Source: Epithemia pelagica
Taxonomy: Eukaryota > Protista > Bacillariophyta
Length of the DNA stretch: 64,000 nt
Direction: 5' to 3'
Assembly (NCBI GenBank): GCA_946965045.2
Contig: OX337234.1
Location: forward strand, 3,162,001 to 3,226,000
This document shows, in pieces, positions 1 to 64,000 of the stretch (position 1 is its first letter; each line of letters opens with the position of its first letter). The notes under the pieces were generated by a model that saw nothing but the letters and a program-made list of their open reading frames with translations, searched no databases and had not been told where the DNA came from. A program made the translations under genes and the position numbers.

Positions 1-132
1 GGCCTCTCGTATGCCGAAATTGAAAAGATGTCAAAAGCAATCAAGTGTCACCGATCCGCCTTCGACCAAGATCATGGCTTCATCTCACGTCTCTGGAGAG
101 AAACGCAAGGATCTGGTGCAGTAGAAACCTGA
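1..132 (+). CDS. C-terminal end of a probable DDE (Tc1/mariner-like) transposase, cut by window start
   Basis: Frame 1 reads GLSYAEIEKMSKAIKCHRSAFDQDHGFISRLWRETQGSGAVET*. The K-x-HR-x-A-x-D-x-D-x-GFI tail resembles C-termini I recall from stramenopile DNA transposases; no catalytic motif is visible here. Confidence 0.4.
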   Translation, partial: GLSYAEIEKMSKAIKCHRSAFDQDHGFISRLWRETQGSGAVET

Positions 133-541
133 TCTAATCTCCATTTATCATCAAAATGCATGTAACTTTCTATTTATAACAGCAATCCATTTTATTGAAT
201 GTATTTCTTGTCAGTTATTGGTATCAATGATCACTTCCGTGTTGCGTGCTCGTGTTGCGTGTTGGATTATCAGTTTGTAAGTACCTCGAAAATGTGAGAG
301 AGCGAGAAAATGGACGATTTTCGGAGCAGACCTCGCGCGAAACACGCCTCCCTCTCCGAAAACGCGCACGCATCGCAAAACTGGCACGCAAATCCTTAAG
401 TAACTCAGCCCACATACCAAAACTTCACCGTTTTTTAGTATGTGAGCTCAAGATTTTTTTTGGAATGTGAGCTGAGGGCTGAGGAGAATGCTGCGTTTCG
501 TGTTTCTTGTGTTTCGTGTTTCGAGTTTTTGCGTTTCGACC

Positions 542-1828
542 ATGGGGAAACCAAGCCCTAAGAAACAGTATTCAAAAGCAGGCGCTCAAAAACGAGACAG
601 CATGAGTGACAAAGGAAATCTTGACGCTCTTATACTTGCAATAGATGCAGCGGAAGAGCAGTCAGCCAAAGCAGCAGCGGCGCCCGAAGCAGCAGCAGCC
701 GCAGCACCCGAAGCAGCAGCAACAGACGAAGCGACAACAACAAAGCACCATCGGTTTCTTTCGGATCAAGACTTTGCCGAAGTGAAGGATAAAAAGCTTG
801 CAGATGTTCGGCGTGGCCATCCAGAGAAGGACCACAGCAAACAGTATTCGGAAACTCAAATGCGGCAGCTCCTCACCGATACGCGCACAGCGGACTACAA
901 GAAAGGCGTCGTCGAGGAAGTGGAGAAACTCCCTTCTCGTTCTGGACGGGATCCAATCAGGACTTTCACCGAAGGCCTCAAGACGCTCTCCAAGATCAAA
1001 GACAGTGCTGTACTTGCCTGTGCTATAGGAGAGTATGTCTCACGGAAGATTTCGGCCACTTTTTCGGTCAAAGAAGCTCCAATTCGGAAGCCCGGTTCTG
1101 GCTTGCAAAAGGGGAAGATTGTGCCACTTTCGGGTGGAATGGGTCTCCCTGTCAAGAAGAACAGAAAACATACCTTCCCGATCGGCAAGCATGTCGGTTA
1201 CACATTTGCGAACAATCCGGTAGTCAAGATCTACCTTGGAAAAGTGCTTCTGTTTGAGGTGAAGGAGTCAAAACTCCCAGGCGCCGGGTTTGGCGTTTTT
1301 GCAGTTCGGACAATCAAAGATGGTGAAGTGATTGGCGCGTACACAGGAAACGACGTCACGTCTCGGACAGTTGTACCCAACGAGTACGCGATTCAGTTTG
1401 GACGTGACAATCGAAGGCTTCAAGCAGACAACGACGATCACTTCGGCATGGGGCTGCACTTAATCAACGACCACATACACCATCGGTACGGTACAGACAA
1501 TCCACCGGATGAATCGGATGATCAATACAACGTGAGAATCATGCCAAATCTTCTAGTCAAGGCAATCAAGCCGATCGAAAAGGGCGGCGAGCTGTCTTTG
1601 TTTTATTGTAGGAGTACTTGGTTTGTCGGGGAGTCTGTGCGTCGCCCCCCGGCCTTCGCTGTGGACTGTGGACCCGACGAGTCTTGGTCGCCGTGGGGTG
1701 ATCACCGGGAAATACTCACCCCCGCTGGGGGGTACACCGTAACCACAACAACAGATTTTTGTGCAATGAGCAAAGGAAACAATCGTAGAAATCATCATGT
1801 CGAGCGACGAGCAAGGAAACATGTCTGA
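542..1828 (+). CDS. SET-domain protein (putative lysine methyltransferase); C-terminal ~40 codons run through motif M
   Basis: SET motifs SKLPGAGFGVFAVRTIKDGEVIGAYTG, GLHLINDH, KAIKPIEKGGELSLFY; APEAAA repeats near the N-terminus; accATG at 542 preferred over the track start 488. Confidence 0.75.
   Translation: MGKPSPKKQYSKAGAQKRDSMSDKGNLDALILAIDAAEEQSAKAAAAPEAAAAAAPEAAATDEATTTKHHRFLSDQDFAEVKDKKLADVRRGHPEKDHSKQYSETQMRQLLTDTRTADYKKGVVEEVEKLPSRSGRDPIRTFTEGLKTLSKIKDSAVLACAIGEYVSRKISATFSVKEAPIRKPGSGLQKGKIVPLSGGMGLPVKKNRKHTFPIGKHVGYTFANNPVVKIYLGKVLLFEVKESKLPGAGFGVFAVRTIKDGEVIGAYTGNDVTSRTVVPNEYAIQFGRDNRRLQADNDDHFGMGLHLINDHIHHRYGTDNPPDESDDQYNVRIMPNLLVKAIKPIEKGGELSLFYCRSTWFVGESVRRPPAFAVDCGPDESWSPWGDHREILTPAGGYTVTTTTDFCAMSKGNNRRNHHVERRARKHV
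1702..1767 (+). repeat. Motif M copy 1 (~65 bp, upstream of a CR-NTPase gene)
   Basis: tcaccgggaaatactcacccccgctggggggtacaccgtaaccacaacaacagatttttgtgcaat; near-identical at 15491, 40486, 43666 and inverted at 51574. Confidence 0.9.
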
Positions 1829-2372
1829 GCAAAGTGTTTGGGTCAAGGTCATCCGAAAAACGGGCGGAGACAATTATGAGGACCTCGGAGATCCGTTTCA
1901 GATAGTGCCGCGTCCGGCGAACGTGAGTCACTTGCGCGAGAAAGTCAAGGAAGAGGCGGCAAACAACCTTGCGCATGTTGACGCTAATGAACTCCTTGTG
2001 TTTGCGCCTGATAAAGACTACGAGAATGAGGAGAATCAAATGGACACTTGGGATGCAGTCGAGGAAATTAAAACGAGTTCCAACGAAAGAAACGCACCGT
2101 ACCCGCTGATTGTGGTGGCAACTAAAGAGAAGCTAAACAAGCAAGAAGAGCCATCTGCAAAGAAGGCAAAAAACTTCTCGGAGCTTGTCGCCAAGGATGA
2201 CTACCAAGCCGCAGTCAAATTGCTTAAAGAAAGTGCGGGAGGATACCTTGCAAGAGGATTCGATCCCAAGGTATACCGCGAACCTCATCTTTCTGTGGGC
2301 ACGTGGAACAAAGAGGAGATTCAGCAACAACTCTGCGAAAAGCGCGAATTGATTGAAAAAAGACTTGCTTCT
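1797..2372 (+). pseudogene. Crinkler/CR-type effector copy 1, 5' part (Ubl-like header), interrupted by the copia element
   Basis: Header VWVKV...LREKVKEE...LAHVDANELLVF...PLIVV; frame ends at LAS| exactly where intact copies continue LASFKPTDRQK. Confidence 0.85.
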
Positions 2373-2874
2373 TATCAGAGTCACTAGCATACACTGGGTA
2401 TACTAATAGCTAGGGGAATACCGCGTAGTCGGGGTGGAGATTGATCAAGTCTCCACACCAACCTAGAAGTCTTTTGTGTTGCAAAAACTCCTGTATCGAT
2501 ATTATGATTAAAGCTATAGAGTAAACAAAGTGATCTTGAGTTCCTCATTTTGATTCCTCGCTTTGGTTTCCAGGAATTGATCTGCTATCTTGCAACGCAC
2601 AGCTTGATTCAAATGGACGATAGTTATCTCATTTGTTGTTTGTTGTGTCATAGGTTAGTTAGCAAAACATGAGTGTCGTAGACACAAACGGCGAGTGGCC
2701 CGGCGTTCTGTGGCGCCAAAGCCCATCCTGCGCGTTATGCATGCGCGGATTCCGACATGTAGGCTTATATCATTGGGTCATGCAACACAAACTGCCAGTC
2801 GTGCGAATTCAATATTTCAAAACACAAATACAAATTTGGAAACGCGACTGGTGCTAAAAACATAAACTGCGACT
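2373..2874 (-). repeat. Copia 3' LTR (502 bp)
   Basis: Direct repeat of 9940-10441 (offset 7567); the internal small ORFs translate identically. Confidence 0.95.
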
Positions 2875-2900
2875 CTCCCTCTTGGGCTTGGTGTCACAGG

Positions 2901-4432
2901 TCACCATCCTTGATTTAGTTTTCGGATGGTCTCAAAGGTTTCTCGAGCCAGACCTTTCGTGAGGATGTCGGCCCGTTGCAACTTGATGTCGATTTTGGAA
3001 ATCGTAATCGTTCGATCTTCCATATTGGATTTCGAGGACACAATGGTTGCGTTTGTGGCTTTCACCTGGGACCAAAACCAGTGCCACTTGTTGTTTAGCG
3101 AGCGAGATCGAGAGGTGAGACGTTGGTTGGTGGCCACAAGGTAAGCACTATTGTTGTCCTCATGGACTTCTGCAGTAATCCGTGGCACACTTGGATTGAT
3201 TCTCACACAAGAGTTTAACTCGTTCAAGACTTCTTGCAACCAGACTACAACTCGCATGGCTTGGGACAGAGCCACGTATTCGGAGTGAAAGGTGCTCGTT
3301 GCAATTTCGCTTTGCAATTGAGATTTCCAAACCAGAGGACTTCCCCCGAAAAAGATGATATACCCAGTTCGGGACTTGGCGCTTGTTGGATCATCTTCTG
3401 GTTCTCGGCCGTGCAGACCCATGAAGTCTGCATCGACGTAACAATCAAGCCGATAATCTTTGCTTGGGCGAAAGATGGTGCCGTTGTCGATGGTCCGTGA
3501 GAGATATCGGATGATGGCTTTGACGGCTTGAGCGTGCGATTGTTTTGGATCATTGGAAAAACGTGCCACTTGGCTCACGGCAAACGTTATATCTGGCCGT
3601 GTGTTGGTGGAGAGATACAACAACATACCAACCACTGACCGATAGTTCCAATTGTCTTTCATGGGAGGTCCGTTGGGATCACTTCCCAATCCAATCTGCG
3701 CTGCAGGGGTCCAATTTCCGTTGCAGTCTTCCATCTTTGTGGTTTGGAGGATGCGCTTGATTAAGCCGGGTTGAGTCATTACAATCTCGTCCTTGTTCCG
3801 CTTGAAATCGATTCCCAGGTATTCTGCGAAATCGGAGTCTTTTGACAATTCGAAACCTTTTGTTTTCAGTCGTTCAATGAATGCATCCACAAGAGTCATG
3901 GTGGGTGCAACGATGCCACAATCATCCACCCAAATAAAGAGTAGCATGTCTGGTTTCATGAAGAAACATTCGTCATAGTCGCTTTTCTTGAAACCATCTT
4001 CCAAAAGAGCTTCAATGAGTTTTTCATACCATAATCTAGGGGCAATGGTCAAACCGTAGAGACTCTTCAGTAGACGTAGGCAGGTGGGTTCTGAGCGGGT
4101 TGACTTGAAACCAGGTGGTATGTGGATCCAGATGGGTTCCTTGAGTTTTGCCTGGACGAAGGCATTGCTGAAGTCTATGCATACCATTACCCATTGTTGA
4201 CTTAGGGCGTAGATCATGCAAATTCGGATGATTGCCCAATTTACAACTGGTGAATAGGCGTCTGGTGCTTGTTCTTGAAGGTCGCCTCTCACGCAGTAGC
4301 GTCCTTTGTGCTTCTTGATTGTTCCATCGGCGTGGCGTTTTCGTTTGAAAACCCATGTGCCTGGTAGAATCTTGGTTTTGGCAGCCGACTGTGGCTCTTC
4401 AATCCATGTCTCTTTTTCTGTTAGCTCATCAA
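2901..4432 (-). pseudogene. Copia reverse transcriptase + RNase H, out of frame with upstream pol
   Basis: GTWVFKRKR, CIDFSNAFVQA, SLYGL, IWVDD, YVDADF, EDNNSA, ADILTKGL. Confidence 0.93.
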
Positions 4433-7400
4433 AACAGCATGGTCGACGGCCATGGGCCAAAGAGTTGGGTCTGCAACTTCGGGCCAATGGGTCGCGGCGT
4501 GTAACATCATGGTCCTTGCCATGGACATGATGGTTTGGATGCTGCGCTCTGCCACGCCATTGTGGTGGTGTGCGCCTACACCGGCAAAGCTTGTTACTTG
4601 CTGAAAGGCTTGCAGGTGCTCGGTGTATTTCTTCGAGGTGAAGGCGGTGCCATTGTCTGTGTGATATTGTTGAATGATCACTCCTTGGTTCTGACATCGT
4701 TGTTCGTATTCTGTTTTTGCTTTTAGTGTTTGGTGGGTGTTAAGGTGAGTTTGCATGGATACGTCGATGTATCCACTTGCGTGGTCTACGAAAATGCATC
4801 CACCGCTAAGCATTGCTTCTTCTTTGGTTTTGCCTTTTGATGTGTAGAGGCGTCCTTTTGTCGAGCAGATGAAGTGGTCTGCGGAAACTTGTTGACCGGG
4901 AAAAAGGTGGTTCTTTTTCAGGGCTCCTTCTTTGTCTTGTATTTTGACGGTTTTCTGTCCTGGGGAGTGCCTGGTCTTTTGTTTTCCATAAAGACAAGCG
5001 GCACACAACGGAGGAGTTGTCAGTTTGCAGACGGCGGTGTGAAGTCGTCGCGACGACTCATCATTTGACAATACACCAGAGCGGAGAACAAACTGGACGA
5101 CGCGGAAAGGTGCATGTCCAAACCAGATGTGCCATTGACTCCAGACCTTTTGTGGCGCTGAAAGGTTTATGTTTCGTTCGTCGACTGTGGTGACAGTGGC
5201 AACGAATGCAGAGACTGAACGGTTCACTCCTAGTCGGTGGTAGCAGATGCTTTTCGGTAAGTTGCTTTCGGCTTCGATTTCGACTTTTATTGGTCCTCGA
5301 GCAGGGTCGTTTCTCACACCGCTAAGTTTGAGTCCTTGTGGTTCGATTTTTATGGTTTCCCCTTGGTATCGTTGTAAGAGGCTGCTTGTACTGAGAAGCC
5401 GACAGCCAGCTGCGGGTATGTACAGAGCAAGGAGTTCGATGCATCGTAGCCGTCCATGGACGTCTTTGATGTACCATTCCACGACTCCTTGGCTTTCGAC
5501 TTGTGCTCCTTCGGCCAAACCTTGGACCTGATAGTCAGGAGGTACGTCCCTCACTTTGTTTGGAATGAAATCGCTCTTGTCGTTCGTGATGGAGACACTT
5601 GCGCCTGAATCCCAAATGAGGAGAAAAGCTTGTTTGTCTTCCATTTCTGACTGAAATTTTCGTGGATGATTGATTGCAGCTTGGAGCGCCAGATTTTGGC
5701 TCATGGTGTAAGCATGTGCCTGTATGGTGGTGGTGCTCATGAGTGATGGAAGTGGCTGTGGTCCTTGCAGTGGTCTAATCGTTGTCTTGTTTGTCCTGTC
5801 TCGTTTGTGTTTCTTACGGTTTCGTCGATGTTTTGGTTTCCGTGGTTTGGACTTTGGGTGAGATCGGTGTCGGTCGTGGTGAGAGCGAGGTTTCGGTGCC
5901 ACAGCAATGGCATGGGTTGGCTGGTATTCTCCCTCTGATGTGGTACAGAGACCGAGTGCTGATCGCAGCCATCGTCCAACAGAGCGGACCAAGGACATGC
6001 CAGAGTTTGGTAGAAGATATGTGACAATCAACCGGTGGGTGAGACAATCCACGGGTGAGTGGGAAGGACGCGACAAAGAGTGGACAATCTGCAAAGCAGC
6101 TGTGGCGCCTCCAAAACAGGAAAGGAGGTATGGGAGTGCCTGTCTTGGAGCCAGATGTGGACCAATATACAACAAACCAGTGCCGAGCAAACCGGTGAGA
6201 GCGCCTTGCTTCACGGTTATCATCAGTGTTCTTGTAGAAGTCAGTGGTGGGAAGAATTGATGACGATTGGGATTAGAAGGAAGGTTCAGACGGAGTGGTT
6301 TCTTTTTCTTTCGTTTCGGTTTTGTCGTAAACTTGGTGGTCGCGACATGGGCGGCTGGTTTGCTGGGCAGGTTGGTCAGATGTTCGTCGTGGGAGTCCGG
6401 GGTGATGTCATTTGGATTGATGGTGATATCCATGGCATGACCAGGGAGTCCTTGTTTGTTCTGCTTGATGATGATGGCACCATAGTCGGAGATGGTGGCC
6501 AACTCCCATGCTGTGTGCAGGGTACTGCTCAGACTTGGTGTTTCCATGCTGAGACGGCTGTGATGTACTTGCTCGTCTAGTTGGAGAGCGGTTAGTGCTT
6601 CCTTCAGTTTCTGTTGGAGAGAAGGTAGTTGTTGTTCTAAAGTCTTCTTCAAACGTGGATTTTCTTCTTTGTGATAGGCTGTGTGTGTGTGGATAAAGTG
6701 CTCCACTAGGCTCTCAATGTGGTCTTGACGGATGGCTGGGTCGTCTTCTCCCATCATTTGCCTTTGACGAGTTGCGAAGGGAATAATGGGAGAGGAGGGA
6801 CGTTTCTTGGGGGCTGAGGGCTCGCCCGGCGCGTGGAAGAGTCGTGTTGGGGTGATGAACGACAGATCTAGGCTGTTGGGCGAGAGTGCACTGTTAGTAC
6901 TGGGAGGCGTTTCCCACTCAATGGGGGATATTTCATCGTCTTGAATCGCCGGCATCTTCCTATCAGGTGTTGCTTGGTCTTGTTCATGGAAGTTGGGCGG
7001 TTCCTTTTGGTCTTGTTCGTGATTCACTGGACAGTCTGACGGAATTTTCGTGTGGATGTCAGTGTTCTGTGGATCTGCATTCTTGTCGAATGTGAATGTT
7101 GCTTCATAGAAGTCATACCAGGTGTCGTCGGTTCGTTCAGTTTCGCCGACATTTGAGTTGTTGTACTCTTTCCAAGGTGAGTTGATGGTTGCCACTTTGG
7201 CAGTGAGATTCAGTTTATTTAGATCTACGGTAAAGTCGATGTCCGGTGGTTCGGGTGCTGGATCTTGTTCTTCATCTGTCTCACTCTCGTTGTTTGTTTC
7301 GTTTGCCATCGTAGGTGGGCAGGCTCCGTCGTTGTTGTCATCATCGTGATCGTTGTCATCTGCTTCGTCGTCGGCGTCTCCATTTGGGTCGTCGTCGTCG

Positions 7401-8629
7401 GTGTCTTCATCTTCTTCCTCTTCGTCATCTTCTTCATCGTCTTGGTCATTTTCTCCGTCGGCTGCATCGTTGTCGGTGGTGCTTGCGGTGTCACCTGTCT
7501 CGGTAGCTTCGTCGTCGGAGTCTTCTGGTGGATGAACAATGCGGTGCAGGTTCATGACGCGGCGTAGTTCATCCGTTGCAGCTTGGATGAAGGCTTGTCG
7601 GATGTTGGGTGGAAGAGCCATCAAATCTCGGTTTGGGGCGTTTGGATCGTTGTCTTCTTCTTCGTCCGATGATTCTGCGATTGAGAGGTCGTCGGGGTCA
7701 ATGAATGTGAGGGGACGAAATGTTGCCGGAGCTTGATGAAGGCCATAGGGTGTGATTGGTCGTGGAACGAGAGGTGGGAGTTCGACCGATTCGTCGGTTT
7801 GGTCGGAATCGACGTTCCTGAACAGAGAGGCCAAGTCTGGATCCTCTTCTTCGTCGTCTTGAAAGCGTGGAATCAGTGGAGGCGGTTCTGTGGTTGCGGA
7901 GCTTTCATCGCTTGCATCGTTGGATTTGGCGTCGTCGCAACAATCAACCGGTCTCGTATCCAACAACATGTCGGTGGTTTCAACGGTGTTGTTGAGGAGA
8001 GACTCGTTTTGTGTGGTGTCTCGACGTTCTTCTCCCTCTGAAACAACAATCGACACATTATCATCATCATCTTCGGGGCCCGATGCGGAGAACGTGTCCC
8101 AGAACGAGTCAGGGATAGATGGCATGCTGTCGATGTCGTCTTGGGTTTGATCAGGAGCGACAGAGTCAAAATCTTCGACTGAGAGGAGGTTTCGGACGGG
8201 AAATCGTGCTGCCCAGGCGCCAGCATCAAGATCTAGGGAGATCATGTTTGCCTGAGGGGCTGTGATTCCGCCAGGGTTGGATGTTTTCTTGTTGGACTTG
8301 GAGTGCCCCTTGTAGTCATCCGAGTGCTGTGCCGTGGAGTGGGTGCCGGTCCATCGGCCGCAGTGGGCGCACCAGTACCAAGTTTTCCCTTCGACTGTCT
8401 TCGTTTCGGACTGTCCTTGGGAGGGTGCTTGGTACTTCCAGTTGACGGAGGATCCCGAGTTTGATTTGGTGGTTGTCTTGTTGTTGCTTCTGGAGGTGCG
8501 ATTGGAGTTTCCCTTTGGTTTCTGGTTGAGAGATCCGCGACTGCCACCGCGCGAGTGTGCGCGTGGTCCGGAAGCTTGCTTGGAACTTTTGTGGGGGACA
8601 ATCTTTCGCCCAGTGGTCGAAACTGCCAC
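4433..8629 (-). pseudogene. Copia pol 5' part: Zn-knuckle, long spacer, aspartic protease, integrase (C-terminally truncated)
   Basis: WYWCAHCGRWTGTHSTAQH; LLIWDSGAS; WHIWFGH...CAAC; VSADH, HTDNGTAF, NGVAERSI; ends at WPMAVDHAV where RT sequence joins. Confidence 0.9.
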
Positions 8630-9707
8630 AAATTAGACATGCTCCTTTCGACAAGGGGGTGTCGCCCATGTGTTGACGAAGGGCCATGGCTTGTACTTCC
8701 GAGAGGTTGGCAAAGGCTGCAGGAGGTGTCTTGGAGTCTTTGTTGTGGGTGGAAGCTGGCCATTTCTTGAGGTTCATGGCATCCATGTACAGAGCTTCGG
8801 CTTTGTCACAGATGTGGGCAAAAGAGAGTCCTTCTTTATCAAGAGTATCTTGTTGGTCTTGTTCCGTCATGTATCGAATCTCGAGAATTCGTTGCTGAAC
8901 TTGTGGGTACAGATTCAACAATCCAAGGTTGTACAGGGGATCTCCATTTGCGAGTGCAAAGGCTTGGAGAACGGACAAGGTAAGTGTTTGTTTGTAAAAT
9001 CCTGATGCAAACAGATCCTCACAATCTGCCTTCATGTGTGCAGCCATTTCAGAGATGTTCTGCCCTGGATACATGAATGGGGTTCGGCTTGCGATCTTGG
9101 CGGATAGAGCATCGTATTTCTGAACCGAGTCGGATTGGAGAAGGTTAATAAAAGTCATCCAGGTAACGAGAAAGGAGTCCGTTGTGTTCGTCTTTGTTTC
9201 TAACATCTTGCGAATCTTCAGTTCGACAGAGTCGAGGAGACACATGCGTGCAGCGGTGTCGTTCTCTGAATCATATGGGTCGAAGTTGGCGCAGTGCACA
9301 GGGGCTGCCTTCTGCACAAGCTTGAGGTTAAAGCGAGTGTGCTCATTGACAATGTGTCGCATCTCTTTTGGGTTGGCTGGATCGGCGAGGTAGCAGATGG
9401 TGTCGAGACCTCGGAGTACGAAGATGTCGTTGAGACGCTTCATAAATTCGTGGAGGTTGTCTCCCTTTTTGTAACGAATTGACAATCCACTGCAGCGAGT
9501 CTCGAATCCGGTGATGTCTTTGCCGAATCGTCGTTGGTGAGGAGTTGCAGGGTAGGTTTTGGCGGTTGGGTCGAGTCCTTTCCAGGTGGGGAGAGGCTTT
9601 CCGCCGGTCCAAGCCGCCCACTTGTACTCGTCGAGTTGAACAAGATCGCCCATTGTGGGCTTGGGTGGCTTGAAAGTGGGCTTGGGTGTAGTTTCAGAAC
9701 TTGCCAT
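8316..9707 (-). CDS. Copia gag
   Basis: 463-aa ORF just inside the 5' LTR with CCHC knuckle CLICGSFDHWAKDC; shifts into the pol frame at a C5 run (8593-8597). Confidence 0.85.
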   Translation of the reverse strand: MASSETTPKPTFKPPKPTMGDLVQLDEYKWAAWTGGKPLPTWKGLDPTAKTYPATPHQRRFGKDITGFETRCSGLSIRYKKGDNLHEFMKRLNDIFVLRGLDTICYLADPANPKEMRHIVNEHTRFNLKLVQKAAPVHCANFDPYDSENDTAARMCLLDSVELKIRKMLETKTNTTDSFLVTWMTFINLLQSDSVQKYDALSAKIASRTPFMYPGQNISEMAAHMKADCEDLFASGFYKQTLTLSVLQAFALANGDPLYNLGLLNLYPQVQQRILEIRYMTEQDQQDTLDKEGLSFAHICDKAEALYMDAMNLKKWPASTHNKDSKTPPAAFANLSEVQAMALRQHMGDTPLSKGACLICGSFDHWAKDCPPQKFQASFRTTRTLARWQSRISQPETKGKLQSHLQKQQQDNHQIKLGILRQLEVPSTLPRTVRNEDSRRENLVLVRPLRPMDRHPLHGTALG

Positions 9708-9939
9708 GCTGGAGGTGTCCGAGGCGTTTCCGTGAGAACTGGAACTGTTGAAGACGATTTCTTCTTCAATTGGCTCAAAGGAGAAGTGGCTCCCTAGAGT
9801 CGATGGCGAAGCGTCGCTTGGGGTAGACAGCTTGTTGGCCTGTCAAAAATCTCGAGAAGGGGTAGTCCGACGATGATGGTCGTTGGGCTAGAACAGAGGA
9901 AACGGTAGCGGGTTAGGCTGTAATTTGGGCGTAATAACC

Positions 9940-10441
9940 TATCAGAGTCACTAGCATACACTGGGTATACTAATAGCTAGGGGAATACCGCGTAGTCGGG
10001 GTGGAGATTGATCAAGTCTCCACACCAACCTAGAAGTCTTTTGTGTTGCAAAAACTCCTGTATCGATATTATGATTAAAGCTATAGAGTAAACAAAGTGA
10101 TCTTGAGTTCCTCATTTTGATTCCTCGCTTTGGTTTCCAGGAATTGATCTGCTATCTTGCAACGCACAGCTTGATTCAAATGGACGATAGTTATCTCATT
10201 TGTTGTTTGTTGTGTCATAGGTTAGTTAGCAAAACATGAGTGTCGTAGACACAAACGGCGAGTGGCCCGGCGTTCTGTGGCGCCAAAGCCCATCCTGCGC
10301 GTTATGCATGCGCGGATTCCGACATGTAGGCTTATATCATTGGGTCATGCAACACAAACTGCCAGTCGTGCGAATTCAATATTTCAAAACACAAATACAA
10401 ATTTGGAAACGCGACTGGTGCTAAAAACATAAACTGCGACT
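9940..10441 (-). repeat. Copia 5' LTR (502 bp)
   Basis: Direct repeat of 2373-2874. Confidence 0.95.
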
Positions 10442-10446
10442 CTTCT

Positions 10447-11781
10447 TTCAAGCCCACCGATCGTCAGAAGGTTGTTCTCGGACTTCGCTGTGGCTCCGGT
10501 TTCGGAAAAACTCACATCCTGACGGAAGCCCCTGAATTACTTGCCGCTGAGGGCTTGTACGTCACGTACAACCAGTATCAAGACTTATCGACAGACAAAG
10601 ATGATCCGGTGAAAGCTCTGCTCATTCGGCTGTTACTTGCCATGTGTGGATGCGCTTCGCAAGACGCGGGGCAGTTCTTCAAAGAGCCGGCTTCCAGACA
10701 ATTTTTTGATGTTTCGATGGAAACACTTCGTGCGTGTTTTGTCGGATATGCTAAGGAAAGATTCGAGGCCAAAGATCTTGTCATTGGTGTTGACGAGATA
10801 ATGGACCTTGCCAAACTTAGTTTTCCGGCTGCCCAGTTAGTCGTATCCGAACTTGCGTACATCTCTTTCTCATTTAAGTCCAACAAACCGGTTTCAAGAT
10901 GCACTGTCCTGGTCAGTTCTTTGGAGGGGAGTGTCTTTGCGACAAGGAGTGGGCGGCCTGTTGAAGATTGGAATCCAAGAAAGGCAAACCGCGCTGCACT
11001 TGAATATTTTGCGGCATCCACGGCAGGAGACAGGGAAAAGTATATGGCTCTTGTGAACGCAATTTGTGGCGCGCATATGCGATCGATTGTCGTTGCCTTT
11101 GATCTCCTAAAGCAGGGACACGCACCACGAGTTCGTGGCCTGTACAATTCACTACATGCAAGGATGGGATTGAAGCTGATTGGGCCAGAGTTGAGTGAGG
11201 TTTGCGTCTACGTTGAAGCATGTATCACGTCGAAAGCTGATCCATCTCCCTCCAACAACCTTGAATCAATTGTAGGAGAGGACTTGGCTGTCCCTCCAGT
11301 GATCATGATGAAGGCGTTTGACAACTCACCAGCTCTTTCTACGCGGCTTGAAGAGCTTTTGAATGCATTCCATCTTTGTGATGGAGGGCCAGGAAAGCAG
11401 CTGGAGGAAATATCCAAGGCGTATGATTTCTTTCACTATCACCCAGCCGTTAGTAATCACCCCTGGCTCGATCGTTTGGTTGTTGGACAACACTCGAAGG
11501 ATTCCTTTTGCTTGGTAATTTATCAAGACAAAGTGAATGCCGCTGACTTTCCAGATGCATGCAAGAAACTGAACAAGGCAGCGAATGTTCTATCTGGACC
11601 ACACCAAGTTTTGCTTGTCGTTAGCGTAATTAGAGCGACGACCAACACCACAGCTCAGGCGAGTCTGGAGCGACCCTACATTCTTATTAGGGAAGGAGAC
11701 GAAGTGAGTTCTTTCTATTCTCGCAATTTCGCCGAAATGGTGCGATACAGTCGGGAGAGACACCTTCTTTCTACCAATTAA
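10447..11781 (+). pseudogene. CR-type effector copy 1, 3' part (P-loop NTPase + REase-like), with an in-frame deletion of ~73 codons
   Basis: Resumes FKPTDRQKVVLGLRCGSGFGKT; YDFF-H-YHPAVS replaces YDFFRAEL...FGMYYHPAVS of the other copies (junction ~11434). Confidence 0.85.
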
Positions 11782-12156
11782 AAAACGATGTGAACTACCT
11801 AGTCGATGGAGAGGGGAGGAAAGAAGACCTGGCAATTTTCCCCCAACCATCTCCCTTCCCTTGTTCATTGGACTCTGTTGTTTGGCACTTATCAAAAGCA
11901 CAACACAAACCAACGATGACAATAGATGGCGTGTTCCGCGCTCGAGGGTCTTAGGAATATAGGCAGGATCAGCCAAGTTGTCAATTAAGCAGCTGTGCGT
12001 GTCATCCTGGAAATACCCGCACTGTGATGTTTTGTTGAGTCACGTTTTCACGAAAACTTGAAATCTCGCCACCACTGATCGTAGTGAAAACAGTCCACAA
12101 CGATACCGTCAAACAATAGACCAGCATCCTTCTAGGCCAATAATACGCAAGATAAG

Positions 12157-12873
12157 ATGGAGTCTGATCCACAATCCTTTGATGAAGCATTGGACAACCT
12201 ATTCCGTGAACAAAATTTTCGCCCTTCCAACACCGACTCATGGCAAGCAGAGCGTGAGAAGTGGCGCTCGCTGTACGAAAGGTGCTGTGCGAGTGGAAAC
12301 CGTTTAGTAGCAACAAAAATGCTCGAAATGTTGGTATCGTACATGATTCCCATGGCCGACGATTGCAAGAAGAAAATAGCCAAGATTAAGGACGATTGCA
12401 AGAAGGAAGTACGGAAATACACAATTGAAGGTCTCCTGGTCAATCAACACGAGTTCCCTTTCACCAAGAAAGGTGGAACACTTTCAGGAGCGCATTCTTC
12501 TTCCAATTATGATCGGGCGATGGCATCTCAATCGAGACAGTTTGTAAATAAGCCCATCAACCCTGAACTACTTCCCGACCGCACAAAACGCAGGCATTCC
12601 AGTATGCTTTGTAAATTCGATGGTGGCATGCAAACATTTGGAAGTGAAGCTGACATTCAGTCGTATGTCCGGAGTGCTCTGGAAGATGCAGTCACTGTTG
12701 TCCAAGGACTGATTGATGGCAACGGTGACGGTGAGAACAACTTGCTAACGATTCGTGCTGAAGCAAGTATGTTTTCGAACAGACCGGACCTTATCGCTAG
12801 AAAGACCTTGTACCCAGTTCGTTATGAAAAAAATAGCTTCCTTCCTTCCTGGTATGTAGTGAGGGTAAGATAA
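12157..12873 (+). pseudogene. Truncated, diverged copy of the CR-type REase-kinase gene
   Basis: Colinear with 35372/55117 up to RPDLIA (~12798), then unrelated sequence; the EVK motif and kinase domain are missing. Confidence 0.8.
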
Positions 12874-13140
12874 ACTTTGCAAAGTCCAGACTGGTGGCGT
12901 TGTCGAAGAGCTCCGTCATTCAGTGTTTTAAATGCATAAGTAGCTGATTATTGAATACCACCCTCGCCGCCTGGGCGGCTTTCTAGATTACAAACGGCTG
13001 ACACGTCCATGAGTCAACACAGATACCTATAGTCTCGCGATGCATGCATGGTTCCGTTTTGGTTTGATATATTGCCCCAGAACCATTTGGATTGAAGAAG
13101 TCCAAACTTATTGGATGATCTGAAACTGGTACGGCTCTCC

Positions 13141-15234
13141 TTATTGAGTTTGAGAGTGGTTTTGAGTGAGACGTTGCCACAAGGCCGGGTTGGTCGTTTG
13201 GAAGCGTTGAGCCATGAGGAATTTCAAATGAGATCGTATCTGATTGTGGAAGACGTTGGATCCTTGATGTGGAAACTTTGTACCGGCCGCCTTGCCATTT
13301 CTCAAATGAGCCAAGAATGCCATTTGGGGTTTCACTTGCTTGGTCCGAATTCCATGACCACTAATAGTATCATTCATGAGATACCAGGCCCAGTGCACAT
13401 AAAAGGTACGAATGGTCGATGTTCGATAAATACCCTTGGGTGCCGTTTGGTCAAAACGATAACATTGCTTTTGGTCCAATGCCAAGGCATCCAGCCGTGA
13501 TGGATGGGCACTCCGCTGGTTTGCGGGATCAGAATGATTGTTGGTGGTGGATTGGCAGGGACCAAAGGCAATCCGAGGAATGGCAATGTTATCAAACGAG
13601 TGTTGTTTGGGAGTGAGGATATATTCCTGATTCAACTGGGACAGTGTACCATTCAAGACACTTTGGGGCGACAGGGAAGACGCCCATTGTGTTGTTGTTG
13701 TTAGTGTTGTTGCGCCATTCCACGGCCGGTTCTTGGTTGACACGACAAGATATTCATCGACATCCCAATGTCCCATCCATTCCGTTTCATTTTCATAGCG
13801 ACGCAATGCGGCATTGGAGGCAATCACTTGGGCCGTATACAATCGTTTGCCGGTCCCGACATTGCACTCGGTATCCCGTTTCGGGTAATGGACGTAGGTG
13901 AGAATTCCCAGTTCGATATAGGGTTGACACAGCTCATGAACGAGGCTCTGGTATGGATCGGGGCTGTCATCGTAGAGATAAAAGTGCTGGATGATTCCCA
14001 AGGCAACATGATATTCCAACCATGACACAATGTCGAGAGGATCAATGGAGAGTCGTTGGCCGTCAGTGCCTCGTTCGTAGGATAACGACACGCGCGTCAT
14101 GAGGGACAGGTTGTGTTTTCTCTTCTTCTTCTTCTTTTTCGTTGGGTCATGGTGTGCACCAACGGTTGGAGGAGGAGGAGGAGGCCGGTACGGTTCGTCA
14201 CGGGATGGAATCGTAGTCGTCGTCCTAGTAGTAGTAGTGCGACGAGTGGTTGGAAAGGGCGGCCATGCATGAGAACAAATGGGAATGTGAGCAAGGGTGG
14301 GCATTGCGCCATATTCTTCATGGGCTCTACTGGTCGTTGTCCCCACCAATGTTGGATCCAGATTCGCCCCTGCTGTTGTATTGGTGGGTGGAAGAACCGG
14401 CCAATGGTGGTGGTTGCCAGATTGACGTGCCATTGTCAAGGACGGTTGAAGAGACAAAAACATGTTGGTTTCCGTGGCTCCACTCGGTGGCAAGCGAGAC
14501 TGGAGATGCAATGGAACGGGACATTGAATCAAGATATAAGGGACGCGTGAATAGGAGGTTGGCAGTCTCTGAAAGGGAAGCAAGGGGTGCGAGGTGACTC
14601 GCGATCCGTCCCATTCATAGACACAGTCAAACGTGACATTGCCATGCGTCGTACTACTAAACAAGTGCGCCAGATTGTTGTGGTCATGATCATGACAATT
14701 GTAATGATTTTCCACCACCAAAAAGACTTGAGTTTGATCATGTGAGCCAAAGACATCGGCCAGCAGTGGCAAAAAGGAGGATTGTGGTGCAGTAGGAGGA
14801 GGAATGGGGTACTCGCGGTAAAAGCAGTGTGCCGTGTATTGTCGAGTGAACGGTTCATTGGCATGTTGTTGTCGTTGTTGTTGTTTTGCCTCGTCTTTTG
14901 GACTGTTGTTGCTGCCTTGTTCCGATGCAAAGTCATTGTTGCTCTTGGAAAGGTATTGATCTCGCGTTTCTTTCACGACTGTCGCTGTGGCTATCGAATG
15001 CGATGGATGCTTTGGCACTTGTGGTGGTGGTTTGTCGACCTCGTGCAGCATAATGGCAAGGGAAACATCGGTCCCCGTCGCATCCGACGAGTAGAAGATG
15101 AGAGAGACATTATATTGCCTAATGGTTGCTGCACCGAGTATGCCTCCAACCAACACGCTTGAATGCTTCAAATTTCGGGGACGCGGCCGCCGTCGTTGTC
15201 GTCTGCTGGACGAAGGTGGTGGAGGAGGAGTCAT
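13141..15234 (-). CDS. Glycosyltransferase family 92 (DUF23)-like type II membrane protein, copy 1
   Basis: N-terminal anchor SSVLVGGILGAAT; WLEYHVALGIIQHFYLYDDS, QVIASNAALRRY, WMGHWDVDEY. Start MTPPP chosen because homology among the three copies fades shortly upstream. Confidence 0.75.
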   Translation of the reverse strand: MTPPPPPSSSRRQRRRPRPRNLKHSSVLVGGILGAATIRQYNVSLIFYSSDATGTDVSLAIMLHEVDKPPPQVPKHPSHSIATATVVKETRDQYLSKSNNDFASEQGSNNSPKDEAKQQQRQQHANEPFTRQYTAHCFYREYPIPPPTAPQSSFLPLLADVFGSHDQTQVFLVVENHYNCHDHDHNNLAHLFSSTTHGNVTFDCVYEWDGSRVTSHPLLPFQRLPTSYSRVPYILIQCPVPLHLQSRLPPSGATETNMFLSLQPSLTMARQSGNHHHWPVLPPTNTTAGANLDPTLVGTTTSRAHEEYGAMPTLAHIPICSHAWPPFPTTRRTTTTRTTTTIPSRDEPYRPPPPPPTVGAHHDPTKKKKKKRKHNLSLMTRVSLSYERGTDGQRLSIDPLDIVSWLEYHVALGIIQHFYLYDDSPDPYQSLVHELCQPYIELGILTYVHYPKRDTECNVGTGKRLYTAQVIASNAALRRYENETEWMGHWDVDEYLVVSTKNRPWNGATTLTTTTQWASSLSPQSVLNGTLSQLNQEYILTPKQHSFDNIAIPRIAFGPCQSTTNNHSDPANQRSAHPSRLDALALDQKQCYRFDQTAPKGIYRTSTIRTFYVHWAWYLMNDTISGHGIRTKQVKPQMAFLAHLRNGKAAGTKFPHQGSNVFHNQIRSHLKFLMAQRFQTTNPALWQRLTQNHSQTQ

Positions 15235-15490
15235 TTTGTATCCGTATCCGTACGAAAAGTGCGGGTTTGTGTGGTGATTCGTGACAAAAAAGTGACCCGA
15301 AATATGGGGGTGGGTATCATATCCAAGTTCGGCGAGGGGGCGACAGCATTTCGTCCGGTTCGTCAGCGGCTCGTCATTCGTCAAACTCGTCACGTCAGGC
15401 CGAGGGTCGGTGACGCGACGAACTTGCAACCTTGTCACCACACCACCACCGTGATGAATGAGGTGAGAGGTTTTGGCCCTGAGTGAGTAT

Positions 15491-15559
15491 GAATTCACCG
15501 TGAAATACTCGCCCCCGCTGGGGGGTACACCGTAAACACAACAACAAATTTTGTGCAAT
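15491..15559 (+). repeat. Motif M copy 2
   Basis: gaattcaccgtgaaatactcgcccccgctggggggtacaccgtaaacacaacaacaaattttgtgcaat. Confidence 0.9.
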
Positions 15560-15602
15560 ATCAGCAAACGATTGAAACAATCGTAGAAATCATCAAATCA
15601 TT

Positions 15603-15883
15603 ATGTCGAGCGACGAGCAAGGAAACATGTCTGAGCAAAGTGTTTGGGTCAAGGTCATCCAGAAAACGGGCGGAGACAATTATGAGGACCTCGGAGATCC
15701 GTTTCAGATAGTGCCGCGTCCGGCGAACGTGAGTCACTTGCGCGAGAAAGTCAAGGAAAAGGCGGCAAACAACCTTGCGCATGTTGACGCTAATGAACTC
15801 CTTGTGTTCGCGCCTGATAAAGACTACGAGAATGATAAAAATAAAATGAACCCTTGGGATGCAGTCGAGGAAATTAAAACAAG
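15603..15883 (+). pseudogene. CR-type header-only fragment (gene body deleted)
   Basis: MSSDEQGNMSEQSVWVKV...DAVEEIKT joined at aaaacaag|gtactcc to the spacer that normally lies ~370 bp downstream of the stop codon. Confidence 0.85.
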
Positions 15884-16500
15884 GTACTCCTATTTCCTAC
15901 TCCTTCCGTCTATCTCGATTGTCGATAGTCGATGTTTGTTTTTAGGAGTGCTACCTAAACGTATATATATCACAGATCACAGAGTAGACTTTCTGTCAGA
16001 CGACTTGGCTGTCTGTGCTTCGCCCGCCGCCATAGTCCAAAGACAAGAATGTCTTAGCTACGTCTGTTGCGACACAAGTTTCCAGCTCCGCGTTATTGGA
16101 AGAGCCACACACCATGATGAAATGGAAAACGCAAGTCTCGTTTTCACGAAAACTTGAAATCTCACCGCGAACCACGCACCACGCATCGAAAATAGTAATG
16201 AAAACAGTCATCCTCCCTTTTGCTTCCTTGAGCACCCATGCTTTTCACGTCTTGGATACGACAAGATCGAATCCTTTTCAAGAACATGGCACAACGTTGG
16301 ATCGGTCGCCAAGACAAGTGATTCATCCATTTCAAAAACGTGCCATGGTGGTTGTTTCTCAGCATAAACCAGGAGAAAATGTGTCCGACCACAACATATC
16401 CTCTGGTCCGAACGATGAGGCATCGTCTTCAGGCGCTCTACAGCCATCCCTACCAGTGAACAACGCCAACTTCCCCGTCAAAGAAGGCAATCAAGGAAAC

Positions 16501-18615
16501 ATGCCTGAGCAAAGTGTTTGGGTCAAGGTCATCCAGAAAACGGGCGGAGACAATTACGAGGACCTCGGAGATCCGTTTCAGATAGTGCCGCGTCCGGCGA
16601 ACGTGAGTCACTTGCGCAACAAAGTTAAGGAAGAGGCGGCAAACAACCTTGCGCATGTTGACGCTAATGAACTCCTTGTGTTCGCGCCTGATAAAGACTA
16701 CGAGAATGATAAAAATAAAATGAACCCTTGGGATGCAGTCGAGGAAATTAAAACAAGTTCCAACAAAAGAAACGCACCGTGCCCGCTGATTGTGGTGGCA
16801 ACTAAAGAGAAGCTAAACAAGCAAGAAGAGCCATCTGCAAAGAAGGCAAAAAACTTCTCTGAGCTTGTCGCCAAGGATGACTACCAAGCCGCAGTCAAAT
16901 TGCTTAAAGAAAGTGCGGGAGGATACCTTGCAAGAGGATTCGATCCCAAGGTATACCGCGAACCTCATCTTTCTATGGGCACGTGGAACAAAAAGGAGAT
17001 TCAGCAACAACTGTGCGAAAAGCGCGAATTGATTGAAAAAAGACTTGCTTCTTTCAAGCCCACCGATCGTCAGAAGATTGTTCTCGGACTTCGCTGTGGC
17101 TCCGGTTTCGGAAAAACTCACATCCTGACGGAAGCCCCTGAATTGCTTGCCGCTGAGGGCTTGTACGTCACGTACAACCAGTATCAAGACTTATCGACAG
17201 ACAAAGATGATCCGGTGAAAGCTCTGCTCATTCGGTTGTTACTTGCCATGTGTGGATGCGCTTCGCAAGACGCGGGGCAGTTCTTCAAAGAGCCGGCTTC
17301 CAGACAATTTTTTGATGTTTCGGTGGAAACACTTCGTGCGTGTTTTGTCGGATATGCTAAGGAAAGATTCGAGGCGAAAGATCTTGTCATTGGTGTTGAC
17401 GAGATAATGGACCTTGCCAAACTTAGTTTTCCGGCTGCCCAGTTAGTCATATCCGAACTTGCGTACCTCTCTTTCTCATTTAAGTCCAACAAACCGGTTT
17501 CAAGATGCACTGTCCTGGTCAGTTCTTTGGAGGAGAGCGTCTTTGCGACAAGGAGTGGGCGGCCTGTTGAAGATTGGAATCCAAGAAAGGCAAACCGCGC
17601 TGCACTTGAATATTTTGCGGCATCCACGGCAGGAGACAAGGAAAATTATATGGCTCTTGTTAACGCAATTTGTGGCGCGCATATGCGATCGATTGTCGTT
17701 GCCTTTGATCTCCTAAAGCAGGGACACGCACCACGAGTTCGTGACCTGTACAATTCACTATATGAAAGGATGGGATTGAAGCTGACTGTGCCAGAGTTGA
17801 GTGAGGTTTGCGTCTACGTTGAAGCATGTATCACGTCTAAAGCTGATCCATCTCCCTCCAACAACCTTGAATCAATTGTTGGAGAGGACTTGGCTGTCCC
17901 TCCAGTGATCACGATGAAGGCGTTTGACAACTCACCAGCTCTTTCTAAGCGGCTTGAAGAGCTTTTTAATGCATTCCATCTTTGTGATGGAGGGCCAGGA
18001 AAGCAGCTGGAGGAAATATCCAAGGCGTATGATTTCTTTCGGGCAGAATTACGTCTACCTATTGTACCCGCCAAAGCACGTATCTGCATTCCAAAGGGTC
18101 CTGGCTTTGAGACGGCGGAATGGTTCCGGTCATTGCGTTTCCCTCAAGCCATGGAGGAGAGCCGCGACGCGCTGCTGGAAACGCGGTCCGTTCTTTGCGG
18201 GTCAAGGAGTCGAAAAGAAGTGGTTGCGACGGCGGTGGTCCCTACGTTTGGTATGTACTATCACCCAGCCGTTAGTAATCACCCCTGGCTTGATCGTTTG
18301 GTTGTTGGACAACACTCGAAGGATTCCTTTTGCTTGGTAATTTATCAAGACAAAGTGAATGCCGCTGACTTTCCAGATGCATGCAAGAAACTGAACAAGG
18401 CAGCGAATGTTCTATCTGGACCACACCAAGTTTTGCTTGTCGTTAACGTGATTGGAGCGACGACCAACACCACAGCTCAGGCGAGTCTGGAGCGACCCTA
18501 CATTCTTATTAGGGAAGGAGACGAAGTGAGTTCTTTCTATTCTCGCAATTTCGCCGAAATGGTGCGATACAGTCGGGAGAGACACCTTCTTTCTACCAAT
18601 TCGAAAACGGTGTGA
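16501..18615 (+). CDS. Crinkler/CR-type effector copy 2: Ubl-like header + P-loop NTPase + REase-like domain
   Basis: Walker A GSGFGKT, Walker B LVIGVDE, C-terminal NHPWLD...IYQDK (PD-(D/E)xK-like). The frame is also open upstream through ISCA2-derived sequence. Confidence 0.8.
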   Translation: MPEQSVWVKVIQKTGGDNYEDLGDPFQIVPRPANVSHLRNKVKEEAANNLAHVDANELLVFAPDKDYENDKNKMNPWDAVEEIKTSSNKRNAPCPLIVVATKEKLNKQEEPSAKKAKNFSELVAKDDYQAAVKLLKESAGGYLARGFDPKVYREPHLSMGTWNKKEIQQQLCEKRELIEKRLASFKPTDRQKIVLGLRCGSGFGKTHILTEAPELLAAEGLYVTYNQYQDLSTDKDDPVKALLIRLLLAMCGCASQDAGQFFKEPASRQFFDVSVETLRACFVGYAKERFEAKDLVIGVDEIMDLAKLSFPAAQLVISELAYLSFSFKSNKPVSRCTVLVSSLEESVFATRSGRPVEDWNPRKANRAALEYFAASTAGDKENYMALVNAICGAHMRSIVVAFDLLKQGHAPRVRDLYNSLYERMGLKLTVPELSEVCVYVEACITSKADPSPSNNLESIVGEDLAVPPVITMKAFDNSPALSKRLEELFNAFHLCDGGPGKQLEEISKAYDFFRAELRLPIVPAKARICIPKGPGFETAEWFRSLRFPQAMEESRDALLETRSVLCGSRSRKEVVATAVVPTFGMYYHPAVSNHPWLDRLVVGQHSKDSFCLVIYQDKVNAADFPDACKKLNKAANVLSGPHQVLLVVNVIGATTNTTAQASLERPYILIREGDEVSSFYSRNFAEMVRYSRERHLLSTNSKTV

Positions 18616-18809
18616 ACTTCCTAGTCGATGGAGAGGGGAGGAAAGAAGATCTGGCAATCCTCCCCCCCACCATCCTGGGGAGACCTTTGCAGATGATGGA
18701 CAACAGTAAGTACAAGTTTGTATTGTTCCTTCTCAAGAGGAAATTATCTTGCCCTATCTGGAAGGTTCCTTTGAACGATTCGGAAATGAGATCCAGAATA
18801 GGCATTCTT

Positions 18810-18838
18810 TTGACGTATATCGATTCGATATACGTCAA
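18810..18838. repeat. Perfect 29-bp palindrome (14-bp arms, 1-nt loop) in the spacer; also at 22238, 25666, 29093 and with one mismatch at ~54534
   Basis: ttgacgtatatcga-t-tcgatatacgtcaa. Confidence 0.9.
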
Positions 18839-19619
18839 TATCGATCCAATAATTGGAGATAACTCATAATTGTTGTGGTGATCATCCCACTCTCATCACT
18901 TTCACCGCCCATTCTCGGATTCATTCACTCGTTGCCATCATCTTTGGGGAATCGCCCGACCCCTGCTTTTGAAACCAGAGCGTGTATTGGTACTCCTATT
19001 TCCTACTCCTTCCGTCTATCTCGATTGTCGATAGTCGATGTTTGTTTTTAGGAGTACTAAACGTATATATATCACAGATCACAGAGTAGACTTTGCACTG
19101 TCAACTGTCAGACGACTTGGCTGTCTGTGCTTCGCCCGCCGCCATAGTCCAAAGACAAGAATGTCTTAGCTACGTCTGTTGCGACACAAGTTTCCAGCTC
19201 CGCGTTATTGGTCGAGCGTCGAGCCACACACCATGATGAAATGGAAAACGCAAGTCTCGTTTTCACGAAAACTTGAAATCTCACCGCGAACCACGCACCA
19301 CGCATCGAAAATCGTAATGAAAACAGTCATCCTCCCTTTTGCTTCCTTGAGCACCCATGCTTTTCACGTCTTGGATACGACAAGATCGAATCCTTTTCAA
19401 GAACATGGCACAACGTTGGATCGGTCGCCAAGACAAGTGATTCATCCATTTCAAAAACGTGCCATGGTGGTTGTTTCTCAGCATAAACCAGGAGAAAATG
19501 TGTCCGACCACAACATATCCTCTGGTCCGAACGATGAGGCATCGTCTTCAGGCGCTCTACAGCCATCCCTACCAGTGAACAACGCCAACTTCCCCGTCAA
19601 AGAAGGCAATCAAGGAAAC

Positions 19620-22043
19620 ATGCCTGAGCAAAGTGTTTGGGTCAAGGTCATCCAGAAAACGGGCGGAGACAATTACGAGGACCTCGGAGATCCGTTTCAG
19701 ATATTGCCGCGTCCGGCGAACGTGAGTGACTTGCGCAACAAAGTCAAGGAAGAGGCGGCAAACAACCTTGCGCATGTTGACGCTAATGAACTCCTTGTGT
19801 TCGCGCCTGATAAAGACTACGAGAATGATAAACCTCAACTTTCTGTAAGTGGCGCCATGGCAGACAGAGACGACAAAGCGGAGGGTGACAAAAGAGATTC
19901 TAGTCCAGCAAAAGGAGGAGGGCGAGGGCGAATGAGCGGGATGGGTCGCGGGCGAGGACGAGGTGGTGCACGCCATGCGTCTGATTATTGGAGCCTCGCC
20001 CAGCCAGAATTTCGTCAATGGTTATCCAACATTACTACCAAGGCCGAATACAACAGGCTCTCAATAGCGGAACGAGGGCAGCTTCTTCGCGATTTTGGAA
20101 TCTCGCAGCAACGCGGTGACGGTGATACTCCACAGGTAAGTCTGAATGTGTGTTTTGTTTTGTTTTGTTTGTTCTCAACCATTGAAAAACCATTGAAACT
20201 CACTCATAATTTGTTCCATGCGTCACAGCCAACCGTGAAGGGCTTACTGAAAGAAGAGCCATCTGCAAAGAAGGCAAAAAACTTCTCTGAGCTTGTCGCC
20301 AAGGATGACTACCAAGCCGCAGTCAAATTGCTTAAAGAAAGTGCGGGAGGATACCTTGCAAGAGGATTCAATCCCAAGGTATACCGCGAACCTCATCTTT
20401 CTATGGGCACGTGGAACAAAGAGGAGATTCAGCAACAACTGTGCAAAAAGCGCGAATTGATTGAAAAAAGACTTGCTTCTTTCAAGCCCACCGATCGTCA
20501 GAAGGTTGTTCTCGGACTTCGCTGTGGCTCCGGATTCGGAAAAACTCACATCCTGACGGAAGCCCCTGAATTACTTGCCGCTGAGGGCTTGTACGTCACG
20601 TACAACCAGTATCAAGACTTATCGACAGACAAAGATGATCCGGTGAAAGCTCTGCTCATTCGGTTGTTACTTGCCATGTGTGGATGCGCTTCGCAAGACG
20701 CGGGGCAGTTCTTCAAAGAGCCGGCTTCCAGACAATTTTTTGATGTTTCGGTGGAAACACTTCGTGCGTGTTTTGTCGGATATGCTAAGGAAAGATTCGA
20801 GGCGAAAGATCTTGTCATTGGTGTTGACGAGATAATGGACCTTGCCAAACTTAGTTTTCCGGCTGCCCAGTTAGTCATATCCGAACTTGCGTACCTCTCT
20901 TTCTCATTTAAGTCCAACAAACCGGTTTCAAGATGCACTGTCCTGGTCAGTTCTTTGGAGGAGAGCGTCTTTGCGACAAGGAGTGGGCGGCCTGTTGAAG
21001 ATTGGAATCCAAGAAAGGCAAACCGCGCTGCACTTGAATATTTTGCGGCATCCACGGCAGGAGACAAGGAAAATTATATGGCTCTTGTTAACGCAATTTG
21101 TGGCGCGCATATGCGATCGATTGTCGTTGCCTTTGATCTCCTAAAGCAGGGACACGCACCACGAGTTCGTGACCTGTACAATTCACTATATGAAAGGATG
21201 GGATTGAAGCTGACTGTGCCAGAGTTGAGTGAGGTTTGCGTCTACGTTGAAGCATGTATCACGTCTAAAGCTGATCCATCTCCCTCCAACAACCTTGAAT
21301 CAATTGTTGGAGAGGACTTGGCTGTCCCTCCAGTGATCACGATGAAGGCGTTTGACAACTCACCAGCTCTTTCTAAGCGGCTTGAAGAGCTTTTTAATGC
21401 ATTCCATCTTTGTGATGGAGGGCCAGGAAAGCAGCTGGAGGAAATATCCAAGGCGTATGATTTCTTTCGGGCAGAATTACGTCTACCTATTGTACCCGCC
21501 AAAGCACGTATCTGCATTCCAAAGGGTCCTGGCTTTGAGACGGCGGAATGGTTCCGGTCATTGCGTTTCCCTCAAGCCATGGAGGAGAGCCGCGACGCGC
21601 TGCTGGAAACGCGGTCCGTTCTTTGCGGGTCAAGGAGTCGAAAAGAAGTGGTTGCGACGGCGGTGGTCCCTACGTTTGGTATGTACTATCACCCAGCCGT
21701 TAGTAATCACCCCTGGCTTGATCGTTTGGTTGTTGGACAACACTCGAAGGATTCCTTTTGCTTGGTAATTTATCAAGACAAAGTGAATGCCGCTGACTTT
21801 CCAGATGCATGCAAGAAACTGAACAAGGCAGCGAATGTTCTATCTGGACCACACCAAGTTTTGCTTGTCGTTAACGTGATTGGAGCGTCGATCAACACCA
21901 CAGCTCAGGCGAGTCTGGAGCGACCCTACATTCTTATTAGGGAAGGAGACGAAGTGAGTTCTTTCTATTCTCGCAATTTCGCCGAAATGGTGCGATACAG
22001 TCGGGAGAGACACCTTCTTTCTACCAATTCGAAAACGGTGTGA
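19620..22043 (+). CDS. CR-type effector copy 3 with swapped-in RGG/helical header; probable intron 20136-20228
   Basis: Same NTPase/REase body; 418-bp foreign segment 19833-20250; intron cag|gtaagt...ctcactcat...cacag, 93 nt, stop-free. Confidence 0.8.
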   Translation: MPEQSVWVKVIQKTGGDNYEDLGDPFQILPRPANVSDLRNKVKEEAANNLAHVDANELLVFAPDKDYENDKPQLSVSGAMADRDDKAEGDKRDSSPAKGGGRGRMSGMGRGRGRGGARHASDYWSLAQPEFRQWLSNITTKAEYNRLSIAERGQLLRDFGISQQRGDGDTPQVSLNVCFVLFCLFSTIEKPLKLTHNLFHASQPTVKGLLKEEPSAKKAKNFSELVAKDDYQAAVKLLKESAGGYLARGFNPKVYREPHLSMGTWNKEEIQQQLCKKRELIEKRLASFKPTDRQKVVLGLRCGSGFGKTHILTEAPELLAAEGLYVTYNQYQDLSTDKDDPVKALLIRLLLAMCGCASQDAGQFFKEPASRQFFDVSVETLRACFVGYAKERFEAKDLVIGVDEIMDLAKLSFPAAQLVISELAYLSFSFKSNKPVSRCTVLVSSLEESVFATRSGRPVEDWNPRKANRAALEYFAASTAGDKENYMALVNAICGAHMRSIVVAFDLLKQGHAPRVRDLYNSLYERMGLKLTVPELSEVCVYVEACITSKADPSPSNNLESIVGEDLAVPPVITMKAFDNSPALSKRLEELFNAFHLCDGGPGKQLEEISKAYDFFRAELRLPIVPAKARICIPKGPGFETAEWFRSLRFPQAMEESRDALLETRSVLCGSRSRKEVVATAVVPTFGMYYHPAVSNHPWLDRLVVGQHSKDSFCLVIYQDKVNAADFPDACKKLNKAANVLSGPHQVLLVVNVIGASINTTAQASLERPYILIREGDEVSSFYSRNFAEMVRYSRERHLLSTNSKTV

Positions 22044-23047
22044 ACTTCCTAGTCGATGGAGAGGGGAGGAAAGAAGATCTGGCAATCCTCCCCCCCACCA
22101 TCCTGGGGAGACCTTTGCAGATGATGGACAACAGTAAGTACAAGTTTGTATTGTTCCTTCTCAAGAGGAAATTATCTTGCCCTATCTGGAAGGTTCCTTT
22201 GAACGATTCGGAAATGAGATCCAGAATAGGCATTCTTTTGACGTATATCGATTCGATATACGTCAATATCGATCCAATAATTGGAGATAACTCATAATTG
22301 TTGTGGTGATCATCCCACTCTCATCACTTTCACCGCCCATTCTCGGATTCATTCACTCGTTGCCATCATCTTTGGGGAATCGCCCGACCCCTGCTTTTGA
22401 AACCAGAGCGTGTATTGGTACTCCTATTTCCTACTCCTTCCGTCTATCTCGATTGTCGATAGTCGATGTTTGTTTTTAGGAGTACTAAACGTATATATAT
22501 CACAGATCACAGAGTAGACTTTGCACTGTCAACTGTCAGACGACTTGGCTGTCTGTGCTTCGCCCGCCGCCATAGTCCAAAGACAAGAATGTCTTAGCTA
22601 CGTCTGTTGCGACACAAGTTTCCAGCTCCGCGTTATTGGTCGAGCGTCGAGCCACACACCATGATGAAATGGAAAACGCAAGTCTCGTTTTCACGAAAAC
22701 TTGAAATCTCACCGCGAACCACGCACCACGCATCGAAAATCGTAATGAAAACAGTCATCCTCCCTTTTGCTTCCTTGAGCACCCATGCTTTTCACGTCTT
22801 GGATACGACAAGATCGAATCCTTTTCAAGAACATGGCACAACGTTGGATCGGTCGCCAAGACAAGTGATTCATCCATTTCAAAAACGTGCCATGGTGGTT
22901 GTTTCTCAGCATAAACCAGGAGAAAATGTGTCCGACCACAACATATCCTCTGGTCCGAACGATGAGGCATCGTCTTCAGGCGCTCTACAGCCATCCCTAC
23001 CAGTGAACAACGCCAACTTCCCCGTCAAAGAAGGCAATCAAGGAAAC

Positions 23048-25471
23048 ATGCCTGAGCAAAGTGTTTGGGTCAAGGTCATCCAGAAAACGGGCGGAGACAA
23101 TTACGAGGACCTCGGAGATCCGTTTCAGATATTGCCGCGTCCGGCGAACGTGAGTGACTTGCGCAACAAAGTCAAGGAAGAGGCGGCAAACAACCTTGCG
23201 CATGTTGACGCTAATGAACTCCTTGTGTTCGCGCCTGATAAAGACTACGAGAATGATAAACCTCAACTTTCTGTAAGTGGCGCCATGGCAGACAGAGACG
23301 ACAAAGCGGAGGGTGACAAAAGAGATTCTAGTCCAGCAAAAGGAGGAGGGCGAGGGCGAATGAGCGGGATGGGTCGCGGGCGAGGACGAGGTGGTGCACG
23401 CCATGCGTCTGATTATTGGAGCCTCGCCCAGCCAGAATTTCGTCAATGGTTATCCAACATTACTACCAAGGCCGAATACAACAGGCTCTCAATAGCGGAA
23501 CGAGGGCAGCTTCTTCGCGATTTTGGAATCTCGCAGCAACGCGGTGACGGTGATACTCCACAGGTAAGTCTGAATGTGTGTTTTGTTTTGTTTTGTTTGT
23601 TCTCAACCATTGAAAAACCATTGAAACTCACTCATAATTTGTTCCATGCGTCACAGCCAACCGTGAAGGGCTTACTGAAAGAAGAGCCATCTGCAAAGAA
23701 GGCAAAAAACTTCTCTGAGCTTGTCGCCAAGGATGACTACCAAGCCGCAGTCAAATTGCTTAAAGAAAGTGCGGGAGGATACCTTGCAAGAGGATTCAAT
23801 CCCAAGGTATACCGCGAACCTCATCTTTCTATGGGCACGTGGAACAAAGAGGAGATTCAGCAACAACTGTGCAAAAAGCGCGAATTGATTGAAAAAAGAC
23901 TTGCTTCTTTCAAGCCCACCGATCGTCAGAAGGTTGTTCTCGGACTTCGCTGTGGCTCCGGTTTCGGAAAAACTCACATCCTGACGGAAGCCCCTGAATT
24001 ACTTGCCGCTGAGGGCTTGTACGTCACGTACAACCAGTATCAAGACTTATCGACAGACAAAGATGATCCGGTGAAAGCTCTGCTCATTCGGTTGTTACTT
24101 GCCATGTGTGGATGCGCTTCGCAAGACGCGGGGCAGTTCTTCAAAGAGCCGGCTTCCAGACAATTTTTTGATGTTTCGGTGGAAACACTTCGTGCGTGTT
24201 TTGTCGGATATGCTAAGGAAAGATTCGAGGCGAAAGATCTTGTCATTGGTGTTGACGAGATAATGGACCTTGCCAAACTTAGTTTTCCGGCTGCCCAGTT
24301 AGTCATATCCGAACTTGCGTACCTCTCTTTCTCATTTAAGTCCAACAAACCGGTTTCAAGATGCACTGTCCTGGTCAGTTCTTTGGAGGAGAGCGTCTTT
24401 GCGACAAGGAGTGGGCGGCCTGTTGAAGATTGGAATCCAAGAAAGGCAAACCGCGCTGCACTTGAATATTTTGCGGCATCCACGGCAGGAGACAAGGAAA
24501 ATTATATGGCTCTTGTTAACGCAATTTGTGGCGCGCATATGCGATCGATTGTCGTTGCCTTTGATCTCCTAAAGCAGGGACACGCACCACGAGTTCGTGA
24601 CCTGTACAATTCACTATATGAAAGGATGGGATTGAAGCTGACTGTGCCAGAGTTGAGTGAGGTTTGCGTCTACGTTGAAGCATGTATCACGTCTAAAGCT
24701 GATCCATCTCCCTCCAACAAACTTGAATCAATTGTTGGAGAGGACTTGGCTGTCCCTCCAGTGATCACGATGAAGGCGTTTGACAACTCACCAGCTCTTT
24801 CTAAGCGGCTTGAAGAGCTTTTTAATGCATTCCATCTTTGTGATGGAGGGCCAGGAAAGCAGCTGGAGGAAATATCCAAGGCGTATGATTTCTTTCGGGC
24901 AGAATTACGTCTACCTATTGTACCCGCCAAAGCACGTATCTGCATTCCAAAGGGTCCTGGCTTTGAGACGGCGGAATGGTTCCGGTCATTGCGTTTCCCT
25001 CAAGCCATGGAGGAGAGCCGCGACGCGCTGCTGGAAACGCGGTCCGTTCTTTGCGGGTCAAGGAGTCGAAAAGAAGTGGTTGCGACGGCGGTGGTCCCTA
25101 CGTTTGGTATGTACTATCACCCAGCTGTTAGTAATCACCCCTGGCTTGATCGTTTGGTTGTTGGACAACACTCGAAGGATTCCTTTTGCTTGGTAATTTA
25201 TCAAGACAAAGTGAATGCCGCTGACTTTCCAGATGCATGCAAGAAACTGAACAAGGCAGCGAATGTTCTATCTGGACCACACCAAGTTTTGCTTGTCGTT
25301 AACGTGATTGGAGCGACGACCAACACCACAGCTCAGGCGAGTCTGGAGCGACCCTACATTCTTATTAGGGAAGGAGACGAAGTGAGTTCTTTCTATTCTC
25401 GCAATTTCGCCGAAATGGTGCGATACAGTCGGGAGAGACACCTTCTTTCTACCAATTCGAAAACGGTGTGA
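23048..25471 (+). CDS. CR-type effector copy 4; probable intron 23564-23656
   Basis: Tandem copy of 19620-22043 (+3428). Confidence 0.8.
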   Translation: MPEQSVWVKVIQKTGGDNYEDLGDPFQILPRPANVSDLRNKVKEEAANNLAHVDANELLVFAPDKDYENDKPQLSVSGAMADRDDKAEGDKRDSSPAKGGGRGRMSGMGRGRGRGGARHASDYWSLAQPEFRQWLSNITTKAEYNRLSIAERGQLLRDFGISQQRGDGDTPQVSLNVCFVLFCLFSTIEKPLKLTHNLFHASQPTVKGLLKEEPSAKKAKNFSELVAKDDYQAAVKLLKESAGGYLARGFNPKVYREPHLSMGTWNKEEIQQQLCKKRELIEKRLASFKPTDRQKVVLGLRCGSGFGKTHILTEAPELLAAEGLYVTYNQYQDLSTDKDDPVKALLIRLLLAMCGCASQDAGQFFKEPASRQFFDVSVETLRACFVGYAKERFEAKDLVIGVDEIMDLAKLSFPAAQLVISELAYLSFSFKSNKPVSRCTVLVSSLEESVFATRSGRPVEDWNPRKANRAALEYFAASTAGDKENYMALVNAICGAHMRSIVVAFDLLKQGHAPRVRDLYNSLYERMGLKLTVPELSEVCVYVEACITSKADPSPSNKLESIVGEDLAVPPVITMKAFDNSPALSKRLEELFNAFHLCDGGPGKQLEEISKAYDFFRAELRLPIVPAKARICIPKGPGFETAEWFRSLRFPQAMEESRDALLETRSVLCGSRSRKEVVATAVVPTFGMYYHPAVSNHPWLDRLVVGQHSKDSFCLVIYQDKVNAADFPDACKKLNKAANVLSGPHQVLLVVNVIGATTNTTAQASLERPYILIREGDEVSSFYSRNFAEMVRYSRERHLLSTNSKTV

Positions 25472-26475
25472 ACTTCCTAGTCGATGGAGAGGGGAGGAAA
25501 GAAGATCTGGCAATCCTCCCCCCCACCATCCTGGGGAGACCTTTGCAGATGATGGACAACAGTAAGTACAAGTTTGTATTGTTCCTTCTCAAGAGGAAAT
25601 TATCTTGCCCTATCTGGAAGGTTCCTTTGAACGATTCGGAAATGAGATCCAGAATAGGCATTCTTTTGACGTATATCGATTCGATATACGTCAATATCGA
25701 TCCAATAATTGGAGATAACTCATAATTGTTGTGGTGATCATCCCACTCTCATCACTTTCACCGCCCATTCTCGGATTCATTCACTCGTTGCCATCATCTT
25801 TGGGGAATCGCCCGACCCCTGCTTTTGAAACCAGAGCGTGTATTGGTACTCCTATTTCCTACTCCTTCCGTCTATCTCGATTGTCGATAGTCGATGTTTG
25901 TTTTTAGGAGTACTAAACGTATATATATCACAGATCACAGAGTAGACTTTGCACTGTCAACTGTCAGACGACTTGGCTGTCTGTGCTTCGCCCGCCGCCA
26001 TAGTCCAAAGACAAGAATGTCTTAGCTACGTCTGTTGCGACACAAGTTTCCAGCTCCGCGTTATTGGTCGAGCGTCGAGCCACACACCATGATGAAATGG
26101 AAAACGCAAGTCTCGTTTTCACGAAAACTTGAAATCTCACCGCGAACCACGCACCACGCATCGAAAATCGTAATGAAAACAGTCATCCTCCCTTTTGCTT
26201 CCTTGAGCACCCATGCTTTTCACGTCTTGGATACGACAAGATCGAATCCTTTTCAAGAACATGGCACAACGTTGGATCGGTCGCCAAGACAAGTGATTCA
26301 TCCATTTCAAAAACGTGCCATGGTGGTTGTTTCTCAGCATAAACCAGGAGAAAATGTGTCCGACCACAACATATCCTCTGGTCCGAACGATGAGGCATCG
26401 TCTTCAGGCGCTCTACAGCCATCCCTACCAGTGAACAACGCCAACTTCCCCGTCAAAGAAGGCAATCAAGGAAAC

Positions 26476-28899
26476 ATGCCTGAGCAAAGTGTTTGGGTCA
26501 AGGTCATCCAGAAAACGGGCGGAGACAATTACGAGGACCTCGGAGATCCGTTTCAGATATTGCCGCGTCCGGCGAACGTGAGTGACTTGCGCAACAAAGT
26601 CAAGGAAGAGGCGGCAAACACCCTTGCGCATGTTGACGCTAATGAACTCCTTGTGTTCGCGCCTGATAAAGACTACGAGAATGATAAACCTCAACTTTCT
26701 GTAAGTGGCGCCATGGCAGACAGAGACGACAAAGCGGAGGGTGACAAAAGAGATTCTAGTCCAGCAAAAGGAGGAGGGCGAGGGCGAATGAGCGGGATGG
26801 GTCGCGGGCGAGGACGAGGTGGTGCACGCCATGCGTCTGATTATTGGAGCCTCGCCCAGCCAGAATTTCGTCAATGGTTATCCAACATTACTACCAAGGC
26901 CGAATACAACAGGCTCTCAATAGCGGAACGAGGGCAGCTTCTTCGCGATTTTGGAATCTCGCAGCAACGCGGTGACGGTGATACTCCACAGGTAAGTCTG
27001 AATGTGTGTTTTGTTTTGTTTTGTTTGTTCTCAACCATTGAAAAACCATTGAAACTCACTCATAATTTGTTCCATGCGTCACAGCCAACCGTGAAGGGCT
27101 TACTGAAAGAAGAGCCATCTGCAAAGAAGGCAAAAAACTTCTCTGAGCTTGTCGCCAAGGATGACTACCAAGCCGCAGTCAAATTGCTTAAAGAAAGTGC
27201 GGGAGGATACCTTGCAAGAGGATTCAATCCCAAGGTATACCGCGAACCTCATCTTTCTATGGGCACGTGGAACAAAGAGGAGATTCAGCAACAACTGTGC
27301 AAAAAGCGCGAATTGATTGAAAAAAGACTTGCTTCTTTCAAGCCCACCGATCGTCAGAAGGTTGTTCTCGGACTTCGCTGTGGCTCCGGTTTCGGAAAAA
27401 CTCACATCCTGACGGAAGCCCCTGAATTACTTGCCGCTGAGGGCTTGTACGTCACGTACAACCAGTATCAAGACTTATCGACAGACAAAGATGATCCGGT
27501 GAAAGCTCTGCTCATCCGGTTGTTACTTGCCATGTGTGGATGCGCTTCGCATCACGCGGGGCAGTTCTTCAAAGAGTCGGCTTCCAGACAATTTTTTGAT
27601 GTTTCGGTGGAAACACTTCGTGCGTGTTTTGTCGGATATGCTAAGGAAAGATTCGAGGCGAAAGATCTTGTCATTGGTGTTGACGAGGTAATGGATCTTG
27701 CCAAACTTAGTTTTTCGGCTGCCCAGTTAGTCATATCCGAACTTGCGTACCTCTCTTTCTCATTTAAGTCCAACAAACCGGTTTCAAGATGCACTGTCCT
27801 GGTCAGTTCTTTGGAGGGGAGCGTCTTTAGGACAAAGAGTGGGCGGCCTGTTGAAGATTGGAATCCAAGAAAGGCAAACCGCGCTGCACTTGAATATTTT
27901 GCGGCATCCACGGCAGGAGACAAGGAAAATTATATGGCTCTTGTTAACGCAATTTGTGGCGCGCATATGCGATCGATTGTCGTTGCCTTTGATCTCCTAA
28001 AGCAGGGACACGCACCACGAGTTCGTGACCTGTACAATTCACTATATGAAAGGATGGGATTGAAGCTGACTGTGCCAGAGTTGAGTGAGGTTTGCGTCTA
28101 CGTTGAAGCATGTATCACGTCTAAAGCTGATCCATCTCCCTCCAACAACCTTGAATCAATTGTTGGAGAGGACTTGGCTGTCCCTCCAGTGATCACGATG
28201 AAGGCGTTTGACAACTCACCAGCTCTTTCTAAGCGGCTTGAAGAGCTTTTTAATGCATTCCATCTTTGTGATGGAGGGCCAGGAAAGCAGCTGGAGGAAA
28301 TATCCAAGGCGTATGATTTCTTTCGGGCAGAATTACGTCTACCTATTGTACCCGCCAAAGCACGTATCTGCATTCCAAAGGGTCCTGGCTTTGAGACGGC
28401 GGAATGGTTCCGGTCATTGCGTTTCCCTCAAGCCATGGAGGAGAGCCGCGACGCGCTGCTGGAAACGCGGTCCGTTCTTTGCGGGTCAAGGAGTCGAAAA
28501 GAAGTGGTTGCGACGGTGGTGGTCCCTACGTTTGGTATGTACTATCACCCAGCCGTTAGTAATCACCCCTGGCTTGATCGTTTGGTTGTTGGACAACACT
28601 CGAAGGATTCCTTTTGCTTGGTAATTTATCAAGACAAAGTGAATGCCGCTGACTTTCCAGATGCATGCAAGAAACTGAACAAGGCAGCGAATGTTCTATC
28701 TGGACCACACCAAGTTTTGCTTGTCGTTAACGTGATTGGAGCGACGACCAACACCACAGCTCAGGCGAGTCTGGAGCGACCCTACATTCTTATTAGGGAA
28801 GGAGACGAAGTGAGTTCTTTCTATTCTCGCAATTTCGCCGAAATGGTGCGATACAGTCGGGAGAGACACCTTCTTTCTACCAATTCGAAAACGGTGTGA
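26476..28899 (+). CDS. CR-type effector copy 5; probable intron 26992-27084
   Basis: Tandem copy (+6856) with a cluster of substitutions at 27516-27836. Confidence 0.8.
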   Translation: MPEQSVWVKVIQKTGGDNYEDLGDPFQILPRPANVSDLRNKVKEEAANTLAHVDANELLVFAPDKDYENDKPQLSVSGAMADRDDKAEGDKRDSSPAKGGGRGRMSGMGRGRGRGGARHASDYWSLAQPEFRQWLSNITTKAEYNRLSIAERGQLLRDFGISQQRGDGDTPQVSLNVCFVLFCLFSTIEKPLKLTHNLFHASQPTVKGLLKEEPSAKKAKNFSELVAKDDYQAAVKLLKESAGGYLARGFNPKVYREPHLSMGTWNKEEIQQQLCKKRELIEKRLASFKPTDRQKVVLGLRCGSGFGKTHILTEAPELLAAEGLYVTYNQYQDLSTDKDDPVKALLIRLLLAMCGCASHHAGQFFKESASRQFFDVSVETLRACFVGYAKERFEAKDLVIGVDEVMDLAKLSFSAAQLVISELAYLSFSFKSNKPVSRCTVLVSSLEGSVFRTKSGRPVEDWNPRKANRAALEYFAASTAGDKENYMALVNAICGAHMRSIVVAFDLLKQGHAPRVRDLYNSLYERMGLKLTVPELSEVCVYVEACITSKADPSPSNNLESIVGEDLAVPPVITMKAFDNSPALSKRLEELFNAFHLCDGGPGKQLEEISKAYDFFRAELRLPIVPAKARICIPKGPGFETAEWFRSLRFPQAMEESRDALLETRSVLCGSRSRKEVVATVVVPTFGMYYHPAVSNHPWLDRLVVGQHSKDSFCLVIYQDKVNAADFPDACKKLNKAANVLSGPHQVLLVVNVIGATTNTTAQASLERPYILIREGDEVSSFYSRNFAEMVRYSRERHLLSTNSKTV

Positions 28900-29371
28900 A
28901 CTTCCTAGTCGATGGAGAGGGGAGGAAAGAAGATCTGGCAATCCTCCCCCCACCATCCTGGGGAGACCTTTGCAGATGATGGACAACAGTAAGTACAAGT
29001 TTGTATTGTTCCTTCTCAAGAGGAAATTATCTTGCCCTATCTGGAAGGTTCCTTTGAACGATTCGGAAATGAGATCCAGAATAGGCATTCTTTTGACGTA
29101 TATCGATTCGATATACGTCAATATCGATCCAATAATTGGAGATAACTCATAATTGTTGTGGTGATCATCCCACTCTCATCACTTTCACCGCCCATTCTCG
29201 GATTCATTCACTCGTTGCCATCATCTTTGGGGAATCGCCCGACCCCTGCTTTTGAAACCAGAGCGTGTATTGGTACTCCTATTTCCTACTCCTTCGATTG
29301 TCGATAGTCGATGTTTGTTTTTAGGAGTACTAAACGTATATATATCACAGATCACAGAGTAGACTTTGCAC

Positions 29372-40596: not shown

Positions 40597-42786
40597 ATGT
40601 CGAGCGACGAGCAAGGAAACATGTCTGAGCAAAGTGTTTGGGTCAAGGTCATCCGAAAAACGGGCAGAGACAATTACGAGGACCTCGGATATCCGTTTCA
40701 GATAGTGCCGCGTCCGGCGAACGTGAGTCACTTGCGCGAGAAAGTCAAGGAAAAGGCGGCAAACAACCTTGCGCATGTTGCCGCTAATGAACTCCTTGTG
40801 TTCGCGCCTGATAAAGACTACAAGAATGAGGAGAAGCAAATGGACCCTTGGGATGCAGTCGAGGAAATTAAAACGAGTTCCAACGAAAGAAACGCACCGT
40901 GCCCGCTGATTGTGGTGGCACCTGTAGAGAAGCTAAACAAGCAAGAAGAGCCATCTGCAAAGAAGGCAAAAAAATTCTCGGAGCTTGTCGCCAAGGATGA
41001 CTACCAAGCCGCGGTCAAATTGCTTAAAGAAAGTGCGGGAGGATACCTTGCAAGAGGATTCGATCCCAAGGTATACCGCGAACCTCATCTTTCTATGGGC
41101 ACGTGGAACAAAGAGGAGATTCAGCAACAACTCTGCGAAAAGCGCGAATTGATTGAAAAAAGACTTGCTTCTTTCAAGCCCACCGATCGTCAGAAGGTTG
41201 TTCTCGGACTTCGCTGTGGCTCCGGTTTCGGAAAAACTCACATCCTGACGGAAGCCCCTGAATTACTTGCCGCTGAGGGCTTGTACGTCACGTACAACCA
41301 GTATCAGGACTTATCGACAGACAAAGATGATCCGGTGAAAGCTCTGCTCATTCGGTTGTTACTTGCCATGTGTGGATGCGCTTCGCAAGACGCGGGGCAG
41401 TTCTTCAAAGAGCCGGCTTCCAGACAATTTTTTGATGTTTCGATGGAAACACTTCGTTTGTGTTTTGTCGGATATGCTAAGGAAAGATTCGAGGCCAAAG
41501 ATCTTGTCATTGGTGTTGACGAGATAATGGACCTTGCCAAACTTAGTTTTCCGGCTGCCCAGTTAGTCATATCCGAACTTGCGTACCTCTCTTTCTCATT
41601 TAAGTCCAACAAACCGGTTTCAAGATGCACTGTCCTGGTCAGTTCTTTGGAGGAGAGCGTCTTTGCGACAAGGAGTGGGCGGCCTGTTGAAGATTGGAAT
41701 CCAAGAAAGGCAAACCGCGCTGCACTTGAATATTTTGCGGCATCCACGGCAGGAGACAAGGAAAATTATATGGCTCTTGTGAACGCAATTTCTGGCGCGC
41801 ATATGCGATCGATTGTCGTTGCCTTTGATCTCCTAAAGCAGGGACACGCACCACGAGTTCGTGCCCTGTACAATTCACTATATGCAAGGATGGGATTGAA
41901 GCTGATTGGGCCAGATTTGAGTGAGGTTCGCGTCTACATTGAAGCATGTATCACGTCTAAAGCTGATCCATCTCCCTCCAACAAACTTGAATCAATTGTT
42001 GGAGAGGACTTGGCTGTCCCTCCAGTGATCATGATGAAGGCGTTTGACAACTCACCAGCTCTTTCTACGCGGTTTGAAGAGCTTTTTAATGCATTTCATC
42101 TTTGCGATGGAGGGCCAGGAAAGCAGCTGGAGGAAATATCCAAGGCGTATGATTTCTTTCGGGCAGAATTACGTCTACCTATTGTACCCGCCAAATCTCG
42201 TATCTACATTCCAAAAGGTCCTGGCTTTGAGACGGCGGAATGGTTCAGGTCATTGCGTTTCCCTGAAGCCATGGAGGAGAGCCGCGAAGCGCTTCTGGAA
42301 ATGCAGTCCGTTGTTTGCGGGTCAAAGAGTCGAAAAGAAGTGGTTGCGACGGCGGTGGTCCCTACGTTTGGTAAGTACTATCACCCAGCCGTTAGTAATC
42401 ACCCCTGGCTTGATCGTTTGGTTGTTGGACAACACTCGAAGGATTCCTTTTGCTTGGTAATTTATCAAGACAAAGTGAATGCCGCTGACTTTCCAGATGC
42501 ATGCAAGAAACTGAACAAGGCAGCGAATGTTCTATCTGGACCACACCAAGTTTTGCTTGTCGTTAACGTGATTGGAGCGACGATCAACACCACAGCTCAG
42601 GCGAGTCTGGAGCGACCCTACATTCTTATTAGGGAAGGAGACGAAGTGAGTTCTTTCTATTCTCGCAATTTCGCGGAAATGGTGCGATACAGTCGGGAGA
42701 GACACCTTCTTTCTACAAATTCGAAAACGGCCGAAAAGTTCTTGACGGCAAAACTGGATCCACATCCACAGGCTGATTCGGACTGA
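40597..42786 (+). CDS. CR-type effector copy 6; native stop lost, last ~19 codons read through antisense ISCA2
   Basis: Full header/NTPase/REase; ...STNSKT|AEKFLTAKLDPHPQADSD* instead of STNSKTV*. Confidence 0.8.
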   Translation: MSSDEQGNMSEQSVWVKVIRKTGRDNYEDLGYPFQIVPRPANVSHLREKVKEKAANNLAHVAANELLVFAPDKDYKNEEKQMDPWDAVEEIKTSSNERNAPCPLIVVAPVEKLNKQEEPSAKKAKKFSELVAKDDYQAAVKLLKESAGGYLARGFDPKVYREPHLSMGTWNKEEIQQQLCEKRELIEKRLASFKPTDRQKVVLGLRCGSGFGKTHILTEAPELLAAEGLYVTYNQYQDLSTDKDDPVKALLIRLLLAMCGCASQDAGQFFKEPASRQFFDVSMETLRLCFVGYAKERFEAKDLVIGVDEIMDLAKLSFPAAQLVISELAYLSFSFKSNKPVSRCTVLVSSLEESVFATRSGRPVEDWNPRKANRAALEYFAASTAGDKENYMALVNAISGAHMRSIVVAFDLLKQGHAPRVRALYNSLYARMGLKLIGPDLSEVRVYIEACITSKADPSPSNKLESIVGEDLAVPPVIMMKAFDNSPALSTRFEELFNAFHLCDGGPGKQLEEISKAYDFFRAELRLPIVPAKSRIYIPKGPGFETAEWFRSLRFPEAMEESREALLEMQSVVCGSKSRKEVVATAVVPTFGKYYHPAVSNHPWLDRLVVGQHSKDSFCLVIYQDKVNAADFPDACKKLNKAANVLSGPHQVLLVVNVIGATINTTAQASLERPYILIREGDEVSSFYSRNFAEMVRYSRERHLLSTNSKTAEKFLTAKLDPHPQADSD

Positions 42787-43517
42787 GGGTTGTCATGAAT
42801 TACAAACAAACTTTTGATCATTTCGACCACATAATCCAAGGTTGCACCTCGCAGCAAGTTCATGGACGAAGAGTCAATGACAACACGGGATCCCTGCGGA
42901 TTGATCCACACCATATCTTCGTTTTCTTCATCGATGCTATCTTCAGTATTGTCCAAGCAATGAAATTCAAATTAATAGGTAAATCCAGAACATCCGGAGA
43001 CTCGAAGGTAAACCTTATCAAGATCATAGCCCTTTTTGGACGCGAGTCACTCCATTTGCTTCCAGCAGGAATCCGTGATAATAAGAAAGTTGTCAGTTAG
43101 CAAGAACGTATCGTGATTGCCTTCTTTGACGGGGAAGTTGGCGTTGTTCACTGGTAGGGATGGCTGTAGAGCGCCTGAAGACGATGCCTCATCGTTCGGA
43201 CCAGAGGATATGTTGTGGTCGGACACATTTTCTCCTGGTTTATGCTGAGAAACAACCACCAAGGCACGTTTTTGAAATGGATGAATCACTTGTCTTGGCG
43301 ACCGATCCAACGTTGTGCCATGTTCTTGAAAAGGATTCGATCTTGTCGTATCCAAGACGTGAAAAGCATGGGTGCTCAAGGAAGCAAAAGGGAAATGGGA
43401 CGAAACTCGATCCGGCCTTTTAACGTGCACAGTACGGAATAATTGTCGTGATACAGAGATGGAATCTCTCATTTTGGAAATGGTTGCCATGCTGTTTGTC
43501 GCCCTTGCCGCCATCAT
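42729..43517 (-). pseudogene. ISCA2: Iron-sulfur cluster assembly protein ISCA2 (HesB/IscA family) pseudogene
   Basis: One frame from caccATG (43517): R/S/T-rich N-terminus, then IITDSCWKQME*LASKK...LRVSGCSGFTY*FEF...LDYVVEMIKSLFVIHDNPQSESACGCGSSFAVKNFSA. Stops at 43047 (TGA) and 42972 (TAA); short deletion before GCSG; 3' end truncated. Confidence 0.88.
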
Positions 43518-43949
43518 GGTGTTCGTTATGGCTCGTTCGTTGATTTTGATGGGTCGAATGTTGAATGCCAGATTTCACTGACCACAAATGGATGACGTGG
43601 ACGAGAATCACCTCTACCTCTATAAGGACCAAGTACCTGACCAAACCATGACGTGCTGTGTAGGAGAATTCGCCGTGAAATACTCGCCCCCGCTGGCGGC
43701 TACACCGTAACCACAACAACAGATTTTCAGCAATAGACCCCTAGCCAAGTAGCTAGACTAGTGATATCAACACTAGGAGTAGTATGCTAGCCTAGTGATA
43801 CTAGCTAGACTCTAGTGATACCATCGCTATGTCTAGGTGACAGACCAATGACGTAAGAGCTAAGGAACAGAAGAAAGGGAAATGAGCGATAAGAGCTCAG
43901 TGTTTTGGAACATCGCAACGTCCAATACGCTTGTATCGTTCTTGTTGCT
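43114..43949. repeat. Left arm of ~840-bp inverted repeat (ISCA2 5' half + motif M + DIRS terminus)
   Basis: Reverse complement of 51354-52218 apart from a few small indels. Confidence 0.95.
43666..43733 (+). repeat. Motif M copy 4
   Basis: gaattcgccgtgaaatactcgcccccgctggcggctacaccgtaaccacaacaacagattttcagcaa, followed by the DIRS terminus instead of a CR gene. Confidence 0.9.
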
Positions 43950-44026
43950 CTGCCCACCCTTACCCTCCCTTTTGGCAAGGATGAGGCGTACGAAATAGGA
44001 GAGGTGTCGGGGGGAAGTTTAAAATA

Positions 44027-44542
44027 TTGGCGGCGCTAGAGCGTCTGTTCCCTCATCCCGACGACCAGGAGGTTCTGTTTTCCGAATTGTATCGTCTGGG
44101 ACTGCGTGGCGGCCGTGTGAGCAACGACGGACAGGAGGTTAAGAAGCGCGTGGCGGCGTTGAAATCGGTGTTTGAAGCCAACGAGCAGCGCCGAGTCCTT
44201 CCTGTTCCTGTGGCAGGAAATCGATCGCCCACACGAGCGACAACGAAAAACAAGGGAGAAGGTTTTTCCAGCTCGGAGAAAAAGTCGCTGGACAGGTGGT
44301 TGGGAACGGCGCGACTGGGGCCACAGAAAGTCAAGGCACATCAGTCGGGGGCCGTGTTGGAAGGCCGCAAAAGGAAAACCGGCGAAGGCGGAGGCAAGTC
44401 TTCGGACGACGACAACGCCGAGGTCAAGTCGCCACCGAGCGAGGTGGTGTATCTGGTAGGTTCAAGTGAGGAGTCGGAAGAAACGTCTGAAAAGACGAAC
44501 AAACGAAAGAGCGAGCCTCCAAAGAAGAAATTGAAAGAATAA
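44027..44542 (+). CDS. Antisense accessory ORF of the DIRS element (charged, low complexity)
   Basis: 171-codon ORF (TTG start in the track); its TAA directly abuts the next ATG (44543). Confidence 0.4.
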   Translation: MAALERLFPHPDDQEVLFSELYRLGLRGGRVSNDGQEVKKRVAALKSVFEANEQRRVLPVPVAGNRSPTRATTKNKGEGFSSSEKKSLDRWLGTARLGPQKVKAHQSGAVLEGRKRKTGEGGGKSSDDDNAEVKSPPSEVVYLVGSSEESEETSEKTNKRKSEPPKKKLKE

Positions 44543-45753
44543 ATGGAGGAGATCGAGGAGTTGGTGCGCAAGTTGGAGGGATTAGCATTGCGACAGGTGG
44601 AGATAGCGCGGAGGCTGATACTCGGTCTTATCCACGCCTTTTTTTGCGAATATTCGCAAATCTTCGCAAAATCCGGGTGCCAATGGAAAAATTTTGCGAA
44701 GGTTGACCTTCGCAAATGGCCATTTTCGTGGTACGAAGGTTTTGCGAAGGTTTTTGCGAAGATTGCAAAGGTTTAGTGCTACCTCTTCTTTTAAGGAAAT
44801 TTTGCTACATACTCCTAGCAACTACATCAACATACCTCTAGTACCTCTAGCTCACCAAATGTTGCGCACAAAGCACCATGGATGGTACAGGAAAGGACCA
44901 TCATTGTTGCTATTTATGTACTCGCTCTTGGTGTTGATAGGTGGTGCTCCTTCAACTATGGAAACTTCTTTTGATATCTATCTTGTGTAATGGAGGAGGA
45001 TTCTCCATGACCATCACTCACTGGAGGAGGGATGGGAGTGGGTGCTCTACTGCTGTTGCAACTTCTCACCATCGTGGTGTATCGTGTGTTCCATTTTTGG
45101 ACCACCCATAGATATAGGAGTAAGGCGCTACTTAGATGGAGATACGAAATACCTAGCTGACCTAGACGATGCCATGCGAAGGACTGCGAAGGTTGCGAAT
45201 TGCGAAGTACGTTTGTACTGGATGGACCACCGCATTTTTGGGTGCCCCCGGATGTTGCGAAGATTTGCGAATATTCGCAAAAAAAAACGCTTAGATAAGA
45301 CCGAGTATGAGGGAACTGCGATGTGAGGGGAGAGCAGGTGGCGCGATTACGGTTGAAGTGGACCCTGAGGGGTTATCACCTTTGGCAGAGGATGGGTCTG
45401 AGGGTGGGAGTAGCCGGCGAGGACGAGGATTTTGGGGCTTCAGGTTGGGAAGCCCAGCAAGTCAAGGACGCGGCCGCCAGAGGGCGACAACGGAGAATTT
45501 TTTTGTGGGGGACCGCGTAAGGGTGTTGAACACTGTCCCGCCGCCAGAAGGAGAGGAACGGTCGGCGGCGGATCAAGTGGGAGAGGCAACTAAGGTAACA
45601 AAGGCAAGAATCCGGGTAAAAACAGACAGTGGTGTGGAAGTATACAGGGCCCCTACGAACGTGAGGGTGATTGGAGAAGGATTGGAATGTCGGGCAAGAC
45701 GTCAGACGGGACGCTTTGCAACTGGATTTGCCGGGGTGAGCCCGCACATGTGA
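44543..45753 (+). pseudogene. Antisense accessory ORF (coiled coil + KOW/SH3-like), split by a TIR element
   Basis: Removing 44619-45310 gives a 172-aa ORF: MEEIEELVRKLEGLALRQVEIARRL|RELR...FFVGDRVRVLN...RIRVKTDSGVEVYRAPTNVRVI. Confidence 0.6.
44619..45307. mobile_element. 689-bp non-autonomous TIR element (MITE-like) with 3-bp TSD TGA
   Basis: TIR tactcggtcttatc...tttgcgaatattcgcaaatcttcgcaa mirrored at 45250-45307; TGA at 44616-44618 and 45308-45310; many ttgcgaa/ttcgcaa subterminal repeats. Confidence 0.88.
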
Positions 45754-45817
45754 GATATAGGGTAGAAACGTAAAAGGAAATAGCAAAAGACGTATATGCA
45801 ACGAAACTTTTGGTACG

Positions 45818-47239
45818 TTAGATAGATAAGACGCCCATGATGGCCTTGGTGGTGAGCGGGCCAATCGCCTTTGAGCAATCACGGAGGTAATGCTCTACCG
45901 ACTGTTGCGTCCATCGCAACCGGAACGCAATGGTTTCAGGCGGGACGCCACAGTTCCAAAGCGCTACGGCCGCGGTAACACATGTGGAATGAGCGACCAA
46001 GCATTTAAGGTGGCGTCTATGATAGTGAGCGGGATCGGGATACGCCAACACACAGGTGTGGCGAAGCTCGGTGACAATGGCTGCCGAGGTGAGGTAGACG
46101 GGGGCCGGGGGGGACAAGGACTCCTTGTAACAGGCCAGAGGCTCCGAAGGGGAAAGATGCAGAGTTTGGGCCCTAATGAGGATGCGTAGGGTGGCTTGCA
46201 GTGGACACAGGAAGGGGTGTTGTGCACGCCGAAAGGTGCGCGTGGTGAAGTTTCTCTTGCTTTTGTCATGCCGGAAACGGATTCGGACAGCGACTAGGGA
46301 GTAATGAGCCGGTGCCCCGGCGGCAGTGATTTCCTGATTTTGCTCCGTTAGGAACGTGAAATCCGACGCAACAAACGCGATTGGCTTTCCGACCCAGGAC
46401 GGATCGTTGGGGCAGTGTGGCACTGGGGAATATTGGGACTTCGAGCCATTGGTCTGGGCATATTCGCCCGCACGGGAACCAGTGAAAATCCCCAAACACA
46501 ACCAATCATAAACGGTGGGAAGGAAAAGGACGTGCAAGGCCGGGGACTCATCAAGGAGAAGCCGGACCCGAGTGGCCAGGGTGACAAACATGTCATGGGT
46601 GATTGGTTCACGACGGTCAGTGGGTCGAAACCACGTGCGTCTAAATGCCAGTTGATGCGCCAAGATGGGATGGAGATTGGTGGGGTTTTCGGGACAGTGA
46701 GTTTGCAGAAAACGTCCCCGCACCAACTGGAGGTAATGTTTGGCGGCGACCAAATAATTGTTGAGGGTGGAAGGGGTGAGGGTGTCAGCGGCGAGCAGAT
46801 TGTGACCATTGGCAACATAATGGAGGAACAGAGCTAGGGTGTTGAGACATTCGCCGTCGCTGAGGCGCCGGAAAAGTTCGGCGTCATATCCATACTTGAT
46901 AGACCAGCGTTGAAAGTAACCGGCGCGAGAGTCCACAGCTTGGTCGTTGCGGATGCGAGTGCATCCGCGGTCGCATTGTGTTTGAAAGCCAATAAGATCA
47001 CGGAGAGCAGTTTCTGCGGGAGCCGGTAAGCTTGACGTGGGTCCAAGCGAGGCATAGACAGATCGATAACGGATTCCCATGTGGGGCTTTCGTAGGTCTG
47101 GACAAAAGATCGGCGTTGTGGTTGTCTTCTCCGGGTATGTGGGATGCCTGCAACTGGACCGACAGAGGAGAAGTGGTGAGAAGGGCTTGGAAGAGACGGG
47201 CAAGGCGCCGAACTGATGGCCGTTTACTCCGTGCTGCAT
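45818..47239 (-). CDS. Tyrosine recombinase of the DIRS element, probably inactive
   Basis: GIFTGSRAGEY (R), RFRHDKS (K), HSTC (H-x-x-R with R to C at 45980-45982), RLRW, VEHYLRD (Y). Confidence 0.88.
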   Translation of the reverse strand: MQHGVNGHQFGALPVSSKPFSPLLLCRSSCRHPTYPEKTTTTPIFCPDLRKPHMGIRYRSVYASLGPTSSLPAPAETALRDLIGFQTQCDRGCTRIRNDQAVDSRAGYFQRWSIKYGYDAELFRRLSDGECLNTLALFLHYVANGHNLLAADTLTPSTLNNYLVAAKHYLQLVRGRFLQTHCPENPTNLHPILAHQLAFRRTWFRPTDRREPITHDMFVTLATRVRLLLDESPALHVLFLPTVYDWLCLGIFTGSRAGEYAQTNGSKSQYSPVPHCPNDPSWVGKPIAFVASDFTFLTEQNQEITAAGAPAHYSLVAVRIRFRHDKSKRNFTTRTFRRAQHPFLCPLQATLRILIRAQTLHLSPSEPLACYKESLSPPAPVYLTSAAIVTELRHTCVLAYPDPAHYHRRHLKCLVAHSTCVTAAVALWNCGVPPETIAFRLRWTQQSVEHYLRDCSKAIGPLTTKAIMGVLSI

Positions 47240-48329
47240 GAGTTAACCACGAAAGGGCGGACGTATTGTCCGTCCGAAGAGTGAATACAAGCTCATGGGG
47301 ACGAGGTTGGAGGCGAGAGGCCAAGGTAACCACAACCCAAAAATCAATAATGAGGAAGACAAACTCTAATAAATTGATATGCCATGGGGCATTGGGGTCA
47401 TCATTGTCGGCGGTGTGCTTGGTGACTTGTTGCATATTTCTTGGAATGACGAAACCATGACATTCCAGGTCCCTTTTGGTCAACCGCCACATGAACGGAA
47501 ACTGAGCATGGTTTAGCCATCCACCAAGACCCTCGATAGAAGCGTCGCCGAGAACAGTAAAGTGCGAGGTCCGGGGAATAATGAGCCCGAGTGGCCGAGT
47601 CCACACAGTAGAAGGGGCATCTGGCCGACAGGCTTGGCGTAGGAGATCTAGGTCATGCAGGACTTCTCTCGATATACTGAACCGGGTTTTGACCCAGAAA
47701 AACGAAGAAGCCGAGCTTTGATTGCGACTTTTGGCACCACGAATGGCATCGTTCAAGGCAAATTGTAGTCCCAGTGCGGCATACACGCCAAAAACAGAAA
47801 CAGGAGCACTATGACGGACGAGGCCGAGAATGCTGGTGGCCGCAGCTTGGGGGGAGAGACGGCGTCCACCGGCCGTGGTAGGAGGACCGGACCACAAATG
47901 GGTTAGGTACAGATGGAGCTGCTCTTTTTTGTGGTCAGGCCAGCTTACGGTCAAGTCCCTTGTGTTGATGACGAAGCCGAGAAACTTGAGTTTATTGGAG
48001 ATTTTGCGAACGAATTTCACGGGATTGATGGCCTCGGGACGACCAATGTCTTCGTCAGGGAATCCGAAGGTCACGTATGCAGCAAGGACGCTGCTACTGA
48101 CAAGTTGGTGAATGTTGCGTCAAATCACCGCGCCGCCGGTGTCATCCACGAAGGGCGCGTAGACCGGGGCATGCTGAGAGAGGGGTGTCGAGACCGACAC
48201 GGCGAGTAGGTTTGCCTTCCTTTGATTCAGCAGATCTGGAGTTGCTGGGGAAAAGGATCGGACGGTGTCGACAGACGGAGGGGGCGGAAGGGCAATGGTA
48301 TTGCTCAGAGATGTGGCCGGCGTCAACAA
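46998..48329 (-). pseudogene. DIRS reverse transcriptase (C-terminal part) + RNase H
   Basis: PFVDD at 48141-48152, in-frame TGA at 48120, then KFLGFVINT, LGDASIEGLGGW, HINLLEF, RTDNTSALSW, NADLLSR; N-terminal RT motifs not recognisable. Confidence 0.82.
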
Positions 48330-48792
48330 GGAAGGGAGATATCGGGACGGGCGTCAGGAAATCCCAAGCGAAATGTCCAAACAATTTGGGAGAGAGGATG
48401 TCTTGGGCCGAGGGGTTCGTGGGGGAAAAGTCGTGGACGGAGGACACCGCCGAAGAGTCAGAGGCGAAGCCCCATTTCCGACGATGAAAAGTCAGCGGCC
48501 AGAGAGGGTAGAGCAACATTGGACCCCATTGAGAGGAGAGGCCGAGAGCATGGAGTGCCGACCGATCGTCATCGTGCAAAAAGGGATCGAGCAACACCAG
48601 GAAACAGACCAGACGCGGGTTGTCGACGTCTGATTGGTTAAAAACATTTGGTATGAGATCTCGGGAGGACCGGGTACAGTTGGCTAATCGGGGAGGAGGA
48701 GAAACCGTGGGAATAGTGGGGAGAGGGACGTCTGTATCAGGGAGCGAGAGACGAAGATCCCTAGTGGTGGAAGGGATCGATTGCTGCTCGGG

Positions 48793-51372
48793 TCAGGTGC
48801 TCGTAGACGGAGGGTTGGCCGGGGCCGGTGGAGGGGCCGGGGTGGCTTTGCCCATGAAGGTTTGAAATTCCGCGGTGACGGACAGATAAGGACGGATTTT
48901 GTCATGGTGGCAAAAATCCCATAATGGGCGAAGGCTGGCCTGGGACCATTCAGAGGCTGCTTGGGGGGAAAGGCACACATGATGGCGGTTGCACGGACTG
49001 GTGCGACGTTGTCGAGATTGACCGGTACAGCCGGCAGCACAGTATTTATCTGTAAACATAAAAAAGAATTGTTTGTTGTCCCAACGAGGGACAGGAACTT
49101 CGGATTCCATTAAAAGCTTACCTGGATGGGTATACTTAGCACGACCCTCGGTCGATAGATGTAGAAGTGGCACAATGGCCTTTTTACCATCGATAGGTGG
49201 AGCACGTGGCAACGAAGTGGAAGTCGGGCGGGGCTTCTTTGCTTGAACCTGGCCAGAGGGATCAGCCGGACGACGCCGAGAGGCATTTTTGTCGGGCGAT
49301 CGAGAGACCGGAAGAAAATAGGCGGGAGGAGCACGTCGCATGACTGGGGACAACGAGTTGGTGACCTTGTGGGTGATGATGGTTGGATGCGTGAACAGCA
49401 GTGAGAAGTTGGCTTGCCACTTGACACAATATTGTTGATTGGTTTCAGCACCTAACGACGTAATGTCGTAGATTGCGGCGCACTGGGTGGTAAAACCATG
49501 GGCTTCGGCGGTGGCCGGGCAACAGATCTGAGAGCGATTCTGCGAACCCCAGCGGAAGAATTGCTGGAAGAGTTCACAGACCGAAAAATGGATCGCTACG
49601 GAGAGAGAGAGGGCAAAAGTGGGATCGGAGGAGGCCAAGGTTGTCCAGGCTGACGCAGTGGCGGGGTTCTCTAATTGGGCCACGGCCCACAAAAGGTTTC
49701 CTGCAACGGGCCCACGGAGGAGGAACGACGAGAAGCCTGGCAGGAAGTTTGGAAACGCATCATCGTTCGACAAGATGCAGTTTAGGTAGAAGACAAGATT
49801 CCGGAGCAGCGCGGCCGACTGTCCGCAGGTGAGGCCGGTGACCGGAAAACGACCCTCGGGTGAAAGGGAGATAGACCACAAAAAATGCCAGGGCGTAAGC
49901 GCGGCTTGGAGAGAGCGGGGGTCTTCTCCATGGAGGGTGAGACCGGCGCTGATTCTGAAGGTTTGAATTGCTTTCCAAACGGGGTCCGCATGCATGAACG
50001 AGGGAGATAGAGAGACTTGAAATGGGGCGGTGGCATGCGTTGAAGCTTCCAGCGCGACGTCTAAGAGATCCACTGCAGAGTATTCAGCATGCGACAAACG
50101 GGTGTCCGATGAAGAATGAGGGAGGACCTGCCTCAGCCAGTTGTTATTTATGAGGCTGGGGGTGTGAAGGAGAGCAGCTGCGTATGGAGGACGCGGCCGG
50201 TGGGGGTTTTGAGTGGGATCAAATAACTGTTGGGACGTGGGGAGAACGACCATGCCAAGAAAACACCAGGGAACCAAAAAGGGGGGAAGGGACTCGGTGT
50301 CTTGATGGAAAAATTGGTCAAACGAAAACTGGCCTTTCTCCAAGGAGACAAAAGGAGACATGGTTGGAACATAAGCCGAAGGAGGGATTACGGAGTGTAG
50401 TAGACGGGTCCGAGAGCTCGTGAAGAACAACGGATTATCGATCGTCAGACCCCACCAGGGAGATTCCTCGGCGACAATTTGCTGAGTGTCCCATGGACGC
50501 CGCTGGATGGCAAGAGGGTTGAAAGCATCAGGATATGGAATGGAGGGTTGCTCAGAGGCAGGTGGCTGGGTGAGATCAATCACCTGGGGTTCCTCTGGAA
50601 TGGTAGGTTCGACAGTGGGTGGATGGTCCGCCGTGGGTGCGACTGGGGGTGCAGGAGGTGGGACAGCGGTGAGGTTCGGGGGAGACGCACAGTCCAATGT
50701 GTAAGTTGTGCGAAAACCCAAACGAGGTGGCCGAGGAGGAGTCTCCAACATGTTTACCGTCTGGGTAGGCGGAGAGTGAACGGAGGTGGTGTGAAACGGA
50801 CTCAAAGCTTGAATGACACCTGGTAACTGTTGTAGTAGGGCTTTGTCTTGAAAATAGACGAAATTATAGTTGTTTTTCCACGAGGCGACTTGTGGCCGAA
50901 GGAGAAACGGAAGATAAGGAAAAAGAACCTCATCTGAAAACGGTTGTAAATCCAAGTGTTTGGAACGGAGACTTGAAAGACCCTTCCAGAAGAAAGAACG
51001 GAATTTTGCTATCATCGTGGGAGACAGCGGAGGGGTGGATAGTAGGTCATAAAAGGCATGGGCGGCTAAGACAAACTTTGGGTGAATGATAAGTGCTTCA
51101 TAGGAGGTAAATTGATTTGGTGGGGATAGTGATGCCGTCATCTGGGCAAAATCGGGTATGATGCTGATGGTAGAATGCCACGTACACGCAAGTTGATCAG
51201 CGTGGTGACGGATGGCCGAAAACAACATTGACGTGTAGGGATTTTCCAGCCAAGAAAGCGCTTCGGCCAGCGAGTGAAGACGTTCGTCAGAAGTAGGTTG
51301 AGAACGTGCGCTTGTGTTGGGGACATGGGGAAGAACTTTTGGCAAGCACGCGAAGCAACAAGAACGATACAA
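48793..51372 (-). CDS. DIRS ORF1 (gag-like)
   Basis: 859-codon ORF first in the element, with a C-terminal Cys/His cluster (YCAAGC...PCNRHHVC); assigned by position, and the true start is uncertain. Confidence 0.6.
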   Translation of the reverse strand: MYRSCCFACLPKVLPHVPNTSARSQPTSDERLHSLAEALSWLENPYTSMLFSAIRHHADQLACTWHSTISIIPDFAQMTASLSPPNQFTSYEALIIHPKFVLAAHAFYDLLSTPPLSPTMIAKFRSFFWKGLSSLRSKHLDLQPFSDEVLFPYLPFLLRPQVASWKNNYNFVYFQDKALLQQLPGVIQALSPFHTTSVHSPPTQTVNMLETPPRPPRLGFRTTYTLDCASPPNLTAVPPPAPPVAPTADHPPTVEPTIPEEPQVIDLTQPPASEQPSIPYPDAFNPLAIQRRPWDTQQIVAEESPWWGLTIDNPLFFTSSRTRLLHSVIPPSAYVPTMSPFVSLEKGQFSFDQFFHQDTESLPPFLVPWCFLGMVVLPTSQQLFDPTQNPHRPRPPYAAALLHTPSLINNNWLRQVLPHSSSDTRLSHAEYSAVDLLDVALEASTHATAPFQVSLSPSFMHADPVWKAIQTFRISAGLTLHGEDPRSLQAALTPWHFLWSISLSPEGRFPVTGLTCGQSAALLRNLVFYLNCILSNDDAFPNFLPGFSSFLLRGPVAGNLLWAVAQLENPATASAWTTLASSDPTFALSLSVAIHFSVCELFQQFFRWGSQNRSQICCPATAEAHGFTTQCAAIYDITSLGAETNQQYCVKWQANFSLLFTHPTIITHKVTNSLSPVMRRAPPAYFLPVSRSPDKNASRRRPADPSGQVQAKKPRPTSTSLPRAPPIDGKKAIVPLLHLSTEGRAKYTHPGKLLMESEVPVPRWDNKQFFFMFTDKYCAAGCTGQSRQRRTSPCNRHHVCLSPQAASEWSQASLRPLWDFCHHDKIRPYLSVTAEFQTFMGKATPAPPPAPANPPSTST

Positions 51373-52218
51373 GCGTATTGGACGTTGCGATGTTCCAAAA
51401 CACTGAGCTCTTATCGCTCATTTCCCTTTCTTCTGTTCCTTAGCTCTTACGTCATTGGTCTGTCACCTAGACATAGCGATGGTATCACTAGAGTCTATCT
51501 AGGTAGTATCACTAGGCTAGCATACTACTCCTAGTGTTGATATCACTAGTCTAGCTACTTGGCTAGGGGTCTATTGCTGAAAATCTGTTGTTGTGGTTAC
51601 GGTGTAGCCGCCAGCGGGGGCGAGTATTTCACGGCGAATTCTCCTACACAGCACGGCGCGTCATGGTTTGGTCAGGTACTTGGTCCTTATAGAGGTAGAG
51701 GTGATTCTCGTCCACGTCATCCATTTGTGGTCAGTGAAATCTGGGAGTGCACTTCTTGATTCGACATTCGACATTCGACCCATCAAAATCAACGAACGAG
51801 CCATAACGAACACCATGATGGCGGCAAGGGCGACAAACAGCATGGCAACCATTTCCAAAATGAGAGATTCCATCTCTGTATCACGACAATTATTCCGTAC
51901 TGTGCACGTTAAAAGGCCGGATCGAGTTTCGTCCCATTTCCCTTTTGCTTCCTTGAGCACCCATGCTTTTCACGTCTTGGATACGACAAGATCGAATCCT
52001 TTTCAAGAACATGGCACAACGTTGGATCGGTCGCCAAGACAAGTGATTCATCCATTTCAAAAACGTGCCTTGGTGGTTGTTTCTCAGCATAAACCAGGAG
52101 AAAATGTGTCCGACCACAACATATCCTCTGGTCCGAACGATGAGGCATCGTCTTCAGGCGCTCTACAGCCATCCCTACCAGTGAACAACGCCAACTTCCC
52201 CGTCAAAGAAGGCAATCA
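51354..52218. repeat. Right arm of the inverted repeat (includes inverted motif M copy 5 at 51574-51641)
   Basis: Reverse complement of 43114-43949. Confidence 0.95.
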
Positions 52219-54340
52219 AGGAAACATGCCTGAGCAAAGTGTTTGGGTCAAGGTCATCCAGAAAACGGGCGGAGACAATTACGAGGACCTCGGAGATCCG
52301 TTTCAGATATTGCCGCGTCCGGCGAACGTGAGTGACTTGCGCAACAAAGTCAAGGAAGAGGCGGCAAACAACCTTGCGCATGTTGCCGCTAATGAACTCC
52401 TTGTGTTTGCGCCTGATAAAGACTACGAGAATGAGGAGAATCAAATGGACCCTTGGGATGCAGTCGAGGAAATTAAAACGAGTTCCAACGAAAGAAACGC
52501 ACCGTGCCCGCTGATTGTGGTGGCACCTGTAGAGAAGCTAAACAAGCAAGAAGAGCCATCTGCAAAGAAGGCAAAAAAATTCTCGGAGCTTGTCGCCAAG
52601 GATGACTACCAAGCCGCGGTCAAATTGCTTAAAGAAAGTGCGGGAGGATACCTTGCAAGAGGATTCGATCCCAAGGTATACCGCGAACCTCATCTTTCTA
52701 TGGGCACGTGGAACAAAGAGGAGATTCAGCAACAACTCTGCGAAAAGCGCGAATTGATTGAAAAAAGACTTGCTTCTTTCAAGCCCACCGATCGTCAGAA
52801 GGTTGTTCTCGGACTTCGCTGTGGCTCCGGTTTCGGAAAAACTCACATCCTGACGGAAGCCCCTGAATTACTTGCCGCTGAGGGCTTGTACGTCACGTAC
52901 AACCAGTATCAGGACTTATCGACAGACAAAGATGATCCGGTGAAAGCTCTGCTCATTCGGTTGTTACTTGCCATGTGTGGATGCGCTTCGCAAGACGCGG
53001 GGCAGTTCTTCAAAGAGCCGGCTTCCAGACAATTTTTTGATGTTTCGATGGAAACACTTCGTGCGTGTTTTGTCGGATATGCTAAGGAAAGATTCGAGGC
53101 GAAAGATCTTGTCATTGGTGTTGACGAGATAATGGACCTTGCCAAACTTAGTTTTCCGGCTGCCCAGTTAGTCATATCCGAACTTGCGTACATCTCTTTC
53201 TCATTTAAGTCCAACAAACCGGTTTCAAGATGCACTGTCCTGGTCAGTTCTTTGGAGGAGAGCGTCTTTGCGACAAGGAGTGGGCGGCCTGTTGAAGATT
53301 GGAATCCAAGAAAGGCAAACCGCGCTGCACTTGAATATTTTGCGGCATCCACGGCAGGAGACAAGGAAAATTATATGGCTCTTGTGAACGCAATTTGTGG
53401 CGCGCATATGCGATCGATTGTCGTTGCCTTTGATCTCCTAAAGCAGGGACACGCACCACGAGTTCGTGCCCTGTACAATTCACTATATGCAAGGATGGGA
53501 TTGAAGCTGATTGGGCCAGATTTGAGTGAGGTTTGCGTCTACGTTGAAGCATGTATCACGTCGAAAGCTGATCCATCTCCCTCCAACAACCTTGAATCAA
53601 TTGTTGGAGAGGACTTGGCTGTCCCTCCAGTGATCATGATGAAGGCGTTTGACAACTCACCAGCTCTTTCTACGCGGCTTGAAGAGCTTTTTAATGCATT
53701 CCATCTTTGTGATGGAGGGCCAGGAAAGCAGCTGGAGGAAATATCCAAGGCGTATGATTTCTTTCGGGCAGAATTACGTCTACCTATCGTACCCGCCAAA
53801 GCACGTATCTGCATTCCAAAGGGTCCTGGCTTTCAGACGGCGGAATGGTTCCGGTCATTGCGTTTCCCTGAAGTCATGGAGGAGAGCCGCGAAGCGCTGC
53901 TGGAAACGCGGTCCGTTGTTTGCGGGTCAAAGAGTCGAAAAGAAGTGGTTGCGACGGCGGTGGTCCCTACGTTTGGTACGTACTATCACCCAGCCGTTAG
54001 TAATCACCCCTGGCTTGATCGTTTGGTTGTTGGACAACACTCGAAGGATTCCTTTTGCTTGGTAATTTATCAAGACAAAGTGAATGCCGCTGACTTTCCA
54101 GATGCATGCAAGAAACTGAACAAGGCAGCGAATGTTCTATCTGGACCACACCAAGTTTTGCTTGTCGTTAACGTGATTGGAGCGACGACCAACACCACAG
54201 CTCATGCGAGTCTGGAGCGACCCTACATTCTTATTAGGGAAGGAGACGAAGTGAGTTCTTTCTATTCTCGCAATTTCGCGGAAATGGTGCGATACAGTCG
54301 GGAGAGACACCTTCTTTCTACCAATTCGAAAACGGTGTGA
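51815..54340 (+). CDS. Chimeric gene: ISCA2 N-terminal 134 codons fused in frame to an intact CR-type Ubl/NTPase/REase effector (copy 7), 841 aa
   Basis: caccATG at 51815; MMAARATN...FPVKEGN matches the ISCA2 N-terminus, then QGNMPEQSVWVKV (header ATG 52226); no stops to 54340. Confidence 0.75.
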   Translation: MMAARATNSMATISKMRDSISVSRQLFRTVHVKRPDRVSSHFPFASLSTHAFHVLDTTRSNPFQEHGTTLDRSPRQVIHPFQKRALVVVSQHKPGENVSDHNISSGPNDEASSSGALQPSLPVNNANFPVKEGNQGNMPEQSVWVKVIQKTGGDNYEDLGDPFQILPRPANVSDLRNKVKEEAANNLAHVAANELLVFAPDKDYENEENQMDPWDAVEEIKTSSNERNAPCPLIVVAPVEKLNKQEEPSAKKAKKFSELVAKDDYQAAVKLLKESAGGYLARGFDPKVYREPHLSMGTWNKEEIQQQLCEKRELIEKRLASFKPTDRQKVVLGLRCGSGFGKTHILTEAPELLAAEGLYVTYNQYQDLSTDKDDPVKALLIRLLLAMCGCASQDAGQFFKEPASRQFFDVSMETLRACFVGYAKERFEAKDLVIGVDEIMDLAKLSFPAAQLVISELAYISFSFKSNKPVSRCTVLVSSLEESVFATRSGRPVEDWNPRKANRAALEYFAASTAGDKENYMALVNAICGAHMRSIVVAFDLLKQGHAPRVRALYNSLYARMGLKLIGPDLSEVCVYVEACITSKADPSPSNNLESIVGEDLAVPPVIMMKAFDNSPALSTRLEELFNAFHLCDGGPGKQLEEISKAYDFFRAELRLPIVPAKARICIPKGPGFQTAEWFRSLRFPEVMEESREALLETRSVVCGSKSRKEVVATAVVPTFGTYYHPAVSNHPWLDRLVVGQHSKDSFCLVIYQDKVNAADFPDACKKLNKAANVLSGPHQVLLVVNVIGATTNTTAHASLERPYILIREGDEVSSFYSRNFAEMVRYSRERHLLSTNSKTV

Positions 54341-55116
54341 ACTTCCTAGTCGATGGAGAGGGGAGGAAAGAAGATCTGGCAATCCTCCCCCCACCATCCT
54401 GGGGAGACCTTTGCAGATGATGGACAACAGTAAGTACAAGTTTGTATTGTTCCTTCTCAAGAGGAAATTATCTTGCCCTATCTGGAAGGTTCCTTTGAAC
54501 GATTCGGAAATGTGATCCAGAATAGGCATTCTTTTGACGTATATCGATTCGATATTCGTCAATATCGATCCAATAATTGGAGATAACTCATAATTGTTGT
54601 GGTGATCATCCCACTCTCATCACTTTCACCGCCCATTCTCGGATTCATTCACTCGTTGCCATCATCTTTGGGGAATCGCCCGACCCCTGCTTTTGAAACC
54701 AGAGCGTCTATTGGTACTCCTATTTCCTACTCCTTCCGTCTATCTCGATTGTCGATAGTCGATGTTTGTTTTTAGGAGTACTAAACGTATATATATCACA
54801 GATCACAGAGTAGACTTTGCACTGTCAACTGTCAGACGACTTGGCTGTCTGTGCTTCGCCCGCCGCCATAGTCCAAAGACAAGAATGTCTTAGCTACGTC
54901 TGTTGCGACACAAGTTTCCAGCTCCGCGTTATTGGAAGAAAAGGTCGAGCGTCGAGCCACACACCATGATGAAATGGAAAACGCAAGTCTTGTTTTCACG
55001 AAAACTTGAAATCTCACCGCGAACCACGCACCACGCATCGAAAATCGTAATGAAAACAGTCATCAACGATACCCGCCACATACAGTCAAACAATAGACCA
55101 GCATCCTTGGGTCAAT

Positions 55117-57186
55117 ATGCATGATCAGATGGAGTCTGACCCAGAATCCTTTGATCAAGTATGGGAAAAGCTTTGGAGGACCCATGGCTTTTGTCCTTCC
55201 AACACCGAATCGCAAGCAGAGCGTGATAAGTGGCGCTCGCTGTACGAAAATTGCTCTAATGAAAACTGTCCACTAGTTAGAGAAACGCTCCGAATGCATG
55301 TATCTTCGTACAAGAACCAACAGAATGATTACAAGAAGAAAATAGCCGAGATGGCCGACGATTGCAAGAAGGAAGTGCGGAAATACAAGAACCAACAGAA
55401 TGATTACAAGAAGAAAATAGCCGAGATGGCCGACGATTGCAAGAAGGAACTAGCCGCGATGGCCGACGATTGCAAGAAGGAAGTGCGGAAATACACAATT
55501 GAAGGTCTCCTGGTCGATCAACACGAGTTTCCTTGCACCAAGAAAGGTGGAACAGTTTCGGGAGCGCATTCTTCTTACAATTATGATCGGGCGATGGCAT
55601 CTCAATCGAGACAGTTTGTAAATAAGCCCATCGACCCTGAACTACTTCCCGACCGCACAAAACGCAGGCATTCCAGTATGCTTTGTAAATTCTATGGTGG
55701 CATGCAAACATTCGGAAGTGAAGCTGACATTCAGTCGTATGTCCGGAGTGCTCTGGAAGATGCAGTCACCGTTGTCCAAGGACTGATTGATGGCAACGGT
55801 GACGGTGAGAACAACTTGCTAACGATTCGTGCTGAAGCAAGTATGTTTTCGAACAGACCGGACCTTATCGCTGTATCTTATGAGCGCTTTCACGGAATGC
55901 CTCTTTTTGCTGTGGAAGTCAAACAGCCCTGGAAGGGCAAGATCAATGATCGTATTTGGGGCCAAGTACATGATTATGGGGAATTCATGCGATTGCAGGG
56001 CCACTACAACCCATTTGTCGTGCTAAGTTCTTTTAACGAGTCGTATCTTCTATGGAATGCCAACGATGCTAGCTGTGATCGCGTCGCAAAAGAGAGCCAC
56101 AACCGATTTACAAAGGCGACCTTTGCACAAATTTGGAAGAGTCTCCATTCTCAGAGGCTCGTGAACACTCCATCCCCGCGAGGTGTAGAGGACCCAAAGG
56201 AATCGATGCCAAGAACAGACAAGAGCTCGGACAGGAACCTGTTTCATTCAGAGTCGACCACATCGAAAGACCTTGTCTGTCTGCTCGTGAATGGGCTCAT
56301 CTGCAGTCTCACAAATTTCCAAGGACCATCTAAACTGTATTTGTGGCATAGCGTCTGTCTGAACGATGTGTACGTTATGGAGTTGACACAGAAGGGATAT
56401 GAGTTCTGTTACCAATCGTTCACCGTTACGCCTTGGAACCCAGAACTTCTAAAAGGAGAAAACACTTTTTACTTGGTTGAACTAATTGGTGTCGGGATTA
56501 CCTCACGCGTCTTTCGGGCTATCTCAAAACAAAATTCTTGTGAATGTGTCATAAAAATGTATGTACGAGAGTACGATGAAACAAATGGTTATGCCAATAT
56601 TCCGCCAAAGCAGTTCCAGACAAATGCTAAGGAAACAATGAATCGTGAGCATGACATGTACAAAGTTATCTACTCGAGTCTCGGGATAGAAACATTTCGG
56701 ATAACTTTGAATGGTCTTGAATGCCTCATTCTTCCCTTCTTCCGTCCTGTCCAGAAGCACCAAAGGGAGGAGGCGTTGCAGGGCGTCAACGCGTGCCTAA
56801 TGAAGTACTTCAAGGCGTTGAACGAAAGCAATTCTGTCTTTTACCAGTTTAACAAAGACGATCAGGCATGGAGACACTGTGGTTATTTTCGAGAGGAATT
56901 GGTTCTCTTCGATTTGGCTGAACTTAACGAGCAAAGCTACGACAGTGACAAGCAGAAGGAGTCTGTAAGGACGCATGAAAAACGCCTTCGGGAAAGATTC
57001 GTCGAAGGATCTTATGACAAGAAACAAAACACTGAAATAATGCGGAAAGCACCCTTTTTCAGCAAGCAGACTCAGAAATCAGGAGTTACGCAGAGAAGTC
57101 CGCAACTTCTCGACAAGGAGACTCCGAACTCAAGGGTTGCGTCCATGGCTACTAAGGAGGAGGAGAGTGAAATTGGTTCATTGTAG
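55117..57186 (+). CDS. CR-type REase-kinase effector, intact copy
   Basis: Near-identical to 35372-37441 but retains LVLFDL; probable start at 55129. Confidence 0.78.
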   Translation: MHDQMESDPESFDQVWEKLWRTHGFCPSNTESQAERDKWRSLYENCSNENCPLVRETLRMHVSSYKNQQNDYKKKIAEMADDCKKEVRKYKNQQNDYKKKIAEMADDCKKELAAMADDCKKEVRKYTIEGLLVDQHEFPCTKKGGTVSGAHSSYNYDRAMASQSRQFVNKPIDPELLPDRTKRRHSSMLCKFYGGMQTFGSEADIQSYVRSALEDAVTVVQGLIDGNGDGENNLLTIRAEASMFSNRPDLIAVSYERFHGMPLFAVEVKQPWKGKINDRIWGQVHDYGEFMRLQGHYNPFVVLSSFNESYLLWNANDASCDRVAKESHNRFTKATFAQIWKSLHSQRLVNTPSPRGVEDPKESMPRTDKSSDRNLFHSESTTSKDLVCLLVNGLICSLTNFQGPSKLYLWHSVCLNDVYVMELTQKGYEFCYQSFTVTPWNPELLKGENTFYLVELIGVGITSRVFRAISKQNSCECVIKMYVREYDETNGYANIPPKQFQTNAKETMNREHDMYKVIYSSLGIETFRITLNGLECLILPFFRPVQKHQREEALQGVNACLMKYFKALNESNSVFYQFNKDDQAWRHCGYFREELVLFDLAELNEQSYDSDKQKESVRTHEKRLRERFVEGSYDKKQNTEIMRKAPFFSKQTQKSGVTQRSPQLLDKETPNSRVASMATKEEESEIGSL

Positions 57187-57863
57187 GAGTATTTCTGAAC
57201 CAAATTGTGTTTGCTGTTTTGGTTTGGGCTTTTTGCATCTTCGCTTCTCTATGGTGATCTCCATGACAGCATCTTGATCGACCTTTGTCGATTATTCCGC
57301 CTTTAATTGATTATTCCCTTTAATTGTTCTACCTTCGCAGAAACCAGCACAATAGTCTGATGCAAGAAATTCCGATAACCAATTCTTGAATTCTAAAGGA
57401 AATATGGGCAGACGATGGGCTGTGTAAAATAGAAGCAACCACGCTCAAAATGCCGTCTCGCCCACCAGTTGCTGGTTCCGGAAAAATATCGTTCGTGCAA
57501 AACGTAGGTACTTTCTTCCTCGTATGTAGTATGATGCACTTTCCCAATGCCGGGCCTGTACCGTTGACGAAGAGGTCGGTCATCCGCTGTTGTACATGCA
57601 CAAGAAGTTGATGATTGAATGGCAAGAGTTCCCCGTCGCCCTGCCCTAGTTCTTACCTATCAATCCCTGGATCCAGCACCGCTGGCTTTCTGAATTACAT
57701 ATGGTTGACAAGTCCATGAGTTCTATAGTCTCGTGGTTCATGCATAGTCCGTTTTTGATCGAGATATATTGCCCTAGAACCATTGGATTGATGAAAAAAG
57801 TCAATTTGTTTCAGGTTTTGTCCAACCTAGCTATTGGATGCTCTGAAACTTGTGTGGTTCTCC

Positions 57864-59955
57864 TTATTGCGTTTGAGTGCGGTTTCGGGTGACGAGACGT
57901 TCCCACAAGGCCGGGTTGGTCGTTTGGAAGTGTTGGGTCATGAGGAATTTCAAATGACATCGTATCCGATTGTGGAAGACGTTGGATCCTTGATGAGGAA
58001 ACTTTGTACCGGCCGCCTTGCCATTTCTCAAATGAGCCAAGAATGCCATTTGGGGTTTCACTTGCTTGGTCCGAATTCCATGACCACTAATAGTATCATT
58101 CATGAGATACCAGGCCCAGTGCACATAAAAGGTACGAATGGTCGATGTTCGATAAATACCCTTGGGTGCCGTTTGGTCAAAACGATAACATTGCTTTTGG
58201 TCCAATGTCAAGGCATCCAGCCGTGATGGATGGGCACTACGCTGGTTTGCTGCATCAGAATGATTGTTGGTGGTGGATTTGCAAGGACCAAAGGCAATCC
58301 GGGGAATGGCAATGTTATCAAACGAGTGTTGCTGTCGTTTGGGAGTGAGGATATATTCCTGATTCAACTGGGACAGTGTACCATTCAAGACACTTTGGGG
58401 CGACAGGGAAGACGCCCATTGTGTTGTTGTTGTTAGTGTTGTTGCGCCATTCCACGGCCGGTTCATGGTTGACACGACTAAATGTTCATCGACATCCCAA
58501 TGTCCCATCCATTCCGTTTCATTCTCATAGCGACGCAATGCGGCATTGGAGGCAATCACTTGGGCGGTATACAATCGTTTGCCGGTCCCGACATTGCACT
58601 CGGTATCCCGTTTTGGGTAATGGACGTAGGTGAGAATTCCCAGTTCCAAATAGGGTTGACACAGCTCATGGACGAGGCTCTGATATGGATTGGGGCTGTC
58701 ATCGTAGAGATAAAAGTGTTGGATGATTCCCAAGGCGACATGATGTTCCAACCATGCCACAATATCCAGTGGATCAATGGAGAGTCGTTGGCCGTCAGTG
58801 CCTCGTTCATAGGACAAGGACACGCGCGTCATGAGGGACAGTTTGTGTTTTCTCTTCTTCTTCTTCTTGTTCGTTTGGTCATGGTGTCCACCAACGGTTG
58901 GAGGAGGAGGAGGAGGAGGCTGGTACGGTTCGTCACGGGATGGAATCGTATTCGTCGTCCTAGTAGTAGTACTATTGCGACGAGTGCTGGGAAAGGACGG
59001 CCATGCATGAGAACAAATGGGAATGTGAGCAAGGGTGGGTATTGCGCCATATTCTTCATGGGCACTATGTGTCGTTGTCCCCACCAATGTTGGATCCAGA
59101 TTCGACCCTATTGTTGTAGTATTGGTGGGTGGAATAAGAACCGGCCAATGGTGGTGGTGGTGGTGGTTGGCAGATTGACGTGCCGCCGCCACCGCCATTG
59201 TCACGGATGGTTGGAGTGACAAAAACATGTTGGTTTCCGTGGCTCCACTCGGTGGCAAGCGAGACTGGAGATGAAATGGAACGGGACATTGAATCAAGAT
59301 ATAGGGGACGCGTGAATAGGAGGTGGTGGGCAGTCTCTGAAAGGGAAGCAAGGGGTGCGAGGGGACTCGCGATCCGTCCCATTCATAGACACAGTCAAAC
59401 GTGACATTGCCATGCGTCGTACTACTAAACAAGTGCGCCAGATTGTTGTGGTCATGATCATGACAATTGTAATGATTTTCCCCCACCAAAAAGACTTGAG
59501 TTTGATCGTGCGAGCCAAAGACATCGGCAAGGAGTGGCAAAAAGGAGGATTGCGGTGCCGTAGGAGGAGCAATGGGGTACTCGCGATAAAAGCAGTGTGC
59601 CCTGTGGTGTCGAGTGAACCGTTGTTGTTGTTGTTGGGTGTCGTCGTCTTGTGGACGGTTCTTGCTGCCTTGCTCCGATAAAGAGTCATTCTCGCTCTTG
59701 GAAAGGTATTCATTTCGCGTTTCGTTCACGACTGTCGCTTTGGCTTTCGAATGCGGTGGATGCTTTGGCACTTGTCGTGGTGATGGTGGTTGATCGACCT
59801 CGTGCAGCATCGTCATGGCAAGGGAAAGATCGGTCCACGTAGCATCCTCCGACGAGGAGAAGAGGAGCGAGACATTGTATTGCCAAATGGTTGCTGCACC
59901 GAGAATGCCTCCAACCAACACGCTGGAATGCTTCCAATTTCGGGGACGCGGCCGC

Positions 59956-59997
<42 letters not shown>

Positions 59998-60026
59998 CTG
60001 GACGAAGGTGGAGGAGGAGGAGTCAT
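57864..60026 (-). CDS. GT92-like copy 3 (probably the ancestral-position copy)
   Basis: Intact frame, WMGHWDVDEH; RQ-encoding hexamer repeat at ~59955-59997; upstream flank leads to single-copy genes. Confidence 0.75.
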
Positions 60027-60459
60027 TGTAAAGAATTTTCGAGAGTGCGGGTTTGTGGTGATTGGTGACTGGTGGCTGGTGGGACCAATCAGTGACCCCC
60101 AAACCCCCCAAATAATATCGGGGTGGGTATCATAATATCCGAAATTGGTTGGGCTTCTTCGATGAGTCGCGTTACAATAGATTCGATCCGACGAATCAGC
60201 ACGCGTGCCATGCTCCTGTCGCACATCGGTTTCAAATGACGCATACTAAAACCTACCAATGACGTTTGTTCTTTGGAAATGACGTCCATGACGTAGTGCG
60301 CCATCTTGCAAAGGATGTCGAAAGACACCAACGCGGCAACCATGAGATGTGGCTGGTCACAACAATAGAATATAATCTAGGTAGGACCTCGAGCCATCAC
60401 AAAAGATCCGACGAGGAGACGACGAACGCGAAAGACGACAACACCATCGACCATCAATC

Positions 60460-61164
60460 ATGAAGTTCCCCGTGTTTGCCATAAGTATTTCGACTCTTGC
60501 TTCGACCGCCACCGCACTCAGTTCGAACTATCTCACTCAATTGAACGGTGTGAATGGCCATGTCAATGGGCACGTGAATGGCCATGTCAATGGGCACGTG
60601 AATGGAAATGACATGAAACCCTTTGGTGTGTCGACGGCCGAGCCTGCCAGTGTTGTTGCCACGGCGTCTGGTGGTCCATCGCAAGAACTCTTGGATCTAT
60701 TTAGTCGCCAAGTTTCGCAAGAATTGTACGCCTCGCAACTGTACTTGAGTGCCTCCATTTGGTTCACGGCGCAAAACTATGCCGGTATGGCCGCCTGGGC
60801 CTTGGAGGAATCGGGCGAAGAGCGCGAACATGGCTTGTCCATTTTGGAATTTGCCAACAAGCGCAAATTTCCCGTCACCTTGAATCCCCTGCCGGCTCCG
60901 CCTGCGACCTGGTCCTCCATGTTGCATGTGTGGCAAGACATTTTGCAATTGGAAGAGACCAATTCGCAATCGCTCTTGAATGTGGCCGCGGCGGCCGATC
61001 GGTGTCACGATTATGCCTCCTTGTCCTTTTTGGGTCCCTTTCATGAAGAACAAATTGATGCCGAAGCCAAAATTTCCAAGATTTTGGCCAAACTCCAAGA
61101 CGCCTCTCCCGAGTTGGTTCGACAAGTCGACCATGATTTGGAAGAAGAGGAAGACGACCATTAG
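60460..61164 (+). CDS. FTN: Ferritin, probably plastid-targeted
   Basis: Signal peptide MKFPVFAISISTLASTATA-L then a transit-like region; ferroxidase pattern QELYASQLY, EEREH, LEETN, EEQIDAE. Confidence 0.92.
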   Translation: MKFPVFAISISTLASTATALSSNYLTQLNGVNGHVNGHVNGHVNGHVNGNDMKPFGVSTAEPASVVATASGGPSQELLDLFSRQVSQELYASQLYLSASIWFTAQNYAGMAAWALEESGEEREHGLSILEFANKRKFPVTLNPLPAPPATWSSMLHVWQDILQLEETNSQSLLNVAAAADRCHDYASLSFLGPFHEEQIDAEAKISKILAKLQDASPELVRQVDHDLEEEEDDH

Positions 61165-61279
61165 ACTGACTCGGATGGCACACGTGTAAATAACTAAAAT
61201 AGTAACAATCAGAGAGAGAGAGCGAGAAAGAGGCCTTTTCGGCAGGAACAGCAATGAATTTACTGGTAACAACTTTTCT

Positions 61280-62336
61280 TTAGGATTCTTCGACTTTTTC
61301 CACCGAAAACTGAAAGACAGTCGCGGATGCACCTTGTCCAAACAAACGAGAGGATTCCAAACTTTGCGTATCGGCAAAGCCTTGCGGTGTGACATAAAAG
61401 TTGGGGGTATCGGACAATTGCACGAGTCCCATTGTGGATTGAGGATTGTGGGGATCCACCACATCCAACACGGTCATTTGTCCCCACCCGGCAAACAAGG
61501 CGCGCGGCACCACCGGTTGACTGGGCACGGTACCACCATGATCCAAAATCGTGACCACACCATGTTCTTGTGGCAAGGGAATTCCGGGAGTGGGATTGCT
61601 AAACACCAATTCCTGTTCGACATACCATTCCAAGGTACCACGGCGTGCATCGTGGACGAGTTGGAGCGTGTGAATGTCCTCTGGTTGTCGATTGGCGACA
61701 CGTTTGACTTGTGTAAACGAGGCATAGCGCGTTGCAGTGTCATTATCTTTTTCCATCCAAAGGGCAAGCGTTCACTCAAGGCCCAAATGCCCGTATTGGT
61801 CAAGAAAAAGTCTGCCACGAGAAAATGTTCCAAATCCACCATACTCATGGTACAAGCACCCAACCGAAAATCATCGTTGCGCTTGGTAATGAGCGGACGG
61901 ACGCCGTCGTCCTTGGTGGGGGGTTGGACAAAGCAAGAGGGCAAGTCGTCGGGAAGGGAAATGGAGGCGGTCATTTGCAGGTATATTCAATGCGTCCAGT
62001 TTCGGTCACGACAATGGGAGACGATCGATATTGCAAATTCTTGACATGATCCAATCCTCCCAAGGGACCAAGTGGAATGGTTTTGGTAAAGGCAACCGTT
62101 GTTTGGGTCAAGCCCTTGCTGTTTTCCTGGGGCAACACAATCGTGGCATTGTTGGCCACGTACTGGGCTGCAGGATGGGCAAAGTAAAAGTAGGGCTTGA
62201 CAGTGTCCGGTCCAGGAGGATCCAAGGATGGTTCAAATAAGGGTTGGTCTGGATCGTCAAATGTGTCCCAAAACAAGACGGTCCTCTTGGTTTCGGTCTT
62301 GTCGTCGTCCTTGTCGTTGGTCGAGGAGGACGGCAT
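61280..62336 (-). pseudogene. DUF6081-like protein (bacterial-type), with two single-base frameshifts
   Basis: Three consecutive frames give GGLDHVK / DDFRLGA...DFFLTN...ERLPFG / YASF...LDHGG...RLFGQGA, matching my recollection of actinobacterial DUF6081; shifts at 61974-61976 and 61748-61752. Confidence 0.6.
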
Positions 62337-63044
62337 GGTTCGGTCCTTGCTGCTGTGGTTGTTGTTGCCCTTCTCCGTTTCTGTTTCGTCTTGTGCTTGT
62401 CCAAAACACACCCAAGCAAAGATACCACCGCTTGACAACGTTCATGTTCGTAAACTTGCCGGGTTGTGCTTGCCGGATCTTTGGCGTCGAAAGACTTCTT
62501 GGTCACTTTGTGATTTGTGAGACGATCGCGTGGGTCGCGGATTCCTGGTGAGACTGCGCGCGTGCGCCTCTGTTCTGTTGTGTCCCCTCATTTTTTTCAA
62601 TCCCCGCACTGCGAATTCGTTCCACACCATGGCGGTTTCAGGAACCAACCGTCCCGTTGGACCGGGTCAAGAAAGGAATCTCGGAATCGAGAGACAGGCG
62701 GTTGGGGACAATGAGGAGGAGGATGGACGACAAGTATATGACGAACTCGGGACGAAGCACCATTGATAAAGTCTTAAGTAAGTATATGCTAGGAGATGCT
62801 ACCTTGAGAATCGCCGCCGATCCAAGTGCCTGATCGTTGGTCATAATCCACACATGGCAAATAAAACTCCATGAAGACGAGCAACAAAGAAGAAGAAGAA
62901 GAAGAGGATCGAAACGTTTGAAGAAAAAGAACAACAACCTGGAACGATAGTCACCTTCCTAGCAGCACAGTGACGCTACAAAAACGGAACCCCACACAAT
63001 CCTACTGGTACCATAAAATAGCTATATTAGTCAATAGAGGGCTG

Positions 63045-63933
63045 CTAGCACAAGGGATGCAATGGTTGGGATTGTGACTGGGATTGCTCCTCGGGAGATG
63101 TTGTCGAAACGGACACAAGTGGAGTAGTAGTCACCGATGCCGATACCAAGGATTGTGGTTGTGGTGGTGATTGTTTCCGAGTCGGGGATGGAACCATGGT
63201 AAGCGACAGGGGTGATGGGGAGGACACGGTCGCAACGACTGTCGAACCGGACGACGGCAGAGTCGTTGCAGCATTCGTAGGCATGTTGGTATGAGTATCG
63301 AGTGGTGGTCGGTTCGGGTGCTGATGAGACACGACGGGTTGGAGTTCAACGCCATAGTGTGCATGTTGAGAGGATGCTTGGTACACGTCTTGGGGTTGCA
63401 CCGATTTGGTGGCAATGGCCGGGAGGGGGGCATAGACAATGCGAGCCTTGTTGTTGTGGTTGTTGTTGTTGTTGGCTTCACTTGCCACATCGTCCTTGGG
63501 TTGTTGTTGGTGTTGCGGGTCCTTTCCAGTCTCGTCGTCGTCTTGTGCTCTATCTTGGTCGGGAGCGGCGGCGGCGTTGGTGGGCGACACCATGCGTCGC
63601 AACAAGGACGATCCTGGAAAGTACGACGCGTACACGGGGGAGGATGCTTTTGCCAATGGCAATCGTTGAGGTCCACGGGTCATGGTCGTGGCCGAAATGG
63701 TACTGCTATTGTTGTGGCTGCTCGAACGAATGCCGGCTCCGAGCGCCTGTAGACCGGCCCCCGAAGGAGCGGACGTGATGCGGATTTCCCCCGACTTGAG
63801 CGTCCCTGGTTGTTGTTGTTGCTGCTGTCGTTGTTCCGGATCGAGAGTAGTTCCATCCTCTTGTTCCCATTCCACATCTTCCTTGGCGGATTGCAAGGCA
63901 CTGGGGAGATCCCAATCGGACAATTCCAAATAA
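63045..63933 (-). CDS. Last exon of a gene cut by the window end; UBA-like helical motif followed by low-complexity Q/N/S/T tail
   Basis: Pyrimidine-rich tract and acceptor cag ending at 63934; exon starts YLELSDWDLPSALQSAKEDVEWE; stop at 63045. Confidence 0.6.
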
Positions 63934-64000
63934 CTGTTCGTGTCCAAAAGAAGTGAGATACAAAACATTCCGCACGAGAAAACAAAAAACAAAACAAGCA

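Follow-up and report, generated by a model that had tools for sequence, protein, structure and literature searches.

Architecture of the Locus

The window (the whole stretch of 64,000 nucleotides of Epithemia pelagica DNA analyzed here) carries on its forward strand a chimeric open reading frame of 841 amino acids (51815–54340), in which the beginning of an ISCA2-like gene is joined to a gene of the CR (Crinkler-type) family. The open frame begins at 51668, the ATG at 51815 is found in the context caccATGATGG, and the stop codon occupies 54338–54340. Sequence comparison assigns the first 134 codons (51815–52218) to ISCA2. They are in frame with codon 6 of the CR gene, which has thus lost only its first five codons and continues with a header and linker (52219–52543), an AAA+-like P-loop NTPase (52544–53311), a helical middle region (53312–53776), and a restriction-endonuclease-fold domain that ends with the stop codon (53777–54340), all on the forward strand.

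The junction consists of a 2-bp microhomology, CA, at 52217–52218 (+), which is common to ISCA2 codon 135 and CR codon 6. The nucleotide sequence reads ..GGCAATCA/AGGAAAC, with the slash marking the join, and the protein reads EGN/QGNM. On the upstream side, all 402 nucleotides of 51815–52216 recur unchanged at the 5′ end of an ISCA2-like copy, located at 43517–43116 on the reverse strand, while downstream of 52217 the identity to the unfused CR gene at 40612–42730, with the N-terminus MSSDEQGNM, is 98.1%. These comparisons bear out the claim of an earlier reading, made from the letters of the window, that an ISCA2 start and 134 codons run openly into a CR header over 841 residues. When coding regions of the same orientation are broken and joined, the frame is kept in about one case out of three, and the copies are young, so the open frame alone is no evidence of selection. 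Exact look-ups of the 841-residue protein returned no record, which says little, since the gene caller of that collection picked other starts. The 29-nt junction was not found in the JGI metagenome contigs scanned.

The Crinkler-Type Part

The header is a candidate Ubl domain of the Crinkler type. Its hmmscan match to PF20147 (E 0.005–0.0075, 17.5–17.9 bits) lies below the cut-off of 24.6, and PF20147 is present on 62 of the 100 ESM Atlas clusters nearest to the header, with scores of 0.92–0.93. The AF2 model of this part has a pLDDT below 50. The search of the whole proteins against Pfam gave no match, and the CR family at large, which forms 240 clusters at 50% identity, is without annotation and without a Pfam model at cut-off. 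No signal peptide is found at the unfused CR start. The in-frame ATG at 52226 encodes the methionine that is Met9 in the unfused gene and that is kept in all copies.

The NTPase is assigned from its motifs, a model with pLDDT above 90, and Foldseek matches to FtsH, Tn7 TnsC, ORC, and RFC (E ~1e-4 to 5e-4). Walker A (GSGFGKT) is located at 52823–52843, and the D-E of Walker B (VDE) at 53123–53128. The helical region that links the NTPase to the nuclease fold takes the place that the HTH has in the NTPase-HTH-REase layout described for CR proteins. The C-terminal model (pLDDT 94.6) has R.BspD6I, Can2, MspJI, and BamHI as top matches (Z 4–5.3, E 0.02–0.2); PD-(D/E)xK nucleases rank at the top by two aligners, each match being weak and all being consistent. 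The corresponding D (54017–54019) and Q-D-K (54071–54079) form a nearly invariant D...QDK motif.

In an alignment of 41 family sequences, Walker A, Walker B, and D...QDK all sit on near-invariant columns, and every family-conserved residue is intact in the fusion copy, which therefore bears no mark of a dead copy. The alignment confirms the earlier statement that the Walker and REase-like motifs are intact. The description of the body as an NTPase-nuclease with a CR header likewise holds in the light of the motifs, the Foldseek matches, the REase fold, and a Crinkler-like header whose PF20147 score is below cut-off.

The ISCA2-Derived Part

Exon 1 of an ISCA2 gene on another contig of the genome (C1) is about 98% identical to the 5′ part of the fusion (7 differences in 360 nt). 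This parent gene passes Pfam PF01521 (35.7 bits; cut-off 26.3), has the conserved cysteines (C...CGC), and its homologues are named "iron-sulfur cluster assembly 2" in their sources. The 5′ donor is, as judged from these sequence matches, an ISCA2-like A-type Fe–S carrier. Carriers of this type (ISCA2; PF01521) are defined by the Fe-S_biosyn domain with its three conserved cysteines (C...CGC). The fusion itself has no match to PF01521 (Fe-S_biosyn), as the kept residues 1–134 end upstream of the domain, and it is therefore ISCA2-derived but no member of the A-type family. Comparison of the 5′ region with a phage database gave no match and is irrelevant for a eukaryote.

Residues ~1–84 are basic and presequence-like, and the next ~50 correspond to the mature N-terminal part of ISCA2. 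The proposed fusion of a presequence would thus concern only the start of the protein, to which about 50 residues of mature ISCA2 have to be added. The first 35 amino acids contain 7 R/K, 8 S/T, and 1 D/E, in line with the basic, acid-poor N-terminus described previously, and no hydrophobic h-region of a signal peptide. Comparable basic extensions precede the conserved RxMVVVSQHK motif in the orthologues of the donor. The maximal hydrophobic moment of the N-terminus is not significant, not being above that of shuffled sequences (303/2000). With the ISCA2 presequence contained in its first 134 residues, a protein initiated at Met1 would probably enter mitochondria, and the fusion may in this way be targeted to the organelle; a link to mtDNA or organelle inheritance would be pure inference. 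Residue 85 of the fusion is Leu, where C1, the tandem copies described below, and the orthologues have Met, a residue conserved across diatom orthologues.

Upstream of the ATG, a native ISCA2 stretch of ~107 bp homologous to C1 (51708–51814, +) is all that was retained. It is preceded by the outer part of the right arm of an inverted repeat (51354–51707), which is mostly the terminal repeat of a retroelement that is also found in pieces on contigs C17 and C7. The suggestion that the fusion was placed under a housekeeping promoter is therefore overstated. A 20-nt segment (51745–51764) is present in this arm, is matched by ~15 of 20 nt in C1, and is deleted in the copy at 43 kb.

The latter copy is an ISCA2 pseudogene (42730–43517, reverse strand), the donor or the twin of the fusion 5′ part. 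Relative to the intact C1 frame, it contains a TGA (43049–43047), a TAA (42974–42972), and a 12-nt deletion in FVDAGGCSGF. On the sequence evidence, the immediate donor of the fusion is this apparently dead ISCA2 copy 9 kb off rather than the working gene. It meets the unfused CR gene tail-to-tail, the two 3′ ends adjoining at 42729/42730, and the last 17 codons of that CR paralogue (729 amino acids, 40597–42786, +, with its own start MSSDEQGNM) are the antisense of the pseudogene.

Between the inverted ISCA2 5′ arms (43114–43949 and 51354–52218) lies a tyrosine-recombinase, DIRS-like retroelement (43950–51353, reverse strand). Its open reading frames comprise a candidate YR (45818–47239), an RNase H-like (46998–48074), and a Pro-rich one (48793–51372); Pfam gave no match on the element, and its class is assigned from motifs. 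The arms share 454 nt at 100% identity, bounded by the 20-nt indel and the end of homology. Identity is 95–99% over the remainder of the arms, and the difference between the CR bodies amounts to 2%. The pattern agrees with gene conversion, which may have acted between the arms, or with a very recent origin; the perfect identity of the coding part could instead mean constraint.

Further Copies of the Junction

Four tandem copies of the unit 51939–55064 are found at 16214–29373 on the forward strand, with junctions at 16493, 19612, 23040, and 26468. Their junction is 100% identical and EGN/QGNM is kept, but ISCA2 codons 1–41 are absent and the copies begin with codon 42. Three of the four (954 codons) have an additional N-terminal module with an ATG at 19857 and an intron of 104 nt (20136–20239). 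As junction copies devoid of the first 41 codons have been amplified, the amplification is not tied to mitochondrial targeting. At least 8 members of the CR family lie in the window, and further ones on C4, C8, C11, and elsewhere on C7. The segments shared among copies are 99–100% identical, and at other places in the genome the CR header is attached to different bodies (P0290–P0292).

The other haplotype, of which 39 kb were sampled (ctg1356l), holds at least two junction copies, P0002, an intact one of the truncated type, and P0286, which is frameshifted, together with an unfused CR gene that has its natural 3′ end. Neither the ISCA2 pseudogene, the retroelement, the presequence, nor a full-length fusion is present in these 39 kb.

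Sequencing Runs and Transcripts

The runs were analyzed as Logan contigs, and X1 and X2 were taken as DNA-like and X3 as RNA-like on the basis of intergenic depth, contig sizes, and a spliced intron. In the run contigs, the unfused CR start appears as a loose end at 52217, and a poly-T loose end is located at 54773. Contigs of the two DNA-like runs include the copy-specific piece 51711–51837 without a mismatch and at single-copy depth. They also contain the tandem joint 55064>51939, and the depth corresponds to ~7 copies over 51939–52218 versus 1 over 51711–51837. In a second assembly record, ENA ERZ21939226, the contig ctg834l is 100% identical over 38711–52786 and probably represents the same underlying data.

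In X3, one contig stops at precisely 52218, the position at which a further contig, the ISCA2 continuation, begins. This break in the k-mer graph implies a second continuation, so that junction-bearing RNA is probably made from some copy, the fusion and the truncated tandem copies being indistinguishable in this respect. The run contigs do not phase the start with the junction and would not reveal a full-length fusion transcript; none is seen in them. The k-mer depth of the CR genes in X3 is similar to or above that of ISCA2, the CR bodies are covered, the intron of the additional N-terminal module is spliced, and the depth is zero over the array joint (54856–55100). The 5′ variants in this run are of the C1 type only, the window-type 51845G, 51860A, and 52070T being absent. 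A conclusion that the fusion is not expressed was rejected, since the DNA-like runs miss these variants too; Logan contigs pop variant bubbles, which makes the absence uninformative. Contig 17 of X3 was likewise not accepted as demonstrating that the C1 ISCA2 mRNA is uninterrupted, its 3′ k-mers being shared with paralogues and most C1-specific SNPs missing. The polyA metatranscriptome X5 has only an ISCA2-derived 5′ fragment (51832–52053, depth 2), in which both 51845 and 51860 are of the C1 type.

Interpretation

We favor, with some reservation, the explanation that the locus is a young, haplotype-polymorphic chimeric reading frame that arose by shuffling of N-terminal modules in a transposon-rich, segmentally duplicated CR cluster. 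The events would probably have taken place in the following order. A partial copy of the C1 ISCA2 gene, from 107 bp before the ATG to the last codons, would have inserted tail-to-tail with a CR gene and then decayed. Its 5′ end would have come to flank the tyrosine-recombinase retroelement on both sides in inverted orientation, and on the far side a 2-bp microhomology join would have linked it to another CR copy at codon 6, in frame by chance. The junction would afterwards have been carried, 5′-truncated, into the tandem array. The fusion would then be one outcome of N-terminal module swapping in the CR family, and our default reading is that of a neutral or mildly deleterious structural variant, polymorphic between haplotypes and probably without function. 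Against this reading speak the intact family-conserved residues, the junction-bearing RNA that some copy probably gives in X3, and the perfect identity of the coding part of the arms, in so far as it reflects constraint.

That the rearrangement is an artefact of the assembly, with the presequence-bearing 5′ arm mis-joined to a CR body among near-identical repeats, is very improbable. The region is evidently hard to place, as it forms a separate 14.7-kb contig in the ENA record, and the short-read unitigs do not phase 51815 with 52218 across the nearly identical shared segments. However, the junction is certain, since the window has it 5 times and another contig at least twice, the several indels between the inverted arms mark them as distinct loci, and the 51711–51837 piece is recovered from a DNA-like run without mismatches at single-copy depth. 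A fold-back read artefact was also considered and rejected, since there are indels between the arms and 7.4 kb of unique DNA separate them; the structure is no simple palindrome, unlike such an artefact.

Given a genuine locus, the ISCA2 piece might serve as a promoter or 5′ leader only. Transcription would begin within it or a short way upstream, and a normal, non-mitochondrial CR protein would start from the conserved Met at 52226, or from the module ATG in the three 954-codon copies. The tandem copies were amplified despite keeping only ISCA2 codons 42–134, with no native ATG, and the gap in X3 depth at 54856–55100 next to covered CR bodies requires array-copy transcripts to start at or after the ISCA2-derived segment; the splicing of the module's intron points in the same direction. 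Yet out-of-frame ATGs in the ISCA2-derived segment would hinder scanning, and the copy at 51815, if transcribed, would use upstream ATGs (codons 1, 2, 10, and 16). We consider such a leader role unlikely.

A working new gene, whose product would be translated from Met1, imported into the matrix through the ISCA2 presequence, and act as an ATP-regulated nuclease in connection with mtDNA, organelle inheritance, or conflict, appears quite improbable. It would account for the open frame with intact catalytic and conserved residues, the retained ISCA2 start context, the basic, S/T-rich, and acid-poor N-terminus with its equivalents in the donor orthologues, and the probable junction k-mers in the RNA-like run at a CR depth not below that of ISCA2. 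Against it stand the lack of a full-length transcript in the run contigs, the loss of the first 41 codons in most junction copies and the frameshift in one, and the missing full form in the sampled part of the other haplotype. Moreover, the 5′ part is identical to that of a pseudogene and carries M85L at a conserved residue, no more than 107 bp are left of the native promoter region, and the hydrophobic moment is not significant. The dN/dS of the CR paralogues is 0.5–0.9 (e.g., 13 synonymous against 29 non-synonymous changes), close to neutral and not distinguishable from it. A working mitochondrial nuclease is accordingly highly doubtful. The same low standing applies to its fullest version, a diatom Crinkler-type NTPase/nuclease re-addressed by the ISCA2 presequence, expressed from the 107-bp stub or the retroelement end, and acting on mtDNA (uniparental inheritance, organelle conflict) for the cell or for a selfish element.

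Should the protein be produced and taken up by mitochondria, it would be the first nuclease of the Crinkler type directed at an organelle and a clean natural case of a toxin-like module retargeted by presequence capture; our literature search found no Crinkler protein with a mitochondrial presequence. Even if neutral, as the preferred module-shuffling explanation has it, the locus captures the birth of a gene by fusion at a stage that is early and can be dated, with the donor, the pseudogene intermediate, the junction, the amplified derivatives, and a haplotype without the full form visible together. It shows retroelements and microhomology joins shuffling the N-termini of an effector-like family in a free-living alga.

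Comparison with Known Systems

The closest parallel is provided by the CR (Crinkler-RHS-type) effectors whose C-termini combine NTPase, HTH, and REase domains, described by Zhang et al. (2016) and summarized in PMC5289972. The shared features are a small N-terminal header followed by a P-loop NTPase, a helical region, and an REase-fold domain; lineage-specific expansion, clustering, and header swapping, with weak but consistent PF20147 signals in the header; and a resemblance of the NTPase to AAA+ proteins of transposons (TnsC). The diatom proteins differ from the effectors in that the host is no pathogen, that signal peptides and signs of secretion are missing, and that the header of the fusion copy is preceded by a piece of a host gene that carries an organellar presequence. 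The NTPase shares a common fold with Tn7 TnsC, FtsH, ORC/Cdc6, and RFC at 9–16% identity and TM-scores of 0.2–0.4 (whole model). It has no transposase partners, and membership is not claimed.

AACRNL (PMC12957317), a gene of the Crinkler-like type that was amplified in free-living eukaryotes together with transposons at its flanks, resembles the present family in being Crinkler-derived, in occurring in a non-pathogen, in its multiplication in association with transposable elements, and in its degenerating N-terminal targeting parts. It is an experimentally supported ADP-ribosyltransferase of teleosts, whereas the family described here has a predicted NTPase-REase architecture. The elements associated with the diatom family are LTR and tyrosine-recombinase retroelements.

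The formation of new genes by presequence capture is known from plant organelle-to-nucleus gene transfers. As in those cases, a nuclear gene that encodes a mitochondrial protein has contributed its 5′ end, including start codon and presequence, in frame to an unrelated coding region. In the plant cases, however, the recipient is a transferred organellar gene with a demonstrated function, the product of which has to go back into the organelle, while here a pseudogene is the donor and the recipient is a putative toxin-like nuclease.

The fusion ORF and its junction

The chimeric ORF proposed from the sequence alone is real. Its frame, open from 51668, runs from the first ATG in good context (caccATGATGG, 51815) to the stop at 54338–54340, so that 51815–54340 encodes 841 aa, and its parts are those claimed, an ISCA2-derived 5′ part followed by a CR (Crinkler-type) NTPase-nuclease body. 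At the junction the ISCA2 parent reads GGCAATCA-CGATAC, the unfused CR gene GACGAG-CAAGGAAAC, and the fusion GGCAATCAAGGAAAC; comparison of the three places the join at a CA microhomology, 52217–52218. The CR header has lost only MSSDE, and two co-oriented coding regions have a prior of about one third of being joined in frame. The first 402 nt of the fusion show no difference from the ISCA2 pseudogene of the window, while from exon 1 of the ISCA2-like gene on another contig, C1, they differ at 7 of 360 sites, by 3 synonymous and 4 non-synonymous changes. Residue 85 of the ISCA2-derived part is L; it is M in C1, in the tandem copies of the junction, and in four diatom orthologues, and belongs to the conserved RxMVVVSQHK motif.

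The ISCA2 donor

A search of the genome (60.5 Mb, 23 contigs) with 51500–52230 gave three kinds of relatives: an inverted copy at 43114–43807 of the window (96%), a copy on C1 (94%), and four copies of 51939–52230 at window positions 16214, 19333, 22761, and 26189 (100% identity). The C1 gene has an intact reading frame, with an N-terminal extension and then a PF01521 domain (35.7 bits, cut-off 26.3) in which the cysteines of GGCSGF and CGCGSSF are present. Its homologues carry the JGI labels 'iron-sulfur cluster assembly 2' or 'accessory protein', the nearest named homologue of the domain being from the diatom Epithemia. In this assembly the gene (C1 6623698–6633670) is interrupted near codon 120, where a 9.15-kb LTR retrotransposon sits with a 5-bp target duplication, GGATG. 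The element is of the same family as the window element at 2375–10443.

The window ISCA2 copy (43517–42730, minus strand) is a pseudogene, with stops relative to the C1 frame at 43049–43047 (CGA>TGA) and 42974–42972 (CAA>TAA) and a loss of 12 nt within the FVDAGGCSGF motif. Since the C1 gene is split and the window copy dead, no intact ISCA2 gene is seen in the assembly; it is likely that an intact allele exists besides the split C1 gene. The homology of the pseudogene to C1 stops at 42729, tail to tail with the 3′ end of the unfused CR gene 40597–42786, which no longer has its natural stop and over its last 17 codons reads the pseudogene C-terminus in antisense.

Inverted arms and the transposon-rich neighborhood

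The ISCA2 5′ region forms two inverted arms, 43114–43949 and 51354–52218, separated by 7.4 kb. In this interval lie a candidate tyrosine-recombinase ORF, an ORF resembling RNase H, and one rich in Pro, a content consistent with a DIRS-like retroelement. The outer ~290 bp of the arms come from the end of an element found at other places in the genome as well, and the remainder is ISCA2 flank plus coding sequence. Identity between the arms is 100% over the coding-proximal 454 nt and 95–99%, with indels, over the rest; the CR bodies differ by ~2%. The perfect tract begins precisely at a 20-nt indel and stops where the homology does, and such boundaries suggest a gene-conversion tract between inverted repeats. 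The 20-nt segment is kept in the 51k arm, matched at about 15/20 in C1, and lost from the 43k arm; the 51k arm is therefore not a straightforward recent duplicate of the 43k arm as it now stands.

Self-comparison of the window reveals at least eight CR copies. One of them (1702–11851) is cut by an LTR retrotransposon with ORFs at 2901–9707 on the minus strand, and this insertion is very recent, because its 504-bp LTRs (2373–2876 and 9940–10443) are 100% identical to each other. A second LTR element, 29372–35081, has identical 216-bp LTRs. The window also holds duplicated GT92 genes and duplicated kinase-like (DUF5898) genes. The latter, 689-aa ORFs at 35372–37441 and 55117–57186, adjoin CR genes; their DUF5898 match is weak (E 1.8e-5), they show kinase-like glycine-loop and VIK motifs, and they may be CR-type kinase modules.

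Tandem copies and the other haplotype

The junction is not unique: it recurs in four tandem units and on the other haplotype. The unit, 51939–55064 plus one C, is repeated in succession over 16214–29373, and the unit joint is visible in the DNA-like runs. Every unit carries the EGN|QGNM junction, with codon 42 as its first ISCA2 codon; what looks like an N-terminal extension of its ORF is read-through from the 3′ flank of the unit before it. In three units the header contains a 418-bp insertion (19833–20250, 23261–23678, and 26689–27106) that supplies an ATG of its own (19857) along with an RGG-rich module and a 104-nt GT...AG intron (20136–20239), spliced out according to a loose end in run X3.

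In ENA assembly ERZ21939226, a 14.7-kb contig is identical to 38711–52786 and a 1.73-Mb contig behaves as the other haplotype. The 39 kb sampled of the latter holds an intact truncated-type fusion (P0002), a frameshifted one (P0286), and P0159, the allele of the unfused CR gene 40597–42786, which keeps its natural 3′ end and flank. These 39 kb are without ISCA2 pseudogene, retroelement, or presequence. Another gene of the other haplotype, P0161, begins at the ATG of the inserted RGG-rich module. The full-length fusion is seen on one haplotype only, and the truncated fusions on the other imply that the junction predates the haplotype split or moved between haplotypes. Just upstream of its unfused CR gene, the other haplotype also has a 5.8-kb insertion (ctg1356l, L016:3781–9626) containing an ORF of 948 aa on the minus strand; the window lacks this insertion.

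Expression and selection

The sequencing runs were all examined in the form of Logan contigs. Two of them, X1 and X2, behave as DNA (contigs up to 0.5 Mb, intergenic DNA covered), with a depth of about 92 per assembly copy. In these runs the copy-specific piece 51711–51837 has depth 94 without mismatch, and 51939–52218 has depth 646, equal to about 7 copies. X3 behaves as RNA, with zero depth at 51427–51680 and 54856–55100 and a spliced intron. C1-type ISCA2 5′ sequence is present in X3 together with upstream DNA specific to C1, as are a C1-type exon-2 continuation and CR bodies. An 814-nt contig of X3 stops exactly at 52218, where the ISCA2 continuation starts as a separate contig; in a k-mer graph such a break implies that a second path leaves this point, the one through the fusion junction. 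The signal is indirect, and in it the full-length and truncated copies look alike. The missing window-type 5′ variants in X3 are uninformative, because the DNA-like runs miss them too. The polyA metatranscriptome X5 yields only a 222-nt fragment of the ISCA2-derived 5′ part (51832–52053, depth 2), with C1-type letters at 51845 and 51860. Full-length expression of the fusion is not supported.

Two further features of X3 may be mentioned. Both C1-type ISCA2 halves occur in it, the contig over the insertion site having k-mers common to paralogues, and one contig ends at 54773 in 18 T (plus strand), fitting neither a plus- nor a minus-strand poly(A) tail.

Pairwise Nei-Gojobori dN/dS among CR bodies is 0.49–0.91 between older pairs and 0.45–1.42 within the array, indistinguishable from neutrality because the counts are small (e.g., 13 synonymous, 29 non-synonymous). 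Selection on the fusion is likewise not supported.

Targeting and interpretation

In ISCA2 orthologues a basic N-terminal extension of 50–85 residues precedes MVVVSQHK; an S/T/P-rich linker and FPV..G then lead to the domain. The fusion N-terminus is indeed basic, S/T-rich, and acid-poor (7 R/K, 1 D/E, and 8 S/T in residues 1–35). The 134 residues would therefore comprise roughly 84 aa of presequence and about 50 aa of mature ISCA2. The fusion N-terminus has no signal-peptide core, making the ER or plastid route of diatoms less likely. A test of its hydrophobic moment gave no significant result. By established knowledge of ISCA proteins, mitochondrial import would be plausible if translation began at Met1.

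A working mitochondrion-directed nuclease is unlikely, though it keeps a modest chance. A somewhat larger chance attaches to the ISCA2 piece mattering only as leader or promoter. The sequence-only reading suggested that a housekeeping promoter may have come along, which is unsupported, the homology between the pseudogene and C1 starting only 107 bp 5′ of the ATG. We favor reading the fusion as a snapshot of how N-terminal modules are shuffled in a CR cluster full of transposons, whose CR duplications, inverted arms, and retroelements would explain its origin.

The CR body

Pfam gave no match over the whole fusion protein. A word-indexed search found only 10 relatives, at 41–49% identity outside this species, and a profile search against 1.84 billion representatives yielded 240 clusters with N-termini of highly variable length, of which 103 reach E<=1e-30. 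Every conserved column of the family alignment is preserved in the fused copy. The AlphaFold2 model (41-sequence alignment) has pLDDT >90 over CR residues 110–707 and a low-confidence header. Foldseek relates the NTPase to AAA+ proteins (FtsH, Tn7 TnsC, ORC/Cdc6, RFC, and STAND NLRs; E ~4e-5 to 5e-4). The last 188 residues, folded alone, reach pLDDT 94.6, and with both aligners the top matches are PD-(D/E)xK nucleases: BamHI, MspJI, MUS81, and EndoMS in Foldseek (E 0.02–0.2) and R.BspD6I, Can2, MspJI, EcoT38I, and NucS in VIA (Z 4.4–5.3). These matches are individually weak, but the list is uniform; in the model, the near-invariant D...Q-D-K lie on the expected strands.

The CR header falls short of the Pfam cut-off against PF20147 Crinkler (E 0.005), and its nearest language-model neighbors are PF20147 clusters. 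The published CR layout, as PMC5289972 summarizes it from Zhang et al. 2016, is a ubiquitin-like header followed by NTPase, HTH, and REase, and the CR part, with its candidate header, fits this layout.
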